Shown here: positions 1-64,000 of the stretch, piece after piece
Numbering within the stretch: position 1 is the first letter of the stretch
How the letters are laid out: each line of letters opens with the position of its first letter
Assembly (NCBI GenBank): GCA_963811165.1
Contig: CAWEQH010000004.1
Location: 416,001 to 480,000 of the forward strand
Source of the DNA: an uncultured Nitrospiraceae bacterium
GTDB taxonomy: Bacteria; Nitrospirota; Thermodesulfovibrionia; Thermodesulfovibrionales; UBA6898
Direction: 5' to 3'
DNA: 64,000 nt
Made by a program: the position numbers and the translations under genes
Notes under the pieces: model-generated
What the model was told of the DNA's origin: nothing
The model's input: the letters and a program-made list of their open reading frames with translations, nothing else
Databases searched by the model: none

Positions 1-43
1 TGCACCCATGTATGCCAGTTTCTTTGTATAGTTTGTCTTTCAT
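1..43 (-). CDS. 5' end of a small protein gene running off the window edge (probable indel near the start)
   Basis: ATG at 43-41 preceded by AGGAGG on the minus strand. Removing one A gives MKTNYTKKLAYMGA. A sigma54-type promoter lies upstream. Confidence 0.4.
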   Translation of the reverse strand, partial: MKDKLYKETGIHGC

Positions 44-81
44 CTTCTTGTCCTCCTTCTTATGTTCTTGCAAATATATAG

Positions 82-97
82 TGCATTCCCCATGCCA
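82..97 (-). promoter_or_regulatory. sigma54 (-24/-12) promoter
   Basis: Minus strand TGGCATGGGGAATGCA has GG-N10-GC spacing, about 40 bp upstream of the ATG at 43. Confidence 0.55.
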
Positions 98-352
98 ATA
101 CTAACTCGCCGATTCTAAATGATTCCTCACTCCAATCCCAATGCATTCCCGCAAATCCTTTTGCATCTGTGCAAAAATAAGCGATCGGAGAAACTGTCAA
201 GAGTAACCATTTGTTTACGGTTGAACATAGAGTTTTCTCAGTTCTTCCGCCGGCAATAATACTATTCGCTTTCTATATGTGATAGCCTATAACTAGTTAA
301 TCAGCATCTTGTGATCTGAGCGTCCCTGACGTCGGAAAGACAGGTAACTCCT

Positions 353-1000
353 ATGAAGGAAAAGAGAGCATATCCGAGATTCTCCGTCGAAGAACTGGAT
401 CTCCGGACCTCAACTGTGGTTTCAACAGAGGTCGACATTCATGATATCAGCCCTACCGGGGTCGCCGTCAGCGGACCAAAGAGGCTCAACATCGGCCGGG
501 AATACACCCTTAACCTTGGAGGTCAAGACGATATGCTCCCTGTCGTGGGTATTGTTAAGTGGGAGGTATTGGCGGGAAACAGAATGGCGTCGCAGGAAGA
601 AGTTGTCCCCATCTATTTGGCTGGGATTGAATTTAAAGATGTCTTGACGGAAAAGGCGGCGCACCTCATAGATTTCATAAAGAAAATCGTCGACGTAAAG
701 GATGAGAGGCTCAACGGCATCAGGGTTAAAATCCGCACACATGAAAAGGCGGTCCTCCGTTGCATGGAGACATACTCAGTCAAGTTGATAAGCCTCGGCG
801 GCATGCTAATAAAGACAAAGCACGGACTGCCCGTGGAAGACGTATTCCCGATGGAACTCACCTTCCCTGACGACGACATCCCAATACATTTCAGGGGAAA
901 GATCGCCTGCTGTCAGGAGATACAGACAGAGGGTGTCAGGCATTACAAAACAGGGATCGAGTTCATCGATATGGAGATGGGGGACAGGTCGAAGGATTGA
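353..1000 (+). CDS. PilZ domain protein (tandem PilZ, c-di-GMP receptor)
   Basis: RxxxR (RAYPR) and DxSxxG (DISPTG) motifs, a second degenerate PilZ half (LISLGG) and GIEF C-terminal strands. Confidence 0.8.
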   Translation: MKEKRAYPRFSVEELDLRTSTVVSTEVDIHDISPTGVAVSGPKRLNIGREYTLNLGGQDDMLPVVGIVKWEVLAGNRMASQEEVVPIYLAGIEFKDVLTEKAAHLIDFIKKIVDVKDERLNGIRVKIRTHEKAVLRCMETYSVKLISLGGMLIKTKHGLPVEDVFPMELTFPDDDIPIHFRGKIACCQEIQTEGVRHYKTGIEFIDMEMGDRSKD

Positions 1001-1082
1001 GGCCTTTGTAGATCTTCTTTAGGGGATTTTCCTTGTGCTGCGCGGCAAGGACAATATCTAGATTCGTCTCGCAAGGCCCCTG

Positions 1083-1200
1083 ATGAATAAGGGCCATGTT
1101 CCTGAAGGGAAAGGGCAGGATCTATGCAATCCCCGAGCTTGAGGGAAAGCTTCCCAATGTCAAGATGTCACACGAGGCCGCTGTTGGAAAGATTGAGATT
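1083..1200 (+). pseudogene. Remnant of a SufB/SufD (SmsB)-family C-terminus
   Basis: The frame from 1114 reads GRIYAIPELEGKLPNVKMSHEAAVGKIE, the SufBD HEAAxG motif also seen in 25905..26840. No intact upstream gene. Confidence 0.6.
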
Positions 1201-1204
1201 GTTT

Positions 1205-1421
1205 TTATTAGAACCTATCTCAAAATCGAAATAATATCATTAGCCGGTAGTTTGTCATTCCGGCTTGTCCGATAACCCCTCCCTGCCTCCCCTTATCAGG
1301 GGAGGATCCGCCCCTTCCCCCTTGATAAGGGGGGTAGAGGGGGGTTGGATTCCCGACGCGCTTCGCTTGCGGGAATGACAGATTTAAAAACGAGACCCTA
1401 TTTTGAGATAGGTCCTAATAA
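1205..1421. mobile_element. MITE-like element with 22-bp terminal inverted repeats enclosing nested palindromes
   Basis: TTATTAGAACCTATCTCAAAAT (1205-1226) versus ATTTTGAGATAGGTCCTAATAA (1400-1421), 1 mismatch. Non-coding interior. Confidence 0.65.
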
Positions 1422-1434
1422 GTTATAGGGTATT

Positions 1435-1546
1435 ATGTTTACGCCATCATACATTGAAGCCCATCGGACCGGAAGGCTCGTCGACAGCATAAAAGAGTCT
1501 TACAAGATTCTTGAAAATTGCTGCCTTTGCCCCCGCAGGTGTGAAG
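1435..1546 (+). pseudogene. PflX-like radical SAM protein, N-terminal part (interrupted by IS256)
   Basis: MFTPSYIEAHRTGRLVDSIKESYKILENCCLCPRRCE joins in frame with (V)NRLVGEKGICGTG after the IS. Confidence 0.85.
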
Positions 1547-2968
1547 GAAGTTGTCCCGTCCTTTTGTTGAAGTAGAAAGGACCCCGGTTCATTATCCTAA
1601 GCTGCGGCCTCCTTTCTGTCAATGGATTTTTGCTGCAAGGCAGCAATGAGTTTTGGGATTTCCTTATAGCCCTTCACACGCTTAAATTTCTTTTCGGCCC
1701 TTAAGAGGGAAGCTACCGCCCACCTCTGGACCATATCATCGCCCCTCCATCGTTTAACCCTGCCGGTGATCGTCCTTGTCACCGAGAAACAGGACTCTAT
1801 GGGATTGGTCGTCTGGAGAGTCTTCCTCAAGAAGCCCCGTAACTCCAAGCTTGTGTACGGTCAGCGTCTCCTCAAGTCCCTCTTTCAGCGAGGCTGCAGC
1901 GCTCGGGTTCAGCTTCTCAAGATACTTCACCGTCAATTCCAGTGACTTCTTGGCATCGTCATAATCCGCCATCTTGTATGCTGCGCTGATGCGGGCATCT
2001 ATGGCGTGCTGGTGCTCCTTGGGAAGATGATCAAGCACGTTTCTCCGCTTATGCTGCTGGCATCTCTGTACTGCCACATTTGTGCCGAACATCTTGGAAA
2101 CAGCCGATCTCAGGGCCTTCGAACCATCAAGGACAAACAGATAATCCTTCCCGGTGTTCAGCCCTCGCCTGGCTATGTCCTCAAGGAGACTCGTGCATAC
2201 AGTGGCGTTCTCCGTGGCCCCCTGCCAGAGCCCCAGGACATGCTTTCTGCCGCCCTTGTCCAGGCCCAAAGCCACGACAAGCAGATGCCCCTTGAATGCT
2301 ATGCCGTCGATAAATATCGCAACAAGGTCAAGCCCGGCAGAGGTCCCTCTCCAGAAACTCCCTCATCTGTTCCGCCGTAGCCTTCACAAAATGCCTGCTT
2401 ACACTGGATTTCTTTATGCCATAGCCTTTGACGAAGCCCTCAACCGCCTCCTCATAATTGCGGCTCGATATGCCAAGGACCATATTCTTCATTACCGAGT
2501 TCCTCATGCCCCTGGGATCCCGGAAAGCCTGAAACGTTGCAAGCGGAATCTCCTTGTTGTCCTTGCCTCTTAGACGAGGACGGTCTATCAGCACCTTCTG
2601 CTTGTCGTAATATACCGGGCTGAGATCGCTGCCCCACCAATTGGCTGCCCTTAAAGGATTCTTTGAGTCCTTAGCGCCCAGCTATCATCTCGCACTCAGA
2701 ATCCATCGCCGCCGACATGAGCAACAGCCCCGCCTCCTGCGCCAACTCCCTGATTACCTCAGGCAGGCTCTCGATAACCCCAGCCACCGGCAAGGGAAGT
2801 TCCAACAATACACTCCCATCGCCGATCTCCCTTACTTTTCCGTTTGCCTTTTTCTGCATATTCCGATATCTTTTCTTCATAGAAAGCGATCTCCTTTTAG
2901 TTTTTGATCTGGTAATCAATTCTAATCGGGGGTCGCTTCCTACTTCAACAACTTACAGGGGCATCTTC
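1547..2968 (-). mobile_element. IS256-family insertion sequence
   Basis: Imperfect TIRs GAAGTTGTCCCGTCCTTTTGTTGAAGTAG and (rc) GAAGATGCCCCTGTAAGTTGTTGAAGTAG. 9-bp TSD GGTGTGAAG at 1538-1546 and 2969-2977. Confidence 0.9.
1597..2880 (-). pseudogene. IS256 (Mutator-type) transposase, frameshifted into several ORFs
   Basis: Motifs LGISSRNY, LDGSKAL, QRCQQHKRRN and TTNPIES lie in different frames (real decay or sequencing indels). Confidence 0.85.
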
Positions 2969-2977
2969 GGTGTGAAG

Positions 2978-3807
2978 TCAACAGGCTGGTGGGTGAGAAA
3001 GGTATTTGTGGTACCGGACGGGCAGCCATGGTGTCGAGCTTCACTCCTCATTTTGGAGAGGAAGACCCTCTGGTGGGGACCGACGGCTCCGGGACCATCT
3101 TTATGACCAATTGCAATCTCCTCTGTGTGTTCTGTCAAAACTGGGAGATCAGCCATCTCGGCGAAGGAAGCGAAGTGGACTCTAAAACCCTCGCCGGCAT
3201 GATGCTGCAACTCCAAAGGCTGGGATGCCATAACATCAATTTCGTTACCCCAACGCACGTAGTCCCTCAGATACTCGATGCCCTGGCTTATGCCGTAGAC
3301 AGCGGTCTCAATGTACCTCTTGTCTACAATACCGGAGGCTATGATTCGGTTGGAACCCTGAAACTTCTGGAAGGGGTTTTTGATATTTATATGCCTGACT
3401 TTAAATTCTGGGACCCTGAGATGGCCCGCAGGTATTTGAAGGCCCCGGATTATCCGGATAGGGCCAAAGATGCTATAAGGGAAATGCATCGGCAGGTGGG
3501 TGATCTCGCCTTGAATGACAAAGGCATCGCGCAAAAGGGGGTCCTCCTGCGCCACCTCGTCATGCCGGAAGGTGTAGCAGGGACGAGAGAGATCATGCGT
3601 TTTATCGCCAGAGAAATCTCACCTGACACGTATGTAAATATAATGGATCAATATCATCCGTGCGGCAAAGCAAGCAAATATCCACCGCTCGACCGCTGTA
3701 TTACCCATGATGAATATGAGGAGGCTCTGAGAGCGGCCCGTGAAGAAGGCATAAGAAGATTTGATAGACGAGAAAGACGGATGAGAATTATTCCCCGGAC
3801 ATGGTGA
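2978..3807 (+). pseudogene. PflX-like radical SAM protein, C-terminal part
   Basis: HFGEE, GSGTIF, CNLLCVFCQN (CxxxCxxC), HNINFVTPTH, YMPDFK and RHLVMP motifs. Confidence 0.85.
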
Positions 3808-4115
3808 ACCATCCTAAGGTCTGTGGTTGTAGTTGCCACCACGTGACCTGACGGACAATGTCTGAAAAGATCGGCATAAGTGCACTCCTACAAAAAAACA
3901 GAATTGAAAAACTATGTTTATCGGTTGGTTCTCACAGTAACTAACACTCTCGATCACCCCGATTAGACTGAAGAGTACAAGTTGGATTGCTCAGCCAAAT
4001 ACCAAAATGCCAAGCCTGATAATCATATAAAAGGCACCTCCTGAGCATACTGGGTAGTAATTCTGACCTGATATGCTTAGGAAAAGAGACCAATCTCAAC
4101 CTATGGAGGTGCCTT

Positions 4116-5135
4116 ATGAAATTGTACGCGGGAATCGATCTTCATTCAAGCAGCAGTTATCTGGCAATTATTGACGACAAGGGAGTACGGAAGTATAGAA
4201 AAAAACTCCCCAACAACCTTGAAGGAATTCTTCACGAGATGAAGCTGTACAAGAAAGGGATGGCGGGAGTTGTGGTGGAATCGACATACAACTGGTACTG
4301 GCTAGTAGACGGATTGGAGGCAGCGGGGTATGCCGTGCATCTTGCGAATCCCTCGGCGATACAGAAATATAGCGGTCTGAAACATGCCGATGACAAACAC
4401 GATGCCTTCTGGCTTGCTGAGATGCTGAGACTGGGGATCTTGCCCGAGGGCTATATTTATCCGAAGGAGGAGCGTCCATTGCGAGACCTATTGAGGAAAC
4501 GAGGCCACCTGGTAAGACTGAGGACTTCCCTCATTATCAGTCTTCAGAACATCATCAGCAGAAACTGTGGAATCAGGCTCAACGTCAACGATGCCAAACG
4601 GCTCAAAGAGAATCGCGTGACGCCTCATCTTGAGAAAAATGAAGATCTTCGTTTGGCAGGCGCTGTCAGCAAAGAGTCAATCGATTTTCTCACTCGGCAG
4701 ATCAAGAGTATAGAGAAGGTCATCGAGCCAAAGATCGAACTCAAAGATCAGTATAGACAACTCCTCTCTATGCCGGGGATCGGGAAGGTCCTTGCCTTGA
4801 CCATTATGCTTGAGACCGGCCCGATATGCCGGTTCAAAAAAGTTGGTAACTATGTATCATACTGCAGGAAGGTGGGCTCCCAGTGGACCAGTAATGGCAA
4901 GACTAAGGGAAAAGGGAATAAGAAAAACGGCAATAAATATCTGGCATGGGCGTTTTCCGAGGCAGCGGAACTTGCTCGACGGTATGATGCTCAAGTAAGA
5001 GCTTACTATAACCGGAAACTGCAAAAGAGCAATCTCATGGTGGCCCATAGTGCCCTTGCGCACAAGCTTGCACGGGCAGCGTATTACATTATGAGAGATG
5101 AGGTGCCTTTTATGACGGAAAAGTTGTTTTCATAA
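4116..5135 (+). CDS. IS110-family transposase/recombinase (DEDD RuvC-like plus Tnp20 domain)
   Basis: GIDLH, VVEST, DDKHDAFWLA, PGIG and SNGK catalytic-region motifs. SD GGAGG. Confidence 0.92.
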   Translation: MKLYAGIDLHSSSSYLAIIDDKGVRKYRKKLPNNLEGILHEMKLYKKGMAGVVVESTYNWYWLVDGLEAAGYAVHLANPSAIQKYSGLKHADDKHDAFWLAEMLRLGILPEGYIYPKEERPLRDLLRKRGHLVRLRTSLIISLQNIISRNCGIRLNVNDAKRLKENRVTPHLEKNEDLRLAGAVSKESIDFLTRQIKSIEKVIEPKIELKDQYRQLLSMPGIGKVLALTIMLETGPICRFKKVGNYVSYCRKVGSQWTSNGKTKGKGNKKNGNKYLAWAFSEAAELARRYDAQVRAYYNRKLQKSNLMVAHSALAHKLARAAYYIMRDEVPFMTEKLFS

Positions 5136-5139
5136 TAGG

Positions 5140-5400
5140 ATGGCTGGAACGGTGAACCTGTGCAGCGGGGTTGGAAAAACCACTAAGCCTGATTGGAAGC
5201 CGTTCCACCCGGATTGCAGCATCGTTACTGCCCATGTCGCGAGCCTAAACGGGGCTGGTTAATAACCACGAGACCTGTAATCATACACTTGGACGCGATA
5301 TGGAACCGAAGATTTTCTGGGTCGCTGATAGGCGGCAAGGGAGCTGGATATGAAGCTCATCCGGTGTCCTTAATCCTGATGGGTGACTGGTGCAGTATAC
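5140..5400 (+). ncRNA. Putative bridge RNA / seekRNA of the IS1111-type element
   Basis: Stem TGGAACGG (5145-5152) / CCGTTCCA (5200-5207) encloses GCGGGGT (rc of the right flank) and AAGCCTGA (left flank). ATGGGTGA (5379-5386) matches the element's right end. Boundaries approximate. Confidence 0.7.
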
Positions 5401-5551
5401 GCTGACACCAAAATGATTGAAAACATCGGCAAGGGTAATGGTTCGGCAACCGGCGTATGCAGTGCAAGAAAAAATCCTTGTTAAAAAGGATATGGTGAAT
5501 ATTTTGTTCTTGACACGGTGCCTTTTAATGGGTGACCCCGCCATACCTCTT

Positions 5552-6238
5552 TCATCCATATATCACTATTGAATTGGTTTCGGGATCTAGGGCAACCCTA
5601 TCCCCTCTTCTTTTTTCTCCAGAGTACAAATGATCATCCAGAGAATATGCCACTAGAGGCCTAAGACTTCTGCCCGCATATTCAAGTGTCTTGAACAGAT
5701 AACCGATAAATGAGCCCGAATAACGGTAGCGGCGGATACAGCCCTCGATACGCACCTGAATCATATCGTCAAGCCCTTCCCAGCACGATATCTTTGGGTA
5801 CTGCTCGATCCACTCATCGATAGTGAGCCTGACCAATTTAATAATTTCTCGTTTAGCAGCTACGTTTCCTTGTTGAGCGATTCTTACCAGCGCAATGCTG
5901 ATGATATCCCGTATCTGCCTATCGTGGGCATCTGCCGGAGATAGAAACGTATAAAGTTTGTCGTGGTATTTTCTCAGAATAATCTCAACCACCCTTTTGC
6001 CTCTGATGCCTGCTGGAAGTCTGCCCCTGCGTGACGTCTGCCATCTTCGCTGTAATTTGCGGTCCAAAGCACGCGTGAATTTATCCCAATCTATGCCGCC
6101 GCTTTCAGCTCTAATGTTTTTCTGAATGAAACGATAAACATCTGGAGCATGTTGTCGTATCCAGGAACTGCAAAATGTATTGGGCTTTATCGCCCTGAGA
6201 AGCCTGTTTATTGCTCTAACTGAAGAGGCAAAATCCAT
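5552..6238 (-). CDS. Hypothetical basic protein (C-terminal half loosely sigma-factor region 2-like)
   Basis: 228-aa ORF co-oriented with the defence genes. No confident family. Confidence 0.6.
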   Translation of the reverse strand: MDFASSVRAINRLLRAIKPNTFCSSWIRQHAPDVYRFIQKNIRAESGGIDWDKFTRALDRKLQRRWQTSRRGRLPAGIRGKRVVEIILRKYHDKLYTFLSPADAHDRQIRDIISIALVRIAQQGNVAAKREIIKLVRLTIDEWIEQYPKISCWEGLDDMIQVRIEGCIRRYRYSGSFIGYLFKTLEYAGRSLRPLVAYSLDDHLYSGEKRRGDRVALDPETNSIVIYG

Positions 6239-6258
6239 GAAATTAGCTGTCCGACAAT

Positions 6259-6600
6259 TTACTTCTTTCTGTGGACCTCATCATGACAAATAGTGCAAAG
6301 CGTAATTAAATTCTCTGCCGTGTTTTGCCCGGCTTTGGCGTGCTGTTGGATATGATGAAGCTCCAAATGACGCGGATCGGACGGATTCCATTCTGCATGA
6401 CTCCACCGGCATTTTGTACATCTATATTCATCTCGCCTCATTACGGCAGACCTGACAGGGTCAGGAATTCTTCTATCGTGCTCAGGGCTTTGTCTGAGGG
6501 ATTCAAGGACATACGCCCCGACTGCCAAATCTGGCCTACCGGTATTTTTTGTAATAATTGGCCAGCCGAATTCCGTTCTTAACTCACGTACGCGGCGCCC
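6259..6600 (-). pseudogene. C-terminal fragment of an HNH restriction endonuclease
   Basis: RRVRELRTEFGWP...RDEYRCTKC...LELHH...NLITLCTICHDEVH. The frame opens right after the upstream stop with no proper start. Confidence 0.7.
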
Positions 6601-6603
6601 GAC

Positions 6604-6849
6604 TTAGAATCCTAATTCTCCGTCCTCCATCTCCAGGGCTAAAGAAAGAGCTAAAGCATTTGATAACATAAAGCTTCCATAGTCTTTTGCAAGGCGCAAT
6701 AAATGATCCGCAGCTTTTGGGCTCCAATCTCCATGACTTGAGAGCAATACCTTAATTTTTTCAGGATCACGTATTCCTTTGTCAGTTTTTTTCATTATAA
6801 GGGAGCGATATTCATCCGTCAGTGATTTGATATACTCAGGATTTTCCAT
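6604..6849 (-). CDS. Small hypothetical protein (81 aa)
   Basis: ATG at 6849 with an AGGAG SD: MENPEYIKSL...EDGELGF. Confidence 0.6.
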   Translation of the reverse strand: MENPEYIKSLTDEYRSLIMKKTDKGIRDPEKIKVLLSSHGDWSPKAADHLLRLAKDYGSFMLSNALALSLALEMEDGELGF

Positions 6850-6869
6850 GCGCCTCTCCTTTCTAAAAC

Positions 6870-7652
6870 TTATTTTTGAAAAACATTTTTGCGGTGCCAT
6901 TCCAAATGACTCTGTGACGGCAGAAATCTTCGCGGTCTGATAATTGGTGCACCTTGATAACAGCAAATCATTTCTTTAATTCTTTTTTCGCCAGACCGCA
7001 GTAGCCGAGTCGAGATCATGATCGAAAGATCGTTTGATATAGTAATAAGCCCGTTATCGAACAGTCGGTCAAATGTGGCGCTTAGACACAAGCCATTATG
7101 TGGATCTGTGCGAAATCGCTCGTCTTTGCTCCAAGGAAGAATGTGACTAGCAACAAGACATTCTCGAACACTCAAACCCGTTATACAGCAACTGTTCTCA
7201 TAACTGCTTAGTACTGTTTCTCGAAAGAAAGCTTGATGTATACGAGCCTTTGCCTTTGCTTCTTTTTCTGATGGACCCTTTGGCAAAGCAAAGTCCTCCT
7301 CTAGGTCTGCCATTACTTTCTCCTTTATTGGGAGCCTATCACGTAATCGTCTTTCTTCGAGAACCAATTGGTTCCAGTTGCTATTAAACTCATCCCATAT
7401 TTCTCGGTCTAGCTTGCTTGCATGAGCAAGTCCTGTTATATGCTGTCGTCCTAGTTCGGGATCGAACGAGCCGAAATTTCCTAACTTTCTCGCAACACTC
7501 GCAGGTGACCTGTTCAGTGCCTTGGCCAATGTTATCACCTCAGGATTATTCGCTTTCGTTTTCTTGAAAGGAATCCGACAATACAATCCAAATGCAAGAA
7601 TCAATTCGTCTCGATTCCAAAGTGAGCCATACTTCTCGGGCCGTCCTTTCAT
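6870..7652 (-). CDS. HNH endonuclease (putative restriction endonuclease)
   Basis: CCITG...LVASHILPWS...NGLCLSATFDRLFDNGLI, with an N-terminal WxRDELILA...RSPASVARKLGNF domain. Confidence 0.85.
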   Translation of the reverse strand: MKGRPEKYGSLWNRDELILAFGLYCRIPFKKTKANNPEVITLAKALNRSPASVARKLGNFGSFDPELGRQHITGLAHASKLDREIWDEFNSNWNQLVLEERRLRDRLPIKEKVMADLEEDFALPKGPSEKEAKAKARIHQAFFRETVLSSYENSCCITGLSVRECLVASHILPWSKDERFRTDPHNGLCLSATFDRLFDNGLITISNDLSIMISTRLLRSGEKRIKEMICCYQGAPIIRPRRFLPSQSHLEWHRKNVFQK

Positions 7653-7656
7653 CTAT

Positions 7657-8781
7657 TCAAACCTCCCCACGTGGACTGAAAGAATCAGGAAAACTCTGAA
7701 GTCTTGCAGCCTCCCTGTGCGTTATGGGGCGGTGTTGCCCTGGATGGAGATATCGGCCTTTTTCAGGCTTAAAAAACTCCGTCCTGATTGTAAAGGCAGG
7801 TCTGTCCCACCATAATCGGCCAAATAGATCGGTGCCGCCTGTTTTTTTTCTTATCCAGCATCCCGGCGTTAAGTCTGGAGCCCGTTTCAACAGATCAAAA
7901 CGGTTCATGCCCTCTTTCGGTATAGCCCTGTAACGCTTTACGCTGAGCGGTGTCGGAGACCTGCCGAAATGAAGGTCCAAAGGCGGCGCTTCATAGCGAA
8001 TATCGGTCCCGACAGGAGGGGGCAAATCTCCAATCAGATCTCTGACTGTCCTCCATCTTTGAGGCGTCGAAAGATAATCTTCTTTGTCGAATAAATTTAT
8101 AGTCGGCTGCCGTCCGTTTCCGTTGGGGTTGAAATGAGTTTTTCTGGGCGGAAATATAAAATTAGGATCTGATATTTTCGACCCTATTATAAAGGCTCGC
8201 CAACGAGTTTGAGGTACGCCATAATCCGCTGCACACAACTTACCATGACATATTTTATTAAATCCGAGTTTAGCAGCCATACCGACTATTTCGCCATGTT
8301 CGAAGCTGCCGAGAATTTGCGGAACATTCTCTATGACAAACACTTTTGCTCCCGACCTTTCGACTACTTCCAAAAAAGGCCTCCACAATTGATTCCGGGG
8401 ATCATCTTCCCTGTTTTTATTAAGTAAGCTGAACCCTTGGCACGGAGGGCCTCCGATGACGACATCTGCGCGCGGTATTTCTACAGAGGGCTCATTCAGC
8501 AGGTCGACAATGTCGCCTTGCACACAATGATCGCCGAAATTTTCATTATATGTATCTATGCAGTATTTATTATTGTCATTGGCCCACACCGACTTGAAAT
8601 GATGGCCGAAACTCTCGGTGAACCCGAGAGTCATTCCACCGGCACCACAGAAAAGATCAATTAATTTGAACCGTTTACTTGGTTTTGTGAGTTTGTTTTT
8701 AGCTCGGGCTTTGTAGGTAGCCTGATCTTCCTTTATGAGATGCTTCTTGATTGAACTATTACTTTTATATCTTATGGCCAT
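7657..8781 (-). CDS. DNA (cytosine-5) methyltransferase, C-terminally truncated
   Basis: Motifs I (DLFCGAGG), IV (GPPCQGFS), VI (ENV), VIII (QTRWR) and IX (REAARLQSFP) present. Motif X (GNAV) absent. Confidence 0.9.
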   Translation of the reverse strand: MAIRYKSNSSIKKHLIKEDQATYKARAKNKLTKPSKRFKLIDLFCGAGGMTLGFTESFGHHFKSVWANDNNKYCIDTYNENFGDHCVQGDIVDLLNEPSVEIPRADVVIGGPPCQGFSLLNKNREDDPRNQLWRPFLEVVERSGAKVFVIENVPQILGSFEHGEIVGMAAKLGFNKICHGKLCAADYGVPQTRWRAFIIGSKISDPNFIFPPRKTHFNPNGNGRQPTINLFDKEDYLSTPQRWRTVRDLIGDLPPPVGTDIRYEAPPLDLHFGRSPTPLSVKRYRAIPKEGMNRFDLLKRAPDLTPGCWIRKKTGGTDLFGRLWWDRPAFTIRTEFFKPEKGRYLHPGQHRPITHREAARLQSFPDSFSPRGEV

Positions 8782-8890
8782 AACTCACTTGCTGTATTAT
8801 AGAATATTTTCAGTAAGACAGGTGAACGGAGATGCGCTTTAAGGACGGGAAGATTACAACGTCCTTGACGGAATTCCGGGGTGCTTGTAA

Positions 8891-9697
8891 TCAGGTGGCC
8901 CTTGGATCAAGATATGCCGCCTTCCTCCGAGAATCTGCATTCTTTGTATGCGCCTTTTTCCACCTGAAGTATCTCTGTACCTCGGCAGCGCACGGATGAG
9001 ATGGAAGTGAACATACACGCTCCCATGTGGTCTGAAGAAATCTGATCCCAGGCGGAACAGGATTTGCGAATGCGTCAGAGAAGAGACTCAGGCCGACAAC
9101 TGCTCTGACCGAAGCGGCCGGGAAAAGACGCTGCGAGTAATTCTTCAGAAACTCCCCTCGTAACTGAATCTGATCCTTGTCTTTCTGTTTCCCTTGTGAT
9201 CTCCCAACGCCGGATCGCCATTTTGCCTCGTCAAGAACAACAGCATTCCGGGTTATAATCCCAAAGTCGATCTCGGGTCCTCCTACGCTTAGAGTGTCAG
9301 GGTGAGGAATTCTTCGCCAGAGAATGACCTCGGCGTGATCGGCAGATGCACTTGGAAGGTTCAGCAGTCGAAAGAGATCGGTAAGCCAGCTTTTCAATAT
9401 ATCTCGCTGAGCCCGAGCGGCAGTGCCAAACACCGACCAGGTGATGGCGTCTTCACTGTGAAGAGACTGAAGGTCACAATAGTATCCAAGGCCTGATTCG
9501 CAGATTGCTCGCTGGTTATCGTCAAAGGCATGAACCTGTCGACTCTGATAAAGTTTTTGAACCACCTCAGGCGCGGGCCATGGATCACAACCCGTCCGAA
9601 TTAGGTTGTCGAACGGGTGCGCCGCTACACAAACGCCGCCTTTGCTATGCGCAAATGTCATTTTTTTGCCGTTCCAATCCTTCATTATTTGAATCAT
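8891..9697 (-). CDS. Hypothetical protein, possible PD-(D/E)XK nuclease
   Basis: SEDAITW...PEIDFG...LDEAKW matches the E...D...ExK nuclease pattern. Confidence 0.55.
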   Translation of the reverse strand: MIQIMKDWNGKKMTFAHSKGGVCVAAHPFDNLIRTGCDPWPAPEVVQKLYQSRQVHAFDDNQRAICESGLGYYCDLQSLHSEDAITWSVFGTAARAQRDILKSWLTDLFRLLNLPSASADHAEVILWRRIPHPDTLSVGGPEIDFGIITRNAVVLDEAKWRSGVGRSQGKQKDKDQIQLRGEFLKNYSQRLFPAASVRAVVGLSLFSDAFANPVPPGIRFLQTTWERVCSLPSHPCAAEVQRYFRWKKAHTKNADSRRKAAYLDPRAT

Positions 9698-9994
9698 TAT
9701 CTTAAACGATTATAGCAAACTCCGGTGTGAGGATTTCAGTTGGTAATCAAAGTCCTTCAGAGAACGACATAAGTGCGGAGTATCAGGTGCACTTTTTATT
9801 GTCCAAGGTCTTCGGGGTTTATCCACGAGGAGATGTTATTACGATATCGAATCACAAGTCGGGCAATGACGAAAGCGGATATTACTTTTGCATCTTTCAA
9901 TACTACCTGGATTCCGATTGCCAACTGCCGGAATGACGGAGGAAAAGGGGGAGGGGAGAGCGTGGGGAAAGCCTGGCGCAGGCTTGAATTGGTG

Positions 9995-12622
9995 TCAAGG
10001 TCTCCTCACATAGAGTTTTCTCAGTTCTTCCGCCAGCAGCAATACTATGCTAAACGGTATCAGGATCAGCCACACACTTAAGTTTACAGGCGCCGTTCCG
10101 AAAATCCTGTTTCCGATCGGACTATAAATGATAACGGCCGACAGCAATAGCTCAAAGACCACTCCGACAACGAGTAATTTGTTCGACAGGAAGCCGAGAC
10201 TGAAGATAGAGTCTTTAAAAGAGCGACAGGCGAATACCGTGCCGACCTGTAGTATCACGATCCCCAGGAATGTTGCTGTCGTTGCCCGGCGGGAAAGCAG
10301 ATCATCGATGGGCAAATCCGTTCCCCATTTCCAGCCGCCATTATAAAGGACATAGAAATACCCGAACAAGACACCGATTGTGCTTATGAGACCGATAAAA
10401 ATATATCCCCTGAAGAGTACCGAACGGTCTATAAGTCCTTTTTCGAGCGGCCTTGGGGGTCTCTTCATAATTCCTGCTTCAGGTGTTTCCATACCCAGGG
10501 CAAGGGCGGGGACGGTCTCGGTGCCGAGGTCTATGGCGAGGATCTGCATCACTGTGAGCGGCAGCGGTATCTTGATAAGCGCAAACAGGATATACGGGAT
10601 CGCCTCCGGCGTCCCATGCGCAAAGATGTAGGTGATGAATTTTCTGATGTTCTCAAATATCGCCCTGCCTTCCTCCACCGCATTTACAATTGTGGCGAAA
10701 TTATCATCGAGCAGGACCACATCTGCCGCTTCCTTTGCAACATCCGTCCCGCTCTTCCCCATGGCAATTCCGATGTCCGCCTTTTTAAGTGCGGGTGCGT
10801 CATTCACCCCATCACCCGTTACCGCAACCCTTTCCCCCTCGTCTTTAAGTATTGACACCACCCTCATCTTATGTCTGGGTGTCATCCTTGCAAAGATTAT
10901 CTCCTTAGATGCGATAGCTTCTCTCAGCGCACTGTCTTTTATTCCATCCATTGAATATCCTTCAATAACGACGGGATCGCCTTCGACAAGTCCTATCTGT
11001 CTTGCAACGGCTGTAGCCGTCTTGCTCGCATCCCCGGTAATCATAATTATCCTGATGCCTGACTCATGACATTTTCTTATGGCCTCCGGTACATCGGGAC
11101 GCGGAGGATCTTCAAGCCCTATTAGCCCGACTAATGTAAGATCGGACTCGACCGATGACTCCAGGGCGGGCCTGTCAATAACAACTTTCTCTTTGTCGGA
11201 AAGAGCAAATGCCATCACTCTCAGTCCCTCATCCATCATCGAATGATATGCCCGCGTCAATAATTCCTTATATTCTTCATTCAATGCCTTAACACCGTTA
11301 TCTAGTATTGTGTTACACAGCGGTAAAACAGTTTCCAGGGCGCCCTTTGTCAATACCACAGTCTTGCCGTCGAGCACATTTAGTGTGGTCATTCTCTTTC
11401 TTTCAGAATCGAAAGGTATCTCAAATATTCTTTCTGATTGGATATCACCGGATGTCTCCCTGACCTTCCTCAAAATCGCAACTTCCGTAGGGTCTCCTCT
11501 GTATTTCCCATCCTCATAAACGGCATTGTTACAAAGATAAGCAATCTTCATCAGATTGCCGGAAGTAGACTGCCGGCCATCAAATGTCCACACCTTCTCG
11601 ACCTCCATGCTGTTCTGCGTAAGCGTCCCTGTTTTGTCGGTGCAGATCACCGTAACAGAACCGAGTGTCTCCACAGAGGTGAGATTTTTGATGAGCGCTT
11701 TTTTCTTGGCCATCCTTTGGCTTCCCATCGCAAGGGAGAGGGTCACGGTAGGGAGGAGTCCTTCGGGCACATTGGCAATGGTAATACCGATGGCAAAAAG
11801 CAGGTTATGCCAGAAGCTTCTGCCGATTAGAGTTCCGATTGCCAGAAAGAATATGCCCGTGGTGATTGCGATCAGTGCGATTATCCTCGTCACCTTTATT
11901 ATCTCTTTTTGGAGAGGGCTCAGCCCCGGCTCAACGGCGCTCGTCAAGTGTGCGATCCTGCCGAACTCGGTGGACATGCCGGTTGCAAAGGCCACGGCCT
12001 TGCCGGAACCGCTCAGAACAAGTGTGCCGGCAAAGATTATGTTGGCACTTTCGAGATATTCCCCGTCGAACGGCGCAGCACTTCTCGGTTTCGACTCAGA
12101 CTCGCCGGTCAATGGGGCATTATTTACCATAAGGCGGTTTTCATCTATAAGCCTCGAGTCAGCAGGGACCTTGTCCCCCTCGACCAGAAGGATCACATCG
12201 CCGGGGACAACGTCCCTTGCCGGGATTTCCCTCGTTGCCCCGTCTCGCACAACTTTAACATTGAAGGGGAGGAGTTTTTTGAGCGCTTCCACCGCCTTTT
12301 CCGCGCGGAATTCCTGTACAAACGTGAAGATGGCGTTGATGACGATGACCCCAATGATTGCTATCCCGAGCGAAAGCATGCCTTCTCCGGGACGAAGATA
12401 TTCGGATATGAAAGAAAGGAAAGCTGAAACCCACAAAAGGATGGCAAGGAAATGTGTAAACTGGGAGACTAATCTTAGAAAGAGAGACTTCTTCCTTACC
12501 TCTTTAATCTCATTCGGACCATATTCATGGAGACGCCTTTGGGCATCCGCTTCTGAAAGACCTCTCTCAGAAGTTACGAGGCTCCGGAGGACTTCCTCTC
12601 GTGAGAGATTGTGAATCTTCAT
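9995..12622 (-). CDS. Cation-transporting P-type ATPase (type II)
   Basis: TGES, PEGL, DKTGTLT, TGD and GDGVND motifs; multiple TM segments. Confidence 0.95.
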   Translation of the reverse strand: MKIHNLSREEVLRSLVTSERGLSEADAQRRLHEYGPNEIKEVRKKSLFLRLVSQFTHFLAILLWVSAFLSFISEYLRPGEGMLSLGIAIIGVIVINAIFTFVQEFRAEKAVEALKKLLPFNVKVVRDGATREIPARDVVPGDVILLVEGDKVPADSRLIDENRLMVNNAPLTGESESKPRSAAPFDGEYLESANIIFAGTLVLSGSGKAVAFATGMSTEFGRIAHLTSAVEPGLSPLQKEIIKVTRIIALIAITTGIFFLAIGTLIGRSFWHNLLFAIGITIANVPEGLLPTVTLSLAMGSQRMAKKKALIKNLTSVETLGSVTVICTDKTGTLTQNSMEVEKVWTFDGRQSTSGNLMKIAYLCNNAVYEDGKYRGDPTEVAILRKVRETSGDIQSERIFEIPFDSERKRMTTLNVLDGKTVVLTKGALETVLPLCNTILDNGVKALNEEYKELLTRAYHSMMDEGLRVMAFALSDKEKVVIDRPALESSVESDLTLVGLIGLEDPPRPDVPEAIRKCHESGIRIIMITGDASKTATAVARQIGLVEGDPVVIEGYSMDGIKDSALREAIASKEIIFARMTPRHKMRVVSILKDEGERVAVTGDGVNDAPALKKADIGIAMGKSGTDVAKEAADVVLLDDNFATIVNAVEEGRAIFENIRKFITYIFAHGTPEAIPYILFALIKIPLPLTVMQILAIDLGTETVPALALGMETPEAGIMKRPPRPLEKGLIDRSVLFRGYIFIGLISTIGVLFGYFYVLYNGGWKWGTDLPIDDLLSRRATTATFLGIVILQVGTVFACRSFKDSIFSLGFLSNKLLVVGVVFELLLSAVIIYSPIGNRIFGTAPVNLSVWLILIPFSIVLLLAEELRKLYVRRP

Positions 12623-13461
12623 CAGGGTTCATGCTTGGGCCTCAGGATTATGAGATTGCATGGTGTCTCCCTGAGGACTTCCTCTACAGGATTGCCACTC
12701 ATGATGCTTTTAAAAAGGCTCCTTTCACTCGCCCCAAGCACGATGAGGTCATTACGCCTGTGGGCGGCTTCTATGGTTATCGCCCTTGAAACAGCACCGT
12801 AGCCCGTCCTCTTTTCGTGTCCGATATCGTACCTCTTTAAGCACCCTGTAAAATTCTCGATGTCCTTTGGTATGCGTTCTTCTCTTTCCGCAGGCTTCAG
12901 GTGTATCTCTCCGCCGAGAAAACTCGCAATAGGGCTATGCAGATGGAAAAGTGTGACCTGTGCGCTAAATGCATGCGCAAGCTTCGCCACAAAGCAGGCC
13001 CTTTCTTCAAGGCGGGTCATATGTTCTCTCAACGGGACGAGGATATTCTTAGGATGCGGTTTCCCCATGCGGACCACCCTCGCCATCGCAACAGAGCACG
13101 GCAGTTTTATCATAAGCTCTCTTGCAAGGGTTCTTACAAAAAACCGTTTTGATACCTCTTCCCTCCTCGTTGCAGTGAATGCAATATCTATATTTTCTTT
13201 CTTCACCATGTCGTGTATTTTCTTAAGCGGGTCGCCTTTTTCGGTGATGCTCTTCACTTCTATCCCGCGCCCCTCGGCCTCTACAAAAAGTCTCTCAAGG
13301 GCAGACTCGGCCTGTTTGAACGTGTCCTTATTACTTCCCTCCCGGGCGACAAAGACAAGGAGAAGTTTTGCCTGACATGCTTGTGAAAGGGCTACGGCGT
13401 AATGAGCTGCCACCTCTGAATTTGTAAACTCATTCACGGCAGCAAGTACTTTCTTATACAT
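12622..13461 (-). CDS. Universal stress protein (tandem USP domains)
   Basis: MYKKVLAAV..., DLIVLGAS...GNPVEEVLRETPCNLII. Confidence 0.85.
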   Translation of the reverse strand: MYKKVLAAVNEFTNSEVAAHYAVALSQACQAKLLLVFVAREGSNKDTFKQAESALERLFVEAEGRGIEVKSITEKGDPLKKIHDMVKKENIDIAFTATRREEVSKRFFVRTLARELMIKLPCSVAMARVVRMGKPHPKNILVPLREHMTRLEERACFVAKLAHAFSAQVTLFHLHSPIASFLGGEIHLKPAEREERIPKDIENFTGCLKRYDIGHEKRTGYGAVSRAITIEAAHRRNDLIVLGASERSLFKSIMSGNPVEEVLRETPCNLIILRPKHEP

Positions 13462-13566
13462 AAGCAAATTATAGTCGTCACCCTGCCAAATCACAACAAA
13501 CTGCGGGTGTTTACCACGGTTATTTAAATTATCTCTTGAAGCCACTATTCAAGATCAAAGCGATAG

Positions 13567-13734
13567 CTATGATTTCTTGCTTGTCTTCGCAAAGAATCCA
13601 GTGATTAGCTTTTTGACCTGATCACTCTGACAGTGGGGACATGTAACCGTCGGCTTCGCCTCAAGTTCCTTGAATGAAAAAAATACTGCAAACTTTTTCC
13701 GGCAATTGTTGCAAAGATAATCATACTCCGGCAT
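13567..13734 (-). CDS. FmdB-family zinc-ribbon protein (55 aa; not in the ORF track)
   Basis: MPEYDYLCNNC...CPHCQSDQVKKLITGFFAKTSKKS, preceded by a GGAGG SD. Confidence 0.85.
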   Translation of the reverse strand: MPEYDYLCNNCRKKFAVFFSFKELEAKPTVTCPHCQSDQVKKLITGFFAKTSKKS

Positions 13735-13873
13735 GTGGGACCTCCTCTGCCATCATCTCCACTACATAGTTTACTTCTCCCATTATAAATTCCAGGTCAT
13801 CACCACATCGTAAATGCCCGACATAGCCGCCTACATCTGCTTTAATGACACTGATTGTAATTTTGTCCGACAT
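13721..13873 (-). pseudogene. Internally deleted remnant of fructose-1,6-bisphosphate aldolase/phosphatase (class V FBPase)
   Basis: KITISVIKADVGGYVGH fused directly to CGDDLEFIM. These motifs are separated by tens of residues in intact enzymes. Confidence 0.7.
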
Positions 13874-14029
13874 ATTTCCCCCCTTTCTATTCAAAGCATA
13901 GCGCGGCATTAACCTGGGGGCAACTGTCCATGCTTAGAAGAGAGTCAAGATGAATAGCGGCATGCGGTTGACAGCTGTCCATTTTGGAGGTATTAAGGAA
14001 CTAAGATTTGTGAAAAGGGGGAAGAAATC

Positions 14030-14314
14030 ATGCCGCATTACATAATCCTTAGCAAGTTAACGGACGATGGCAGAAAGACTCTCAAGCAAAAACCGGAAAG
14101 GATATCGGAGGTTAATAAGGAGCTGGAAGCAATGAATGTGAAGATCAAAGAGCAATTCGTGGTTTTGGGGCCGTATGATTTCGTCAACATCGTCGAGGCG
14201 CCGGACAATGAAACCATCATGAAGGCCTCTGTAGAAATAGGGGCCCGAGGGTCTGTTAAGCTCCTCACACTGCCGGCTATAACCATAGATCAATTTGTGA
14301 AAAAAGTGAAATAG
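14030..14314 (+). CDS. GYD domain protein
   Basis: LGPYDFVNIVEAPD motif, 94 aa. Confidence 0.85.
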   Translation: MPHYIILSKLTDDGRKTLKQKPERISEVNKELEAMNVKIKEQFVVLGPYDFVNIVEAPDNETIMKASVEIGARGSVKLLTLPAITIDQFVKKVK

Positions 14315-14502
14315 GCTGCGAAAAGATCCCGACCGAGAGATGTCTGAAGACGGACCGAGAGGAGGAGCCTAAGAATGCGGGAACCGGGGAATGTGCCTCT
14401 GCCCGCATGGAATGTGCGCTCACAGATGAGAGAGGCATTCTGAGAAATAGGATCAGGATAGACAGTTTTCCGGATCGTGTGAAAGCCTGTCTGTATTACC
14501 TT

Positions 14503-15396
14503 TCATTTGCATGTTTTCCCGATCAAAAGAGAACATTTGGAATGCGCGAGAATGTTCCGTGACACACTCCCAAGCATTCCCTTGACTCCCTTTAGGCCTC
14601 TGCATCCTACCACGATGATATCCGTTTTTGATTCTTCTGCGAGTGAGAGAATCTCTGACGAGGGATCTCCTACCCGTGTCAGTCCATTTACATTCGGGAA
14701 CCTCTCCTTCAAATACTTCACGGCAGGTTCAAGGACCTTCTCCGATGTTTCATATTCGATCGATCTTGCCCTGGCGACCTCTTCCTTGATTTGTTCTCCT
14801 ATTTCGAGGGAAAGCCTCTCCGGTATATCAGACACCGCCGACCATACAACATTAAGGACGGTTATTTCCGAATCTCTGTGAAACGGCATCGAGGCCAAAA
14901 ACTTTCCAGCTACGTTGGCATGGTCGGAACCATCAGTCGCAAAAAGGATTTTCAATTTAGCCGAAGCCGCAAATTGAGGCGGTTTTATCACGAGGACCGG
15001 TTTGGGGGAGCTGATAGCGACTGACCTGGTCACACTCCCGATGATAAGCTGTTTAATCCCCTTTAACCCTCGCGCTCCCATAACAATCAGGTCAACACCT
15101 GATGTCTCAGCAACTTCGATGATAGATGTATCGGGAGATCCTTCCATAGATTCCATACTGACTTTCGCGGGCAGGGGTTTTAGTATATTCACCGTTGAGT
15201 CGAGGATCTTCGGGGCGATGTCCTGTTTTATCTGCTTGAGACGGGCGTAATGTGATTCCGCGTCCTCTTCGAAGGGCACCCAGCTGATCACATGGAGGAC
15301 GGTGACTTCGTCGTCCCAGGTGAGTGCAAGTTGCGCCATAAACCGTGCTGCACCCTCAGAGTAGTCGGATCCATCTGTCGGTAGTAACAATTTCAT
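14503..15396 (-). CDS. Universal stress protein (tandem USP domains)
   Basis: Two TDGS...DLIVMGxRG...GSVxR repeats. Confidence 0.9.
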   Translation of the reverse strand: MKLLLPTDGSDYSEGAARFMAQLALTWDDEVTVLHVISWVPFEEDAESHYARLKQIKQDIAPKILDSTVNILKPLPAKVSMESMEGSPDTSIIEVAETSGVDLIVMGARGLKGIKQLIIGSVTRSVAISSPKPVLVIKPPQFAASAKLKILFATDGSDHANVAGKFLASMPFHRDSEITVLNVVWSAVSDIPERLSLEIGEQIKEEVARARSIEYETSEKVLEPAVKYLKERFPNVNGLTRVGDPSSEILSLAEESKTDIIVVGCRGLKGVKGMLGSVSRNILAHSKCSLLIGKTCK

Positions 15397-15470
15397 TGCC
15401 GTATCCTCCTTCCCTAACCTAAACACATTGTATCGCCAAATCGAATGATGGTAAAGTTCTTCTGACTGCC

Positions 15471-16795
15471 TGTTGTCAACAAATAGAGTTGTCCGGTTTT
15501 AGAGCAGATAAACTGTCCGGTCCGTAGCTAGTTGATATCAGGCTGCTTTTTTGTTTAGTTTTGAGACCTCCTTCCCCTTGGAATTAAAGGCTATCAATTT
15601 TCTGTGCCCATGGAATATTGCTAGGTTGCCGTTTGGATAGCGATGGACACGGACCTTTACTTTGACATAGTGAAAGCGATATTTATCGGCTGGAATCTGA
15701 AGGGTCAGGGCATCGAATTTGACACAGTTGTTGTTGCCGACCGTCCGCTCATATTGTTCGCAGAGGATGTCTTGAAGAGGTGTTCCGGCCCAAGGGACAA
15801 ACATACTGGCAGGCTCCTCAGCGGATACGGCAAATTCATCGTTAAAGGCGGGAAGATACACATCACGGATATAGGCATTGGCCTGTTTCATCTCAGTGAT
15901 GCCGGCCATGGCAAGTTCCTTTACAAGGCGCTCCTGATGAGTGCGGAAGGCGCGTTCAGAGCGTCCTCGGGCCTCAGGGGAATAGGCCGGGATCATCTCT
16001 ATCCCTAACTGCCTCATGGCACGGCCAAATTGTGTCAGATTCTCCTTATCCACCTTCCCCCCAGCCTCTGGGGTATTCCAGTAGTGGCTGCCGCGATCCG
16101 TGTACAGTGAGGCAAATACTCCATGCTCGACGATCACCTCACTAACTCCCTGAAAACTGCTCTGAGTTCCTTCTTCATCGATAAAAAACATCGAGTAATG
16201 TCCATTGCTGGCATCATCCATTGTTACAATCAGATCCCATAACTTCCCAGGCACCCACTCATGTGTGGAGCCGTCCTGATGCAGCATCATGCCAATATAC
16301 GGAGCTCTTGGACGCTGTCTCCGGTGGGTTCCCTTTCTCGAATCCTTATGCACAAGTCCCTTGCCCTGAAGAGTATTCTTTACCCAGGTGTAGCTCCTCA
16401 TGCCCTCATGAGCCCGCCTGTACCAACTGTAAAAGTGCTTAACCGTCAATCCCTGGTACCTGCGGCTGTATAAATCTGCCAGGGCCATTACCTCATCAAC
16501 AGGCGCACTGCGGTGCGATATCTGTCCTAAACGCCTATCAATAAGTCCCTCCATCCCCTGCTCCTCATATCGAACCAGATATCGACGGTACGTCCGGTCG
16601 CATACTCCAAGCAGCCTCGCCGCTTCCTCCTGCGTCAATCTCCCCCTTTGACATCCCTCATATGCTTCCTCAAATCTCATCTTCCGTACCTCCTGTAGTA
16701 GTGCTGTCCTCTTCATCAATGGCACCTCCGTGCCATCCAATCTTAACCGGACAGTTTATGTGCTACAGATACGGACAGTTTATTGGCTCGCTACA
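15471..16795 (-). mobile_element. ISNCY/IS1202-type (IS481-related) insertion sequence
   Basis: TGT...ACA ends, repeated AACTGTCCG boxes in both ends, 16-bp TSD AGTTCTTCTGACTGCC at 15455-15470 and 16796-16811. Confidence 0.88.
15538..16740 (-). CDS. DDE transposase (HTH + rve), ISNCY/IS1202-type
   Basis: HQDGSTHEW, MDDA, YTDRGSH and SPEARGRSER motifs. The true start may be slightly downstream. Confidence 0.9.
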   Translation of the reverse strand: MDGTEVPLMKRTALLQEVRKMRFEEAYEGCQRGRLTQEEAARLLGVCDRTYRRYLVRYEEQGMEGLIDRRLGQISHRSAPVDEVMALADLYSRRYQGLTVKHFYSWYRRAHEGMRSYTWVKNTLQGKGLVHKDSRKGTHRRQRPRAPYIGMMLHQDGSTHEWVPGKLWDLIVTMDDASNGHYSMFFIDEEGTQSSFQGVSEVIVEHGVFASLYTDRGSHYWNTPEAGGKVDKENLTQFGRAMRQLGIEMIPAYSPEARGRSERAFRTHQERLVKELAMAGITEMKQANAYIRDVYLPAFNDEFAVSAEEPASMFVPWAGTPLQDILCEQYERTVGNNNCVKFDALTLQIPADKYRFHYVKVKVRVHRYPNGNLAIFHGHRKLIAFNSKGKEVSKLNKKAA

Positions 16796-16899
16796 AGTTC
16801 TTCTGACTGCCTTGACAGCGTCCTAAATGCTGGTAAACTTAAAATAGGGGTAGAATTTAGCATTCCAAACCGTGACCGAAGGCCGTCAGGGAGGTCGAA

Positions 16900-17298
16900 A
16901 TGAACTTACAAGAAGAAATAGCTAAGGTGGCTCATGAATTATATGAAAAAAGTGGGTGCATTGAAGGTAGAGACTGTGAAAATTGGCTTGACGCTGAAAG
17001 GATAGTGCTCTCAAGGCATGCCGGCCAGGACATGGAAGAGCCGGAGGGAGAAGAAGCACTCATCGAGGAAGAGACAATTGCCGAGGAAATAGAGGGAACA
17101 GAGCTAAAGCCGGCAAGCCAGGGGAATAACGAGGGGACAACTGTAATGGAGGAGATTGAGGTTAGGGAACCGGCCAGAGCTAAAAAAAGAGGGTCCAGAA
17201 TTACTGAAGCGGTAGAAAAAATCATGTCTGTGAAAAAGAGTGGCCCGGGGAAAAAAGCTGATTCCTCAAAAAAAGAGAGAGCAAAGAAAAAGACGTGA
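16900..17298 (+). CDS. DUF2934-domain protein with acidic/basic tail
   Basis: EEIAKVAHELYEKSG...GRDCENWLDAE. SD GGAGG. TTGACA at 16812. Confidence 0.75.
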   Translation: MNLQEEIAKVAHELYEKSGCIEGRDCENWLDAERIVLSRHAGQDMEEPEGEEALIEEETIAEEIEGTELKPASQGNNEGTTVMEEIEVREPARAKKRGSRITEAVEKIMSVKKSGPGKKADSSKKERAKKKT

Positions 17299-17518
17299 CC
17301 GTTACAGCGGGCTGTCGCAAAATGCCCGTGCAGACTACGGGTTCAATAGATCACAGATACCCAAACAGTTAGAAAGCATCCCTCTGGTCTATCGTACATA
17401 ACGGCATAATCTCCTCTTACGTTAGTTACACTTTGTCAAAGCCCCCTTCTATGAATAAACTTCATGTGATAACAGGAAATATAAATACGATCAAAATCAA
17501 TGAGTTAGATGGTTACAG

Positions 17519-17548
17519 TTGACAGTTGCATAAAGTTATGTTTATATA
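17519..17548 (+). promoter_or_regulatory. Sigma70-type promoter with overlapping inverted repeat (candidate ArsR operator)
   Basis: TTGACA (17519-17524) followed by ATAAA-gttatg-TTTAT (17530-17545), upstream of the arsR-containing run. Confidence 0.4.
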
Positions 17549-17581
17549 TGAGTATATCGTTAAATGTTTCGGAGGCCTTCA

Positions 17582-18532
17582 ATGCTGAAAACTTTTGCAT
17601 CCTATATAACATATGATCTTGCAAGGCTTGATCGCGGTACACGCCTCGCTGATGCCCTAAATTTCTTCATCTACGACACAATCAAGATATTTCTTCTGCT
17701 CGCTGTCATTATATTTATTGTTTCCGTAATCAGAAGTTATTTCCCTCCCGAAAAAACGAAACACATCTTGTCTCATAAAAAGGAATTTATCGGAAACATT
17801 CTGGCTGCATTGTTGGGTATCGTCACTCCATTTTGTTCTTGTTCGGCTGTCCCTCTCTTCATAGGCTTTGTGGAGGCCGGCGTACCCCTTGGCGTAACAT
17901 TCTCTTTCCTTATCTCCTCGCCGATGGTGAATGAAGTAGCTGTCGTTCTCCTATGGGGACTTTTCGGCTGGAAGATAGCGGCTATTTATATGGGCACCGG
18001 TCTTTTGGTGGCAGTCCTGGCTGGATTCATAATCGGGAAACTGAAACTTGAGAAATGGGTTGAGGAGTATGTATACAAGATAAAAACCGGGCAGGGACAG
18101 GAAGTCTGCGCCCAGCCATTCAAGGAAAGGCTTCAGTACGCGAAGTGGAATACGGCAGATATCTTAAAGAGGGTCTGGGTGTTTGTTATCCTGGCTATCG
18201 GTATCGGCGGTTTCATTCACGGATATGTGCCGCAGGACTTTCTTGTCCGTTATGCAGGCAACGACAATCCTTTTGCAGTTCCCATGGCCGTTGCGCTCGG
18301 TGTTCCGCTTTATTCCAATGCAGCGGGCGTAATACCGATCGTCTACGCCCTTATGGAGAAAGGCTTGAGCATGGGCACTGTCCTTGCCTTTATGATGGCG
18401 GTGACGGCGTTATCTCTGCCTGAAATGATAATCCTGAGAAAGGTATTGAAGATCCCGTTACTGGCTGTTTTTGCCGGAATCATGACCGCGACCATAACGG
18501 CTGTCGGTTATCTCTTTAACGCAATTTTATAG
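17582..18532 (+). CDS. ArsP/DUF318-family permease
   Basis: TPFCSCS, FLISSPMVNE, GVPLYSNAAG and ALSLPE motifs. Confidence 0.88.
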   Translation: MLKTFASYITYDLARLDRGTRLADALNFFIYDTIKIFLLLAVIIFIVSVIRSYFPPEKTKHILSHKKEFIGNILAALLGIVTPFCSCSAVPLFIGFVEAGVPLGVTFSFLISSPMVNEVAVVLLWGLFGWKIAAIYMGTGLLVAVLAGFIIGKLKLEKWVEEYVYKIKTGQGQEVCAQPFKERLQYAKWNTADILKRVWVFVILAIGIGGFIHGYVPQDFLVRYAGNDNPFAVPMAVALGVPLYSNAAGVIPIVYALMEKGLSMGTVLAFMMAVTALSLPEMIILRKVLKIPLLAVFAGIMTATITAVGYLFNAIL

Positions 18533-18542
18533 GAGGATATGA

Positions 18543-18782
18543 ATGGAAATCAAGGTATTGGGTCCGGGATGTACAAACTGTCACAAGATGGAAGAGTTGG
18601 CAAAAATCGCCGTGAATGACCTCGGCATCGAAGCAAAGGTAGAGAAGATTTCCGAAATTCAGGAGATCATGAGATATACCATGTCGACACCGGGGCTTGT
18701 GGTTAACGGCAAGCTTAAACATTCAGGTAAGCCGCTGCCAAGCCTCGACAAGGTGAAAGCCCTGATAAAGGAAGAGGCTTGA
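18543..18782 (+). CDS. Small redox-active disulfide protein (thioredoxin-like, MTH895 type)
   Basis: IKVLGPGCTNC...MSTPGLVVNG. Confidence 0.88.
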   Translation: MEIKVLGPGCTNCHKMEELAKIAVNDLGIEAKVEKISEIQEIMRYTMSTPGLVVNGKLKHSGKPLPSLDKVKALIKEEA

Positions 18783-18784
18783 CC

Positions 18785-19162
18785 ATGCAGGATTTGATGA
18801 ACATCTTTAAAGCGCTTTCTGAAGAAACGAGGCTCAGGATATTGAAGCTGCTTGAAACCGGGGAGCTATGCGTCTGTGATATCGTTGCCGCGCTCGATAT
18901 GGTACAACCGAAAGTATCGTTTCATCTGAACGCATTAAAGGAAGCGGGCTTCCTGAAAGACCGGAAACAGGGACGGTGGACCCACTACCGCATTGACGAT
19001 TCGGATTTCTTCAGAAGGTCCCTGCTTCTGTCTGTCTTCGAAAGGATACCGAGAGAAGCCAATGCAGAGGACAGGAGAAGACTTGATGATTTTCTTGAGA
19101 ATAAGCAGACAAAAGGGGACGTGGTGCCTATTCAAAATAAAAAAAGATGTTGCGGAGGATGA
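18785..19162 (+). CDS. arsR: ArsR/SmtB metalloregulator
   Basis: ELCVCD box, SFHL HTH, C-terminal CC pair. Confidence 0.88.
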
Positions 19163-19164
19163 CC

Positions 19165-20244
19165 ATGGCTGATAAAACGGGTAAAAGACTTTCCTTTCTC
19201 GATCGCTTTCTTACCCTGTGGATATTTGCCGCAATGGCCTTCGGTGTCGGTCTGGGATATTTCATCCCCGGGACCGAGGATTTCATCAACAGCTTCCAGG
19301 TCGGTACCACTAACATCCCGATCGCCATCGGACTTATCCTCATGATGTATCCTCCTCTTGCAAAAGTGAAATACGAGGAACTCGGAGATGTCTTCAGGAA
19401 TAAAAAGGTGCTTGTCCTGTCACTCGTTCAAAACTGGGTCATCGGCCCGATACTCATGTTTTTCCTGGCGGTCATCTTTCTTCGCGGCTATCCGGAATAC
19501 ATGGTGGGACTTATCATGATAGGCCTTGCACGCTGTATTGCGATGGTCATTGTCTGGAACGACCTGGCCTGCGGCGACCCAGAGTATGCAGCCGGCCTGG
19601 TGGCTTTCAACTCGATATTCCAGGTCCTCTTCTTTTCCGTATATGCCTATGTCTTTATAACCGTCCTGCCGGCATGGTTCGGTCTCAAGGGAGCGGTTGT
19701 CAATGTCACGATCGGCCAAATCGCAAAGAGCGTCTTCATATATCTCGGAATTCCCTTCCTCGCAGGGATGATAACCCGATTCAGCATGCTCAAGATAAAG
19801 GGGCGTGAGTGGTATGAGAGGGTATTCATCCCGAAGATAAGCCCTGTTACTCTTATTTTTCTGCTTTTTACCATCGTCGTCATGTTCTCGCTTAAGGGCA
19901 ACTACATCGTCAGGCTGCCGCTGGACGTGGTCCGCGTGGCAATCCCGCTTCTTATCTATTTTGTAGTCATGTTCCTTGTCTCGTTTTATCTGGGAAAGAA
20001 GATCGGAGCGGATTATCCGAAGACCGCGACCCTCTCCTTTACTGCTGCAAGCAATAACTTCGAGCTGGCCATAGCGGTTGCTGTTGCCGTCTTCGGAATC
20101 AATTCGGGAGCTGCCTTTGCTGCAGTCATAGGCCCTCTCGTTGAAGTTCCGGTTTTAATCAGTCTGGTGAACGTTGCCCTATATTTCCAAAAAAAATATT
20201 TCACCATTGAATACTGCAGAGTAAAAGGTCTTAACACATCATAA
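19165..20244 (+). CDS. acr3: ACR3-family arsenite efflux transporter
   Basis: [36 protein letters not shown] and GPLVEVP motifs. Confidence 0.95.
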
Positions 20245-20279
20245 ATGTTCAAAGAAAGACTATGGCATATGGAGGAGCA

Positions 20280-20660
20280 ATGAAACAAAGATTAATGCTT
20301 CTTGTTGTTCTGATAACTTTGTCGACCCTATGGGGATACAGCGATGCAGGTGAGGTGGACACTGTTTTGAGTAATGCAAAAAAGGATGGCAAAGCAGTTA
20401 TGCTTGAGCTGGGTTCAGTAGGCTGCATCCCCTGCGAGAAAATGAAACCGGTCATGGCAAAGCTAAGAACGAACTATGGAGGAAAACTGGAAGTTTTCTT
20501 TGTCGATGTCAGAATAAACCATGATACCGCACAACGATTCGGCGCCTACGTCATCCCGACGCAGGTGTTTCTTGACAAGAATGGCAGAGAGTTTCACCGG
20601 CATATCGGCTTTTATGGGTATGAGGAGATCGTCCCTGTTCTGAAGAAAGCGGGGATGTAA
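20280..20660 (+). CDS. Exported thioredoxin-family protein
   Basis: Signal peptide, CIPC active site, IPTQVF cis-Pro motif. Confidence 0.85.
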   Translation: MKQRLMLLVVLITLSTLWGYSDAGEVDTVLSNAKKDGKAVMLELGSVGCIPCEKMKPVMAKLRTNYGGKLEVFFVDVRINHDTAQRFGAYVIPTQVFLDKNGREFHRHIGFYGYEEIVPVLKKAGM

Positions 20661-20693
20661 GCATTGCATGCGGTCTGAATAGGAGAAAACAAG

Positions 20694-21410
20694 TTGAAAA
20701 TTGCAATTTTAGGTGATATCCATGGAAATATCGAGGCGCTGAAGGCCGTCTATGCCGAAACGTCGGCCAGGGGCGCAGATAAGATATACCATCTGGGCGA
20801 CCTTGGCGGTTATGCTCCCTTTGTAAATGAGGTGGTCGATTTTCTTATCGAACACAGCATTGAGGGAGTCCAGGGGAATTACGACGACACGGTTGCCAAT
20901 GACCGCGAACATTGCGGATGCAAATATGAAGATCCCATACAGGCCGAAATGGCGGAACTGGGATTTGAATGGACGAAGAATCACGCATTGCCGAAGAGCA
21001 AGGATTACATGAAAAATCTTCCTTTTGAAATCCAGCTCACTGTCGATGGGAAAAAGATCATCATTTTTCATGCAAGTCCGAAAAAGAATAATCTCTATTG
21101 GTATGAGGATAGGCCCGAGAAGTTCTTCAGAGAGATGGCTGAAAAGGTCGATGCCGACGTGTTTATCTACGGTCATACCCACAGACCGTATCGTAAGGAT
21201 CTCGACGGTAAAATCTTCATCAACGCCGGCAGTGTCGGGAAGCCGAAAGATGGCAATACACGGGCCTGCGTTACTTTGGTGGAGATAACTGGAGGGGATG
21301 TGAAGACCGAGTTTCTCAGGGTGCCATATGATGTCGAAAAGACAGCATCTGCAATAGTCGACAGTGGACTGCCCCTATACTTCGCGGAAAAACTCAGGGC
21401 AGGGAAATAG
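20694..21410 (+). CDS. Metallophosphoesterase (YfcE/calcineurin-like)
   Basis: DIHGN, LGDL, GNYD, GHTH and NAGSVG motifs. TTG start after AGGAG. Confidence 0.88.
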   Translation: MKIAILGDIHGNIEALKAVYAETSARGADKIYHLGDLGGYAPFVNEVVDFLIEHSIEGVQGNYDDTVANDREHCGCKYEDPIQAEMAELGFEWTKNHALPKSKDYMKNLPFEIQLTVDGKKIIIFHASPKKNNLYWYEDRPEKFFREMAEKVDADVFIYGHTHRPYRKDLDGKIFINAGSVGKPKDGNTRACVTLVEITGGDVKTEFLRVPYDVEKTASAIVDSGLPLYFAEKLRAGK

Positions 21411-21415
21411 GACCT

Positions 21416-22105
21416 ATGGAAGCCGTTTTCAGCAACATCCAGCATATCATCCAGGACCGACATGGTCTGGCGTTCGTTGCTGTACTTGTTGGCGGACTTA
21501 TCTCAGCGGCAAGCCCTTGCGTGCTGGCGGCGATACCTTTAATTATCGGCTATGTCGGTGGCTATTCAGAGGGAAATAAGAAAAAGGCTGCTCTTTATTC
21601 TCTCGTCTTTGTCCTTGGCCTTTCGATCACTTTTACCCTACTTGGCGCAGCGGCATCGGTCATGGGCCAGTTCCTGGGATTCATGGGGAAGTGGCTTTAT
21701 ATGGGGCTTGCCGTTGTTGCGATAGGAATGGGGCTTCAGCTCATGGGGATAGTATCGATCCCCATGCCATTCCAAAAAACACGGCAGGTTAAATCAAAGG
21801 GCCTTGCAGGCGCGTTTCTGCTCGGTTTATTGACCGGCACGGTGTCGTCCCCCTGCGCAACACCGGTGCTTGCGGTGATTCTCGCTTATGTATCTACGCA
21901 AGGAGATATCTTGTATGGCGGCTCGTTGCTCTTTGTCTATGCCCTCGGCCACTGCGCGCTTATATTTATTGCCGGACTATCTATCGGGTTCACTGAAAGT
22001 ATTGTCGGCTCAAGAGGCGTCAGAAACTTCTCACTTTACGCGAAAAGGTTCAGCGGAGCTTTACTTGTCATCGCGGGAATATATTTCGGCATAACGAATT
22101 CATGA
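21416..22105 (+). CDS. ccdA: CcdA/DsbD-family transmembrane disulfide reductant carrier
   Basis: SPCVL and SPCATP motifs; about 6 TM helices. Confidence 0.85.
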   Translation: MEAVFSNIQHIIQDRHGLAFVAVLVGGLISAASPCVLAAIPLIIGYVGGYSEGNKKKAALYSLVFVLGLSITFTLLGAAASVMGQFLGFMGKWLYMGLAVVAIGMGLQLMGIVSIPMPFQKTRQVKSKGLAGAFLLGLLTGTVSSPCATPVLAVILAYVSTQGDILYGGSLLFVYALGHCALIFIAGLSIGFTESIVGSRGVRNFSLYAKRFSGALLVIAGIYFGITNS

Positions 22106-22235
22106 GAGATCATATATGAAAAGGTTCTCAATTATTTGCAGGTGCTGGTGGCACGGAGGATAGCGGGTGCAGGTCTCCTTTAGTTTCTCCCGTTATCAAC
22201 GGGACAATTACGGATAGTTTTAAGGAGGACTTGCA

Positions 22236-22844
22236 ATGAAAGAATTCAAGGAATATCTTGATGTTGCCTGGGAGTTCCACGGCCACAGGTGTCCCGCCAT
22301 GCCGATGGGACTAAAAGCTGGACTTGCTGCGATGAAGGTGCTTGGCGTTGAGCGGTCAAAGGACAAGGAGCTTTTTGTGGAAGCTGAAACCGGTAAGGGA
22401 CATGCTGCGGGTTGTTTCCTTGACGGCATCATGACCGCCACCGGCTGCACTTACGGAAAATCGAACATCCAGAAGCTCTATTACAACAAGATGGCTTTTA
22501 CCCTCATTGACGCAAAAAGTGGAAAAGCGGTGAGGGTTTCGCTCAAACCAGAGTTCTTCGAAAAGGCCCTTAACTCTCCCTTTGTCCAGGAAAGAAAGAA
22601 GGGCGTGCCGCCACAGGAGATTCCCGCTGCTATCACGGACCCTCTTATAGACCGGGTTCTGGGCCTTCCTGAATCCGAATTCCTGAATATCAGTGATGTA
22701 TTCCAGAGAGATATGAAAAAGGGATCTGCCAACTTTGAGGTCAAACGGTGCGCGAAATGCGGCGAGGCAGTATTTACCGACAAACTGACAACTGCTTCGG
22801 ATGGACAGATGCTCTGCATCCCCTGCGCTGAGGCCGGGAAATAG
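22236..22844 (+). CDS. FmdE-family protein with C-terminal Zn finger
   Basis: FHGHRCP, CFLDG...TGCTYGK, CAKCGE...CIPC. Confidence 0.85.
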
Positions 22845-22882
22845 AGGACAGGGCTTCGGCCCTGCTTTCTCTCTGAGACGAT

Positions 22883-23632
22883 ATGGAAACGCTCCTGGCA
22901 GCCGCGTCGCTGGTCTTTCTGTTTACGACCGTGTTGACGATAGCAGGGGTCGGCTCAGCGTTCATCGTGATCCCGACTTTCTACTGGCTCGGCGTTCCTC
23001 TGACCGAGGCCATGGCTATTGGTCTGCTGTTGAACGCCATCAGCATGACGTTTGCATCGGTCAACTATATTCGCTACAACCTCGTTCTGTTTCGCACTGC
23101 CGTGCCTATCATCGCGCTTGCAGTTGTATTCTCTCCTCTGGGCGCCTGGTCAACGCGGTTTTTTCCGAAAAATGTGCTCATACTTCTATTCGTCCTCTTT
23201 CTTGTCTTCGCAGCGACGATGATGCTCTTTTACAAGCCGAAGAAGAAAGAGGAAGGTCCGTTGTCCGGAGGAAAGGAATTAAAGACCGGAATCGGATTGG
23301 GCATTGGGGCGGGATATCTCGGCGGACTCCTCGGCGTGGGCGGAGGAAACTTCATAGTCCCTGCCCTCGTGTGGCTTGGAATTGATCCCAAGAAGGCATC
23401 GGCCACTACGGCCTTCATCGTTGTCTTCTCGTCGCTCTCGGGTTTTTTCGGCCATACTGCAATGGGAACGATCAACTGGAACCTGCTTGCATTCGCGGCT
23501 GTCGGCTCAGTCGCGGGCGCTATGGCGGGCTCGTGGCTTATGCACAAAAAGCTCGATGCCAATCAGGTAAAAAAGGTAATCGGCATAGTCCTCTACGTCA
23601 TAGCAGCAAAGATGGCGTGGGGATTGTTATGA
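22883..23632 (+). CDS. TauE/SafE-family (TSUP) membrane transporter
   Basis: GLLGVGGG and KKASAT motifs; about 8 TM helices. Confidence 0.88.
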   Translation: METLLAAASLVFLFTTVLTIAGVGSAFIVIPTFYWLGVPLTEAMAIGLLLNAISMTFASVNYIRYNLVLFRTAVPIIALAVVFSPLGAWSTRFFPKNVLILLFVLFLVFAATMMLFYKPKKKEEGPLSGGKELKTGIGLGIGAGYLGGLLGVGGGNFIVPALVWLGIDPKKASATTAFIVVFSSLSGFFGHTAMGTINWNLLAFAAVGSVAGAMAGSWLMHKKLDANQVKKVIGIVLYVIAAKMAWGLL

Positions 23633-23673
23633 GGTATATAAAAGCAACTATCATCCGGCTCAAGGAGGTATTT

Positions 23674-24126
23674 ATGAGATCAAAGACACTTGTGAAAGTA
23701 GTAGTAGTTTTCACAATAATTTTAACCTCTTCCATGGCCTTTGCGGCCTGGAGTGGCTGGCGTGGAAGCGGCGGCTGGGGCATGGGCTCGCAGTATAACA
23801 GGATGTACGACCCTGCAACAGTCGAAACCATTACGGGCACAGTTGAATCAGTGGACAAGGTTACCCCGAGGAAAGGAATGTATTATGGCATTCATCTGAT
23901 GGTCAAGACCGATAAAGAAACAATTCCGGTCGACTTAGGCCCGGGCTGGTACATTGAACGGCTCGATACGAAGATCGAAAAAGGCGACAAGATCGAGGTC
24001 AAAGGTTCGCGGGTGACCTTCTCAGGCAAGCCGGCAATTATTGCGGCAGAAGTAAAAAAGGGAGACGATACCCTTGTGCTAAGAGACAGCGCCGGCATCC
24101 CTGCCTGGTCTGGCTGGAGAAGGTAG
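23674..24126 (+). CDS. Exported OB-fold-like protein (YDPxTVETI...LGPxWY type)
   Basis: Signal peptide, Gly/Trp-rich linker, SD AAGGAGG. Confidence 0.7.
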   Translation: MRSKTLVKVVVVFTIILTSSMAFAAWSGWRGSGGWGMGSQYNRMYDPATVETITGTVESVDKVTPRKGMYYGIHLMVKTDKETIPVDLGPGWYIERLDTKIEKGDKIEVKGSRVTFSGKPAIIAAEVKKGDDTLVLRDSAGIPAWSGWRR

Positions 24127-24142
24127 GAGGAAGTATAACAGG

Positions 24143-24180
24143 AGAGGCCCTGTTTCGAGCCGGAGGCAGGGCCTCTTTCC
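24143..24180 (+). terminator. Probable intrinsic terminator/hairpin
   Basis: AGAGGCCCTG...CAGGGCCTCT stem followed by TT. Confidence 0.45.
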
Positions 24181-24201
24181 CATTACAATATGGAGGTTTT
24201 A

Positions 24202-24924
24202 GTGAAACGGTTCATAATCATAATTAGCATATTGCTCGCTGTTATGAGTGCATTTATATCGAACGCAGCAGAAGATACAAACCCCGAGTGGTATTTCCCC
24301 GAATGGCTCGGGACCGCACTATACGCCCCTATCTTTAAAGTTAGGGACACGGAGAATAAATATGGTCGCTATGCCTCGAATACAAAAGTAGTAACCATCA
24401 AAGACCTTATTAAGTTCCATGGCCATTCCTGTGGAGGGCTTGTCGAAAGCGCGGCCTCTCTTAGAGTTGCCTTCGATATGCTCTTTTTTGACAGCATTGT
24501 TGACCGCACAGACCTGCGAATTGTTTCCAACAATTCTGCCTGCGGCGGTGATGTGGCGGCTTATCTTACCGGTGCACGGACGCGGTTTAATAGTCATATC
24601 ATAGACAATTCACTGACCGAGAGCGAGTTCTACGTTCAACAAATGTCGACCGATAAAACCATTCATGTCAAACTCGACCCTGCCGTCTACCCAAAAGAGG
24701 TCAAGACCCAGATGAAAAAAATAGAATCGGGAACGTATGCGCCAAGAGATATTGACCTATTTCAGGAACTCCAGTGGGCTTACGCAAAGCGAATGGTAAC
24801 TAAGCCGCTCAAAGAGTCATTCATAGTTGAAGAAGTTAAAGACTATAAATGGCCGGATCCCTCATGTAGGGACTTGGGCAAAAGGAAAGATAATGATTAT
24901 AAAAATGTGCCTGGGAGTAACTGA
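24202..24924 (+). CDS. Exported FmdE-family protein
   Basis: Signal peptide; FHGHSCGG and NNSACGGD motifs. GTG start after GGAGG. Confidence 0.7.
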   Translation: MKRFIIIISILLAVMSAFISNAAEDTNPEWYFPEWLGTALYAPIFKVRDTENKYGRYASNTKVVTIKDLIKFHGHSCGGLVESAASLRVAFDMLFFDSIVDRTDLRIVSNNSACGGDVAAYLTGARTRFNSHIIDNSLTESEFYVQQMSTDKTIHVKLDPAVYPKEVKTQMKKIESGTYAPRDIDLFQELQWAYAKRMVTKPLKESFIVEEVKDYKWPDPSCRDLGKRKDNDYKNVPGSN

Positions 24925-24927
24925 CGC

Positions 24928-25191
24928 ATGATCGGGACAATATATAAGACATCGAAATCAGACGCTCAACTCGCCGGACTACTGAATGAGGCAAGAGAAT
25001 ACGCACATATCTATGCGCTTGCGAGACAGAGACAAAAGGGCTGTGACGGCATGGGTGAATTGGCAACCATGAAGGAAGAATTCAGGGATGTCGTTGATAA
25101 GGTGATACACTATGCTCAAGAGAAGAAATATATTTCTCAGGACGTATCATACGATATTGATTCGGTTGCCGACGAGATTAAGAGGTTATGA
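24928..25191 (+). CDS. Hypothetical protein (87 aa)
   Basis: Tightly packed between co-oriented genes. Confidence 0.65.
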   Translation: MIGTIYKTSKSDAQLAGLLNEAREYAHIYALARQRQKGCDGMGELATMKEEFRDVVDKVIHYAQEKKYISQDVSYDIDSVADEIKRL

Positions 25192-25195
25192 TTAG

Positions 25196-25912
25196 ATGTC
25201 TTTGCTTGAAATCAAAGGGCTTGCATACAAAACCGGTGGTAAAATAATTCTCGATGATTTTTCGTTGACGGTAAGTACATCGGAAGTCCACGCCCTTCTC
25301 GGCACAAACGGAACCGGAAAAAGCACCCTTGCCTATCTTGTCATGGGCTGTGAAGGATACAATCCAACATCCGGGGAAATAGTATTTGACAGCAGAGTGA
25401 TCAATGACCTCAAGATTCATGAAAGGGCACATCTCGGCATAACTATGGCCTGGCAGGAGCCGGTAAGGTTCGAGGGGATATCGGTTAGGGACTATCTGAC
25501 GCTCAATAATAAGGATGTCGATCCGGCTCATTATATCGGGATGGTTGGGCTTCATCCTGAGCTTTATCTGCACAGGATGGTCGACAAGTCACTGAGCGGT
25601 GGGGAGAGAAAGAGGATTGAGCTTGCATCCATACTTGCACTTCATCCAAAACTTGCCATCCTCGATGAGCCTGACTCGGGTATCGATATGCTCTCCACTC
25701 AGGATATTGTCAATGTTATCAACGCATTCAAAGAACATGGTTCCTCTGTGCTGCTCATTACCCATCGCGAGGAGATTGTCATAATTGCAGATAAGGCATC
25801 GCAGATATGCAATGGCAAAGTAGTTTGTTCAGGTAGCCCTGCGAAGGTAGCCGAATACTACAAGTCGAGAAAATGCCTCGTATGCGATGGAGAGGTATGC
25901 GCTTATGTCTGA
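25196..25912 (+). CDS. sufC: SufC/SmsC-type ABC ATPase for Fe-S assembly
   Basis: GTNGTGKST, LSGGERKRIE and DEPDSG motifs; C-terminal C...CLVC Cys cluster. Confidence 0.88.
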   Translation: MSLLEIKGLAYKTGGKIILDDFSLTVSTSEVHALLGTNGTGKSTLAYLVMGCEGYNPTSGEIVFDSRVINDLKIHERAHLGITMAWQEPVRFEGISVRDYLTLNNKDVDPAHYIGMVGLHPELYLHRMVDKSLSGGERKRIELASILALHPKLAILDEPDSGIDMLSTQDIVNVINAFKEHGSSVLLITHREEIVIIADKASQICNGKVVCSGSPAKVAEYYKSRKCLVCDGEVCAYV

Positions 25913-26840
25913 TCTCAGTGCATTAATGAAGGCATTGGGTGAAGCCGGCGGCGATAAGGCTATTCTTGAAAATAATGAGGTAGCGCATCTTGCTGTGGAC
26001 GGGCATAAATTGTTGAGTATGAACAGCGTTGAAGGCCTCGACGTTGACGCAAAAGAGACGATGACAGGAATCAGCGCTAAGGTTACTGTGAAGGAAGGAG
26101 TAAAGTTAAAGAACCCTGTGCATCTCTGCTTCGGAGTGCTTCATAAGAAGGGTGCGCAGAAGATTAAGATGGATGTGAGACTCGAAAAGAATGCAACAGC
26201 TCATTTCATAGCACACTGCATATTTCCGAATGCTGAGAAGGTACGGCATATCATGGACGCAGTGGTTGATATCGGAGAAGGCGCAGAGATGAGATACTCT
26301 GAAACGCATTATCACGGGCTTTACGGAGGCATTGAGGTCATCCCGAAATCAATCGTAAAGATCGGAAAGGATGGTCGCTACTTTACGGATTTCACCCTGA
26401 CCACGGGAAGGGTCGGACAACTCCGCATGGACTATACGGTTGAGGCCGGAGAAAACGCTGTAACCGAGTTGACAGCCCGGGTTTTCGGACATGCTAACGA
26501 CGATATAAATATAAAGGAAAGAGTCGTTTTGGCGGGTAAAAATGCGCGAAGTATTATAAAAACCAGGGTTGCCATCGAAGACGATGCACAAGCTGAAGTC
26601 ACCGGTATTACCGAAGGGCGTGCAGAAGGTGCCAGGGGCCATGTGGACTGCATGGAGATTGTTAAAGACAGGGCAGTAGCAAAGGCGATTCCGATTGTGA
26701 ATGTCAGCAATCCCCTGGCAAAAGTGACCCATGAAGCTGCCATCGGTAGCGTTGACAAACGCCAGATGGAGACACTCATGGCACATGGATTAACGCCTGA
26801 AGCGGCGGTGGATGTGATTGTAAAAGGGATACTCCGCTAA
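25905..26840 (+). CDS. sufB: SufB/SmsB-family Fe-S scaffold protein
   Basis: PVHLCFG, GHVDC and THEAAIGSV motifs. Confidence 0.88.
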   Translation: MSDLSALMKALGEAGGDKAILENNEVAHLAVDGHKLLSMNSVEGLDVDAKETMTGISAKVTVKEGVKLKNPVHLCFGVLHKKGAQKIKMDVRLEKNATAHFIAHCIFPNAEKVRHIMDAVVDIGEGAEMRYSETHYHGLYGGIEVIPKSIVKIGKDGRYFTDFTLTTGRVGQLRMDYTVEAGENAVTELTARVFGHANDDINIKERVVLAGKNARSIIKTRVAIEDDAQAEVTGITEGRAEGARGHVDCMEIVKDRAVAKAIPIVNVSNPLAKVTHEAAIGSVDKRQMETLMAHGLTPEAAVDVIVKGILR

Positions 26841-27305
26841 TTTTCTTTACTGCAAAGTGGCCTTGTGGCTGCTATAAACGCTTCCGGGTTTTTTGTCCCT
26901 GGTTTGTTCCTGATCACTTTTTGCATTTGCGGCTGTCTCTTCTCGCTGCATTTTTCCTTCCTCTTTTTTTGCATTATTTTTTTTAGGATGTCGTCCAGAT
27001 CGCCCATAGATACTCCTCGGTTGTGTTCTATTGTTTAATCCCGGTAGTAATTTATATTTTGCGGGAAACTTTGTAGAGCGAGGTTACAAGGAAAAGACTC
27101 GCAGATGGCATAGGCGGAATGCGGAGCTCGGAGCGTGTAGGGCAGTATCTCTCTTCTTCGATATTACCGAACGGATTTTTCGCAAAATCTTTGGATTTTT
27201 TTGATGCCCCTTTACGGCTTCCGCCACCTGAACTGCCGCCGGCATAATCTTCCGCGGTCGGATAAACCCGGCAAACATGACAGAAAACGGAGATGATTAT
27301 TTGTG

Positions 27306-27315
27306 ACAATATTGT
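27306..27315. promoter_or_regulatory. Candidate upstream activator site ACAATATTGT (nifH)
   Basis: Perfect 10-bp palindrome 87 bp before the -24 element. An identical copy sits at identical spacing upstream of nifB. Confidence 0.55.
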
Positions 27316-27392
27316 TTCGAAGATGACATTGTTGTCTTCAGCGGAAATTGTCGTTCCTATGCGGATCCGCGCCGTTACTGGGTCTTCTGGGT

Positions 27393-27408
27393 TGGCACGC
27401 CTGTTGCT
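27393..27408 (+). promoter_or_regulatory. sigma54 promoter of the nifH operon
   Basis: TGGCACGCCTGTTGCT matches TGGCAC-N5-TTGCW. Confidence 0.85.
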
Positions 27409-27423
27409 CAATAGCTGGTGTAA

Positions 27424-28287
<864 letters not shown>

Positions 28288-28430
28288 AAACGGTGAACAG
28301 TCAGCGTAAGGGAGTTAAATAAGATGAAAATTATCGGGTATACAGCAGTGAAGAGGATCTGTACCAGCAAAATCCGTGGTATTCACCATGGTCACTAACA
28401 CTCACCATACACTTATTGAGAGGAGGAAAG

Positions 28431-29858
28431 ATGAGCAATGCCATAAAAGACACTCAGAAAATGATAGAGGAAGTCCTCGATAAATATCCGGAGAAGGCGA
28501 GGAAGGAGAGGGCCAAACACCTTGCGGCAAATGATCCTACTGGAAAGTGCAGCACCTGTAAGGTGAAATCGAATGTGAAATCCAGGCCCGGTGTTATGAC
28601 GGTCCGCGGCTGCGCATACGCAGGCGCAAAGGGTGTTGTCTGGGGACCCGTAAAAGACCAGATAACGATCAGCCACGGCCCGGTCGGATGCGGACAGTAC
28701 AGTTGGTGGGCGAGGAGAAATTATTACAACGGAATAACGGGTGTAGACACATTCGGCACGATGCATATAACCACGGATTTCCAGGAGAAGGACATTGTCT
28801 ACGGAGGCGACAAGGGACTCGATGCGGCCCTTCATGAGCTGAAAGAACTCTTTCCTCTGGCAAAGGGCATCGGTATCCTTTCTGAATGCCCGGTAGGTCT
28901 TATCGGGGACGATATCGAGGCGGTATCGAAGAGGGTTGAGAAGGAATTCGGCATCCCGATAGTCCCTGTGCGCTGCGAAGGCTTCAGGGGAGTGAGCCAG
29001 TCTCTCGGCCATCATATTGCGAACGATACGATCAGGGACTATGTCTTGGGCAAGGGTAAACTCGAAAAATCTACGCCTTACGATGTGGCGCTCATCGGCG
29101 ATTACAACATAGGCGGGGACGCCTGGGCTTCGAGGAAGATGCTTGAAGAGATGGGGCTCAGGGTGATCGCGCAGTGGACCGGGGATGCATCCGTCAATGA
29201 GCTGGGCATAGCTACGAAGTCAAAGCTTAACCTGATCCACTGCTATCGCTCTATGAACTATATTTGCAGGCATATGGAAGAGGAGTACGGCATTCCTTGG
29301 GAGGAGTTCAATTTCTTCGGTCCCACGAAGATATATGCCAGTATAAGAAAGATCGCTTCCCATTTCGATGACCACATCAAGGAGAATGCGGAGAAGATGA
29401 TCGAAAAATACAAGCCGGTGATGGATGCGGTGATCGAGCAGTATAAGCCGAAACTCGAGGGCAAGAAGGTGATGCTCTATGTCGGAGGACTTAGGCCGCG
29501 GCATACCGTGGGCGCTTATGAAGATCTTGGAATGGAGATAATCGCCTCGGGATATGAATTCGGCCATAACGATGACTACAACAGGACCTATCCTGTGATG
29601 AAAGAGGGTGCCGTGATCATGGATGACGCCACCCTATATGAATTAGAGGAGTTCACGAGGAGGATGAAGCCCGATATGGTGGGCGCAGGGATAAAGGAAA
29701 AATATTCCTATCACAAAATGGGCGTGCCGTTCCGCCAGATGCATTCATGGGATTACTCGGGCCCTTACCACGGCTTCGACGGGTTCCCGGTCTTTGCCAG
29801 GGACATGGACATGACGGTCAACAACCCGTCGTGGAATTTGATACGGAGGAAGAAATGA
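28431..29858 (+). CDS. nifD: Nitrogenase MoFe protein alpha chain
   Basis: RGCAYAG, GPVGC, ECP, HCYRS and MHSWDY ligand motifs. Confidence 0.97.
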
Positions 29859-31369
29859 AAACGATAAAGATCAAAGACCATAATGAGCTCTTCCAGGAGA
29901 AGGAGTATCAGGACCAGTTCGAAAATAAAAGGGAGTTCGAGGCCCCCTGGCCGAAGGAAAAGGTGAGGGAGATCGCCGAATGGACGAAGACCCTTGAATA
30001 TCAGGAAAGGAACTTTGCCAGGAAGAATATAAAGATAAACCCTGCAAAGGCCTGCCAGCCCCTCGGGGCGATCTTCTGTTCGTCGGGTTTTGCCGGGACT
30101 ATGCCCTTTGTTCAGGGCGCGCAGGGCTGCGTGGCCTATTTCAGAAGCCATCTCAACAGGCACTTCAAAGAGCCGATGGCGGCCATCTCCTCTTCAATGA
30201 CGGAAGATGCGGCGGTATTTGGCGGGCTGAACAACATGCTCGAAGGGCTCGAAAACGCATATACACTCTATCACCCGAAGATGGTTGCGGTATGCACAAC
30301 CTGCATGGCCGAGGTGATCGGAGACGATCTGAACGCCTATATAAGGACGGCAAAGGAAAAAGAGCTGATACCGAAGGACCTGCCGGTCCCCTTTGCGCAT
30401 ACACCGAGCTTTGTCGGTTCGTACGTGAACGGTTACGACAATATGATGAAAGGTATCCTTTCTTCCGTCACCGCAGGCAAGAAGGGCGAACCTAATGGAA
30501 AGATCAACGTCATCATGGGATTCGATACCTACACCGGCGATTACCATGAGATAAAGAGGCTGCTTACGATTATGGGCGTGGATTTTACGCTTCTATCGGA
30601 CGCCAGCGCAATTTTCGATTCGCCCAATACAGGCGAGTATAAGCTCTATCCCGGCGGCACTCCGCTTGAGGACGCGATGGATTCGATAAACGCCAGCGCC
30701 ACCGTCGCCCTTCAGCAGTATTCGACGTTTAAGACGATGGATTACATCCAGAAGGAATGGAGCCAGAAGACGCTGGCGCTTTCGCCCATAGGAGTAAGGA
30801 ACACCGACTCCTTTTTTGAACAGGTGAGCAAGCTGACGGGAAGGCCGATACCCCAGGAGATAGAAGATGAACGCGGAAGGGCTGTCGATGCGATGGTCGA
30901 CTCGCACCCGTATATCCACGGAAAGAGGTTCGCCCTTGTGGGAGACCCGGACACGCTGTTGGGCCTTGTGAGTTTTCTGATGGAGATGGGCGGAACGCCT
31001 GTCCATATCGTCTGCTCAATGGGAGACAAGAAATTCGAAGAAGATATGCAGGCCCTCCTTGACTCAAGCCCTTTCGGAAGCGAGGCGAAGGTGTATTCGG
31101 GCAAGGACATGTGGCATTTGAGGTCGCTTATGTTTACCGACCCCGTGGACCTGCTCATAGGCAACTCGTATGCGAAATTTTTGTGGCGGGACACGGGTAC
31201 GCCGCTTGTGAGGATCGGGTTCCCGCTTTTCGACAGGCACCATCTGCACAGATATCCGATCATCGGCTATCAGGGCGTCTTAAATCTGGTGACCATGATC
31301 GTAAACACTGTCCTTGACGAGATGGACAGAAAGACGATGAATACCACGAGTTTTGATGTGATACGGTGA
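29855..31369 (+). CDS. nifK: Nitrogenase MoFe protein beta chain
   Basis: [27 protein letters not shown] and FDRHHLHR motifs. ATGA overlap with nifD. Confidence 0.97.
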
Positions 31370-31429
31370 GCGAGGCAAACATTTTATGAGTGTACTGGAT
31401 GTGTATTTAGTATGTAAGTATTTAAGCCT

Positions 31430-31513
31430 GTCATTCCGGCAGTGTTTTGAGCCGGAATCCAGTGGTTGGCTTTTTAAAGTCGCTGGATGCCGGATTAAGT
31501 CCTCCGGCATGAC
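31430..31513. repeat. GTCATTCCGG...CCGGCATGAC palindromic (REP-like) element
   Basis: Double-hairpin unit of the same family as those at 1253, 37598, 37749 and 49161. Confidence 0.75.
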
Positions 31514-31554
31514 GACCAAAAACTTTATGAACAGACTCTAAATAGAGGTCAACG

Positions 31555-34179
31555 ATGATAACGCATATAGATAAACTGACAGAGCACGGATGCGCTGTCG
31601 AAAAAAAGGACAGGGTCTGCAGATCAAGAGGTGGGGAGTCGTGCGCCTTTGACGGGGCGATGATCGTGCTTCAGCCGATCGCCGACGCCGCCCATCTTAT
31701 CCACGGTCCGATAGCCTGCTGCGGCAACTCATGGGAAGGACGCGGCTCCCTGTCTTCAAGGGGCGTCCTCCACAAAATGGGTTTTACGACCGACATGTCT
31801 GAACTGGACGTTGTCTACGGCGCGGAGGACAAGCTCAAGAGGGCCATAGAAGAGACCGCTTCCTCGGTAATGCCGAAGGCCATCTTTGTATATGCCACAT
31901 GCGTAAGCGGGCTTATCGGCGAGGACATCGATTTGGTTTGCAAGGATGCACAGAGGAAACTTGGCATCCCGGTCATCCCTGTGAATGCCCCGGGCTTTGT
32001 CGGTCCCAAGAACCTGGGAAACAGGATCGCTGGAGAGGTCCTGCTCGATCATGTGATAGGCACCGGCGAGCCTCCATTTCTGACCGATTACGACATCAAT
32101 CTTATCGGCGAATATAACATAGCCGGCGACCTCCGGCTGGTAGAGCCGGTCCTTAAAGCGGCGGGCATCAACATCCTTTCGAGGATAACGGGTGATGCTA
32201 CATTTAACGAAATCACCTATGCCCACAGGGCAAAGCTCAATGTCGTCGTCTGTAGCAGGGCCCTGATAAATGTGGCCAGGGAGATGGAAAAAAGATATGG
32301 CATTCCCTTTGTCGAGGTCTCGTTCTTCGGTAAAACCGAGATGTCGAAGGCGATTAGAATGATTGTAGGGGCGTATCGCGATACGCCCGCATACCAAAGC
32401 CTGGCAGACAAAGCCGAATCCGTCATCGAGGGGGAAGAAGGAAGACTCGATGGAAGACTGAAATCTTTCGAACACCTCAAAGGGAAAAAGGCAGTCCTCT
32501 ATACGGGCGGCGTGAAAAGCTGGTCTTTTATTTCGGCCCTCATGGATTTGGGAATAGAGATAAAGGCTGTCGGGACTAAAAAAAGCAGCGTCGAAGATGA
32601 AGAAAAGATGAAGCGGATACTCGGTGAAGACGCGCCCCTTATCGAAGACACGACACCCGGGAACCTCCTTAGGCTCTTGAGGGAGAATGAGGCCGACCTG
32701 CTTGTCGCAGGCGGAAGAAACCAGTACCTGGGAATAAAAGAGGGATATCCCTTTATAGACGTCAACCAGGAGAGGCATACTGCCTATGCGGGATATGACG
32801 GTCTTCTGAATCTGGCAAAACAGATCAGCGACGCCATGAGGTTTTATGGCCGTCAGCGGGCGGCTGCAGGCTGGCCAGGTATAGCAAAAAAAGTAAGAGA
32901 CGAAGGCCATAAGGCGAACACGGATAGCTGTCTTATCGATCCCCTGAAACATTCTCAGTCCATAGGCGCTGCAATGGCCTTTCAGGGCGTGCATAATGCG
33001 CTCCCGATAATTCACGGCGCACAGGGCTGCACGTTTCTCGGCAAGGTCCTCCTGACGAAGCATTTCAGGGAGCCTATTGCGCTTGCAGGCACAAAGCTCT
33101 TCGCTGAAGACGTGATCATGGGCAGCGACGAAAAATTATCAAAAACAATAGACGGGGTCATCTCGAAAAACAGTCCCGAGGTGATTGCGGTGCTGAGTTC
33201 GGGCCTGTCGGAAGTGCGCGGTGACGATGTCAGTGAAATCGTAAAGAAGTTCCGGCAGACGTCGGAGGCAAGAGTCCTGCACGTCCCGACACCCGATTAT
33301 GAGGGGGGGCTTGAAACGGGTTATGCAAGGGCAGTGGAGGAAATGGTGCGTCTGGCCTTTGAGTTATGTCCTTCTCACTCCGCTTCAAAAGCGAACGGCC
33401 GGATTAATGTGCTTGTGGGCTCGCATCTGACGCCTGCTGATTTTACGGAACTAAGAGAGATCATCGGGTCCTTCGGACTAAGGCCGATCATGCTTCCCGA
33501 CCTTTCGGCCTTAGATGGAAGCAGGGTGGGTATTTCCCCCATTGCAAAGGGCGGCACTTCGAAAGAGGAGATCGCGCTTCTGGCGTCCTCGGAATTTACC
33601 ATTGCTATCGGGGCCAGTATGGAAGGTCCCGCAAAGCTCATAAAAGAGAAATTCAATATCGAATACAGGGTTTTCGAAAGTCTTACCGGACTCAGGGACA
33701 CGGATGTGTTTATGAAAACGATTTCCTTACTGGGCGGAAAGCCCATGGCCCCTAAATACGAAAGACAGAGAAGGGTCCTAGCAGACGGAATGAGGGACGC
33801 CCATTTCTATTTCGGGGGCAAGCGCATAGGCATCGCCCTGGAGCCGGACCTTGCGCTTCAGACATCGGCATGGCTCGATGAAATGGGGGCGAAGATAAAA
33901 ATTGTGGTGCTGCCGCAGTCTTCGAAGGCCGCCGATAAGATCCCGGCTGAAGATGTGGTTATAGGAGGACTCTCCGGGATTAAAGGCGGGCTGGACGTCC
34001 TGATCTCAAACTCGCATGCCGAAGACGCGGCAGGCAGGCTCGGCGTGCCGCTTTATCAGACTGGGTTTCCCGTCTATAAAGTCATCGGCAATACCGCAAA
34101 GGTGACCATAGGGTATGGCGGCACGCATGCCGTCATTAATGAAGTTGCTAACCTTCTTATCAGGGGAGGACATTCATGA
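31555..34179 (+). CDS. nifEN: Fused FeMo-cofactor scaffold NifE-NifN
   Basis: NifE motifs (CAFDGA, HGPIAC, YTGGVKSWS) continue in frame into NifN motifs (PLKHSQ, HGAQGC). Confidence 0.93.
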   Translation: MITHIDKLTEHGCAVEKKDRVCRSRGGESCAFDGAMIVLQPIADAAHLIHGPIACCGNSWEGRGSLSSRGVLHKMGFTTDMSELDVVYGAEDKLKRAIEETASSVMPKAIFVYATCVSGLIGEDIDLVCKDAQRKLGIPVIPVNAPGFVGPKNLGNRIAGEVLLDHVIGTGEPPFLTDYDINLIGEYNIAGDLRLVEPVLKAAGINILSRITGDATFNEITYAHRAKLNVVVCSRALINVAREMEKRYGIPFVEVSFFGKTEMSKAIRMIVGAYRDTPAYQSLADKAESVIEGEEGRLDGRLKSFEHLKGKKAVLYTGGVKSWSFISALMDLGIEIKAVGTKKSSVEDEEKMKRILGEDAPLIEDTTPGNLLRLLRENEADLLVAGGRNQYLGIKEGYPFIDVNQERHTAYAGYDGLLNLAKQISDAMRFYGRQRAAAGWPGIAKKVRDEGHKANTDSCLIDPLKHSQSIGAAMAFQGVHNALPIIHGAQGCTFLGKVLLTKHFREPIALAGTKLFAEDVIMGSDEKLSKTIDGVISKNSPEVIAVLSSGLSEVRGDDVSEIVKKFRQTSEARVLHVPTPDYEGGLETGYARAVEEMVRLAFELCPSHSASKANGRINVLVGSHLTPADFTELREIIGSFGLRPIMLPDLSALDGSRVGISPIAKGGTSKEEIALLASSEFTIAIGASMEGPAKLIKEKFNIEYRVFESLTGLRDTDVFMKTISLLGGKPMAPKYERQRRVLADGMRDAHFYFGGKRIGIALEPDLALQTSAWLDEMGAKIKIVVLPQSSKAADKIPAEDVVIGGLSGIKGGLDVLISNSHAEDAAGRLGVPLYQTGFPVYKVIGNTAKVTIGYGGTHAVINEVANLLIRGGHS

Positions 34180-35333
34180 TAAATCTCAAACGCAGTATAA
34201 GTCATTTGATGTGGGACATCTCAGGGGCCTTCGGCGATATAGGCGTCATGCTTCCGATTGCGCTGGTCCTGATCGGTAAAAACGGGTTCAACCCCACGGC
34301 GCTTTTCCTGAGTGCCGGACTTTTCTATATACTGGCCGCCTATTATTTTAAGGTCACCATGCCGGTTCAGCCGCTTAAGGCGATGTCTGCAATAGCGATC
34401 ACGGCCGGTCTCGGTCCGGACGTCATCAATGCGGCAGGGATAATGATCGGAGTCGTCTTTCTCCTTATCGCTTTCACGGGGCTGGGAAAAAGACTCGGAG
34501 GTTTCTTTCCTGTGCCGGTGGTCCGTGGGATACAGTTAGGACTGGGGCTCATGCTTATAAAAACTTCGGCGGGTCTTCTGAGTGCCGATTATATTACTGC
34601 TGCCGTGGCCTGTACAATCCTCATCCTGAGTCTGTCTTTTGCCAGGAGGGTCCCGCCTCTTATCCCGATTATGATATTCGGGACGGTCATGGCCGTGCTC
34701 AATGCCAAGGCAGCGTCTTTCGGGCCGGTCGGGCTTAAGGTATCGCTGCCGGAAGGGCATAATTTATGGATAGGGCTTACCGTACTGGTATTTCCGCAGC
34801 TGGCCCTGTCTTTTGGAAATGCGATCGTCGCTGCTGAGGCCACAGGGAAAATGCTTTACGGGGAAAGGGCGAGACGCCTGACGCTAAAGAGCATACCGTT
34901 AAGTATGGGAATAGCCAATGTTATCTCAGGCATCATTGGAGGCGTCCCGATGTGTCACGGCTCAGGCGGGTTTACCGCGCATGCTAAGTTCGGGGCGAAA
35001 AGGGAGACCTCTGGCTATATAATCGGGCTGGTGCTCATCGCAATCGCCCTTGTCCTGGGCAGATCCGGGCCTGCGGTTCTGTCGGTATTCCCCCTCGGTA
35101 TCCTGGGGGTGCTCCTTTGCTATGTCGGCATACAGCATGCATTTTACGTAAAGGACATCAGAGGCGATAAAAAGGCATTGGCGGTGGCCCTTTCGGTCGC
35201 CGCAATCAGTCTTCTTACGAACAACCTGACCACGGGCTTCATGGCAGGCATAGGACTCTACTATTGCCTTAGCTGGAGGCCGGGCGGCATAGGGCGTGCG
35301 GTGAAACAAACCTCGAGTGAGGCACGTTTATGA
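34176..35333 (+). CDS. MOT1-family (MFS_MOT1) putative molybdate transporter
   Basis: SGAFGDIG, PVQPLKA, VVRGIQLGLG and PMCHGSGG...FGA motifs. Overlaps the nifEN stop. Confidence 0.85.
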   Translation: MINLKRSISHLMWDISGAFGDIGVMLPIALVLIGKNGFNPTALFLSAGLFYILAAYYFKVTMPVQPLKAMSAIAITAGLGPDVINAAGIMIGVVFLLIAFTGLGKRLGGFFPVPVVRGIQLGLGLMLIKTSAGLLSADYITAAVACTILILSLSFARRVPPLIPIMIFGTVMAVLNAKAASFGPVGLKVSLPEGHNLWIGLTVLVFPQLALSFGNAIVAAEATGKMLYGERARRLTLKSIPLSMGIANVISGIIGGVPMCHGSGGFTAHAKFGAKRETSGYIIGLVLIAIALVLGRSGPAVLSVFPLGILGVLLCYVGIQHAFYVKDIRGDKKALAVALSVAAISLLTNNLTTGFMAGIGLYYCLSWRPGGIGRAVKQTSSEARL

Positions 35334-35390
35334 AAAGTGTAAGACCCTGTCATTCGTCAGTGTCTGACGGGTAAGGAAAGGAGGTTCAAA

Positions 35391-35798
35391 GTGATAAAAA
35401 TTGCATTTGCAACAACTGACGGCGTAGAGGTGAATGAACACTTCGGGAGGGCCGGGGCATTCGCGATCTACGATCTGACGACGGACGGCTTTGCCTTCAG
35501 GGAGATGAGGAAGTTTGCCGAAGGACGCGACACTAATATCGAGGAGACAAAGGGAGCTGGCGCTCTGCACGATGACCTTGTTGAGAAAAAAGTCAAAAGG
35601 CTTTCTGACTGCAAGATAGTCTACCTCACTGAAATCGGCGGCCCTTCTGCGTCACGCCTCATAAGAAGAGGCATAATGCCGATAAAGGTCAAGAGCGTTG
35701 TCACCATAAAAGAATCGCTCGAAAAGTTACTTGAGATGATCAGGACCTCTCCGCCGCCATGGCTGAGGAAGGAACTGAAAATCAAGGATGAAGAATAA
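35391..35798 (+). CDS. nifX: NifX FeMo-co binding protein
   Basis: KIAFAT...VNEHFG...EIGGP...PPPWLRK. Confidence 0.9.
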   Translation: MIKIAFATTDGVEVNEHFGRAGAFAIYDLTTDGFAFREMRKFAEGRDTNIEETKGAGALHDDLVEKKVKRLSDCKIVYLTEIGGPSASRLIRRGIMPIKVKSVVTIKESLEKLLEMIRTSPPPWLRKELKIKDEE

Positions 35799-35870
35799 CC
35801 AAAAGACGCGGCGATCGTGGTCTTTTGTATCACCGATTGATACTATACAAACCATTGAGGAGGAAACAAG

Positions 35871-36188
35871 ATGAAGATGATAAGGGCGTTCATAAGGCCG
35901 GAAAAGGAACAGGAAGTGGTATTGGCTCTTGAGGGGGCGGGCTTTCCGTCTCTGACGAAGATGCCGGTATTCGGCAGGGGAAAACAGAAGGGACTTCAGG
36001 TCGGTCCCGTGCATTATGATGAATTACCGAAGACGCTCGTGATGATGGTGGTTCATGACGCCGAGGTGGACAAGGTCGTCGGCCTTATCTCAGGGAAGGC
36101 GCGGACCGGTTTTATCGGCGACGGAAAGATATTCGTCAGCCCAGTGGAATCTTCTTACACCGTAAGGACTGGAGAGGCGGTTTTATGA
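35871..36188 (+). CDS. nifI1: PII-like nitrogenase regulator NifI1
   Basis: GRGKQKG...YDELPK...GDGKIFV...RTGE, 105 aa. Confidence 0.88.
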   Translation: MKMIRAFIRPEKEQEVVLALEGAGFPSLTKMPVFGRGKQKGLQVGPVHYDELPKTLVMMVVHDAEVDKVVGLISGKARTGFIGDGKIFVSPVESSYTVRTGEAVL

Positions 36189-36601
36189 AAGAGATCACGG
36201 CAATTATCAGGAGGGACAAACTCCCCGAGACTAAAAAGGTCCTTGAAGACCTGGGTTATCCGTCACTGACGATTCAGAGCGTCGACGGCAGAGGCAGACA
36301 AAGAGGGGCCATGTGCGCCGAGATGGACTCGGAGATGCCTGAAAGTTATTGTACGGCGGTCAAGCTTAAACCGACGCCTTCGGCGTATGCACTGGAGCAT
36401 ACACTTCCGAAGGTCGCCCTCTTTGTGCCCAAAAGGTTGCTCACTGTCGTTGTCCCCGATGACGTGGTGACCAAGATCGTTAAGTCGATCATCAAGGTCA
36501 ATCAGACCGGAAGAAACGGTGACGGGAAGATTTTCGTCGCCCCGATCGAAAGTGCGGTAAGGGTGAGGACCGGGGAAAAAGGCGGCGAGGCTATTGCGTA
36601 A
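36185..36601 (+). CDS. nifI2: PII-like nitrogenase regulator NifI2
   Basis: MKEITAIIR, GRGRQ, PKRLL and NQTG..GDGKIFV motifs; long T-loop. Confidence 0.88.
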   Translation: MKEITAIIRRDKLPETKKVLEDLGYPSLTIQSVDGRGRQRGAMCAEMDSEMPESYCTAVKLKPTPSAYALEHTLPKVALFVPKRLLTVVVPDDVVTKIVKSIIKVNQTGRNGDGKIFVAPIESAVRVRTGEKGGEAIA

Positions 36602-36711
36602 GAAACGGCAGACAAAGGGTAAGGTTCAGGTTCAGGAAGAAGGAAATACGTTAGACCATGCGTGCTTATCCTTAATCTCAGCCTTAGCCTGTCTTTATCA
36701 AAGGAGGAACT

Positions 36712-36987
36712 ATGCCTATTATCGGATATACGCGGGGCGGAACCGAATGGACGCCTAAGTTTATTGAATCGATCGATGTCGAAAAATGTATCGGCTGCGG
36801 ACGCTGTTTTAAGGTCTGCAGCCGGGACGTCCTCGAGCTTATCGAAAAACCCTTTGAGGGGGAGGACGAATACGGCGATGACATGGGAAACAAGGTGATG
36901 TCGGTCTCGCATCCCGAAAATTGCATCGGTTGCGAGGCCTGCTCAAAGACGTGCACCAAGAAGTGCCATGTGCACGTGGAAACATAA
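36712..36987 (+). CDS. fdxB: nif-specific ferredoxin III (2x[4Fe-4S])
   Basis: WTPKF...CIGCGRCFKVC...CIGCEAC. Confidence 0.9.
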   Translation: MPIIGYTRGGTEWTPKFIESIDVEKCIGCGRCFKVCSRDVLELIEKPFEGEDEYGDDMGNKVMSVSHPENCIGCEACSKTCTKKCHVHVET

Positions 36988-37099
36988 ACCTATTTCTTCA
37001 TCCTCCCCTTACCTCAAGGGGAGGGCGGGGGAGTTACTTCGGCCAACTGCATCCCCGCGCACATATTTGTGTCTGATGGGGGAATATGGGAGCACGGTG

Positions 37100-37552
37100 A
37101 TGAACTTTACTATTAGGCCCGCGAGGGCCTCTGACATACCCGGGATGTGCGATCTCCTGGCCGAGCTTTTTTCGATAGAGTCGGATTTCTGCGCCGACCG
37201 AAAGAGGCAGTCCCGCGGGCTCGAACTTTTGCTTTGTGACACATCCGGCGCATCAATCGTTTTTGTTGCGGAGAAAGGCGATGAAATCGCCGGCATGTGC
37301 TCGGTACAGATATTGATTTCGACGGCGGAAGGAGGGCCCGTCGGCCTGCTTGAAGACCTGGTCGTCAAGAGCAAATACAGGGGCAATGGCATCGGAACAA
37401 GACTTCTTTCCGAAATCGTCGGCTGGTCTGCAAAGAAGAATTTGTCCAGACTCCAGTTGCTAAGGGACACGGACAATATCGGGGCCCTGAAATTCTATGC
37501 CGGCAACGACTGGAACGATACAAAGCTTATCTGCATGAGAAGACATCTCTAG
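37100..37552 (+). CDS. GNAT-family acetyltransferase
   Basis: STAEGG, EDLVV...RGNGIG and ALKFY motifs. Confidence 0.85.
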   Translation: MNFTIRPARASDIPGMCDLLAELFSIESDFCADRKRQSRGLELLLCDTSGASIVFVAEKGDEIAGMCSVQILISTAEGGPVGLLEDLVVKSKYRGNGIGTRLLSEIVGWSAKKNLSRLQLLRDTDNIGALKFYAGNDWNDTKLICMRRHL

Positions 37553-37597
37553 AGGTTTTACTAATAGGATCGAAAGTAAAGCTACATCGCTTATTTT

Positions 37598-37822
37598 GTC
37601 ATTCCGGCTTGTCCGGAATCGTTCTTGGGTCCCCTGCATGGAGGTGTGCAGGGGTGGGTTTGTTTCAGAAGGATTCCCGGCGCGCTTCGCTTGCGGGAAT
37701 CGACATGAGCTGTTGGCTCGCAAAGGAGTATGAAAATGACCCATGTCCGTCATACCGGTGAAAGCCGGTATCCAGTGACGTTGCCTTAAAGTCGCTGGAT
37801 TCCGGGTCAAGCCCGGAATGAC
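37598..37822. repeat. Two tandem GTCAT...ATGAC palindromic elements
   Basis: 37598-37704 has ends near-identical to 1253-1380. 37749-37822 is similar to 31430-31513. Confidence 0.75.
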
Positions 37823-37917
37823 GACTCTTGGACGCCATTTTCGGGTCGATGACAAAAGGAGAGATTTTATTTTGTGAATGCCTTAGTCCCTTAGACTTGC
37901 CGCAGCCGCAAAGACCA

Positions 37918-37927
37918 ACAATATTGT
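37918..37927. promoter_or_regulatory. Candidate upstream activator site ACAATATTGT (nifB)
   Basis: Same palindrome and same 87-bp spacing as at nifH. Confidence 0.55.
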
Positions 37928-38004
37928 AGGAAATCTCACTAAATTGAATGGCTGCCAATACCGTTTCCAAAGAATATTCCCTGTGTTTCGGCCTCTCTTT
38001 GTCC

Positions 38005-38020
38005 TGGCAGAACTATTGCT
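38005..38020 (+). promoter_or_regulatory. sigma54 promoter of nifB
   Basis: TGGCAGAACTATTGCT, GG-N10-GC. Confidence 0.8.
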
Positions 38021-38054
38021 AAACAAAGTGGCATACGAATGGAAGGAGAGGACA

Positions 38055-38948
38055 ATGAACAAGATAAAGGCGTTCCATGGAAGCGATATCAAAAATACAC
38101 ATCCATGTTTTTCAAAAGAGGCACATCATAAGTTCGGCAGGGTGCACCTTCCCGTCGCTCCTGCATGCAACATCCAGTGCAGGTATTGCATACGTAAATA
38201 TGATTGCGCCAATGAATCGAGACCGGGCATAACGAGCAATGTATTGACCCCTTCGGAGGCCCTCGAAAGGGTGAGCGCAATCGTCGGGCGCAATGACCGG
38301 ATCAGTGTCATCGGGGTGGCGGGTCCCGGGGACCCCCTGGCCAATGACATGACGTTTGAGGCCATGAGTTCCATAAACCGTGAATTCCCGGAGCTGACCC
38401 TCTGTCTCTCGACAAACGGCCTGCTTCTTACGGAGCGGCTCGAAGACATAATAAGATCGGGCGTCAGGAGTCTCACGATCACGATGAATGCCGTTACAAC
38501 GGAAACCGCGGAAAAGATCTATTCGCGGGTCTCATACAGGGGCCGGCAATATACCGGCAGGGAGGCCGCCGAAATTCTCGTCGCCAATCAGTCGCGGGGC
38601 CTTAGAAACGCGGTGGATGCGGGACTTATGGTAAAGGTCAACACGGTCTACATCCCCGGGGTCAATGACGTTGAAATTCCACTGATCGCCTGGCAAGCCG
38701 GCGAGCGGGGAGCAGATATCATGAACATCATGCCCCTTATCCCGCAGGCGGAATTCGAAGGGTTCAGCAGGCCGTCTCAGGAGATGATAAAAAGTATGCG
38801 CAGTGAATGCGGGAAATTCATCTCCCAGATGACCCATTGCAGACAGTGCAGGGCGGATGCTTTCGGTATCTTGGGCGAGGACAAGGACATGGAACTCGAG
38901 GTATTAAACTCAAGGATCGGCGAGGACTACTGCGACATGGTCGTCTGA
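38055..38948 (+). CDS. nifB: NifB radical SAM protein (short form without NifX-like domain)
   Basis: HPC, CNIQCRYC, ESRPG, AGPGDPL, TITMN and CRQCRADAFG motifs. Confidence 0.93.
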   Translation: MNKIKAFHGSDIKNTHPCFSKEAHHKFGRVHLPVAPACNIQCRYCIRKYDCANESRPGITSNVLTPSEALERVSAIVGRNDRISVIGVAGPGDPLANDMTFEAMSSINREFPELTLCLSTNGLLLTERLEDIIRSGVRSLTITMNAVTTETAEKIYSRVSYRGRQYTGREAAEILVANQSRGLRNAVDAGLMVKVNTVYIPGVNDVEIPLIAWQAGERGADIMNIMPLIPQAEFEGFSRPSQEMIKSMRSECGKFISQMTHCRQCRADAFGILGEDKDMELEVLNSRIGEDYCDMVV

Positions 38949-39154
38949 GCAGGATTAATTTATGCGGGCATCGCATGGGACTGTATTTTCGCTCATTCTC
39001 GTCCCTGCGGGACTCCGAGGCAATTTCTCGACTCGCACAGGCGAGTCACTACGAGAAATTGAAGCCGCTCAAATTCAATCCCATACGTTATTGTGATCAA
39101 GGTCAGGGATAGGAATAAAATGGCCTTTGGATATGAAGAGGAGGTTGTAAGGTC

Positions 39155-39958
39155 ATGACAAAAGGATCGGCGCTCGAACTGCCGGATGCGTTACTAAGCG
39201 AAAGGGAGCTTGAAAGGTATAAAAGACAGTTGCTGCTTGGCGGTTTTACTATGGACCATCAGCGGAAGCTCAGGAATGCCTCGGCCCTTATCGCAGGGAT
39301 CGGCGGGCTGGGAGGCACAGCAGCGGTCTACCTAGCAGTGGCGGGCATAGGGAAAATGGTGCTGGCGCATTACGGCAACCTCACTCTTTCTAATATGAAC
39401 CGGCAGATATTGATGAAGAATGACCTGATCGGAGGCAGCAGGGTGGACCAGGCGAAGAAGACCCTGACTGATATCAATCCGGACGTGGAGATCGAGATTT
39501 ATAATGAGAGGACGACCGAAGACAACGTCGACTCGCTTCTTTCGAAGACCGATATCGCGCTTTCTGCGCGGCCCAACTTCGATGAGAGGCGGACCCTCAA
39601 TAACGCCTGCATAAGGAAAAACATCCCGATGGTGGAGGCGGCAATGAACGGGATGGAGGGATATATCTTTAACGTCGTTCCCGGCAAGACCCCCTGCCTG
39701 TCCTGTATATATCCGGAAAGCGACCCCGGATGGAAAGAGCTCGGGTTCCCTGTCTTAGGCGCGGTATCGGGAATGCTCGGCTGTATGATGGCGATCGAAA
39801 CGATCAAGCTCCTGACCGGTTTCGGGAAACCGCTTCTTTCTAAAATGCTCGTATTTAACACTATAGACCATGGAGTTCAGAAAGCTCCGCATAAGGAGAG
39901 ACGACAGCTGCAGTGTCTGTGGAACAAGGTGGGGAGGATGAAGCGGGTTTATTTTTAG
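39155..39958 (+). CDS. HesA/MoeB/ThiF-family adenylyltransferase (likely indel near the 3' end)
   Basis: RYKRQ, GIGGLG, SNMNRQ and PCLSC motifs. The alternative frame gives the expected ...RRDDSCSVCG, ending at 39941. Confidence 0.88.
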   Translation: MTKGSALELPDALLSERELERYKRQLLLGGFTMDHQRKLRNASALIAGIGGLGGTAAVYLAVAGIGKMVLAHYGNLTLSNMNRQILMKNDLIGGSRVDQAKKTLTDINPDVEIEIYNERTTEDNVDSLLSKTDIALSARPNFDERRTLNNACIRKNIPMVEAAMNGMEGYIFNVVPGKTPCLSCIYPESDPGWKELGFPVLGAVSGMLGCMMAIETIKLLTGFGKPLLSKMLVFNTIDHGVQKAPHKERRQLQCLWNKVGRMKRVYF

Positions 39959-39998
39959 ACATGCCATAAGCATGAAAACTGAGACTCGAAGAGGGCGC

Positions 39999-40253
39999 CT
40001 ACTTGCGCTTGCCCGCCCGACCCTTGTGCAGGAAATCGTATCCATTGCCCGTAAGAACCAAGCCGGTGTTCCCCTCCGCCAGATATCCCTTGTCTATCAG
40101 TTCTTCCACCGCAATATGGAAATTGTCCTGGTGTTCCCTGTTCCATCTTATTTTTGTCGATATAAGTGCCTTCATGGTCAAATGCTCATCGGCGAGGATT
40201 CTGCAATCCAGATATAAATCCAGCAGCAACTTTGCGGTGGGGGACACCTGCAT
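39999..40253 (-). CDS. Small hypothetical protein, winged-helix-like
   Basis: ELIDKGYL...LTGNGYDFL pattern; SD-like AGGAAGG upstream. Confidence 0.55.
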   Translation of the reverse strand: MQVSPTAKLLLDLYLDCRILADEHLTMKALISTKIRWNREHQDNFHIAVEELIDKGYLAEGNTGLVLTGNGYDFLHKGRAGKRK

Positions 40254-40566
40254 CAAGGCCTTCCTTTTTTTGCGGGTAAATACTTTGGTTATGCCTATCC
40301 GCCCTATACAAATATATGTATATCGATTTAGACGTAATGTCAATCAAGGACGTATTGGCAGGCTATACTACCATCCTCGGCCTCTGTCGCAATCCTAAAT
40401 TTTCGAAGGGGGCTGGCTGGTATCTATCGCGTAAGACACCGAAGGGATGTGTACCGATAAAGAGGGTTCAGTATCGTATTGAAATAAGAGAATAATATTT
40501 TGTAAGATATTGCGTTTCTTATATAATGATACTGTGTGTGAATAAGGGTTTTTAATACGGAGGTAG

Positions 40567-42480
40567 TGACATTAAGCTCATAGGAGAAGACGGAAGCGAA
40601 CAGAATATCGGCGACGTTTCGGAGTTAGAAAAACAGCTCAAAAAATCCAAGGCCATTGCGGTAAAGATCAACGGTCAGCTCCGCGATCTCGGGTCGGTCA
40701 AGTCACTGGGAGAAAACGACGTGGTCGAAGCGGTAACCTTTGATTCGGAGGAGGGCAAGCAGATTTATCGCCACAGCACGTCCCATGTGATGGCCCATGC
40801 CGTGAAAAAACTCTTCCCGGAAGCGAAGGTCGCGATCGGCCCTTCCATCCAGGACGGTTTTTACTACGACTTTGATATCGAAAAGACCTTTACCCCCGAG
40901 GACATCTCCGCCATCGAAAAAGAGATGGATACGCTGACGAAGAAGAACTCGCCTTTCGTCAGGAAAGAGATTTCGAAACAGGAGGCGCTGCAAATTGTTC
41001 TGCGGACATGGGCGAGCCTTATAAGGTCGAACTCCTGAATGACATACCGGATGAAACAGTGACGCTTTACGAGGAAGACGGCTTTGTCGATCTCTGCAGG
41101 GGTCCTCATCTTGCATCGACGGGGAGGATCGCCGCCTTTAAGCTCCTCAGCGTTGCAGGGGCTTACTGGAGAGGCGACGAGAAGAACAAGATGCTCCAGA
41201 GGATCTACGGTACCGCATTTAATGACCGGAAGGACCTGAAGGCATATCTCGATTTCCTCGAGGAGGTCAAAAAACGCGACCACAGGAGACTCGGCAAGGA
41301 ACTGGACCTCTTCAGCATAAGCGACGACATAGGTTCGGGACTCATCCTTTGGCACCCAAACGGCGCATTGATCCGAAAGACGATCGAAGATTTCTGGAGA
41401 AACGAACACCTGAAGGCCGACTATAAGCTCCTCTTTTCCCCCCATATCGCCAAACTCGAACTCTGGAGGAGGTCCGGACACCTCGATTTCTACAGGGAGA
41501 ACATGTATTCCCCGATGGAGATAGAGGGCGTGGACTATGAGCTGAAACCCATGAATTGCCCCTTCCACTTAAGCGTCTACAAGAGTTCGTTGAGGAGTTA
41601 CCGCGATCTGCCGATACGCTACGCCGAACTAGGCACTGTATACCGGTACGAAAGGTCGGGGACCTGCACGGGCTCCTTAGGGTGAGGGGATTTACCCAGG
41701 ACGATGCGCACATCTTTTGCAGGGAGGACCAGATAGAGGAGGAGATACTTGAATATCCTCGATTTTACCCTTTTTATCCTAAAGACGTTCGGATTCGATT
41801 CGTATGACATATATCTTTCTACGCGTCCTGAAAAGTATGTCGGCAGTCCCGAAAACTGGGAAAGGTCGACGAATGCCCTGAAGAACGCGCTTGAGACAAA
41901 GGGCCTGTCGTTTATGGTCGATCCCGGCGAGGGTGTCTTCTACGGCCCGAAGATCGACATCAAGGTGAAGGATTCCCTCGGCCGGGCTTGGCAGTGCAGC
42001 ACGATACAGGTCGATTTCAACAACCCCGAGAGATTCGATATCACGTACAGGGGAGCGGACGGCAAGGAGCACAGGCCGATCATGGTCCATAGGGCGTTGA
42101 TGGGCTCACTCGAAAGGTTCTTCGGGGTCCTGATCGAGCATTATGCCGGGGCCTTTCCGCTCTGGCTGGCCCCGGTCCAGATATCGGTGCTCACCATTTC
42201 GGAGAGGCACGAGAATATGCCGAAAGAGTGTTGCGGCTGCTCTCAGGGCCGGGGCATCAGGGTTGAACTCGATGCCGACAGCGAAAAGATAGGCAATAAG
42301 ATCAGGAAGAGCAGTGTGCGAAAGATCCCGTATTCGGTTATAATAGGAGATAAAGAGGCGTCTGAAGCACAGCAGTAATGCTGAGAAGGCGGAATGGGGA
42401 GAATTTGGGCCCGTTTGCGATTGGATGAATTAATATCTTTTCTTGAGGAAGAGATAAACTCCATGGAGGTGAAAACATAA
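40567..42480 (+). CDS. thrS: Threonine--tRNA ligase (several apparent frameshifts)
   Basis: [42 protein letters not shown] and HRALMGS motifs spread over frames. Confidence 0.93.
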
Positions 42481-42996
42481 GCGGGAGAGACGTTGGCAAA
42501 GGCATAAGAGTCAACGAGCAGATCAGGGCAAGGGAGATGAGGGTCATCGACAGTGAAGGCGAGCAGCTTGGAGTGATGACGGTCAGAGAGGCCCTTAGCC
42601 ATGCGGCCGAAAAGGGAACTGGACCTGGTCGAGGTGTCGCCGACAGCGGCGCCGCCCGTATGCAAGATACTTGATTTCGGGAAATACAAGTATCAGCTCA
42701 ATAAAAAACATACCCAGAAAAAGACGATAGACGTCAAAGAGGTCAAGGTAAGGCCGCAGATAAACGAGCATGACCTTGGGTTGAAGATAAGGAACATAAA
42801 CCGCTTCATCGAGGAGGGAGACAAGGCCAAGATCGTGATGTATTTCAGGGGGCGGGAAATCATCCGTCCTGAATTGGGGATGAAGGTCTTCGAAAAAATA
42901 ACCCAGCAGCTGACGGGCAAATTTCAGATCGAGCAGCAGCCAAGACTTGAGGGCAACCACATCACCATGGTAGTTGCCCCCAAATCAGCGGGATAA
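42477..42996 (+). CDS. infC: Translation initiation factor IF-3 (ATA start; one apparent frameshift)
   Basis: [29 protein letters not shown] and FRGRE motifs. Confidence 0.9.
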
Positions 42997-43196
42997 TAAA
43001 ACCGGAACCAAGGCGGCCGACGTTCAAGCCTGGTTGTCTTTTGTCCATTGTTCTTCAGGGTGCCTGAAAGGTACCCGTGACAAATATATTTTTTTAGGTT
43101 ATAATTATATCTCTTATTTCTGATCGATCAAGAGAAGGATACCGATGCACGAGACTAGTGCGGCTTATTTCCGCATATTATTTTAAGGAGGAAGAG

Positions 43197-43394
43197 ATGC
43201 CAAAGATAAAGACCCACAGAGGGGCAGCAAAGAGGTTTAAAGTGACGGGACCAGGAAAGATCAAGAGGGGAAGGCCTACAAGGGCCATCTCCTGACGACA
43301 AGTCCGCAAAGAGGACGAGAAAGCTGAGGACAGCTGACACTGGTATCTACAAGCGATCATGACGGCATAAAGACGCTTTTGCCGTATCTTATAA
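43197..43394 (+). CDS. rpmI: 50S ribosomal protein L35 (apparent indels)
   Basis: [18 protein letters not shown]...LLPY; lies between infC and rplT. Confidence 0.9.
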
Positions 43395-43504
43395 GAAGCA
43401 GCAACTATAACTGTAATCAAGCAGTGAAAGTGCAACTGAAGAATAAGTTTCTGAGTCTGTCCTTTCATACCGCTTTACGTTTCTATGATTTTGAGGAGGA
43501 GAAG

Positions 43505-43861
43505 ATGCCCAGGGCAAAAGGTGGTTTTAAGACAAGAAGAAGAAGGAAGAAGATCCTTGACAGGGCAAGGGATATTACGGCGGAAAAGCCGTCTTTTCAG
43601 AGTCGCGACGGAGACCGTCGAAAGGCGCTTCAGTACGCGTATCGCGACAGGAAGGCGAAGAAACGCGAATTCAGGTCGCTCTGGATAACCAGGATCAGCG
43701 CCGCTGTCCGCGCCATGGGCCTGAATTACAGCCAGTTCATGCACGGCCTGAGGAAGGCCGATATTGTACTGGACAGGAAATCGCTTGCCGATCTGGCGTA
43801 CAGCGATCCCAAGGCGTTTAGCCAGATCGCCGAGACAGTAAAAACACAATTGGCCTCATAA
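43505..43861 (+). CDS. rplT: 50S ribosomal protein L20
   Basis: MPRAKGG...[21 protein letters not shown]...LDRKSLA; short out-of-frame stretch. Confidence 0.93.
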
Positions 43862-43874
43862 GCGCGTCCGGTGG

Positions 43875-44919
43875 ATGAACATCTCTCTCCAGAACAATAC
43901 TCGGTTCACTCACACAGATAGAAGAGACCTTCCGGTCCGACATCGGGAGGGTCGCAACCTTGGCGACCTCCAGCAGGTCAGGGCCAAGTATTCAGGAAAG
44001 AAAGGGCTTTTAACGGAAAAGATGAAGGCCCTTTCCTCGGTCCCCGATCCCATCCAGAAGAAGCGCAATTACGGCAGGACGGATCAACGAGCTAAAGAAT
44101 TTTATCGAGGAGTCGTTAAAGGGCAGGGAACTTCTTCTTAAGGAAGTCGAGCAGGAGAGGCGGCTCCTCACTGAAAAGATAGACATCACCCTCCCGGGTA
44201 AATCCGTTAAGTTCGGCAGAAGACATCCGATAAACCAGGTCCTCTCAGAGATAAAGGACATATTCGTCTCGATGGGTTTCGGGATAGAAGACGGGCCCGA
44301 GGTCGAGCTCGACCACTATAATTTCGAGGCCCTCAATATTCCGAAAGACCATCCGGCCCGGGACATGCAAGACACCTTTTACATCTCCGGCGACGTAGTG
44401 CTTCGGACCCATACCTCTCCGGTACAGGTAAGGGTAATGGAAAAGAGAAAGCCGCCCCTCAAGATCATTGCGCCGGGCAAGGTATACCGCTGCGATGCAG
44501 ATGTCTCCCATACCGCCATGTTCCACCAGGTCGAAGGGCTCATGGTGGACACCGACGTTTCCTTCAGTGACCTTAAGGGTGTGCTCGAATTATTTATCCA
44601 CAGTTTTTTCGGCAAAGAGACCCCTGTGAGGTTCAGGCCCAGCTATTTCCCCTTTACCGAGCCGAGCGCCGAGGTGGATATCGGCTGTGTATTTTGTAAA
44701 GGGAAAGGCTGCAGGGTATGTAAGACAACCGGATGGCTTGAGGTGCTTGGCTCAGGACTTGTCAATCCCAGGGTGTTTGAGATGGCCGGATACGACCCCG
44801 GGCAATACTCCGGGTTTGCCTTCGGCATGGGAGTCGAGAGGATGACGATGCTCAAGTATTCGATAGATGATATACGGCTGTTCTATGAAAACGACCTGAG
44901 GTTTTTAAGGCAATTCTAA
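43875..44919 (+). CDS. pheS: Phenylalanine--tRNA ligase alpha subunit (5' part frameshifted)
   Basis: [32 protein letters not shown] and GFAFGMG motifs. Confidence 0.93.
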
Positions 44920-44974
44920 GAATGAGAACACATAAGAATTTCAATGTTTGTCCAAAATCCGCCATTAAAGACAT

Positions 44975-45106
44975 ATGCATGAGAACAGCATCTTCGCTCA
45001 TTCTCGGTCCGTCGAAACGCCGGACCTCCGGGGGCCCCGGCGCGCATTACCGCGAGAGTGATGCAATACGCGCCGCTGACGCCGCTTTGATGCTGTCCTC
45101 ACGCAT
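44975..45106. repeat. Small IR-bounded element between pheS and pheT
   Basis: ATGCATGAGAACAGCATC versus rc ATGCGTGAGGACAGCATC (16/18), with GC-rich internal hairpins. Confidence 0.5.
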
Positions 45107-45132
45107 GCTCGGTGGCGACTGGACGTGGTAAT

Positions 45133-47190
45133 ATGAAAGTCTCTTTCGAGTGGCTTAAGGATTTTGTGGATGTTCAGGCCTCCCCTCAGGAAGTGGCGCA
45201 CAGGCTTACCATGGCGGGGCTTGAGATAGAGGGCATGGAGACCGTCGGTGACGACATTGTGTTTGAGGTAAATGTGACTCCCAACAGGCCCGACTGCCTC
45301 AGCATTCTGGGCATTGCGAGAGAGGTCGCGGCCGTCTTTTGCTTGCCGCTTAGAATGCCGGATACGGAAGTGAAGGACGTATCTGCCGCCCCCGGCGTTA
45401 CCGTGGAAATCCTCGACCCCGGTCTCTGTAACAGATACACCGGAAGGTCGATTTCGGGAGTGACGGTCGGCGATTCCCCTCAGTGGCTGAAGGACCGGCT
45501 TGAAAGATGCGGCATACGCTCTTTGCACAATAATGTCGTTGACATTACCAATTATGTGCTTTTGGAGCTGGGGCATCCTCTTCATGCCTTCGACGAAGAT
45601 ACATTATACGGCAGAAAGATAAGGGTCGCAAAAGCGGGTGAGGGCAGAAGCATCACTACCCTCGACGGCGCAGAGAGAAGATTATCTCCGGAGATGCTTC
45701 TGATATGGGACGGCAAAGACCCGGTGGCGATCGCAGGTGTTATGGGCGGCGAGGGATCAAGCGTCACCGCCCGAACCGGAAACATCTTTCTTGAGAGCGC
45801 TTACTTCGAACCGACCTCGGTGAGGCGGACATCAAAGGCGCTTGGGTTGAAGACCGAATCATCTTACAGGTTCGAAAGGGGAACAGACATCGTATTTCTC
45901 GAAAAGGCCCTGAACAGGGCAGCCCTTCTTATTGCCCAGACCGGCGGCGGGAAGGTCCATGATATCGTAGATGTCTATCCCGAAAAATATGCGGAGAATC
46001 CGGTAGAGGTGGAATACGAGAAGGTAAATACCTTGCTGGGTACTGCGCTTTCGAAGACCGAGATGCTCGGGACGCTCGATCGCGCGGGTATCCGTACGGA
46101 AGACAGAGGCGGAAAGTTTCTTGCGTACCCGCCTCCCTACAGAAGAGACGTAAGAGAGTATTACGATGTGGTTGAAGAGGTGGCCCGTATCTACGGCTTT
46201 GAAAACATCCCCGCCAGGACCCCCAAGACCACGCTTTCCGACGGTGTGCTTAATTGGAGAGAGATCAATGTCGGCAGGGTGAGGGAGTCGGTCAGAAAGA
46301 CCGGCTTTACCGAAGTGATCAACTATAGCTTTATGAACGGGACCGATCTGGACCTGCTTTCGGTCCCGGGCGGCGACACACGGAGGAGGCATATCAGTGT
46401 CATGAACCCGCTTAGGCAGGAGGACTCCCTCATGAGGACGACCCTTCTGCCCTCTTTGCTTAACAATTTCCTCTATAACCTTTCACGGGGCATGAGGGAC
46501 ATCAGGCTGTTTGAGGTCTCAAAGGTCTTTATAGACGAGGGGGGGGCGCTGCCCAAAGAAGAGCTGATGCTCGGCGGCATCTTCTTTAGAGAAAAACTTC
46601 CCTCTTTATGGAAAGAGGACGCGCCGTCTTTTTTTATCGCCAAGGGGACGATCGACTCTCTCTTAGAAGAGATGAAGATAAAGGAATATTCCTGGGCGCC
46701 TTCGGAAGAGGTCTTCCTTCATAAGGGCAAGTCTGCCGATATTTTGCTCGATGAGACACGGATAGGTTTTATCGGTGAACTCGGCCCGGCTGTCGTCGAA
46801 AAACTTGACCTCAAGATCAATAAACCCGAGATCGTGATGTTTGAGCTGAACCTGGACAAACTTCTTTCCTGCGTCCCCGTCAAGCTTACTTACATGCAGA
46901 TACCAAAATACCCGGCGGTAGAGCGTGACATCGCGATTATCCTGGACGAAGGGACCGCCTCCGCGGAGGTGATGAAAAAACTTACCGGGTATGCCTCCGA
47001 ATGTATCGAACGCGTCGAACTCTTCGACCTTTACAAGGGCAAAAACATCCCTCAGGGGAAAAAGAGCCTCGCCTTCAGGATCACGTACCGTGCTTCCGAC
47101 AGGACGCTGACCGACAACGAGGTCGAAGAGGTGCACGGCGGCCTGGTTGGATATATCCTCAGGGAGACGGGCGGGGAACTTAGGGCGTAG
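45133..47190 (+). CDS. pheT: Phenylalanine--tRNA ligase beta subunit (short form lacking the B2 OB domain)
   Basis: TPNRPDCLS, PLHAFD, SSYRFERG, EEVARIYG and FDX-ACB C-terminus. Confidence 0.95.
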   Translation: MKVSFEWLKDFVDVQASPQEVAHRLTMAGLEIEGMETVGDDIVFEVNVTPNRPDCLSILGIAREVAAVFCLPLRMPDTEVKDVSAAPGVTVEILDPGLCNRYTGRSISGVTVGDSPQWLKDRLERCGIRSLHNNVVDITNYVLLELGHPLHAFDEDTLYGRKIRVAKAGEGRSITTLDGAERRLSPEMLLIWDGKDPVAIAGVMGGEGSSVTARTGNIFLESAYFEPTSVRRTSKALGLKTESSYRFERGTDIVFLEKALNRAALLIAQTGGGKVHDIVDVYPEKYAENPVEVEYEKVNTLLGTALSKTEMLGTLDRAGIRTEDRGGKFLAYPPPYRRDVREYYDVVEEVARIYGFENIPARTPKTTLSDGVLNWREINVGRVRESVRKTGFTEVINYSFMNGTDLDLLSVPGGDTRRRHISVMNPLRQEDSLMRTTLLPSLLNNFLYNLSRGMRDIRLFEVSKVFIDEGGALPKEELMLGGIFFREKLPSLWKEDAPSFFIAKGTIDSLLEEMKIKEYSWAPSEEVFLHKGKSADILLDETRIGFIGELGPAVVEKLDLKINKPEIVMFELNLDKLLSCVPVKLTYMQIPKYPAVERDIAIILDEGTASAEVMKKLTGYASECIERVELFDLYKGKNIPQGKKSLAFRITYRASDRTLTDNEVEEVHGGLVGYILRETGGELRA

Positions 47191-47326
47191 GCAGCACGGG
47201 TTTCCTTCCGGGCACGTTCTCTTTTCTCTTCGTCAGGACCCATCTCTCCTTTTTTTCGCCGACTGTTCATTATTGAATCCTTTTTGATATAGTAGTGATC
47301 ATGTGTCCGAATGACATACCTCTCTT

Positions 47327-49117
47327 ATGAAAAAAGATCCTAAAACCGGTAAGGGACATGCGGTCAGGGCCGAAAAACCGGACGTGAAAGCCAAAAGAAG
47401 TCCGGCCTCCTTCGGAAGTAAGCCCGGGGAAAAAATCCGCGTACAGAAGGGCCGTTCGTCCCGGGCGCTCCCGGCGGCCGGGCAAAGCAGAAAGGCCCAG
47501 GACAGGCTCTTTGATATACTTGAGAGTATTTCCGACGGGTTTTTCACCCTTGACCATACATGGCGGTTTACCTACGTCAATAAGGAGGCGGTGCGGCTTT
47601 GGAGAAAAAGCCTTGACGAATTGATCGGCGGAAGCATATGGGACATCGCCCCTAAAGCGGTCGGCACTGTCTTCGAAAAACTCTATCATAAGGCCGTAGA
47701 TGAACAGGTGCCTGTGGCGTTTGAGGCGCCTTCGCCGCTGCTTGGTGGTGTCTGGGTGGAGGTCCGCGCCTATCCTTCCAGGGAAGGGCTGTCAGTCTAT
47801 TTCCACGACATTACCGAGCGGAAGGCGGCCCAAGAAAATATCTTCCGCCTAAACCGCCTCTATTCCGTCCTGAGCAAGATAAATGAGGCGATCGTCCGCA
47901 TCCGCGAACCGGAGAAACTTTACGAACGGGTCTGCCGCATCGCCGTTGAAGACGGCCTGTTTAAGATGGCATGGATAGGGCTTAAAGATCCGGATACACG
48001 CGTGGTAAAGCCCGTTGCGCGGTGGGGAGATACGGGCGGTTACCTTGAAACGATTAAGGTCGTTGCGGACGATGTGCCGGAAGGCAGGGGTCCCACGGGA
48101 AGAGCGGTCTTTGAAGGAAAACATTTCATATGCAGCGACATAGAACGCGACCCGATCATGAGGCCCTGGCGTGAGAAGGCGCTTAGTCACGGGTTCCGCA
48201 CTTCTGCCGGGTTCCCGCTCCATATCGGCTCAGATGTCATCGGCGCCCTCACCATATACGCCGGCCAGCCGAGTTATTTCACTGAAGAGGAGATAATGCT
48301 GCTTGTTTCGATGGCGGAAGATGTCTCTTTCGCCATGTCCTCGATAGAAAATGAAAGGAGGCGGCAGGCGGCCGAAGATGAGCTGAAGAGGCTCAACGAA
48401 GAACTGGAGCATAAGGTCGCCGAGCGCACTACGAAACTCGAAGCCGCGAACAAGGAGCTGGAGACATTCAGCTATTCCGTCTCCCACGACCTTCGTGCGC
48501 CGCTTAGGACCATCAGCGGATTTTCGCAGATACTGATGGACGACCATGCGGAGAAGCTCGACGATGAGATGAAGAAACACCTCAACATAATTCGGAACAA
48601 CACCCGCAGGATGGACCTATTGATTAATGCCCTGCTGGATTTGTCGAGGATAGGACGGCAGAGGATGGAAATTGCCGGGGTCGACATGGAGAGGCTTGTA
48701 AAGTCCATGATCGGCGGGACCGTGGAAAGCCTGTCCGGACGGCAGATATCTTTTGACGTAAAGACTCTCCCGCCGGCAAGGGGTGATCTTGTTCTGTTAA
48801 GGCAGGTCTTCGAAAATCTTATTTCCAATGCGGTCAAGTTCACCGCTCCCAAAGACAGCGCTTCCGTTGAGGTCGGCGGGTGGACCGAAGAGAAGGAAAA
48901 TGTCTATTATGTGAAAGACAACGGTGCCGGGTTCGATATGAAATATGGGGAAAAACTCTTCGGCGCATTTCAGCGGCTGCACAGCCTAAGGGAATTCGAA
49001 GGGACGGGGATAGGGCTCTCGATCGTCCGCCGCATCATCAGGCGACACGGCGGACGGGTGTGGGCCGAGGGCAGGGTAAACGAAGGGGCGACGTTTTTCT
49101 TTTCCCTTCCTGAATGA
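47327..49117 (+). CDS. PAS-GAF sensor histidine kinase
   Basis: PAS and GAF domains; H-box [10 protein letters not shown]1 and G2 boxes (NAVKF, DNGAGF, GTGIGL). Confidence 0.92.
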
Positions 49118-49160
49118 GGCGCTGAGGAGACCATAAAGAAGAAAAGATCGCCGAATTTTT

Positions 49161-49240
49161 GTCATCCCGGCTTGACCGGGACCCTTCTTTAAGAATGATT
49201 ATCGACAAGCCTGCCTGCCGGACAGGCAGGCGGGAATGAC
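49161..49240. repeat. GTCAT...ATGAC palindromic element with nested GCCTGCCTG-CCGGA-CAGGCAGGC mini-hairpin
   Basis: Between convergent genes; same family as 1253, 31430 and 37598. Confidence 0.7.
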
Positions 49241-49265
49241 AGGGTACAACCGTTACAGAATCGAT

Positions 49266-49469
49266 CTATCCTTTGATCTTGTATCCGGCCTTGACGATGG
49301 CGTCTTCGATGTCTTGTTTCTTTATGAGTGCTTCGTCGAATGTCACCTTCGCCTGTCCCACCACTACGTCTGATTGGTTGATGCCTTTGAGTCCCTCGAT
49401 CGCTTTTTTTACCCTCATCACACAGTGCTGGCAGGACATCCCTTCGATAGCTATGGTTGTTTCAGTCAT
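49266..49469 (-). CDS. copZ: Heavy-metal-associated (CopZ-like) chaperone
   Basis: GMSCQHC motif, 67 aa. Confidence 0.9.
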   Translation of the reverse strand: MTETTIAIEGMSCQHCVMRVKKAIEGLKGINQSDVVVGQAKVTFDEALIKKQDIEDAIVKAGYKIKG

Positions 49470-49505
49470 GTTTTCTCCTTTTAATAGAGTTTGGGCTGAT
49501 TATCT

Positions 49506-50741
49506 CTACACATTAACAGTAAGTATTTTCCTGACGATCTCCGGGTAGGTTGCGATGAAGCGAAGTTCGTCGTCCGTGAGCGCTTTCTGCGTATGGAGGT
49601 TGGCGTACTGGACGAGTTCGAGGACCTTTCTGGCCTCGTCGTCGGTCCGGAAATGGATGCCCAGTTTATCGTAGACATGCCTGAACCCTTTGACCCCGCC
49701 GTATTCTCCCGTTGTGATGATCCTGCCTGTTTCGAGCAGTTCGGGTTCGCCCCTGCCGACGTCTTCGGGATCATAGAGCTCGTAATTGCGCCTGTCTTTC
49801 AGCGCCCCGTCAGCATGTATCCCGGATTCATGGGCAAAGGCGTTTGAGCCGATCCCTGGCTGATTGATCGGGATCGGGAGGCCGAATGCGTAGGAAGCGT
49901 ATCTGGCGACCTTCCAGGACCTTTTCAGGTCTACATGCTCATCGAGGTGTACCTTCCGGCTCAGTCCGTGCGAGAACTTAAGGGCGAGGATTGTCGAAAC
50001 CAGGTCGCAGTTTCCGCAGCGTTCGCCGTATCCGTTTAAGGTAGTATTAATGTAGGTATCGACCCCCATTTCAATCGCACCCTGTGCACCGGCACACGAC
50101 ACGGCTTCGGCCATTCCGAGATCGTTGTGGCAGTGCATCTCAAGAGGGAACTTCGTTGCGGAGGCGAGCGCCTTGATCCTCTCGTAGATCGTGATCGGGT
50201 CGTCGGCACCGAGTGTGTCGCAGTATCTGAAGCGGTCTGCCCCGGCCTCTTTGCCGGCAAGCGTGAAGTCGATGAGCCGTTGCAGTTCCGTCCTCGAGGC
50301 ATCTTCGGCGTTTATCCCCACCGTCTCGGCCCCCAGTTCCCTGGCTGTTGCGACCGCCGCGACCATCGACTTTACTATGTCTTTCCAGGTCTTTTTTCCC
50401 AGGAACTTGCCGTGTATCATGATTTCGGAGGTGGACATGGAGATGTTTAGGTGCTTTATGTCGGGGCAGTTCTTAAAGGCAAGCCTCACGTCTTCTGGGA
50501 TCGCCCTGCACCACCCCTCCAGGTGGGTCCTTTTTATTGCGCCGACTTTCGCCAGTTCCAGGTTGCCGTTTATGTAGTTGACCTCGTGCTTGAGGGTCGG
50601 GAACCCTATCTCGCTCTGAAAGACCCCCATCTCGTCGAGATAGATATTGAGCATGGTCTTAGAAAGCTTCGGAAGCAGGATGCGCGACGTCTGCACCCCG
50701 TCCCTGTTGGTAACGTCTATGAGATATACTTTTCCCGGCAT
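49506..50741 (-). CDS. LeuA/NifV-family Claisen synthase (homocitrate synthase or Re-citrate synthase)
   Basis: DVTNRDGVQ, AEDASR, HCHNDLG, GERCGN and AHESGIH motifs. Confidence 0.85.
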   Translation of the reverse strand: MPGKVYLIDVTNRDGVQTSRILLPKLSKTMLNIYLDEMGVFQSEIGFPTLKHEVNYINGNLELAKVGAIKRTHLEGWCRAIPEDVRLAFKNCPDIKHLNISMSTSEIMIHGKFLGKKTWKDIVKSMVAAVATARELGAETVGINAEDASRTELQRLIDFTLAGKEAGADRFRYCDTLGADDPITIYERIKALASATKFPLEMHCHNDLGMAEAVSCAGAQGAIEMGVDTYINTTLNGYGERCGNCDLVSTILALKFSHGLSRKVHLDEHVDLKRSWKVARYASYAFGLPIPINQPGIGSNAFAHESGIHADGALKDRRNYELYDPEDVGRGEPELLETGRIITTGEYGGVKGFRHVYDKLGIHFRTDDEARKVLELVQYANLHTQKALTDDELRFIATYPEIVRKILTVNV

Positions 50742-50870
50742 ATAACCCTCTCTGCTTTCACGATTATTCGATTTTACGGTTTGCGGACGAAATTAATTAT
50801 ACCATAGAAAACTAGTGGAAAAGAAACTGTTACTTTGTTAAAATTATAGACGTTTTTTTAGGGGGTGGTT

Positions 50871-51611
50871 ATGGATTTCAAAGGACAGGTCGCTCTGGTA
50901 ACGGGCGGCGCAAGGGGCATAGGGAAAACTATTGCAGAGAACCTTGCGAAAAAGGGTGTGGCCCTCGCTATTGCCGATGTGTCGGTTGAGAGCGCCGGGG
51001 AGACGGCAAGAGAACTTGCATCATTAGGCGTAAAGACGTCGGCGCTCAGGCTCGATGTCTCGAAATCCGACCAGGTGGTGAAGGCGTTCGAGGATATCGT
51101 AAGAGAGTTCGGCAGGCTCGACATAGTGGTGAACAACGCCGGTATTACAAAGGACGGCCTTGTGCTGAGGATGAAAGAAGAGGACTGGGACGCGGTCATC
51201 AATATAAACCTCAAGGGCGTTTTCCTCTGTTCGAAAGAGGCGGTGAAGGTGATGGTGAAACAGAAGTACGGGAGGATAATCAATATCGCCTCGGTCGTCG
51301 CCTTCATGGGAAACCCGGGCCAGGCCAATTACAGCGCCTCCAAGGCGGGAATCGTGGGGCTGACAAAAACCGTCGCCCGGGAATATGCCAGCAGGGGAAT
51401 TACCGTCAATGCGGTGGCCCCCGGTTTTATTGCAACGGCGATGACGGACGCCCTTGCTGAAAATGTAAAGCGAGAAATGTTAAAATCTATACCGGTCGGA
51501 AAATTCGGGTCCGTGGATGATGTTGCAAACGCCGTCGCTTTCCTCGCATCGCCGGAGTCGGGGTATATCACGGGACACGTGATACATGTCAATGGTGGAA
51601 TGTATATGTGA
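50871..51611 (+). CDS. fabG: 3-oxoacyl-ACP reductase
   Basis: TGGARGIG, NNAGIT and YSASK motifs. Confidence 0.95.
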   Translation: MDFKGQVALVTGGARGIGKTIAENLAKKGVALAIADVSVESAGETARELASLGVKTSALRLDVSKSDQVVKAFEDIVREFGRLDIVVNNAGITKDGLVLRMKEEDWDAVININLKGVFLCSKEAVKVMVKQKYGRIINIASVVAFMGNPGQANYSASKAGIVGLTKTVAREYASRGITVNAVAPGFIATAMTDALAENVKREMLKSIPVGKFGSVDDVANAVAFLASPESGYITGHVIHVNGGMYM

Positions 51612-51707
51612 GGATTTATCATAGAGAATAGGGTGGCATGCCGGAGGCATGCGACCGGTCTTGTTCAGAGATGCATTTAAATTTGAAATTATGCGGGAGG
51701 TATAGTA

Positions 51708-51938
51708 ATGAATGACGAAAAGGTGAAAGAGATTATCGCAAAGCAGCTGGGCGTGAACATCGCCGAAGTGACGCCGGAGGCTTCGTTCGTCGAAGATCTG
51801 GGCGCGGACTCGCTCGATACCGTGGAACTCGTGATGGCCTTTGAAGAGACCTTCAATATAGAAATCCCCGATGAGGATGCGGAAAAGATAACGAAGGTAA
51901 AAGACGCTATAGAATATATAAAGAACAAACAGTCTTAA
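51708..51938 (+). CDS. acpP: Acyl carrier protein
   Basis: [18 protein letters not shown]. Confidence 0.97.
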
Positions 51939-53184
51939 TGAGCGGAAGAAGGGTCGTTGTTACAGGCCTGGGGCTCATAAGTCCTCTGGGCATCGGAGTA
52001 GAAAAAAGCTGGAGCGGGATGCTTCAGGGGAGGTCCGGCATCAGACGGATAACCCAGTTTGACGCTTCCTTGTTTGCAACGAAGATTGCCGGCGAGGTCG
52101 ACGGCTTCAACCCCGAAGATTACATCGAGCCGAAAGAAGTAAAGAAGATGGACAGGTTCATCCATTTCGGCGTTGCCGCCTCGACCATGGCCTTTGCAGA
52201 TTCGGGGCTTAAGATAGACGAGCATAATGCCGACGCGCGTCGGGGTTTATGTGGGGTCCGGAATGGGCGGTCTTCCGGCGATCGAGCATTACCATAAGGT
52301 ATTGCTCGAAAAGGGCCCGCGAAGGATCACGCCTTTTTTTATCCCGATGCTTATAATCAATCTTGCCGCAGGACAGATATCCATAAAGTTCGGAGCAAAG
52401 GGCCCGAACTCGGCCCCTGCTACCGCCTGCGCAACAGGCAGCCACGCCATAGGCGATGCGTTCAAGGTCATCCAGCGCGGCGATGCGGACGCGATGATCG
52501 CAGGCGGCACGGAATCCTGCATCACCTCGATGGGGATCGGCGGGTTCAACGCGATGAAGGCGCTGTCGACAAGGAACGACGAACCGGAGAAGGCGAGCCG
52601 GCCTTTCGACAGGGACAGGGACGGTTTTATCATGGGAGAAGGGTCCGGGATCATGATCATCGAGGAACTGGACCATGCGCTCGCAAGAAAGGCGCAGGAT
52701 CTACGCAGAAATTGTCGGGTATGGCCTGACTGGAGATGCCTACCATATTACTTCGCCGGCCCCGGGGGGTGAGGGCGCTGCGCGGTGTATGGCGATGGCC
52801 CTGAAAGACGCCGGCATGGGCCCTTCGGATGTCGATTACATAAACGCCCATGGGACGTCTACGAAATACGGGGACGAACTCGAGACCCAGGCGATCAAGA
52901 CGGTCTTTAAAGAGCATGCCTATAAGGTTGCGGTCAGCTCGACGAAATCGATGACCGGACACCTGCTTGGCGCTGCGGGCGGGGTTGAAGCGGTCATCTG
53001 CGCGCTAAGTATCCATAACAGCATCGTCCCGCCCACTATCAACCTCGACAACCCTGATCCGGAATGCGATCTCGATTACGTACCTAATGCGGCGAGAAAG
53101 GGAGATATCGGGGTTGCACTGTCGAATTCTTTCGGTTTCGGCGGCACGAACGCCTGTCTCCTGTTTAAAAAATTCTCAAATTGA
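51938..53184 (+). CDS. fabF: Beta-ketoacyl-ACP synthase II (two apparent frameshifts)
   Basis: [29 protein letters not shown] and SNSFGFGG motifs in three ORF pieces. Confidence 0.93.
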
Positions 53185-53888
53185 CCGACCCTGAAACAGA
53201 ACGGAAGTTAGAAGACCTCGAAAACAAACTCGGCTATTTTTTCGGGGACAGGGAACTTCTTTCCGAGGCCCTCACGCATAAATCCTACTATCACGAAAAC
53301 AGGTCGAAGGCCGCCCCATACAACGAACGTCTTGAATTCCTGGGCGACTCGGTCATAGGGCTGGTCGTTGTGGAATATCTCTTTCTCCTCGAAGAAAGGT
53401 ACAGCGAATCGGTCCTTGCAAAGATGAAGTCCTACCTTGTCTGTGAAGCGGTCCTGGCCGATATCGCTTCATCGATTTCTCTCGGCAAGTATATCCTCCT
53501 TGGAAAGGGAGAGGATTCGACGGGCGGCCGGATCAAAAAGTCGATCCTTTCTGATACCTTTGAGGCGGCCATAGGGGCCGTATATCTTGACGGCGGGTTT
53601 CCGAAGACCCGGGAGATCGTTCGCTCATTTTTTAAAGGCAGGGTCGATAAGGTGATCAAAGAGGGAGAATTTTACGACTACAAAACCGAGCTTCAGGAAA
53701 AAACGCAGCTCGACTACGGCACCCTTCCCGAATACAGGGTCATTAAAGAGGAGGGCGTAGAACATAAGAGGGTCTTCACCGTGGCCGTGTTCCTGGAAGG
53801 CAGGGAACTCGGGGTCGCCTCCGGCAAGAGGAAGAAAGAGGCCGAGGCCCTGGCTGCAAAAGAGGCGCTCGAAAAGCTAAAGGGATAG
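53181..53888 (+). CDS. rnc: Ribonuclease III
   Basis: [11 protein letters not shown] signature plus dsRBD. Confidence 0.95.
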
Positions 53889-53925
53889 AGAGCGAGTGGC
53901 CATGATCATGGTACAATAACAGCCA

Positions 53926-54813
53926 GTGGATATACACCATCTCAGGGTATTTGCATCTGTCTTCAAACACAGAAGCTTTTCAAAGGCTTCCGAGGAGTTG
54001 CACCTGACTCAGCCGACGGTGAGCGACCATATCAAGGCGCTTGAAGAGGAGCTCAACTGCAAGCTCTTCGACCGGCTCAGCAGAAAGATTATCCCCACAA
54101 AAGAGGCCGGCGTTCTTATTGGGCGCGCCGGTGAGATCATCGAGAAGGTCGAGGGCATTCAGGGACTTTTGGGGGAGTCCAGAAAAGAGCTTTCCGGCCA
54201 TCTCATCATCGGCGCAAGCACAATCCCTGCAACGTATATCCTTCCGGGTCTCACCGCGTCATACAGGAAAAAACATCCCGGCGTTTTTTTCGAGATAGTC
54301 GTTTCGGACTCGCGGGGGATAATAGATAAAGTCGCGGGGCACGATCTCCTTGTCGGCATGGTGGGGGCCAAGCTGGATAACGGGCAGGTCCATTACACCC
54401 CTTTTCTTGACGACGAGCTGATAGCAATAGCAGCGCCTTCCCCGGCAAAGATCAGGGGCCTCGGCCTCAGAGAGATTGCGGCACTTCCAATGGTCATGCG
54501 GGAACAGGGGTCAGGCACACGGAGGGAGTTTGAAAAGATACTCCTAAAGGAGGGTATCGATCCGCAGCAGCTCAGCATTGTCGGCCTGTTTGGCTCTACC
54601 GATGCGATTAAACAGGCGGTCAAGGAAGGGATGGGCATCTCGGTTATTTCCCGCCGCGCAGTGCGGGATGAGCTTAAGTGCAACATGCTTCGGGAGATCA
54701 AGATAAAGAATGCCGATATGAAACGGCAATTTTTTATCGTCACCCACAGGAAAAGAACGCTCCCGCACATCTACAGAGGCTTCCTTGAATTTCTTCTTCC
54801 CGGTTCCCAATAG
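53926..54813 (+). CDS. LysR-family regulator (selenium/sulfur-metabolism-associated CysL-like type)
   Basis: SFSKAS..LHLTQPTVS HTH, IGASTIP and REQGSGTR motifs. Confidence 0.9.
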   Translation: MDIHHLRVFASVFKHRSFSKASEELHLTQPTVSDHIKALEEELNCKLFDRLSRKIIPTKEAGVLIGRAGEIIEKVEGIQGLLGESRKELSGHLIIGASTIPATYILPGLTASYRKKHPGVFFEIVVSDSRGIIDKVAGHDLLVGMVGAKLDNGQVHYTPFLDDELIAIAAPSPAKIRGLGLREIAALPMVMREQGSGTRREFEKILLKEGIDPQQLSIVGLFGSTDAIKQAVKEGMGISVISRRAVRDELKCNMLREIKIKNADMKRQFFIVTHRKRTLPHIYRGFLEFLLPGSQ

Positions 54814-54874
54814 AGTTTCGGCGTAATTCCCCGACTCAATTATTATACCCGCCAGACTGCAATCCATTCGACCG

Positions 54875-54907
54875 ATAGGTAGTGCCCTATGGATAGATAT
54901 TATCTAT
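54875..54907. promoter_or_regulatory. Candidate LysR binding boxes upstream of the tRNA-like gene
   Basis: ATAGGtagtgcCCTAT (54875-54890) and ATAGATattATCTAT (54893-54907, T-N11-A). Confidence 0.5.
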
Positions 54908-55035
54908 TGGTAATATAGATTAAAGATATCTTATTATTTGACCGGTAGGGTATCCGGAAATGACGATGGATACCTATGAAGCACTACGAAGAGAGAATGT
55001 ATAACGCGAAGAGATATAAGGGCTATACCTGAAGC

Positions 55036-55130
55036 GGGGGGCAAGGGGTTGGTGCCCCTCCCGGTCTGCAAAACCGGCATATAGCCGAAAATAGGCTATT
55101 GTGGGTTCGATTCCCACTGTTCCCTCTCCA
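55036..55130 (+). tRNA. tRNA-Sec-shaped tRNA with Cys anticodon GCA (selC*-like tRNA-Cys)
   Basis: D-arm AGGGGT-TGGT-GCCCCT; anticodon arm CCGGT-CTGCAAA-ACCGG; long V-arm ATAGCC/GGCTAT; T-arm GTGGG-TTCGATT-CCCAC; ends T-CCA. Confidence 0.8.
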
Positions 55131-55185
55131 TCTAAACTCTCACGTCTCAGACGTTTAAATCTAATTATAAAAGGAGGATCAGAAG

Positions 55186-55632
55186 ATGGCGGAAGAAAAG
55201 AAGATGACCGTGGAAGAGGTGAATGAGTATATGAAGCAGAAATGCGGCTTTGTGCCGAGAATGTTTCAGATCATAAACACGGTAACGCCCGAGCCCGGAA
55301 GGACGTTTGCCGACTTTTATGCGAGTATTTTCGGAGACGGCGCATTGTCGAAAAAAATAAAGGAACTGATGTTCATGTCCGGCGGAGTCGCCTATTGCTC
55401 TCCGAGATGTATCATTCATGTCATCCCGGCGATTAATGCGGGAGCGACGACGGGAGAGATATTCGAGGCCGCATCTGTCGGCATGATTTTGGCAGGTTTC
55501 GTGCCCGGCGGCCCGGGAATACCCTATGCCTTCGAATATGCCCTTAAGTGTCTCGATATTGAGGCAAAATACAGGAAGGGCGAAAAATGGGAGTATCTGC
55601 CCGCGCCCAGGTTCGATCATGGGGTGTTCTGA
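55186..55632 (+). CDS. Carboxymuconolactone decarboxylase/AhpD-family protein
   Basis: GALSKKIKELM...CSPRCIIH...GAT..EIFEA. Confidence 0.85.
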   Translation: MAEEKKMTVEEVNEYMKQKCGFVPRMFQIINTVTPEPGRTFADFYASIFGDGALSKKIKELMFMSGGVAYCSPRCIIHVIPAINAGATTGEIFEAASVGMILAGFVPGGPGIPYAFEYALKCLDIEAKYRKGEKWEYLPAPRFDHGVF

Positions 55633-55690
55633 GCCGGCTCTCAAATATAGGGAATAATCTTGAGACGATTAAGGAGCATTAGGGGGATAT

Positions 55691-56449
55691 ATGCGTAATA
55701 CCAAGACGTCATTCCAGATAAGAGTCCTGTTGGTCCCACTGGTATTTCTCATCATGGTAATGGGAACATCATCTGTTTCCGCAGAGAACACGTATAGAAT
55801 CATTTCAACCGGGCAGCTTAAGACGATGCTCAGCGCAAAGGAAGATTTCACTCTTATCGACGCCAGGACAAAGGATGAATTCGACGAAGCGCATATAGTC
55901 GGGGCGATCAACATCCCTGAAAAAAACTTTGAAGCAATGATGTCCGCCCTTCCGGCAAACAAAAACGTCCTCCTGGTCATCTACTGTAACGGAACGAAGT
56001 GCGGCAAGAGCAAAAAGGTTGCGGCAAAGGCAGAGGCAGCGGGATACACAAACATCATGCTCTATGCGGAGGGGTTCCCGGTGTGGGAAGAAAAGGCAAT
56101 GCCTATCAGCGCAGGACCTGATTACCGCAAAAAGATTGAAACAACGAAGCTCAACCCGGCGGAGCTGAAAAAGATGATCGACAGCGGATCAAAGGACTTC
56201 GTCATTGTAGATGTCCGGGATGAAACAGAATACGGCGAGGGGCACATACCCACTGCCATAAACATTCCGGTAGAGACTTTCGCTGTCAGGTCGGAGGCGC
56301 TGCCGAAAGAAAAGAAGATCGTCGTTTACTGCAATACCGGAGGCAGAAGTTATACTGCCTATAGAAAACTGGTGAAGCTTGCCTATCCGAACATCTACCA
56401 GACGCTATTTGCCGATTGGAAAGAGTCCGGGCAGGCGGTGGAAAAATAG
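55691..56449 (+). CDS. Exported tandem-rhodanese (sulfurtransferase) protein
   Basis: Signal peptide; two DxR...HIxxAINIP...YC repeats (YCNGTKC, YCNTGGRS). Confidence 0.88.
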   Translation: MRNTKTSFQIRVLLVPLVFLIMVMGTSSVSAENTYRIISTGQLKTMLSAKEDFTLIDARTKDEFDEAHIVGAINIPEKNFEAMMSALPANKNVLLVIYCNGTKCGKSKKVAAKAEAAGYTNIMLYAEGFPVWEEKAMPISAGPDYRKKIETTKLNPAELKKMIDSGSKDFVIVDVRDETEYGEGHIPTAINIPVETFAVRSEALPKEKKIVVYCNTGGRSYTAYRKLVKLAYPNIYQTLFADWKESGQAVEK

Positions 56450-56458
56450 GAGGTAGAA

Positions 56459-57049
56459 ATGGTTATAGACGCAAGAAATCAGGGCTGTCCGAAACCTGTG
56501 ATGATGGCTGAAGAAGCCCTCTCGAAAATCACGGAAGGAATTGTCGAGGTCATTGTTGACAATGAGCCTTCTGCAGATAACCTTGCATGGTTTGCAAAGA
56601 GCAATGCCTTCTTTTCTGAGACAATCAGGGATGGTCGAAACTGGCGGGTGAAGATAGTGAAAGGGTATGCTTGTGCGCCTGCGCCTGAAGCAGAAAAAGC
56701 ACCGGAGGCGAAAAAAGACCTGCTCATAGTCGTGGGCACGGATACGATGGGGAAGGAAGAAGAACTCGGCAAGATTCTGATGAAGGGCTATTTTGAAACG
56801 ATGAAGACCTACAAGCAGATACCTGACGCGATCTTTTTTCTGAATGCCGGCGTAAAGCTTACCACTACAAATGCCGACATCTGTCCCATTCTGAAAGAGA
56901 TCGAGACTATAGGTGTGGAGATATATTCCTGCGGAACATGCCTCAAACACTACGGACTTGAAGCACAACTAAAGGTGGGCCACAGGGGGACGACGAACCA
57001 TATTGTGGAAGGCATGAAGGACTTTAATAAGACTGTCTGGATAGGATAG
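56459..57049 (+). CDS. yedF: YedF-type TusA/SirA + DsrE-like sulfur/selenium carrier
   Basis: DARNQGCPKPV (TusA CPxP) fused to FLNAGV...SCGTCL (DsrE-like). Confidence 0.85.
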   Translation: MVIDARNQGCPKPVMMAEEALSKITEGIVEVIVDNEPSADNLAWFAKSNAFFSETIRDGRNWRVKIVKGYACAPAPEAEKAPEAKKDLLIVVGTDTMGKEEELGKILMKGYFETMKTYKQIPDAIFFLNAGVKLTTTNADICPILKEIETIGVEIYSCGTCLKHYGLEAQLKVGHRGTTNHIVEGMKDFNKTVWIG

Positions 57050-57176
57050 CTAAAAAAGACCCCTACTCTCAAAGCGTTGACACCCTAGCGGTTCGGGATA
57101 TACTTAGTAATAAGAAGCCTGCGATATGGCATCAGTATGAGGGGGAAAACGGCAAATAACCGCTAAGGAGGTCTTT

Positions 57177-57338
57177 ATGAAAAGAATAGTCAGCTTCATT
57201 CTATTAAGTATCCTGCTCGTCGCATTAGGTGGATGTTTATGGGTGCATGAACGCGACGGGGGCGAGCGCGATCGCGGGGAGCGCTATGAACATGAACGCG
57301 GCGAGCATGAGCATCATGAAATGGAAGAGAGGCGGTAA
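57177..57338 (+). CDS. Small lipoprotein with His/Glu/Arg-rich tail (53 aa; not in the ORF track)
   Basis: SD AAGGAGG; MKRIVSFILLSILLVALGGC lipobox followed by HERDGGERDRGERYEHERGEHEHHE. Confidence 0.7.
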   Translation: MKRIVSFILLSILLVALGGCLWVHERDGGERDRGERYEHERGEHEHHEMEERR

Positions 57339-57387
57339 GAATCTGTCGTCAATATTTTGAAATTAGCGATCTCAAAACTGGATTCAT

Positions 57388-57460
57388 AACTCCCCTTAAC
57401 CCCCTCTTATCTTAAGAGGGGGGGAGGCGAAGCCTTGGGGCATTATTTCAAAGAGGGGAG
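57388..57460. repeat. C/G-run hairpin repeat (CCCCTCTT..AAGAGGGG type)
   Basis: Similar to 1274-1346 and 37002-37036. Confidence 0.55.
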
Positions 57461-59509
57461 CTACTGGATCGAGAGTCCGTTAACGGTAACGATTCCTAAG
57501 CCGCTTATCGTCACCGTGCCGTGAACCGCTGAGAACCCGGTTGCAGGCGAGAATGAAGAATCATAGCCTCCGTTAAGGGTCACATCGAAGTCATTATCGA
57601 GTGTCAGGTCTTCATAAAAAGTAATCGACTGGATGTCGAGGGTGTCGGCAGCGGCGATTGCGACGTAGGCGTCACTAATGCTGGAATAGAAGGAAACGTC
57701 ACCTACCTTCTTTACAAGGGCAGTAGGATCGCAGGTCGAAAACCTGAAGGCCCCTATCCGAGTATGCCAGTTGCCGCTGTCGCCATTTGTTTGGCTGTCG
57801 TAATATTCATTGACGTACCAAAAAGTGCAATCGTCTGACGGATCGACACTCATCGAGGAATAATCGCCCCAACGGTCGCAGGGCGCCCCACCGCAGTTGT
57901 TTGTCTGAGATCCCGTTCCCGAAAATAGCACGGTTTCGGTCTGCGGAAGCTGGTTAAAGGGATCGGATGCGAGCCTGCCTGAGTAAGCGATGCTTGGATA
58001 ATTAGGCGCAGTGCCGTTTGAGGTGCTATAACCCAGGGCCATGTTGCCGTCCTTGTCCGCCGACAGGCTCCCCATCCAGCGATAGAGAGTGATATCCGGC
58101 GCATAAATCTGCTCCTGGACAGGAGTTGTCTTGATGGTGCCTCCTGACACATCGATCTGTGACCACTGCGGCCGGACTGTGGAGGTCGGTGACGTCATTA
58201 CACTGTGGACCACCCATAGGGATTCGCTGGACCCGATCTTCCGATAGGGTACTTTCTGCATAAGCCGGTCTCCTAAACTGTCCAGCTTCGTTGTCGTACT
58301 CGGCTGGGGCACGATACTCGGAGCGCTTAAGAAAGCGTCATTATACGCTGTTTGAGATACCAGGACAGGCGCTGCATTAAACGTTCCGACCGAGCAGTTG
58401 CTGCTGGTCAAAAACGTGCGCACTTCAAATCCCCAATTGATCTGAGATTCCGAGACAAAGTAGTTCGGTGTTCCGGCGGGCGGTAAAGAACCCGGAGAAG
58501 CGCCGAGTATGGTGCTTGGTATCATGGTGAAGATGGGGTAGGTAGGGTAGGGAAGGAACCCTATCGTCCAGCTGAGCGTGTTGCCGGCCTCGAGGTCGCT
58601 CCGGCTGAAGGCGGCATAGAGCACGCCGACAAATGGGTTCACTGGGTCGTTGGTAAACTCATTTGCTGCCATATAGAGGCAGTCCGGCCATACGCCGAAT
58701 TTGGGATAATCGTTCAGCGCTCCCACAGGGGGGCGGCCAGTTCCCCCGGGGTCCATGCGAAGAGGATAGAGCCACCATCCGCCTGAAACAGGGTCACTCG
58801 TTTTCGATACCGCAATGCATTCGTAGTAAGGCGAAATAGGATTGGAGCCGCTGAAGCCAAAGGCAAAATGGGCGAGTATCCAGCGGTCGACTAAGGGATC
58901 GTAGACCACGATCGGATCACCTTGGGAGTTGCTTTTACAAGGGTTTGATCCGCCTGAGCCCCAGAGGTTGTCTTCGGTAAAGGACGCCAAAAGAGTCCCT
59001 GACTTGCTATAAATCGCATATGAGGTGTTTACTGCCAGGATGTAGTTGTTCGGACCAACATCGCCGTTCGGGTCCGGAGGCCAGCCGCCGCCGCATTGCC
59101 CTCCGGTGCAGCTGTCAGTAAAATTCAGTCCCAAAAAGTTCTCGACCGGGCTCGGCATGGAGGCCGCAGGCGGTTGGGCAAAAGGAGCAGATGGCGCGTA
59201 GACGGCCGCAGGGTATTTCGGCGTAACAGGCGCTCTTCTTTGTGGACGGTAAGGTTTCGGCGAATTAGCAGAGCTCTTTAGGGCAAAATAGGGCAGGCCC
59301 CTTAGATCGCCATCAAATTCGAAGGGAATGACGGGTTCCCCGGCGGAGGTGACAACGGTGTCGCTCACCGCGGCCGACGATGCGCCGCTGTTTTGATTTG
59401 CTGCGGATACCGGCCGGACGTAAAAAAGTAAAAGGAGCAAGCACCCGAGGAGGAGACTTGTTCTCATGTAATCGTATCCGGAATCGCTGCCTTTGTTGTT
59501 CTCTTTCAT
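57461..59509 (-). CDS. Large secreted protein of unknown function
   Basis: N-terminal hydrophobic signal; PPDPNGDVGPN, GDPIVVYD, DYPK and RWGDYS motifs. Confidence 0.8.
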   Translation of the reverse strand: MKENNKGSDSGYDYMRTSLLLGCLLLLLFYVRPVSAANQNSGASSAAVSDTVVTSAGEPVIPFEFDGDLRGLPYFALKSSANSPKPYRPQRRAPVTPKYPAAVYAPSAPFAQPPAASMPSPVENFLGLNFTDSCTGGQCGGGWPPDPNGDVGPNNYILAVNTSYAIYSKSGTLLASFTEDNLWGSGGSNPCKSNSQGDPIVVYDPLVDRWILAHFAFGFSGSNPISPYYECIAVSKTSDPVSGGWWLYPLRMDPGGTGRPPVGALNDYPKFGVWPDCLYMAANEFTNDPVNPFVGVLYAAFSRSDLEAGNTLSWTIGFLPYPTYPIFTMIPSTILGASPGSLPPAGTPNYFVSESQINWGFEVRTFLTSSNCSVGTFNAAPVLVSQTAYNDAFLSAPSIVPQPSTTTKLDSLGDRLMQKVPYRKIGSSESLWVVHSVMTSPTSTVRPQWSQIDVSGGTIKTTPVQEQIYAPDITLYRWMGSLSADKDGNMALGYSTSNGTAPNYPSIAYSGRLASDPFNQLPQTETVLFSGTGSQTNNCGGAPCDRWGDYSSMSVDPSDDCTFWYVNEYYDSQTNGDSGNWHTRIGAFRFSTCDPTALVKKVGDVSFYSSISDAYVAIAAADTLDIQSITFYEDLTLDNDFDVTLNGGYDSSFSPATGFSAVHGTVTISGLGIVTVNGLSIQ

Positions 59510-59626
59510 TCAGTTCCCTCTCTCATGTTCCACCTGATTCGTTTTGGACAGATCTTTTATTATACTTAATATCTCCCTTAGTTTAATTACTCCCGGGAAT
59601 TTTTTTTGTCCTGATCGCCAGGCTAA

Positions 59627-62059
59627 TTATCGAGGCGGGCGGAAAAGAGAGAAATATTTTTTCACTTCAACTGCGCCGATGATGATGAACGCAAATGCTG
59701 CTATCGCAAGAATCTGACTAAGACCGATCGGCACAAGGTTGAACCTTCCGCCCAAAGCAGGGACAAAGACTGCGAGAAATAGGAAGGAGATCGCACCCGC
59801 GGCCCAGATGTCGATGACCGGGTTGGTGAAGATGCCTATCGAAAATACTGGTTCCGTAGTCGAGCGGGAAACAATCGCCAGGAAGATGTGGCCGAAGATC
59901 CACGCGGAGAAAGCGAATGTTTGTGTCTCCCGTATGCCCAGGCCTCGGTGACGTGCATAGAAATAGGCACCCAGTACCGCAAGGAAGAGGGCAAGCCCGT
60001 TTATAAAGATGTCGCTTATCACCCGGGATGAAAGGACCTCCTCGCGCGGGTTGCGCGGCGGACGCGAGTATATATTTTTTTCTTTCGGCTCGGCCACGAA
60101 CCCCGCCGATGCGGCAAGGTCCATAAAGAGTTCGAGTATGACGATCTGTATGGGGCTGAAAGGCAAAGGCAGACCGAGGAGCACCGGGAGAAGAAAAATC
60201 ATGATAAGGGCGGCCTTTACCGAAAGATAGTAGGTGATCCCTTTTTGCAGGTTGTCGAAAAACTTCCTGCCCTCAAATATCCCCTCGGTTATCGTAACGT
60301 AGTTGTCGTCCGCAAGGACCACGTCCGCCGCGTCCCGTGCGACGTCGGTGCCCCTGATGCCCATGACGATGCCGATATCGGCTGCTTTAAGTGCAAGCAC
60401 GTCGTTTATGCCGTCGCCGGTGACCGCGACGACCTCTCCTTTTTTCTGAAGGGCGGTCACGATGCGGTATTTGTGCTGGGGCGATGTTCTGGCAAAGACC
60501 GAAGCGAGGCCCAGGGCCTCTCCGAGCCCCTCGTCGGTCATCTCGTCAATCTCTTTTCCTTCGATGACCTTCCCGTTTGGGATGCCTGTTTTTTCCGCGA
60601 CAAATGCAGCTGTAAGTGAATGGTCCCCCGTCACCATAATCGTCCTTATGCCGGCCTTCGAAGCTGCCTCTATCGTCTCTTTCACGCCTTCTCTCGGCGG
60701 GTCCTCGAAACTTATCAGGCCGCAGAGGTCGGCATCTCTTTCCATCTGCGTAAGATCGGGGTCCTCCTGCGCCGAAGCAAGAGTTTCGGAGGCGATTGCA
60801 ATGACCCTTCTGCCGCTTGACGATTCGCCGAGAAGTGCTGCGCGCATTTCCTCTGCACCTTTGCCGCAGATTGAAAAGAGCTCCTCGGGCGCGCCCGTCA
60901 CAAACATCTGATAGGAGTCTCCGTTTCTTCTTATGGAAGTTTTTGTCATCTTCCCGGCTTCTCCAAAGTTCCGTTGGCGTAAGATCCCGGGGAGGTCCTT
61001 ATGTATTCCTGCCTCTTCAGCCCTCTTTTTTATCTCTGTCTCCATGGGCGAAAGGACGAATTCCGGAAGTGCGCCGTATGCCGCCTCAAGGACTTCTTTC
61101 TCCCTTTCAGGCGGATAGACCGACGATATCCTCATCTTTCCTTCGGTGAGTGTTCCCGTCTTGTCGGTGACAATGACCGTGGTGTTGCCGAGTGTCTCCG
61201 CCCCCTGCAGTCTCTTTACGAGAAAGCTATGTTTCGAAAGGGTGTATGCGCCCAGCCCGAGCACCATAGTGATGATAATCGGCAGTTCCTCAGGTATTGT
61301 GGCGAAGGAGAGCGAGAGGCCGGTAAGGACCATGGTCTTAAAATCCTGCCCGCGGATAATGCCGATAACGGGTACTATCGTTGAAAAGAATACGGCAATG
61401 AAGACGAGTTTGTTTACGAGGGACTTCATCGCGGTCTGAAGGACGGTCCTTGGGGGTCTGATAGTCTTAAGGGCGGCGGCGATTTCACCCAGGCGCGTGC
61501 TCTTGCCGGTCAAACGGACCTCGGCCGCGCCCTCGCCGGAGAGGACAGTCGTTCCGGCATATACTGTGTCTCCGGTTTTTTTGTCCTTAGGAAAGGACTC
61601 CCCCGTCAAAGGCGACTCATCCACCTGCAGCCCGGTCGACTCGATGATCATCGAGTCCGCGGCGGTCCTTGTGCCCTGGGTAAGGATAAGCAGATCGCCC
61701 TGTACCACATCCTCAGCGTCTATTTCGGTGATCATTCCGTCCCTCATCGTCTTTGCCTTCGGGGCCGTCACCTTTGAGAGCGAGGCTATCGCCTTTTTCG
61801 CGCGAAATTCGTTATGCACCTCCGTAAGGATGAGAAGAAAGATGACGAGGAAGATAGTTATCGCGTCCCCGAGTTTCCCCCATATGCTATAGAGGAGGCC
61901 GACGACCAGAAGGAGAAGGATCATCGGCTCGGTCACCTCATGGCGTGCGATGCCGAAAAAGCTTATCTTTTGGGGCTCATAGATCCGGTTCGGGCCGGAC
62001 TCAAGGAGGCGTTTTCTCGCCTCTTCGGGTTTTAGTCCATCATATTTTTTTGCACTCAT
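59627..62059 (-). CDS. Cation-transporting P-type ATPase (type II)
   Basis: TGES, PEEL, DKTGTLT, TGDH and GDGIND motifs. Confidence 0.95.
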   Translation of the reverse strand: MSAKKYDGLKPEEARKRLLESGPNRIYEPQKISFFGIARHEVTEPMILLLLVVGLLYSIWGKLGDAITIFLVIFLLILTEVHNEFRAKKAIASLSKVTAPKAKTMRDGMITEIDAEDVVQGDLLILTQGTRTAADSMIIESTGLQVDESPLTGESFPKDKKTGDTVYAGTTVLSGEGAAEVRLTGKSTRLGEIAAALKTIRPPRTVLQTAMKSLVNKLVFIAVFFSTIVPVIGIIRGQDFKTMVLTGLSLSFATIPEELPIIITMVLGLGAYTLSKHSFLVKRLQGAETLGNTTVIVTDKTGTLTEGKMRISSVYPPEREKEVLEAAYGALPEFVLSPMETEIKKRAEEAGIHKDLPGILRQRNFGEAGKMTKTSIRRNGDSYQMFVTGAPEELFSICGKGAEEMRAALLGESSSGRRVIAIASETLASAQEDPDLTQMERDADLCGLISFEDPPREGVKETIEAASKAGIRTIMVTGDHSLTAAFVAEKTGIPNGKVIEGKEIDEMTDEGLGEALGLASVFARTSPQHKYRIVTALQKKGEVVAVTGDGINDVLALKAADIGIVMGIRGTDVARDAADVVLADDNYVTITEGIFEGRKFFDNLQKGITYYLSVKAALIMIFLLPVLLGLPLPFSPIQIVILELFMDLAASAGFVAEPKEKNIYSRPPRNPREEVLSSRVISDIFINGLALFLAVLGAYFYARHRGLGIRETQTFAFSAWIFGHIFLAIVSRSTTEPVFSIGIFTNPVIDIWAAGAISFLFLAVFVPALGGRFNLVPIGLSQILAIAAFAFIIIGAVEVKKYFSLFRPPR

Positions 62060-62171
62060 ACCCGCATTATACTTTACTTTCCGATGTGTGTGAAATGTAT
62101 CGGCTGTACTTTGAAGACCTGGAAGCTTTCGCCCGCCGAAGAGATTTCCGGCGATCTATAAGTCTCAGGAT

Positions 62172-62930
62172 CTAAGGGAATGGGCGAGAACGGATATCGC
62201 GATATCCAGGTGCGCCTCGGGGGTAAAGCGCGGTCCCAGCAGGCGGGACTGACCGGGTTTGTTTAAGAGACGGTCGTCGAATAATGCCGCGGGGCAGCGT
62301 TGTCTCAGTTGCCCAAGCAGGTGGATGAAGTTCGCCGTCCTCGTGAGCTGGAGCGCCGGGCCGAGGGAATCGTAGAGTACGCCGGATTCGAGAAAAACGA
62401 TCGGCTGAAGTGTGGCGCCATAGATATGCAGAAAGCCATCGCGCGAAGTCGGTGCTGGTCGTGCTTGTCACCGTAACCGACTTGGTCATCTTCAGGCCGC
62501 CTGACAAGATCGCCGCGCCGGGGTCGAACTTGGTTTTTTTTTCAGTTTCCGTCTTGCTGGTATGCGTTATCCGGGTCCCCCGGATGATGACGGTAATGCC
62601 TGTATAGGCCATCCGCACTTCCTCCCCCGTCCTTGTTCCTACCACCAGTTCGTTGTCCGCCAGGAAAAAGGTGCGGGCGATGATCCTTTTTTTGTCGGTC
62701 TCAATCTCATCCTGGCTGAGGACAAGGGGATTGATGCCTGCGGCACGCAGTTGTTCCGCCCTTTTGTCTGCGTCACGCTCATTGCCGAAACTTGCGATTA
62801 TGACCGGCCCCGCACCCGCACCCGCGATGCGTGTCCGCGCCTCATAGAGCGTAATTCCAAGGGCTTGTGCAAGGGCTTGGCCCATGGCTTCCCTGTCTTC
62901 TCCTAGGTGATCGACTGCCAGGATATGCAT
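62172..62930 (-). CDS. Hypothetical protein (3' part probably frameshifted)
   Basis: Plausible N-terminal ~160 aa, then low-quality translation. Confidence 0.5.
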   Translation of the reverse strand: MHILAVDHLGEDREAMGQALAQALGITLYEARTRIAGAGAGPVIIASFGNERDADKRAEQLRAAGINPLVLSQDEIETDKKRIIARTFFLADNELVVGTRTGEEVRMAYTGITVIIRGTRITHTSKTETEKKTKFDPGAAILSGGLKMTKSVTVTSTTSTDFARWLSAYLWRHTSADRFSRIRRTLRFPRPGAPAHEDGELHPPAWATETTLPRGIIRRPSLKQTRSVPPAGTALYPRGAPGYRDIRSRPFP

Positions 62931-63138
62931 CTATTCATTATACTCCGTGCTATCGGTTCACGCACTGACCGGCCGCAGGCCGGCCATTTTTCGGAGCTGA
63001 TCTGTCCACAAACTGGTCGGAAGGCAGACTGGAGTTCTTGACATCAAGTGGCAGCCGGTACTTTTGTCTGATACACTTGTAATAATGACGGCCCCTAGAT
63101 TATAGGTAACCGCAGTTTGGTTATGGATGGAGGGTAAG

Positions 63139-64000
63139 ATGTCCCTCGCTGATTTATTTTCTGCTCTAAAGACGTCCGCGGGAAGCCGGAAAATGTCTGG
63201 TCGAGTGCCGGCAGGTGCGGTGTTGTGCCTGGTGTTGGCGGCTGCGCTGTCAGTACAGCAGCAGGAAGCCGCGGCTGTTGTTACTGCCTGGCCGAATATC
63301 TCTTTGCTTAGACTAAACGGAGGACTGGTCCACCCCGTACATATCACTCACGCCGGCGACGGCAGCAGACGGTTATTCGCAGTGGAACAGGTTGGACGCA
63401 TCCGGATAATCAGGGCTGACTCACTTCTTACCGCGCCGTTTCTCGACATATCGGACCGGGTCTTGTCAGGGGGAGAGCAGGGCTTGCTTAGTGTGGCCTT
63501 TCCACCCGGTTTTGAATCAAGCGGCCGCTTCTATGTTAATTATACCCGGCAGCCCGACGGAGCTACGGTAATTGCGCGGTACCGGGTGACCGCCGATCCT
63601 GACATCACCGATCAGTTAAGCGAGGAGGTCCTCAAGGTTATCAGCCAGCCTTTTCCCAACCATAATGGCGGCCAGTTGGCCTTTGGGCCTGACGGGTTTC
63701 TCTATATCGGGATGGGCGACGGCGGGTATGCGGGTGATCCGCTCAAGAACGCTCAAAATCACGGCTCACTGCTCGGCAAAATGCTTAGGATCGATGTCGA
63801 GTCCGGCACTTTTCCTTATAGCGTGCCCCCAACAAACCCCTTTGTGTTTTCTTCAGATTACCTCCCCGAGATCTGGGCTCTCGGCCTGCGCAATCCATGG
63901 CGGTTTTCGTTCGACCGTCAGACAGGAGACCTTTATATCGGCGATGTGGGCCAGAATCTCTACGAAGAGGTCGACCTCCAGCCTGCATCGAGTACGGGCG
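63139..64000 (+). CDS. PQQ-dependent glucose/sorbosone dehydrogenase-family protein (partial, runs off the window)
   Basis: HAGDGSRRLFAVEQ, GEQGLLSVAF, NHNGGQLAFGPDG and GLRNPWRFSFD motifs. Confidence 0.9.
   Translation, partial: MSLADLFSALKTSAGSRKMSGRVPAGAVLCLVLAAALSVQQQEAAAVVTAWPNISLLRLNGGLVHPVHITHAGDGSRRLFAVEQVGRIRIIRADSLLTAPFLDISDRVLSGGEQGLLSVAFPPGFESSGRFYVNYTRQPDGATVIARYRVTADPDITDQLSEEVLKVISQPFPNHNGGQLAFGPDGFLYIGMGDGGYAGDPLKNAQNHGSLLGKMLRIDVESGTFPYSVPPTNPFVFSSDYLPEIWALGLRNPWRFSFDRQTGDLYIGDVGQNLYEEVDLQPASSTG

Follow-up and report, generated by a model that had tools for sequence, protein, structure and literature searches.

RNA-guided recombination by IS110/IS1111 elements is already established, and the question raised by the locus studied here is what such an element does with one guide loop more than the two of a canonical bridge RNA. 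We analyzed a 64,000-nucleotide stretch of DNA from an uncultured Nitrospiraceae bacterium (the window) and found an intact, single-copy IS110-family element with an IS1111-type layout spanning window 4019–5534 (see table). The element appears real, readable, RNA-guided and ordinary in kind, and its interesting part is the third loop. Our preferred reading, to which we assign a probability of roughly 0.6, is a three-loop bridge RNA in which loop 1 reads the landing site, loop 3 (the donor loop) reads the joined ends and loop 2, a further loop for the landing site with looser reading, likely aids release. Sequence comparison demonstrates where the element ends, that its core is TG, how the RNA folds and that loops 1, 3 and, next to the core only, loop 2 co-vary with DNA; the existence of the third loop is well supported.

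Features of the element and its target site, in window coordinates
Feature	Position	Strand	Remarks
Left target flank, read by loop 1	4012–4016	+	same sequence as 5185–5189; contiguous with the right flank in IS-free homologues
Core TG, 2 nt, left junction	4017–4018	+	junction tallies, 115 elements
Left end	4019–4115	+	97 nt; first two bases are the loop 1 handshake partner; −10 box once circularised
Left sub-terminal inverted repeat, 11 bp	4028–4038	+	perfect match to 5517–5527, just inside the end
IS110-family recombinase, 339 aa	4116–5135	+	D8, E55, D93, D96 and S259
Loop 1, target-binding	5142–5210	+	9/10 stem pairs with compensatory change
Loop 1 parts		+	right-target guide 5165–5171; hairpin 5172–5182; left-target guide and core 5185–5191; handshake 5192–5193
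Donor-binding domain, multiloop	5223–5401	+	closed by 5226–5231/5392–5397; RNAalifold consensus
Loop 2, second target-type loop	5232–5303	+	nested in donor domain; 9/12 stem pairs with compensatory change
Loop 2 parts		+	right guide about 5250–5255; hairpin 5256–5268; left guide and core 5271–5277; A-rich linker 5278–5289, no handshake
Right-donor guide	5311–5317	+	predicted pairing 6/7 with top strand of core and left end
Left-donor guide and core (5379–5385), handshake (5386–5387)	5379–5387	+	guide tracks right-end variants
−35 box of predicted circle-junction promoter, TTGACA	5510–5515	+	
Right sub-terminal inverted repeat, 11 bp	5517–5527	+	just inside the end
Right end tip with core	5528–5534	+	left donor 5528–5532; core TG 5533–5534
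Right target flank, read by loop 1	5535–5541	+	reverse complement of 5165–5171

Searches with blastn and tblastn found no further copies in the element's own genome, and the ends were therefore defined from relatives, giving a right end of 399 nt. The recombinase matches Pfam PF01548 (RuvC-like DEDD) and PF02371 (Tnp, with the catalytic serine) and scores 186 bits against NF033542, for which the cut-off is 140. It can be aligned with ISCro4 and IS621, S259 falling at the serine region of ISCro4, and its five catalytic residues are invariant across 11 homologues of 40–74% identity. The proposal of an intact recombinase is supported. When the circle junction was built in silico, TTGACA came to lie 18 nt from GATAAT; the box is kept in 114 of 123 relatives, with a spacer of 16–18 nt in all 114, and this conservation of pattern and spacing agrees with the promoter predicted across the junction at the outset. 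For the linear element, a promoter scan returned three promoter-like sites against 2.5 expected and a terminator scan none, and an Rfam search gave no match at E up to 1. Viral contigs yielded 19 pattern matches, none of them confirmed, and contigs from four sequencing runs, whose cover is partial and which are not evidence on expression, showed neither a circle joint nor an empty-site joint.

Two further features of the ends were observed among the relatives. An 11-bp inverted repeat at 4031–4041/4105–4115, by which the left sub-terminal repeat pairs with the ribosome-binding site of the recombinase, is kept in relatives and shows compensatory change in L005, L011 and L014; it could dampen translation from read-through transcripts. 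In the right ends of L038, L042, L043, L044, L059, L131, L155, L170 and L106, the last 14–20 bases are tandemly duplicated, and the duplicated stretch, comprising part of the repeat, the donor tip and the core, looks like the result of recombination with the element's own end.

The empty target, originally a reconstruction, exists as IS-free DNA. A homologue in the same genus (L211, genome G304) is unbroken through the core over 113 columns (80%), as are two in the same family (L212 and L213, genome G310), and a second, IS-free copy of the target lies in the own genome at C1:495895–495929 (35 nt, 89%, E 0.003). The IS-free homologues hold one copy of the core, with no target duplication beyond this short core. 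Given these homologues in relatives and the second place in the own genome, we regard the target as a dispersed intergenic repeat. The repeat is at least 110 nt long (window about 3920–4018 and 5535–5544), the IS target being its tip, and L212 contains two copies about 1 kb apart with short ORFs between them. The target resembles the REP sequences of Y1 (RAYT) transposases. A link to these was not supported, as a Y1_Tnp match was found in only one of 100 flanking ORFs (100 of 175 candidate ORFs scanned) and the 10–12-mer target showed no over-representation across the own genome (12 vs. 17 and 16 vs. 13 expected). Insertions at imperfect sites are frequent among the collected relatives.

An IS256 (Mutator-family) transposase, split across several frames, occupies window 1597–2919 (−), and the radical-SAM gene region left of the element (window 3000–3981) has a 97% duplicate at G000 C5:7670–8650 that diverges shortly before the tip of the target repeat. 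To the right, window 5552–9697 (−) contains a 228-aa ORF with no Pfam or NCBIfam match and with a paralogue at G000 C8:19737–20373, a small HNH-like ORF and a DNA cytosine methyltransferase; an ORF of this region resembles phosphorothioate-binding restriction endonucleases below the cut-off, and the gene cluster looks like a defence island.

For the comparative analyses, we collected 80 loci from genomes, 80 from metagenomes and 30 by a phylum-wide search that gave a match in 22 of 301 genomes; with the window added and its duplicate L081 left out, this made 190 loci in all. The donor-loop anchor was present in 173 of the 190, the other 17 being truncated, interrupted or too diverged. We dropped L053, a duplicate of the L093 locus, as well as the right flank of L181, which is truncated, and parsed the junctions of L062, L082, L083, L085, L086, L093, L103 and L104 by hand after reading them. 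The parsed set comprised 172 elements, of which 170 had every loop and 115 had both junctions, and the non-redundant clusters numbered 78 at 90% and 48 at 80% protein identity. Co-variation z scores were computed over the 78 clusters with 5,000 shuffles, and three co-variation controls all gave z < 1. We additionally applied tree-independent pair tests on a transposase tree of 138 rows, the off-diagonal controls of which gave 3.5 vs. 4.1 and 2.7 vs. 2.3.

Junction tallies from the 115 elements corrected the core from TGA, as first proposed, to TG, the A being a handshake base. The two bases preceding the junction were TG, CG and TA in 109, 5 and 1 cases on the left and in 99, 11 and 5 on the right, and differed even between sibling copies; the base after TG was A in 110 of the 115 left junctions, where it is the element end, and A, T, C and G in 98, 8, 6 and 3 of the right junctions. 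Since the pair before the junction varies on both sides, while the base after it is set by the element at the left junction and variable at the right one, the core is 2 nt long. In loop 1, the two bases past the core are matched by the terminal dinucleotide of the left end. The corresponding two RNA bases of the donor loop co-vary with bases 1 and 2 of the right flank (z 12.8); on the tree, 4.5 of 6 pairs changed the same way (p 0.125), a test underpowered at only six pairs. These handshakes are of the kind described for IS621 in the available text of PMC11208158, but in mirror arrangement. In five elements at five different sites (L082, L085, L086, L103 and L104), the left end is one base longer and mismatched to the loop 1 handshake.

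The motifs on which the original prediction was built are all found at their positions (4012–4019, 5145–5152/5200–5207, 5165–5171, 5185–5192, 5379–5386 and TTGACA at 5510–5515), and the loop 1 stem extends, with one mismatch, to 5142–5152/5200–5210. Among 20,000 dinucleotide shuffles of 5136–5509, with the two same-sense guides scored as 9-mers that include the next base, single guides appeared 819, 44 and 95 times, both target guides together five times and all three guides never. Across clusters, the left guide of loop 1 agreed with the left flank of the same element at 4.69 of 5 positions (shuffled 3.01, z 19.9); for the right guide and the right flank, the figure was 5.81 of 7 (shuffled 4.65, z 13.0), and the 80% clustering gave similar results. 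The tree pairs agreed: loop 1 followed the changes at flank positions −1 to −4 in 18.6/20, 14.7/20, 14.1/19 and 11.1/16 pairs and was opposed in none. The co-variation of guides and flanks that had been put forward as a check is thus present among the homologues, and because the guides change along with the flanks, the RNA-guided reading stands.

To model the fold, we aligned the window with 39 of 114 distinct relatives. In the RNAalifold consensus, loop 1 forms a domain of its own and the donor guides and the branch 5232–5303 lie in a second one; the conserved structured region of about 260 nt has three loops. A 44-pair model, leaning to the window and these relatives because it was drawn from them, has 96.1% of cells paired and two-sided change in 24 of the 44 pairs, against 10.8 in shuffled data and 6–13 when slid along the alignment. 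The donor guide originally placed at 5379–5386 follows the right-end variants (z 8.6; the variants are few), but a second donor guide at 5311–5317 had been overlooked; it was found by direct sequence comparison and is too nearly invariant in relatives to reveal co-variation. We consider it almost certain that this is an element in which loops 1 and 3 have the roles given above.

Structured inserts of 215–346 nt, seven of them mutually related, lie between the stop codon and loop 1 in L002, L005, L011, L014, L026, L068, L069, L154 and L155 and widen the distance from the gene to the guide RNA. Judged by its right end, one element, L106 (G158:C308), seems to have landed within the guide-RNA region of a sibling, precisely in the space that separates loop 1 from loop 2. 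This conserved stretch of the family RNA gene is matched by the guides and the donor handshake of L106, whose own copy of it is altered. L106, the left junction of which lies beyond the contig, looks like an IS directed against its kin.

The original inventory of guides was correct for loop 1 but missed loop 2, which is built in the same way: after a CC/GG closure come a guide of the right-target kind, a hairpin of the form TGG..CCA, a guide of the left-target kind and then the core TG. Using a permissive pattern, we found loop 2 in all 173 anchored loci, with the core TG in 169 of 170, and it is visible in eight plasmid relatives of 34–49% identity. Past the core, an A-rich linker, variable and 10–13 nt long in 149 of 168 cases, takes the place of the 2-nt handshake found elsewhere. 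Between the left guide of loop 2 and the left flank of the same element, 3.80 of 5 positions agree (shuffled 3.07, z 10.9), and the match of the right guide to the right flank is weak (z 3.6). In the tree pairs, loop 2 changed the same way as flank position −1 in 14.9 of 20 cases and the opposite way in none (p 6e-5); the result was marginal at −2 (6.5/20, none opposite, p 0.03) and not significant at −3 and −4 (p 0.375 and 0.5) or, within the close set, for the right guide (0.9/14). Among the distant relatives (34–49% identity), which are few and strongly retargeted and for which the patterns were fitted after reading them, the right guide of loop 2 agrees with the right flank of its element (28 of 40,320 permutations, n = 8), and so, less strongly, does the left guide with the left flank (1,460 of 40,000 permutations, n = 9).

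Substitutions between loop 2 and the flank are biased toward wobble pairs, as pairing would predict, a guide T facing a flank C at −2 in 27 of 59 cases vs. 3 of 20 for the reverse, with 14 of 18 vs. 1 of 59 at −4; at −1 there is no such bias (5/57 vs. 3/27), and at −3 a G in the flank is mismatched in 20 of 26. As loops 1 and 2 are alike only near the core and the wobble bias is present at −2 and −4, pairing with DNA is favoured over copying between the loops, and target-type DNA is very probably the pairing partner of loop 2. The choice of site, by the same comparisons, is not made by loop 2: at 187 discordant left-guide positions in 136 sites, the flank agreed with loop 1 in 153, with loop 2 in 19 and with neither in 15, and over whole sites loop 1 fitted better in 103 of 114, loop 2 in six, with five ties (in the window, the scores are 11 for loop 1 vs. 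8.5 for loop 2). Past the core, the bases of loop 2 correspond to neither a junction nor the target (z −0.7 and 0.7), and loop 2 therefore appears neutral rather than actively pro-excision. Two other arrangements were considered and rejected: a reversed handshake matching the target (z −0.7; 36,864 of 40,320 permutations), and a hybrid loop in which the 5' guide would be directed at the left end, as by inspection this guide resembles a right-target guide.

In the mechanism that we propose, some steps are carried over from IS621 and ISEc11: the element would form a circle with a promoter arising at its junction, and strands would be exchanged at the core by a recombinase tetramer in which each loop is bound by one dimer. 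The handshakes of loops 1 and 3 match the two post-insertion junctions, and we infer that insertion would thereby be favoured and excision opposed, as in IS621. Loop 2 would mainly read one or two core-adjacent bases, its linker of 10–13 nt being unconstrained and the loop sitting within the donor domain. Lacking a handshake, reading loosely and placed in that domain, loop 2 may form a unit with loop 3 that engages the integrated copy, even at an imperfect site, free of the loop 1 lock. That the job of loop 2 is excision or copy-out is a tentative proposal, which we hold to be possible rather than probable. Somewhat more doubtful is the idea that the RNA encodes a direction switch, with loop 1 and the donor loop inserting and the handshake-free loop 2 and the donor loop excising, the excision unit possibly being freed by processing between 5211 and 5222.

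The behaviour of IS621 bears on both sides of this proposal. According to the available text of PMC13626964, handshake pairing sets the direction in IS621, excision being about 2,000-fold weaker than insertion, and the pairing that favours insertion opposes excision, with guide extensions raising the former and lowering the latter. The donor loop of IS621 by itself can, however, drive excision (PMC13626964 and 10.64898/2026.08.31.748434, as far as their available text goes), so that a dedicated excision loop may be unneeded. Further points against the preferred reading are the weak tracking away from the core and the five elements whose left end mismatches the loop 1 handshake, which nonetheless occupy five different sites.

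Loop 2 could instead serve insertion, as a device for target capture or proofreading: a second dimer would pre-engage the core-proximal target before loop 1 makes the final decision, or, in an alternative form, loop 2 would support direct transfer from a flank to a new target. This would explain why loop 2 tracks both flanks in the strongly retargeted distant relatives, and direct transfer requires two target-type recognitions. In the accessible parts of the reports, an RNA with only the target loop drives transfer from the left junction to a new target in CazIS110-1 (10.1101/2025.10.25.684509), and short target-only seekRNAs work in ISEc11 (PMC11187229). Loop 2 has, however, no handshake that would favour the new left junction, and it seldom decides the site (6/114), and we consider this role unlikely. 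Alternatively, loop 2 could be a reserve address, a target loop in excess that extends the choice of sites or retains the ancestral specificity during the reprogramming of loop 1. The distal positions of loop 2 do stay near the family consensus while loop 1 changes, and in L198 and L199 loop 2 resembles a complete target loop without the long linker. A spare loop would nevertheless not need to follow loop 1 at −1, which loop 2 does in 15 of 19–20 independent changes, and loop 2 is favoured, loop 1 being truly mismatched, at only 8 of the 187 discordant positions; we rate this explanation improbable.

Improbable too is a reading in which loop 2 pairs with no DNA at all and is a structural relic of an old duplication, resembling loop 1 through occasional copying between the loops. 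The firm tree support for tracking at one or two positions only would fit a relic, as would the one hairpin-loop position shared above chance (z 3.1). Copying should, however, homogenise neighbouring positions, yet −6 and −7 are unshared (z 1.3 and 0.9), as are five of the six hairpin positions and the bases past the core, and the hairpin lengths differ consistently. The wobble-biased substitutions indicate pairing, and loop 2 persists down to 34% protein identity.

We compared the element with the systems described so far. Besides the two Pfam domains, it shares with the IS110 family a seamless empty site, a target loop co-varying with the site and donor guides for both sides, and with the IS1111 group the sub-terminal repeats (7–17 bp in that group, by the available text of PMC11208160), the long 3' non-coding region, the predicted junction promoter and the guide order, the top-strand guide 5165–5171 preceding the bottom-strand guide 5185–5191. 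The original assignment to the IS1111 type thus holds for the layout, whereas the protein falls in the diverged ISGsu4 lineage. By inspection, it lacks the GL-P----S(t)G motif of IS1111 transposases (available text of PMC11187229), the catalytic serine lying in WTSNGK, and with this motif absent and ISGsu4 the nearest named lineage, the protein may not be an IS1111-family member in the strict sense. Within the ISGsu4/ISGsu5/ISShfr7/ISShwo5 lineage (ISfinder), a plasmid homologue of 48% identity, annotated as an ISGsu4-family transposase, shares all three loops, and the motifs of the ISGsu4 protein, compared by eye, resemble those of the recombinase here; the literature searched contained no experimental study of ISGsu4-lineage RNA.

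As presented in the available text of PMC11187229, the IS1111-family seekRNA elements ISEc11, ISPa11, ISKpn4 and ISPst6 share with the present element a short left end, a long 3' non-coding region, sub-terminal inverted repeats, a 330–350-aa transposase, a junction promoter and the top-strand guide 5' of the bottom-strand guide. Their seekRNAs, by contrast, are 82–96 nt and 148–172 nt long in the available text of PMC13604230, against about 260 nt with three loops here, and in the accessible text on PMC11187229 its authors report no second loop for the short RNA. IS621 and ISCro4 (IS622) share with the present element the DEDD and serine residues, separate target and donor loops, a 2-nt core and co-varying handshakes (PMC11208160, PMC11208158, PMC13626964 and 10.1101/2025.05.14.653916, in the text available of each); they differ in carrying the RNA in the left end and in having two loops, the reversed guide order and the core CT, and with its three loops the RNA here does not match the canonical IS621 type of exactly two. 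Many IS1111 orthologues have donor guides in a multi-loop, target guides there going without mention in the available text of PMC11208160. CazIS110-1 (available text of 10.1101/2025.10.25.684509) likewise has two target-reading units per element with different proposed roles, but there the second unit arises by truncation of the one loop, whereas loop 2 here is encoded separately, has a sequence of its own and lacks a handshake. A 2026 preprint reports several predicted donor loops at one locus and another many deviant bridge-RNA structures, in the portions available. The literature text searched gives no description of a second target loop; one may exist in drawn or published form elsewhere.

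How elements leave a site when their handshakes favour insertion is a live question, and the bridge-RNA and seekRNA groups disagree on the form of the functional RNA in IS1111-type elements. For a lineage with a right-end RNA, the analysis settles the core, the two donor guides and the two handshakes, all of which are needed for reprogramming, and relatives are present on plasmids of cultured bacteria. If the direction switch is true, one recombinase and one transcript would serve both directions, each separately programmable. A conserved, separately encoded and handshake-free target loop would offer a clean genetic handle on the question of excision.

Follow-up and report, generated by a model that had tools for sequence, protein, structure and literature searches.

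A selC*-type cysteine tRNA with a putative selenium-responsive operator in an uncultured Nitrospiraceae bacterium

Introduction

An uncultured bacterium of the Nitrospiraceae carries a tRNA gene that joins a tRNA-Sec-like body to a GCA anticodon and a U at the discriminator position (U73), and the question raised by this locus is what such a tRNA does in a genome that also encodes canonical tRNA-Cys and tRNA-Sec. The gene lies in a 64,000-nucleotide stretch of DNA, referred to here as the window, from an assembly of 3.66 Mb in 10 contigs that is 95% complete. tRNAs that combine a tRNA-Sec-like body with U73 and either GCA or UCA as the anticodon have been defined as selC* tRNA-Cys (Mukai et al., 2017, PMC5389517), and the working definition of tRNA-ReC likewise specifies U73 with either anticodon (PMC13582414). 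The hosts described are anaerobes, including Thermodesulfovibrio and Nitrospirae, and the isolate genomes carry selABCD (PMC5389517). A clostridial GCA member has been reported to be delivered by SelB, not to be bound by EF-Tu and to read UGA as cysteine (PMC11415595), and the tRNA-ReC of Desulfotomaculum nigrificans is reported to be delivered by SelB and to insert cysteine at SECIS-marked UGA codons (Vargas-Rodriguez et al., 2018; PMC11415595, PMC13582414). A role under selenium scarcity has already been posited for the UCA/CysRS* type (PMC9437257), while the way in which tRNA-Sec and tRNA-ReC share their tasks was still called unclear in 2026 (PMC13582414). The available parts of three further articles (PMC8124441, PMC8762117, PMC4329189) add nothing on tRNAs of this kind.

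Identity and fold of the tRNA

The gene, on the + strand of the window, comprises the following parts.

55036..55130 (+), selC* tRNA-Cys (tRNA-ReC), Nitrospirae type, 95 nt
55036-55043, acceptor stem, 5' strand
55044-55049/55054-55059, D-stem, loop UGGU
55061-55065/55073-55077, anticodon stem, 5 bp
55068-55070, anticodon GCA
55081-55086/55094-55099, V-stem
55101-55105/55113-55117, T-stem
55118-55126, acceptor stem, 3' strand, 9 nt
55120..55121 (+), UU in place of the single base of all homologs; probable assembly indel, otherwise a private lesion
55127, discriminator U73
55128-55130, encoded CCA

Every base of the tRNA-Sec-like body, the GCA anticodon, U73 and the encoded CCA is as described in a first-pass annotation of the same DNA, and the model comparison proposed there gave a SeC-type match as well as a Cys call: the Rfam tRNA-Sec model (RF01852) scores 57.3 bits (gathering threshold 47), and ARAGORN labels positions 55036-55130 tRNA-Cys(gca). 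The layout is that of an 8/5 fold, in which an 8-bp acceptor stem abuts a 5-6-bp D-stem and is accompanied by a long V-arm and a 5-bp T-stem. The fold has a z-score of -2.77, and 3 of 200 shuffled sequences fold equally well. A covariance model built from 21 relatives, the window copy being left out, assigns the tRNA 88.8 bits and aligns one U of the 3' acceptor strand as inserted. Base for base, the tRNA shares its 13-nt anticodon core with the canonical tRNA-Cys of the same genome and its 17-nt T-arm with the tRNA-Sec of that genome.

Canonical tRNA-Sec has a 6-bp anticodon stem. The corresponding stem has 5 bp here, and the sixth position pairs in only four of 27 relatives; the UCA anticodon and G73 of canonical selC are absent as well. 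The 6-bp D-stem with a UGGU loop, which had been taken as a hallmark of tRNA-Sec, is present in the window copy, but the sixth pair is formed in only 10 of the 21 aligned relatives and broken in 11. With a tRNA-Sec-like body of at least 80 nt, a long V-arm, an extended acceptor stem, U73 and GCA, the window tRNA is an extra cysteine tRNA of a rare and already described class, selC* tRNA-Cys or tRNA-ReC.

Conservation and relation to known systems

The covariance model detected selC* in 29 of 60 sampled relatives, and a pattern applied to 401 genomes from the phylum gave 58 matches in 54 genomes; 54 of the matches carry GCA and four are canonical (UCA and G73). The combination of UCA with U73 was absent from these 58 matches in 401 genomes, the pattern being one that misses very long V-arms. 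G1:C72, U73 and the 5-bp T-stem are invariant in 27 of 27 relatives, U73 occurs in 51 of 51 distinct sequences, and the anticodon loop is almost invariant across selC* loci. In an alignment of 21 relatives, pairing in the 8-bp acceptor helix reaches 98.8%, and five of the eight pairs have changed on both sides. Over the whole alignment 95.4% of cells pair and 16 of 31 pairs show two-sided changes, a level of covariation reached by none of 500 shuffles in a test that is inflated by the kinship of the rows. The earlier argument that two coordinated changes do not reflect a sequencing error is borne out, an error at the anticodon or discriminator being ruled out by the conservation of both in all homologs. 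The selC*-type reading proposed at that stage is likewise upheld by this conservation and by the presence of separate canonical tRNA-Cys and tRNA-Sec genes. At three loci (L045, L051 and L056, in genomes G044, G048 and G041) the selC* copy has a very long variable arm and measures 119-127 nt, and four genomes (G033, G245, G417 and G421) hold two selC* copies apiece.

The selC* reported for Nitrospirae and Thermodesulfovibrio by Mukai et al. shares with the window tRNA the tRNA-Sec-like body, GCA, U73, CCA and coexistence with selABCD. Compared by eye, the T. yellowstonii selC* listed there agrees over the 66 nt shown with the tRNA of G325, a same-order relative (PMC5389517), and the window copy differs from this type by one extra acceptor U, which is probably an error. 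The D. nigrificans tRNA-ReC is likewise a GCA tRNA-Cys with the shape of tRNA-Sec, but it belongs to another phylum and sequence subtype. The deltaproteobacterial selC*-selB*-cysS* operon has U73 in common with the present type, together with a second selB behind the tRNA, a feature seen here only in three relatives of one genus (g56). It differs in its 8/4 fold, A51a bulge and often UCA anticodon, whereas the window type is 8/5, has GCA in every match, retains G1:C72 and lacks a linked cysS*; the window's genome holds neither selB* nor a linked cysS*.

The additional U of the acceptor stem

A 9-nt acceptor 3' strand occurs only in the window copy among 51 distinct sequences, the other 50 having 8 nt. 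The extra U is absent from four contigs of public runs X1, X2 (two contigs) and X3, which are contigs of relatives and not of the strain itself, and one contig that is about 95% identical over 54400-55136 has its sole gap at the extra U. Within 12.7 kb of the window (40.5-53.2 kb), at least six frameshifts interrupt thrS, infC, pheS and fabF, of which thrS and pheS are single-copy genes, and outside that region a frameshift was found in 2 of 56 genes tested. Since the extra U is private to one copy, missing in the relatives' contigs and close to frameshifted essential genes, we judge it probably to be an assembly indel, and the sequences compared indicate that the bulge is almost certainly not a feature of the class. 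The irregular acceptor stem with a bulged U and a 5-bp T-stem, as first described, stands as regards the bases and the T-stem, but its bulge (1 of 51 sequences) is probably an artefact of assembly. The frameshifted genes occupy window positions 40565-44904 and 51938-53184, where rpmI seems to be split too, and these interruptions are probably also assembly errors. The second EF-Tu copy (C8:104266-105077) likewise appears to be in two pieces.

A different explanation is that the U is real, that it impairs processing or charging and that the window copy is decaying within a class that is functional in relatives. When the U is kept, a 5-nt 3' overhang remains in the fold of lowest energy, and according to this model G1:C72 of the window copy would be disturbed. 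The frameshifts nearby argue against decay, even if they are scarce elsewhere, and so does the contig that differs by a single gap at this very base, although the public-run contigs compared are all from relatives and include no near-identical one across the site. The operon has been lost or has degenerated in some relatives, such as G040, where the upstream box, gene fragments and yedF occur without the tRNA; in the window, the box and flanking genes are intact. Decay of the window copy is therefore considered unlikely, and an assembly indel remains the preferred reading.

Selenium and cysteine machinery of the genome

The genome search suggested in the first-pass annotation recovered selA, selB, selD, cysS and a canonical tRNA-Cys. 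The latter is located at C1:280702, and a canonical tRNA-Sec (UCA, G73) at C8:443233-443330. Because these separate genes are present, the window tRNA counts as a third one rather than as a mutated selC, and a decaying selC is ruled out by the intact selC elsewhere in the genome. In the canonical tRNA-Sec the eighth acceptor pair is a C-A mismatch, as it is in the relative L050. All 29 relatives with selC* have selA and selB, a co-occurrence that weighs little because both genes are near-universal (60 and 59 of 61 genomes, respectively). A second selB (selB*) was not found in the window's genome, which has one selB; exactly one is present in 59 of 61 genomes and none in the other two.

In at least 10 proteins of this genome a Cys/Sec site coincides with an in-frame UGA. 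Besides SelD, the set comprises the alpha subunits of two formate dehydrogenases, a peroxiredoxin, two UXX-star proteins, an OS_HP2-like protein and three proteins with a thioredoxin fold. This number is a lower bound, as it derives from 20 candidates picked by eye among 170 listed of 783 that passed a filter; of the 20, nine were unconvincing, 11 were scanned and 10 were kept. A DsrK selenoprotein candidate is uncertain.

The first-pass annotation had also called for a search for a second cysS. A CysRS-like gene (L018, C10:697737-698951) does occur, flanked by genes for a MATE transporter and a B12-type radical SAM protein, and is present in 21 of 60 relatives. It is nevertheless rejected as a partner of the tRNA, being on another contig, lacking the WHIEC and HHENE positions of true CysRS and showing no co-occurrence (12 of 29 genomes with the tRNA, 9 of 31 without; p=0.42). 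The encoded protein, which has no anticodon domain and has changed zinc-site motifs, may ligate a different substrate. No cysS*-type partner is linked to selC* in the window's genome.

Genomic setting

The tRNA stands between a LysR regulator gene and three genes on the same strand.

53926..54813 (+), LysR regulator, selenium-metabolism-associated (LysR_Sec_metab); NF040786, 290 bits, cut-off 250
54890..54922 (+), candidate LysR-type operator; palindrome ATAG-N7-CTAT (54893-54907), then a -35-like hexamer and a second half-site
55186..55632 (+), CMD/AhpD-family protein (PF02627), with a second copy of 93% identity on contig C8
55691..56449 (+), rhodanese-like protein of two domains, its N-terminus bearing a hydrophobic segment; below the cut-offs of named families
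56459..57049 (+), YedF, sulfurtransferase-like selenium metabolism protein; TIGR03527, 193.8 bits, cut-off 110

Across 51 selC* loci, many of them short, so that the counts are lower bounds, the genes near the tRNA include those for LysR (22), YedF (20), a split-Soret cytochrome (12), a double-cubane reductase (8) and a rhodanese (7). The neighbours differ between loci, and eight of the 51 have none of ten reference genes in the DNA at hand. Several operon neighbours look as much sulfur- as selenium-related; for the YeeE protein, one such neighbour, the closest match is the thiosulfate transporter TsuA. In one genome (G377) the tRNA is divergent from selD and also from the small-carrier, yedF and class-V aminotransferase genes behind it. 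In another (locus L076, G040:C21:44131), the LysR gene and a perfect box are followed by gene fragments and yedF without a tRNA, as in a degenerating copy of the operon.

The upstream element and its candidate regulator

Positions 54890-54922 are predicted from their sequence to be the promoter-operator of the tRNA operon. The box consists of the palindrome followed by a TTG-type hexamer and often lies about 51 nt before the tRNA across loci. With a matrix from 20 relatives, the window site scores 35.5 bits and is the top site in 3.66 Mb, the next being 19.8 bits (an overlapping reverse read) and 19.5 bits (the next independent site). A score of at least 20 bits is reached in 38 of 51 loci and missed in 13; among loci outside the training set it is reached in 17 of 30, four of these 17 having been fetched by means of the motif pattern itself. 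In a reverse-strand control, 17 bits were reached in 3 of 30 loci, the site being partly palindromic, and in a downstream control the best score was 2.9 in 25 loci. A promoter scan gave no consensus sigma-70 match at the box. A genome-wide regulon was considered and rejected, as there is only one strong site and none was found before selD or selAB in the window's genome. Similarly, no box was found at the canonical selC loci examined, nor, among the matches listed, beside LysR orthologs located away from the tRNA.

Of the 29 genomes with the tRNA, 26 also encode an ortholog of the adjacent LysR, against 7 of the 31 that lack the tRNA, a contrast that is inflated by physical linkage and kinship. 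The NF040786 label is no proof of selenium sensing, since proteins above its cut-off are encoded in 58 of 61 genomes, frequently as several paralogs, and two of them in the window's genome. HrsM, an archaeal member of the family, represses Cys isogenes when selenium is present (PMC5322559, PMC11097638). The likeness between HrsM (LysR_Se) of Methanococcus and the adjacent LysR is one of NCBIfam family membership only, and HrsM controls back-up Cys-isoform genes in archaea, whereas the back-up here would be a recoding tRNA. We infer that the LysR binds the box, represses the operon and senses selenium, although its signal may be sulfur.

In the literature searched, no published link between LysR and selC* was found; a 2018 study in RNA Biology may already describe the neighbourhoods or selB*. 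The supplement text of PMC5389517, as available, mentions neither LysR and yedF nor an upstream box. The operator, the LysR co-occurrence and a Nitrospirota selB* were thus not met in the literature searched, with the same proviso for the 2018 study.

A second selB behind the tRNA in one genus

In three genomes of the genus g56 (G321, G340 and G417; loci L132, L131 and L138), a second selB lies directly behind selC*, and a separate canonical selB is found elsewhere. Complete copies of the second gene are present in G321 and G340, and the G417 copy is truncated where its contig ends. All three second selBs group in a clade of their own with 100/100 support, in a nine-row tree without an outgroup. 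In both complete copies the C-terminal motif TTRKYALP, which we take to have a role in SECIS binding, has become TNRKCAIH. Previously, selB* had been reported in two deltaproteobacterial groups only, according to the available text of Mukai et al. (2017, PMC5389517). In G340 and G321 the second selB converges on an operon of yedF and a class-V aminotransferase gene.

Proposed role and alternatives

The mechanism proposed is that the ordinary CysRS likely charges selC* with cysteine and that the single SelB of the cell likely delivers the Cys-tRNA to SECIS-marked UGA codons. Under selenium shortage, the adjacent LysR is predicted to release the tRNA operon, and selenoproteins would still be completed, with cysteine replacing selenocysteine. 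We consider it probable, from sequence features and by analogy, that a CysRS-charged, SelB-delivered and LysR-released selC* completes selenoproteins in this manner, and its role is likely that of a selenium-starvation backup for about ten selenoproteins, including SelD. SelB delivery, the lack of EF-Tu binding and the reading of UGA as cysteine by a GCA anticodon are taken from the clostridial literature and would extend to the window lineage by analogy. A point against UGA decoding is that GCA would have to read UGA with a G34-A3 mismatch. The suggestion that the tRNA is poorly used by EF-Tu and served by a dedicated factor agrees with the clostridial GCA member (PMC11415595); this genome itself has one selB and no linked cysS*-type partner.

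The tRNA might instead act as an extra ordinary Cys isoacceptor that works through EF-Tu at UGC and UGU and is induced with a sulfur-trafficking operon for more cysteine decoding. GCA is cognate for these codons, the UCA and U73 variant is missing from the 58 pattern matches, and according to the supplement of PMC5389517 EF-Tu supported the function of an 8/4 selC* in E. coli, but a canonical tRNA-Cys is already present, the 13-bp acceptor/T branch is maintained with covariation, the tRNA is followed by a dedicated second selB in three genomes, and the clostridial GCA member is reported not to bind EF-Tu (PMC11415595). This makes such an isoacceptor very unlikely.

The first-pass annotation also raised roles outside decoding, namely the donation of cysteine or sulfur off the ribosome, or action as a regulatory RNA; either would here serve YedF, rhodanese, double-cubane or CMD proteins. 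The sulfur- and selenium-trafficking genes recorded near the tRNA (YedF, split-Soret cytochrome, double-cubane reductase and rhodanese) would suit it, but the neighbours vary, eight of the 51 loci have none of the ten reference genes in the DNA at hand, the anticodon loop is near-invariant, as decoding would predict, and the CysRS-like gene without an anticodon domain does not track the tRNA. Both roles are unsupported, and we assign them only a very slight probability.

That the tRNA is charged with serine and converted by SelA, placing selenocysteine at SECIS-marked UGC or UGU codons in the manner of the GCA tRNA-Sec of Aeromonas salmonicida (PMC11415595), is scarcely credible, as the long V-arm, tRNA-Sec-like D-arm and 8/5 branch that recommend it are outweighed by U73 in all 51 sequences, an anticodon core equal to that of tRNA-Cys, selenoproteins that use UGA in a genome with a UCA tRNA-Sec, and a basal D-stem pair broken in 11 of 21 relatives.

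Insertion of cysteine at UGA under selenium shortage is thus retained as the preferred reading. In a broader model, whose chances of being right or wrong appear evenly balanced, a LysR_Se repressor on the ATAG-N7-CTAT/-35 element of Thermodesulfovibrionales-like anaerobes would switch the meaning of UGA, to selenocysteine with selenium and to cysteine via tRNA-ReC without it, so that SelD synthesis restarts; one genus would have duplicated SelB into the operon and altered its SECIS-binding motif, giving a dedicated cysteine-recoding factor. The predicted selenoproteins of these genomes may carry cysteine. The candidate operator, the candidate regulator and a natural selC*-selB* pair beyond the deltaproteobacteria make the question of tRNA-Sec versus tRNA-ReC directly testable.

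Other features of the window

At 57461-59509 on the - strand, a 682-aa protein with an N-terminal hydrophobic segment is encoded, without a Pfam or NCBIfam match. A nitrogenase cluster at 27445-36984 contains nifH, two nitrogenase component 1 genes, a molybdate MFS transporter gene, two P-II-like genes, a ferredoxin gene and a gene whose 874-aa product has two component 1 domains and is likely a fused NifE-NifN. A homocitrate-synthase-like gene lies at 49506-50741. Insertion sequences are represented by a broken transposase-like element (1600-2950) and an IS110 transposase (4116-5135), and an HTH-bearing protein at 15538-16740 is likely a transposase.
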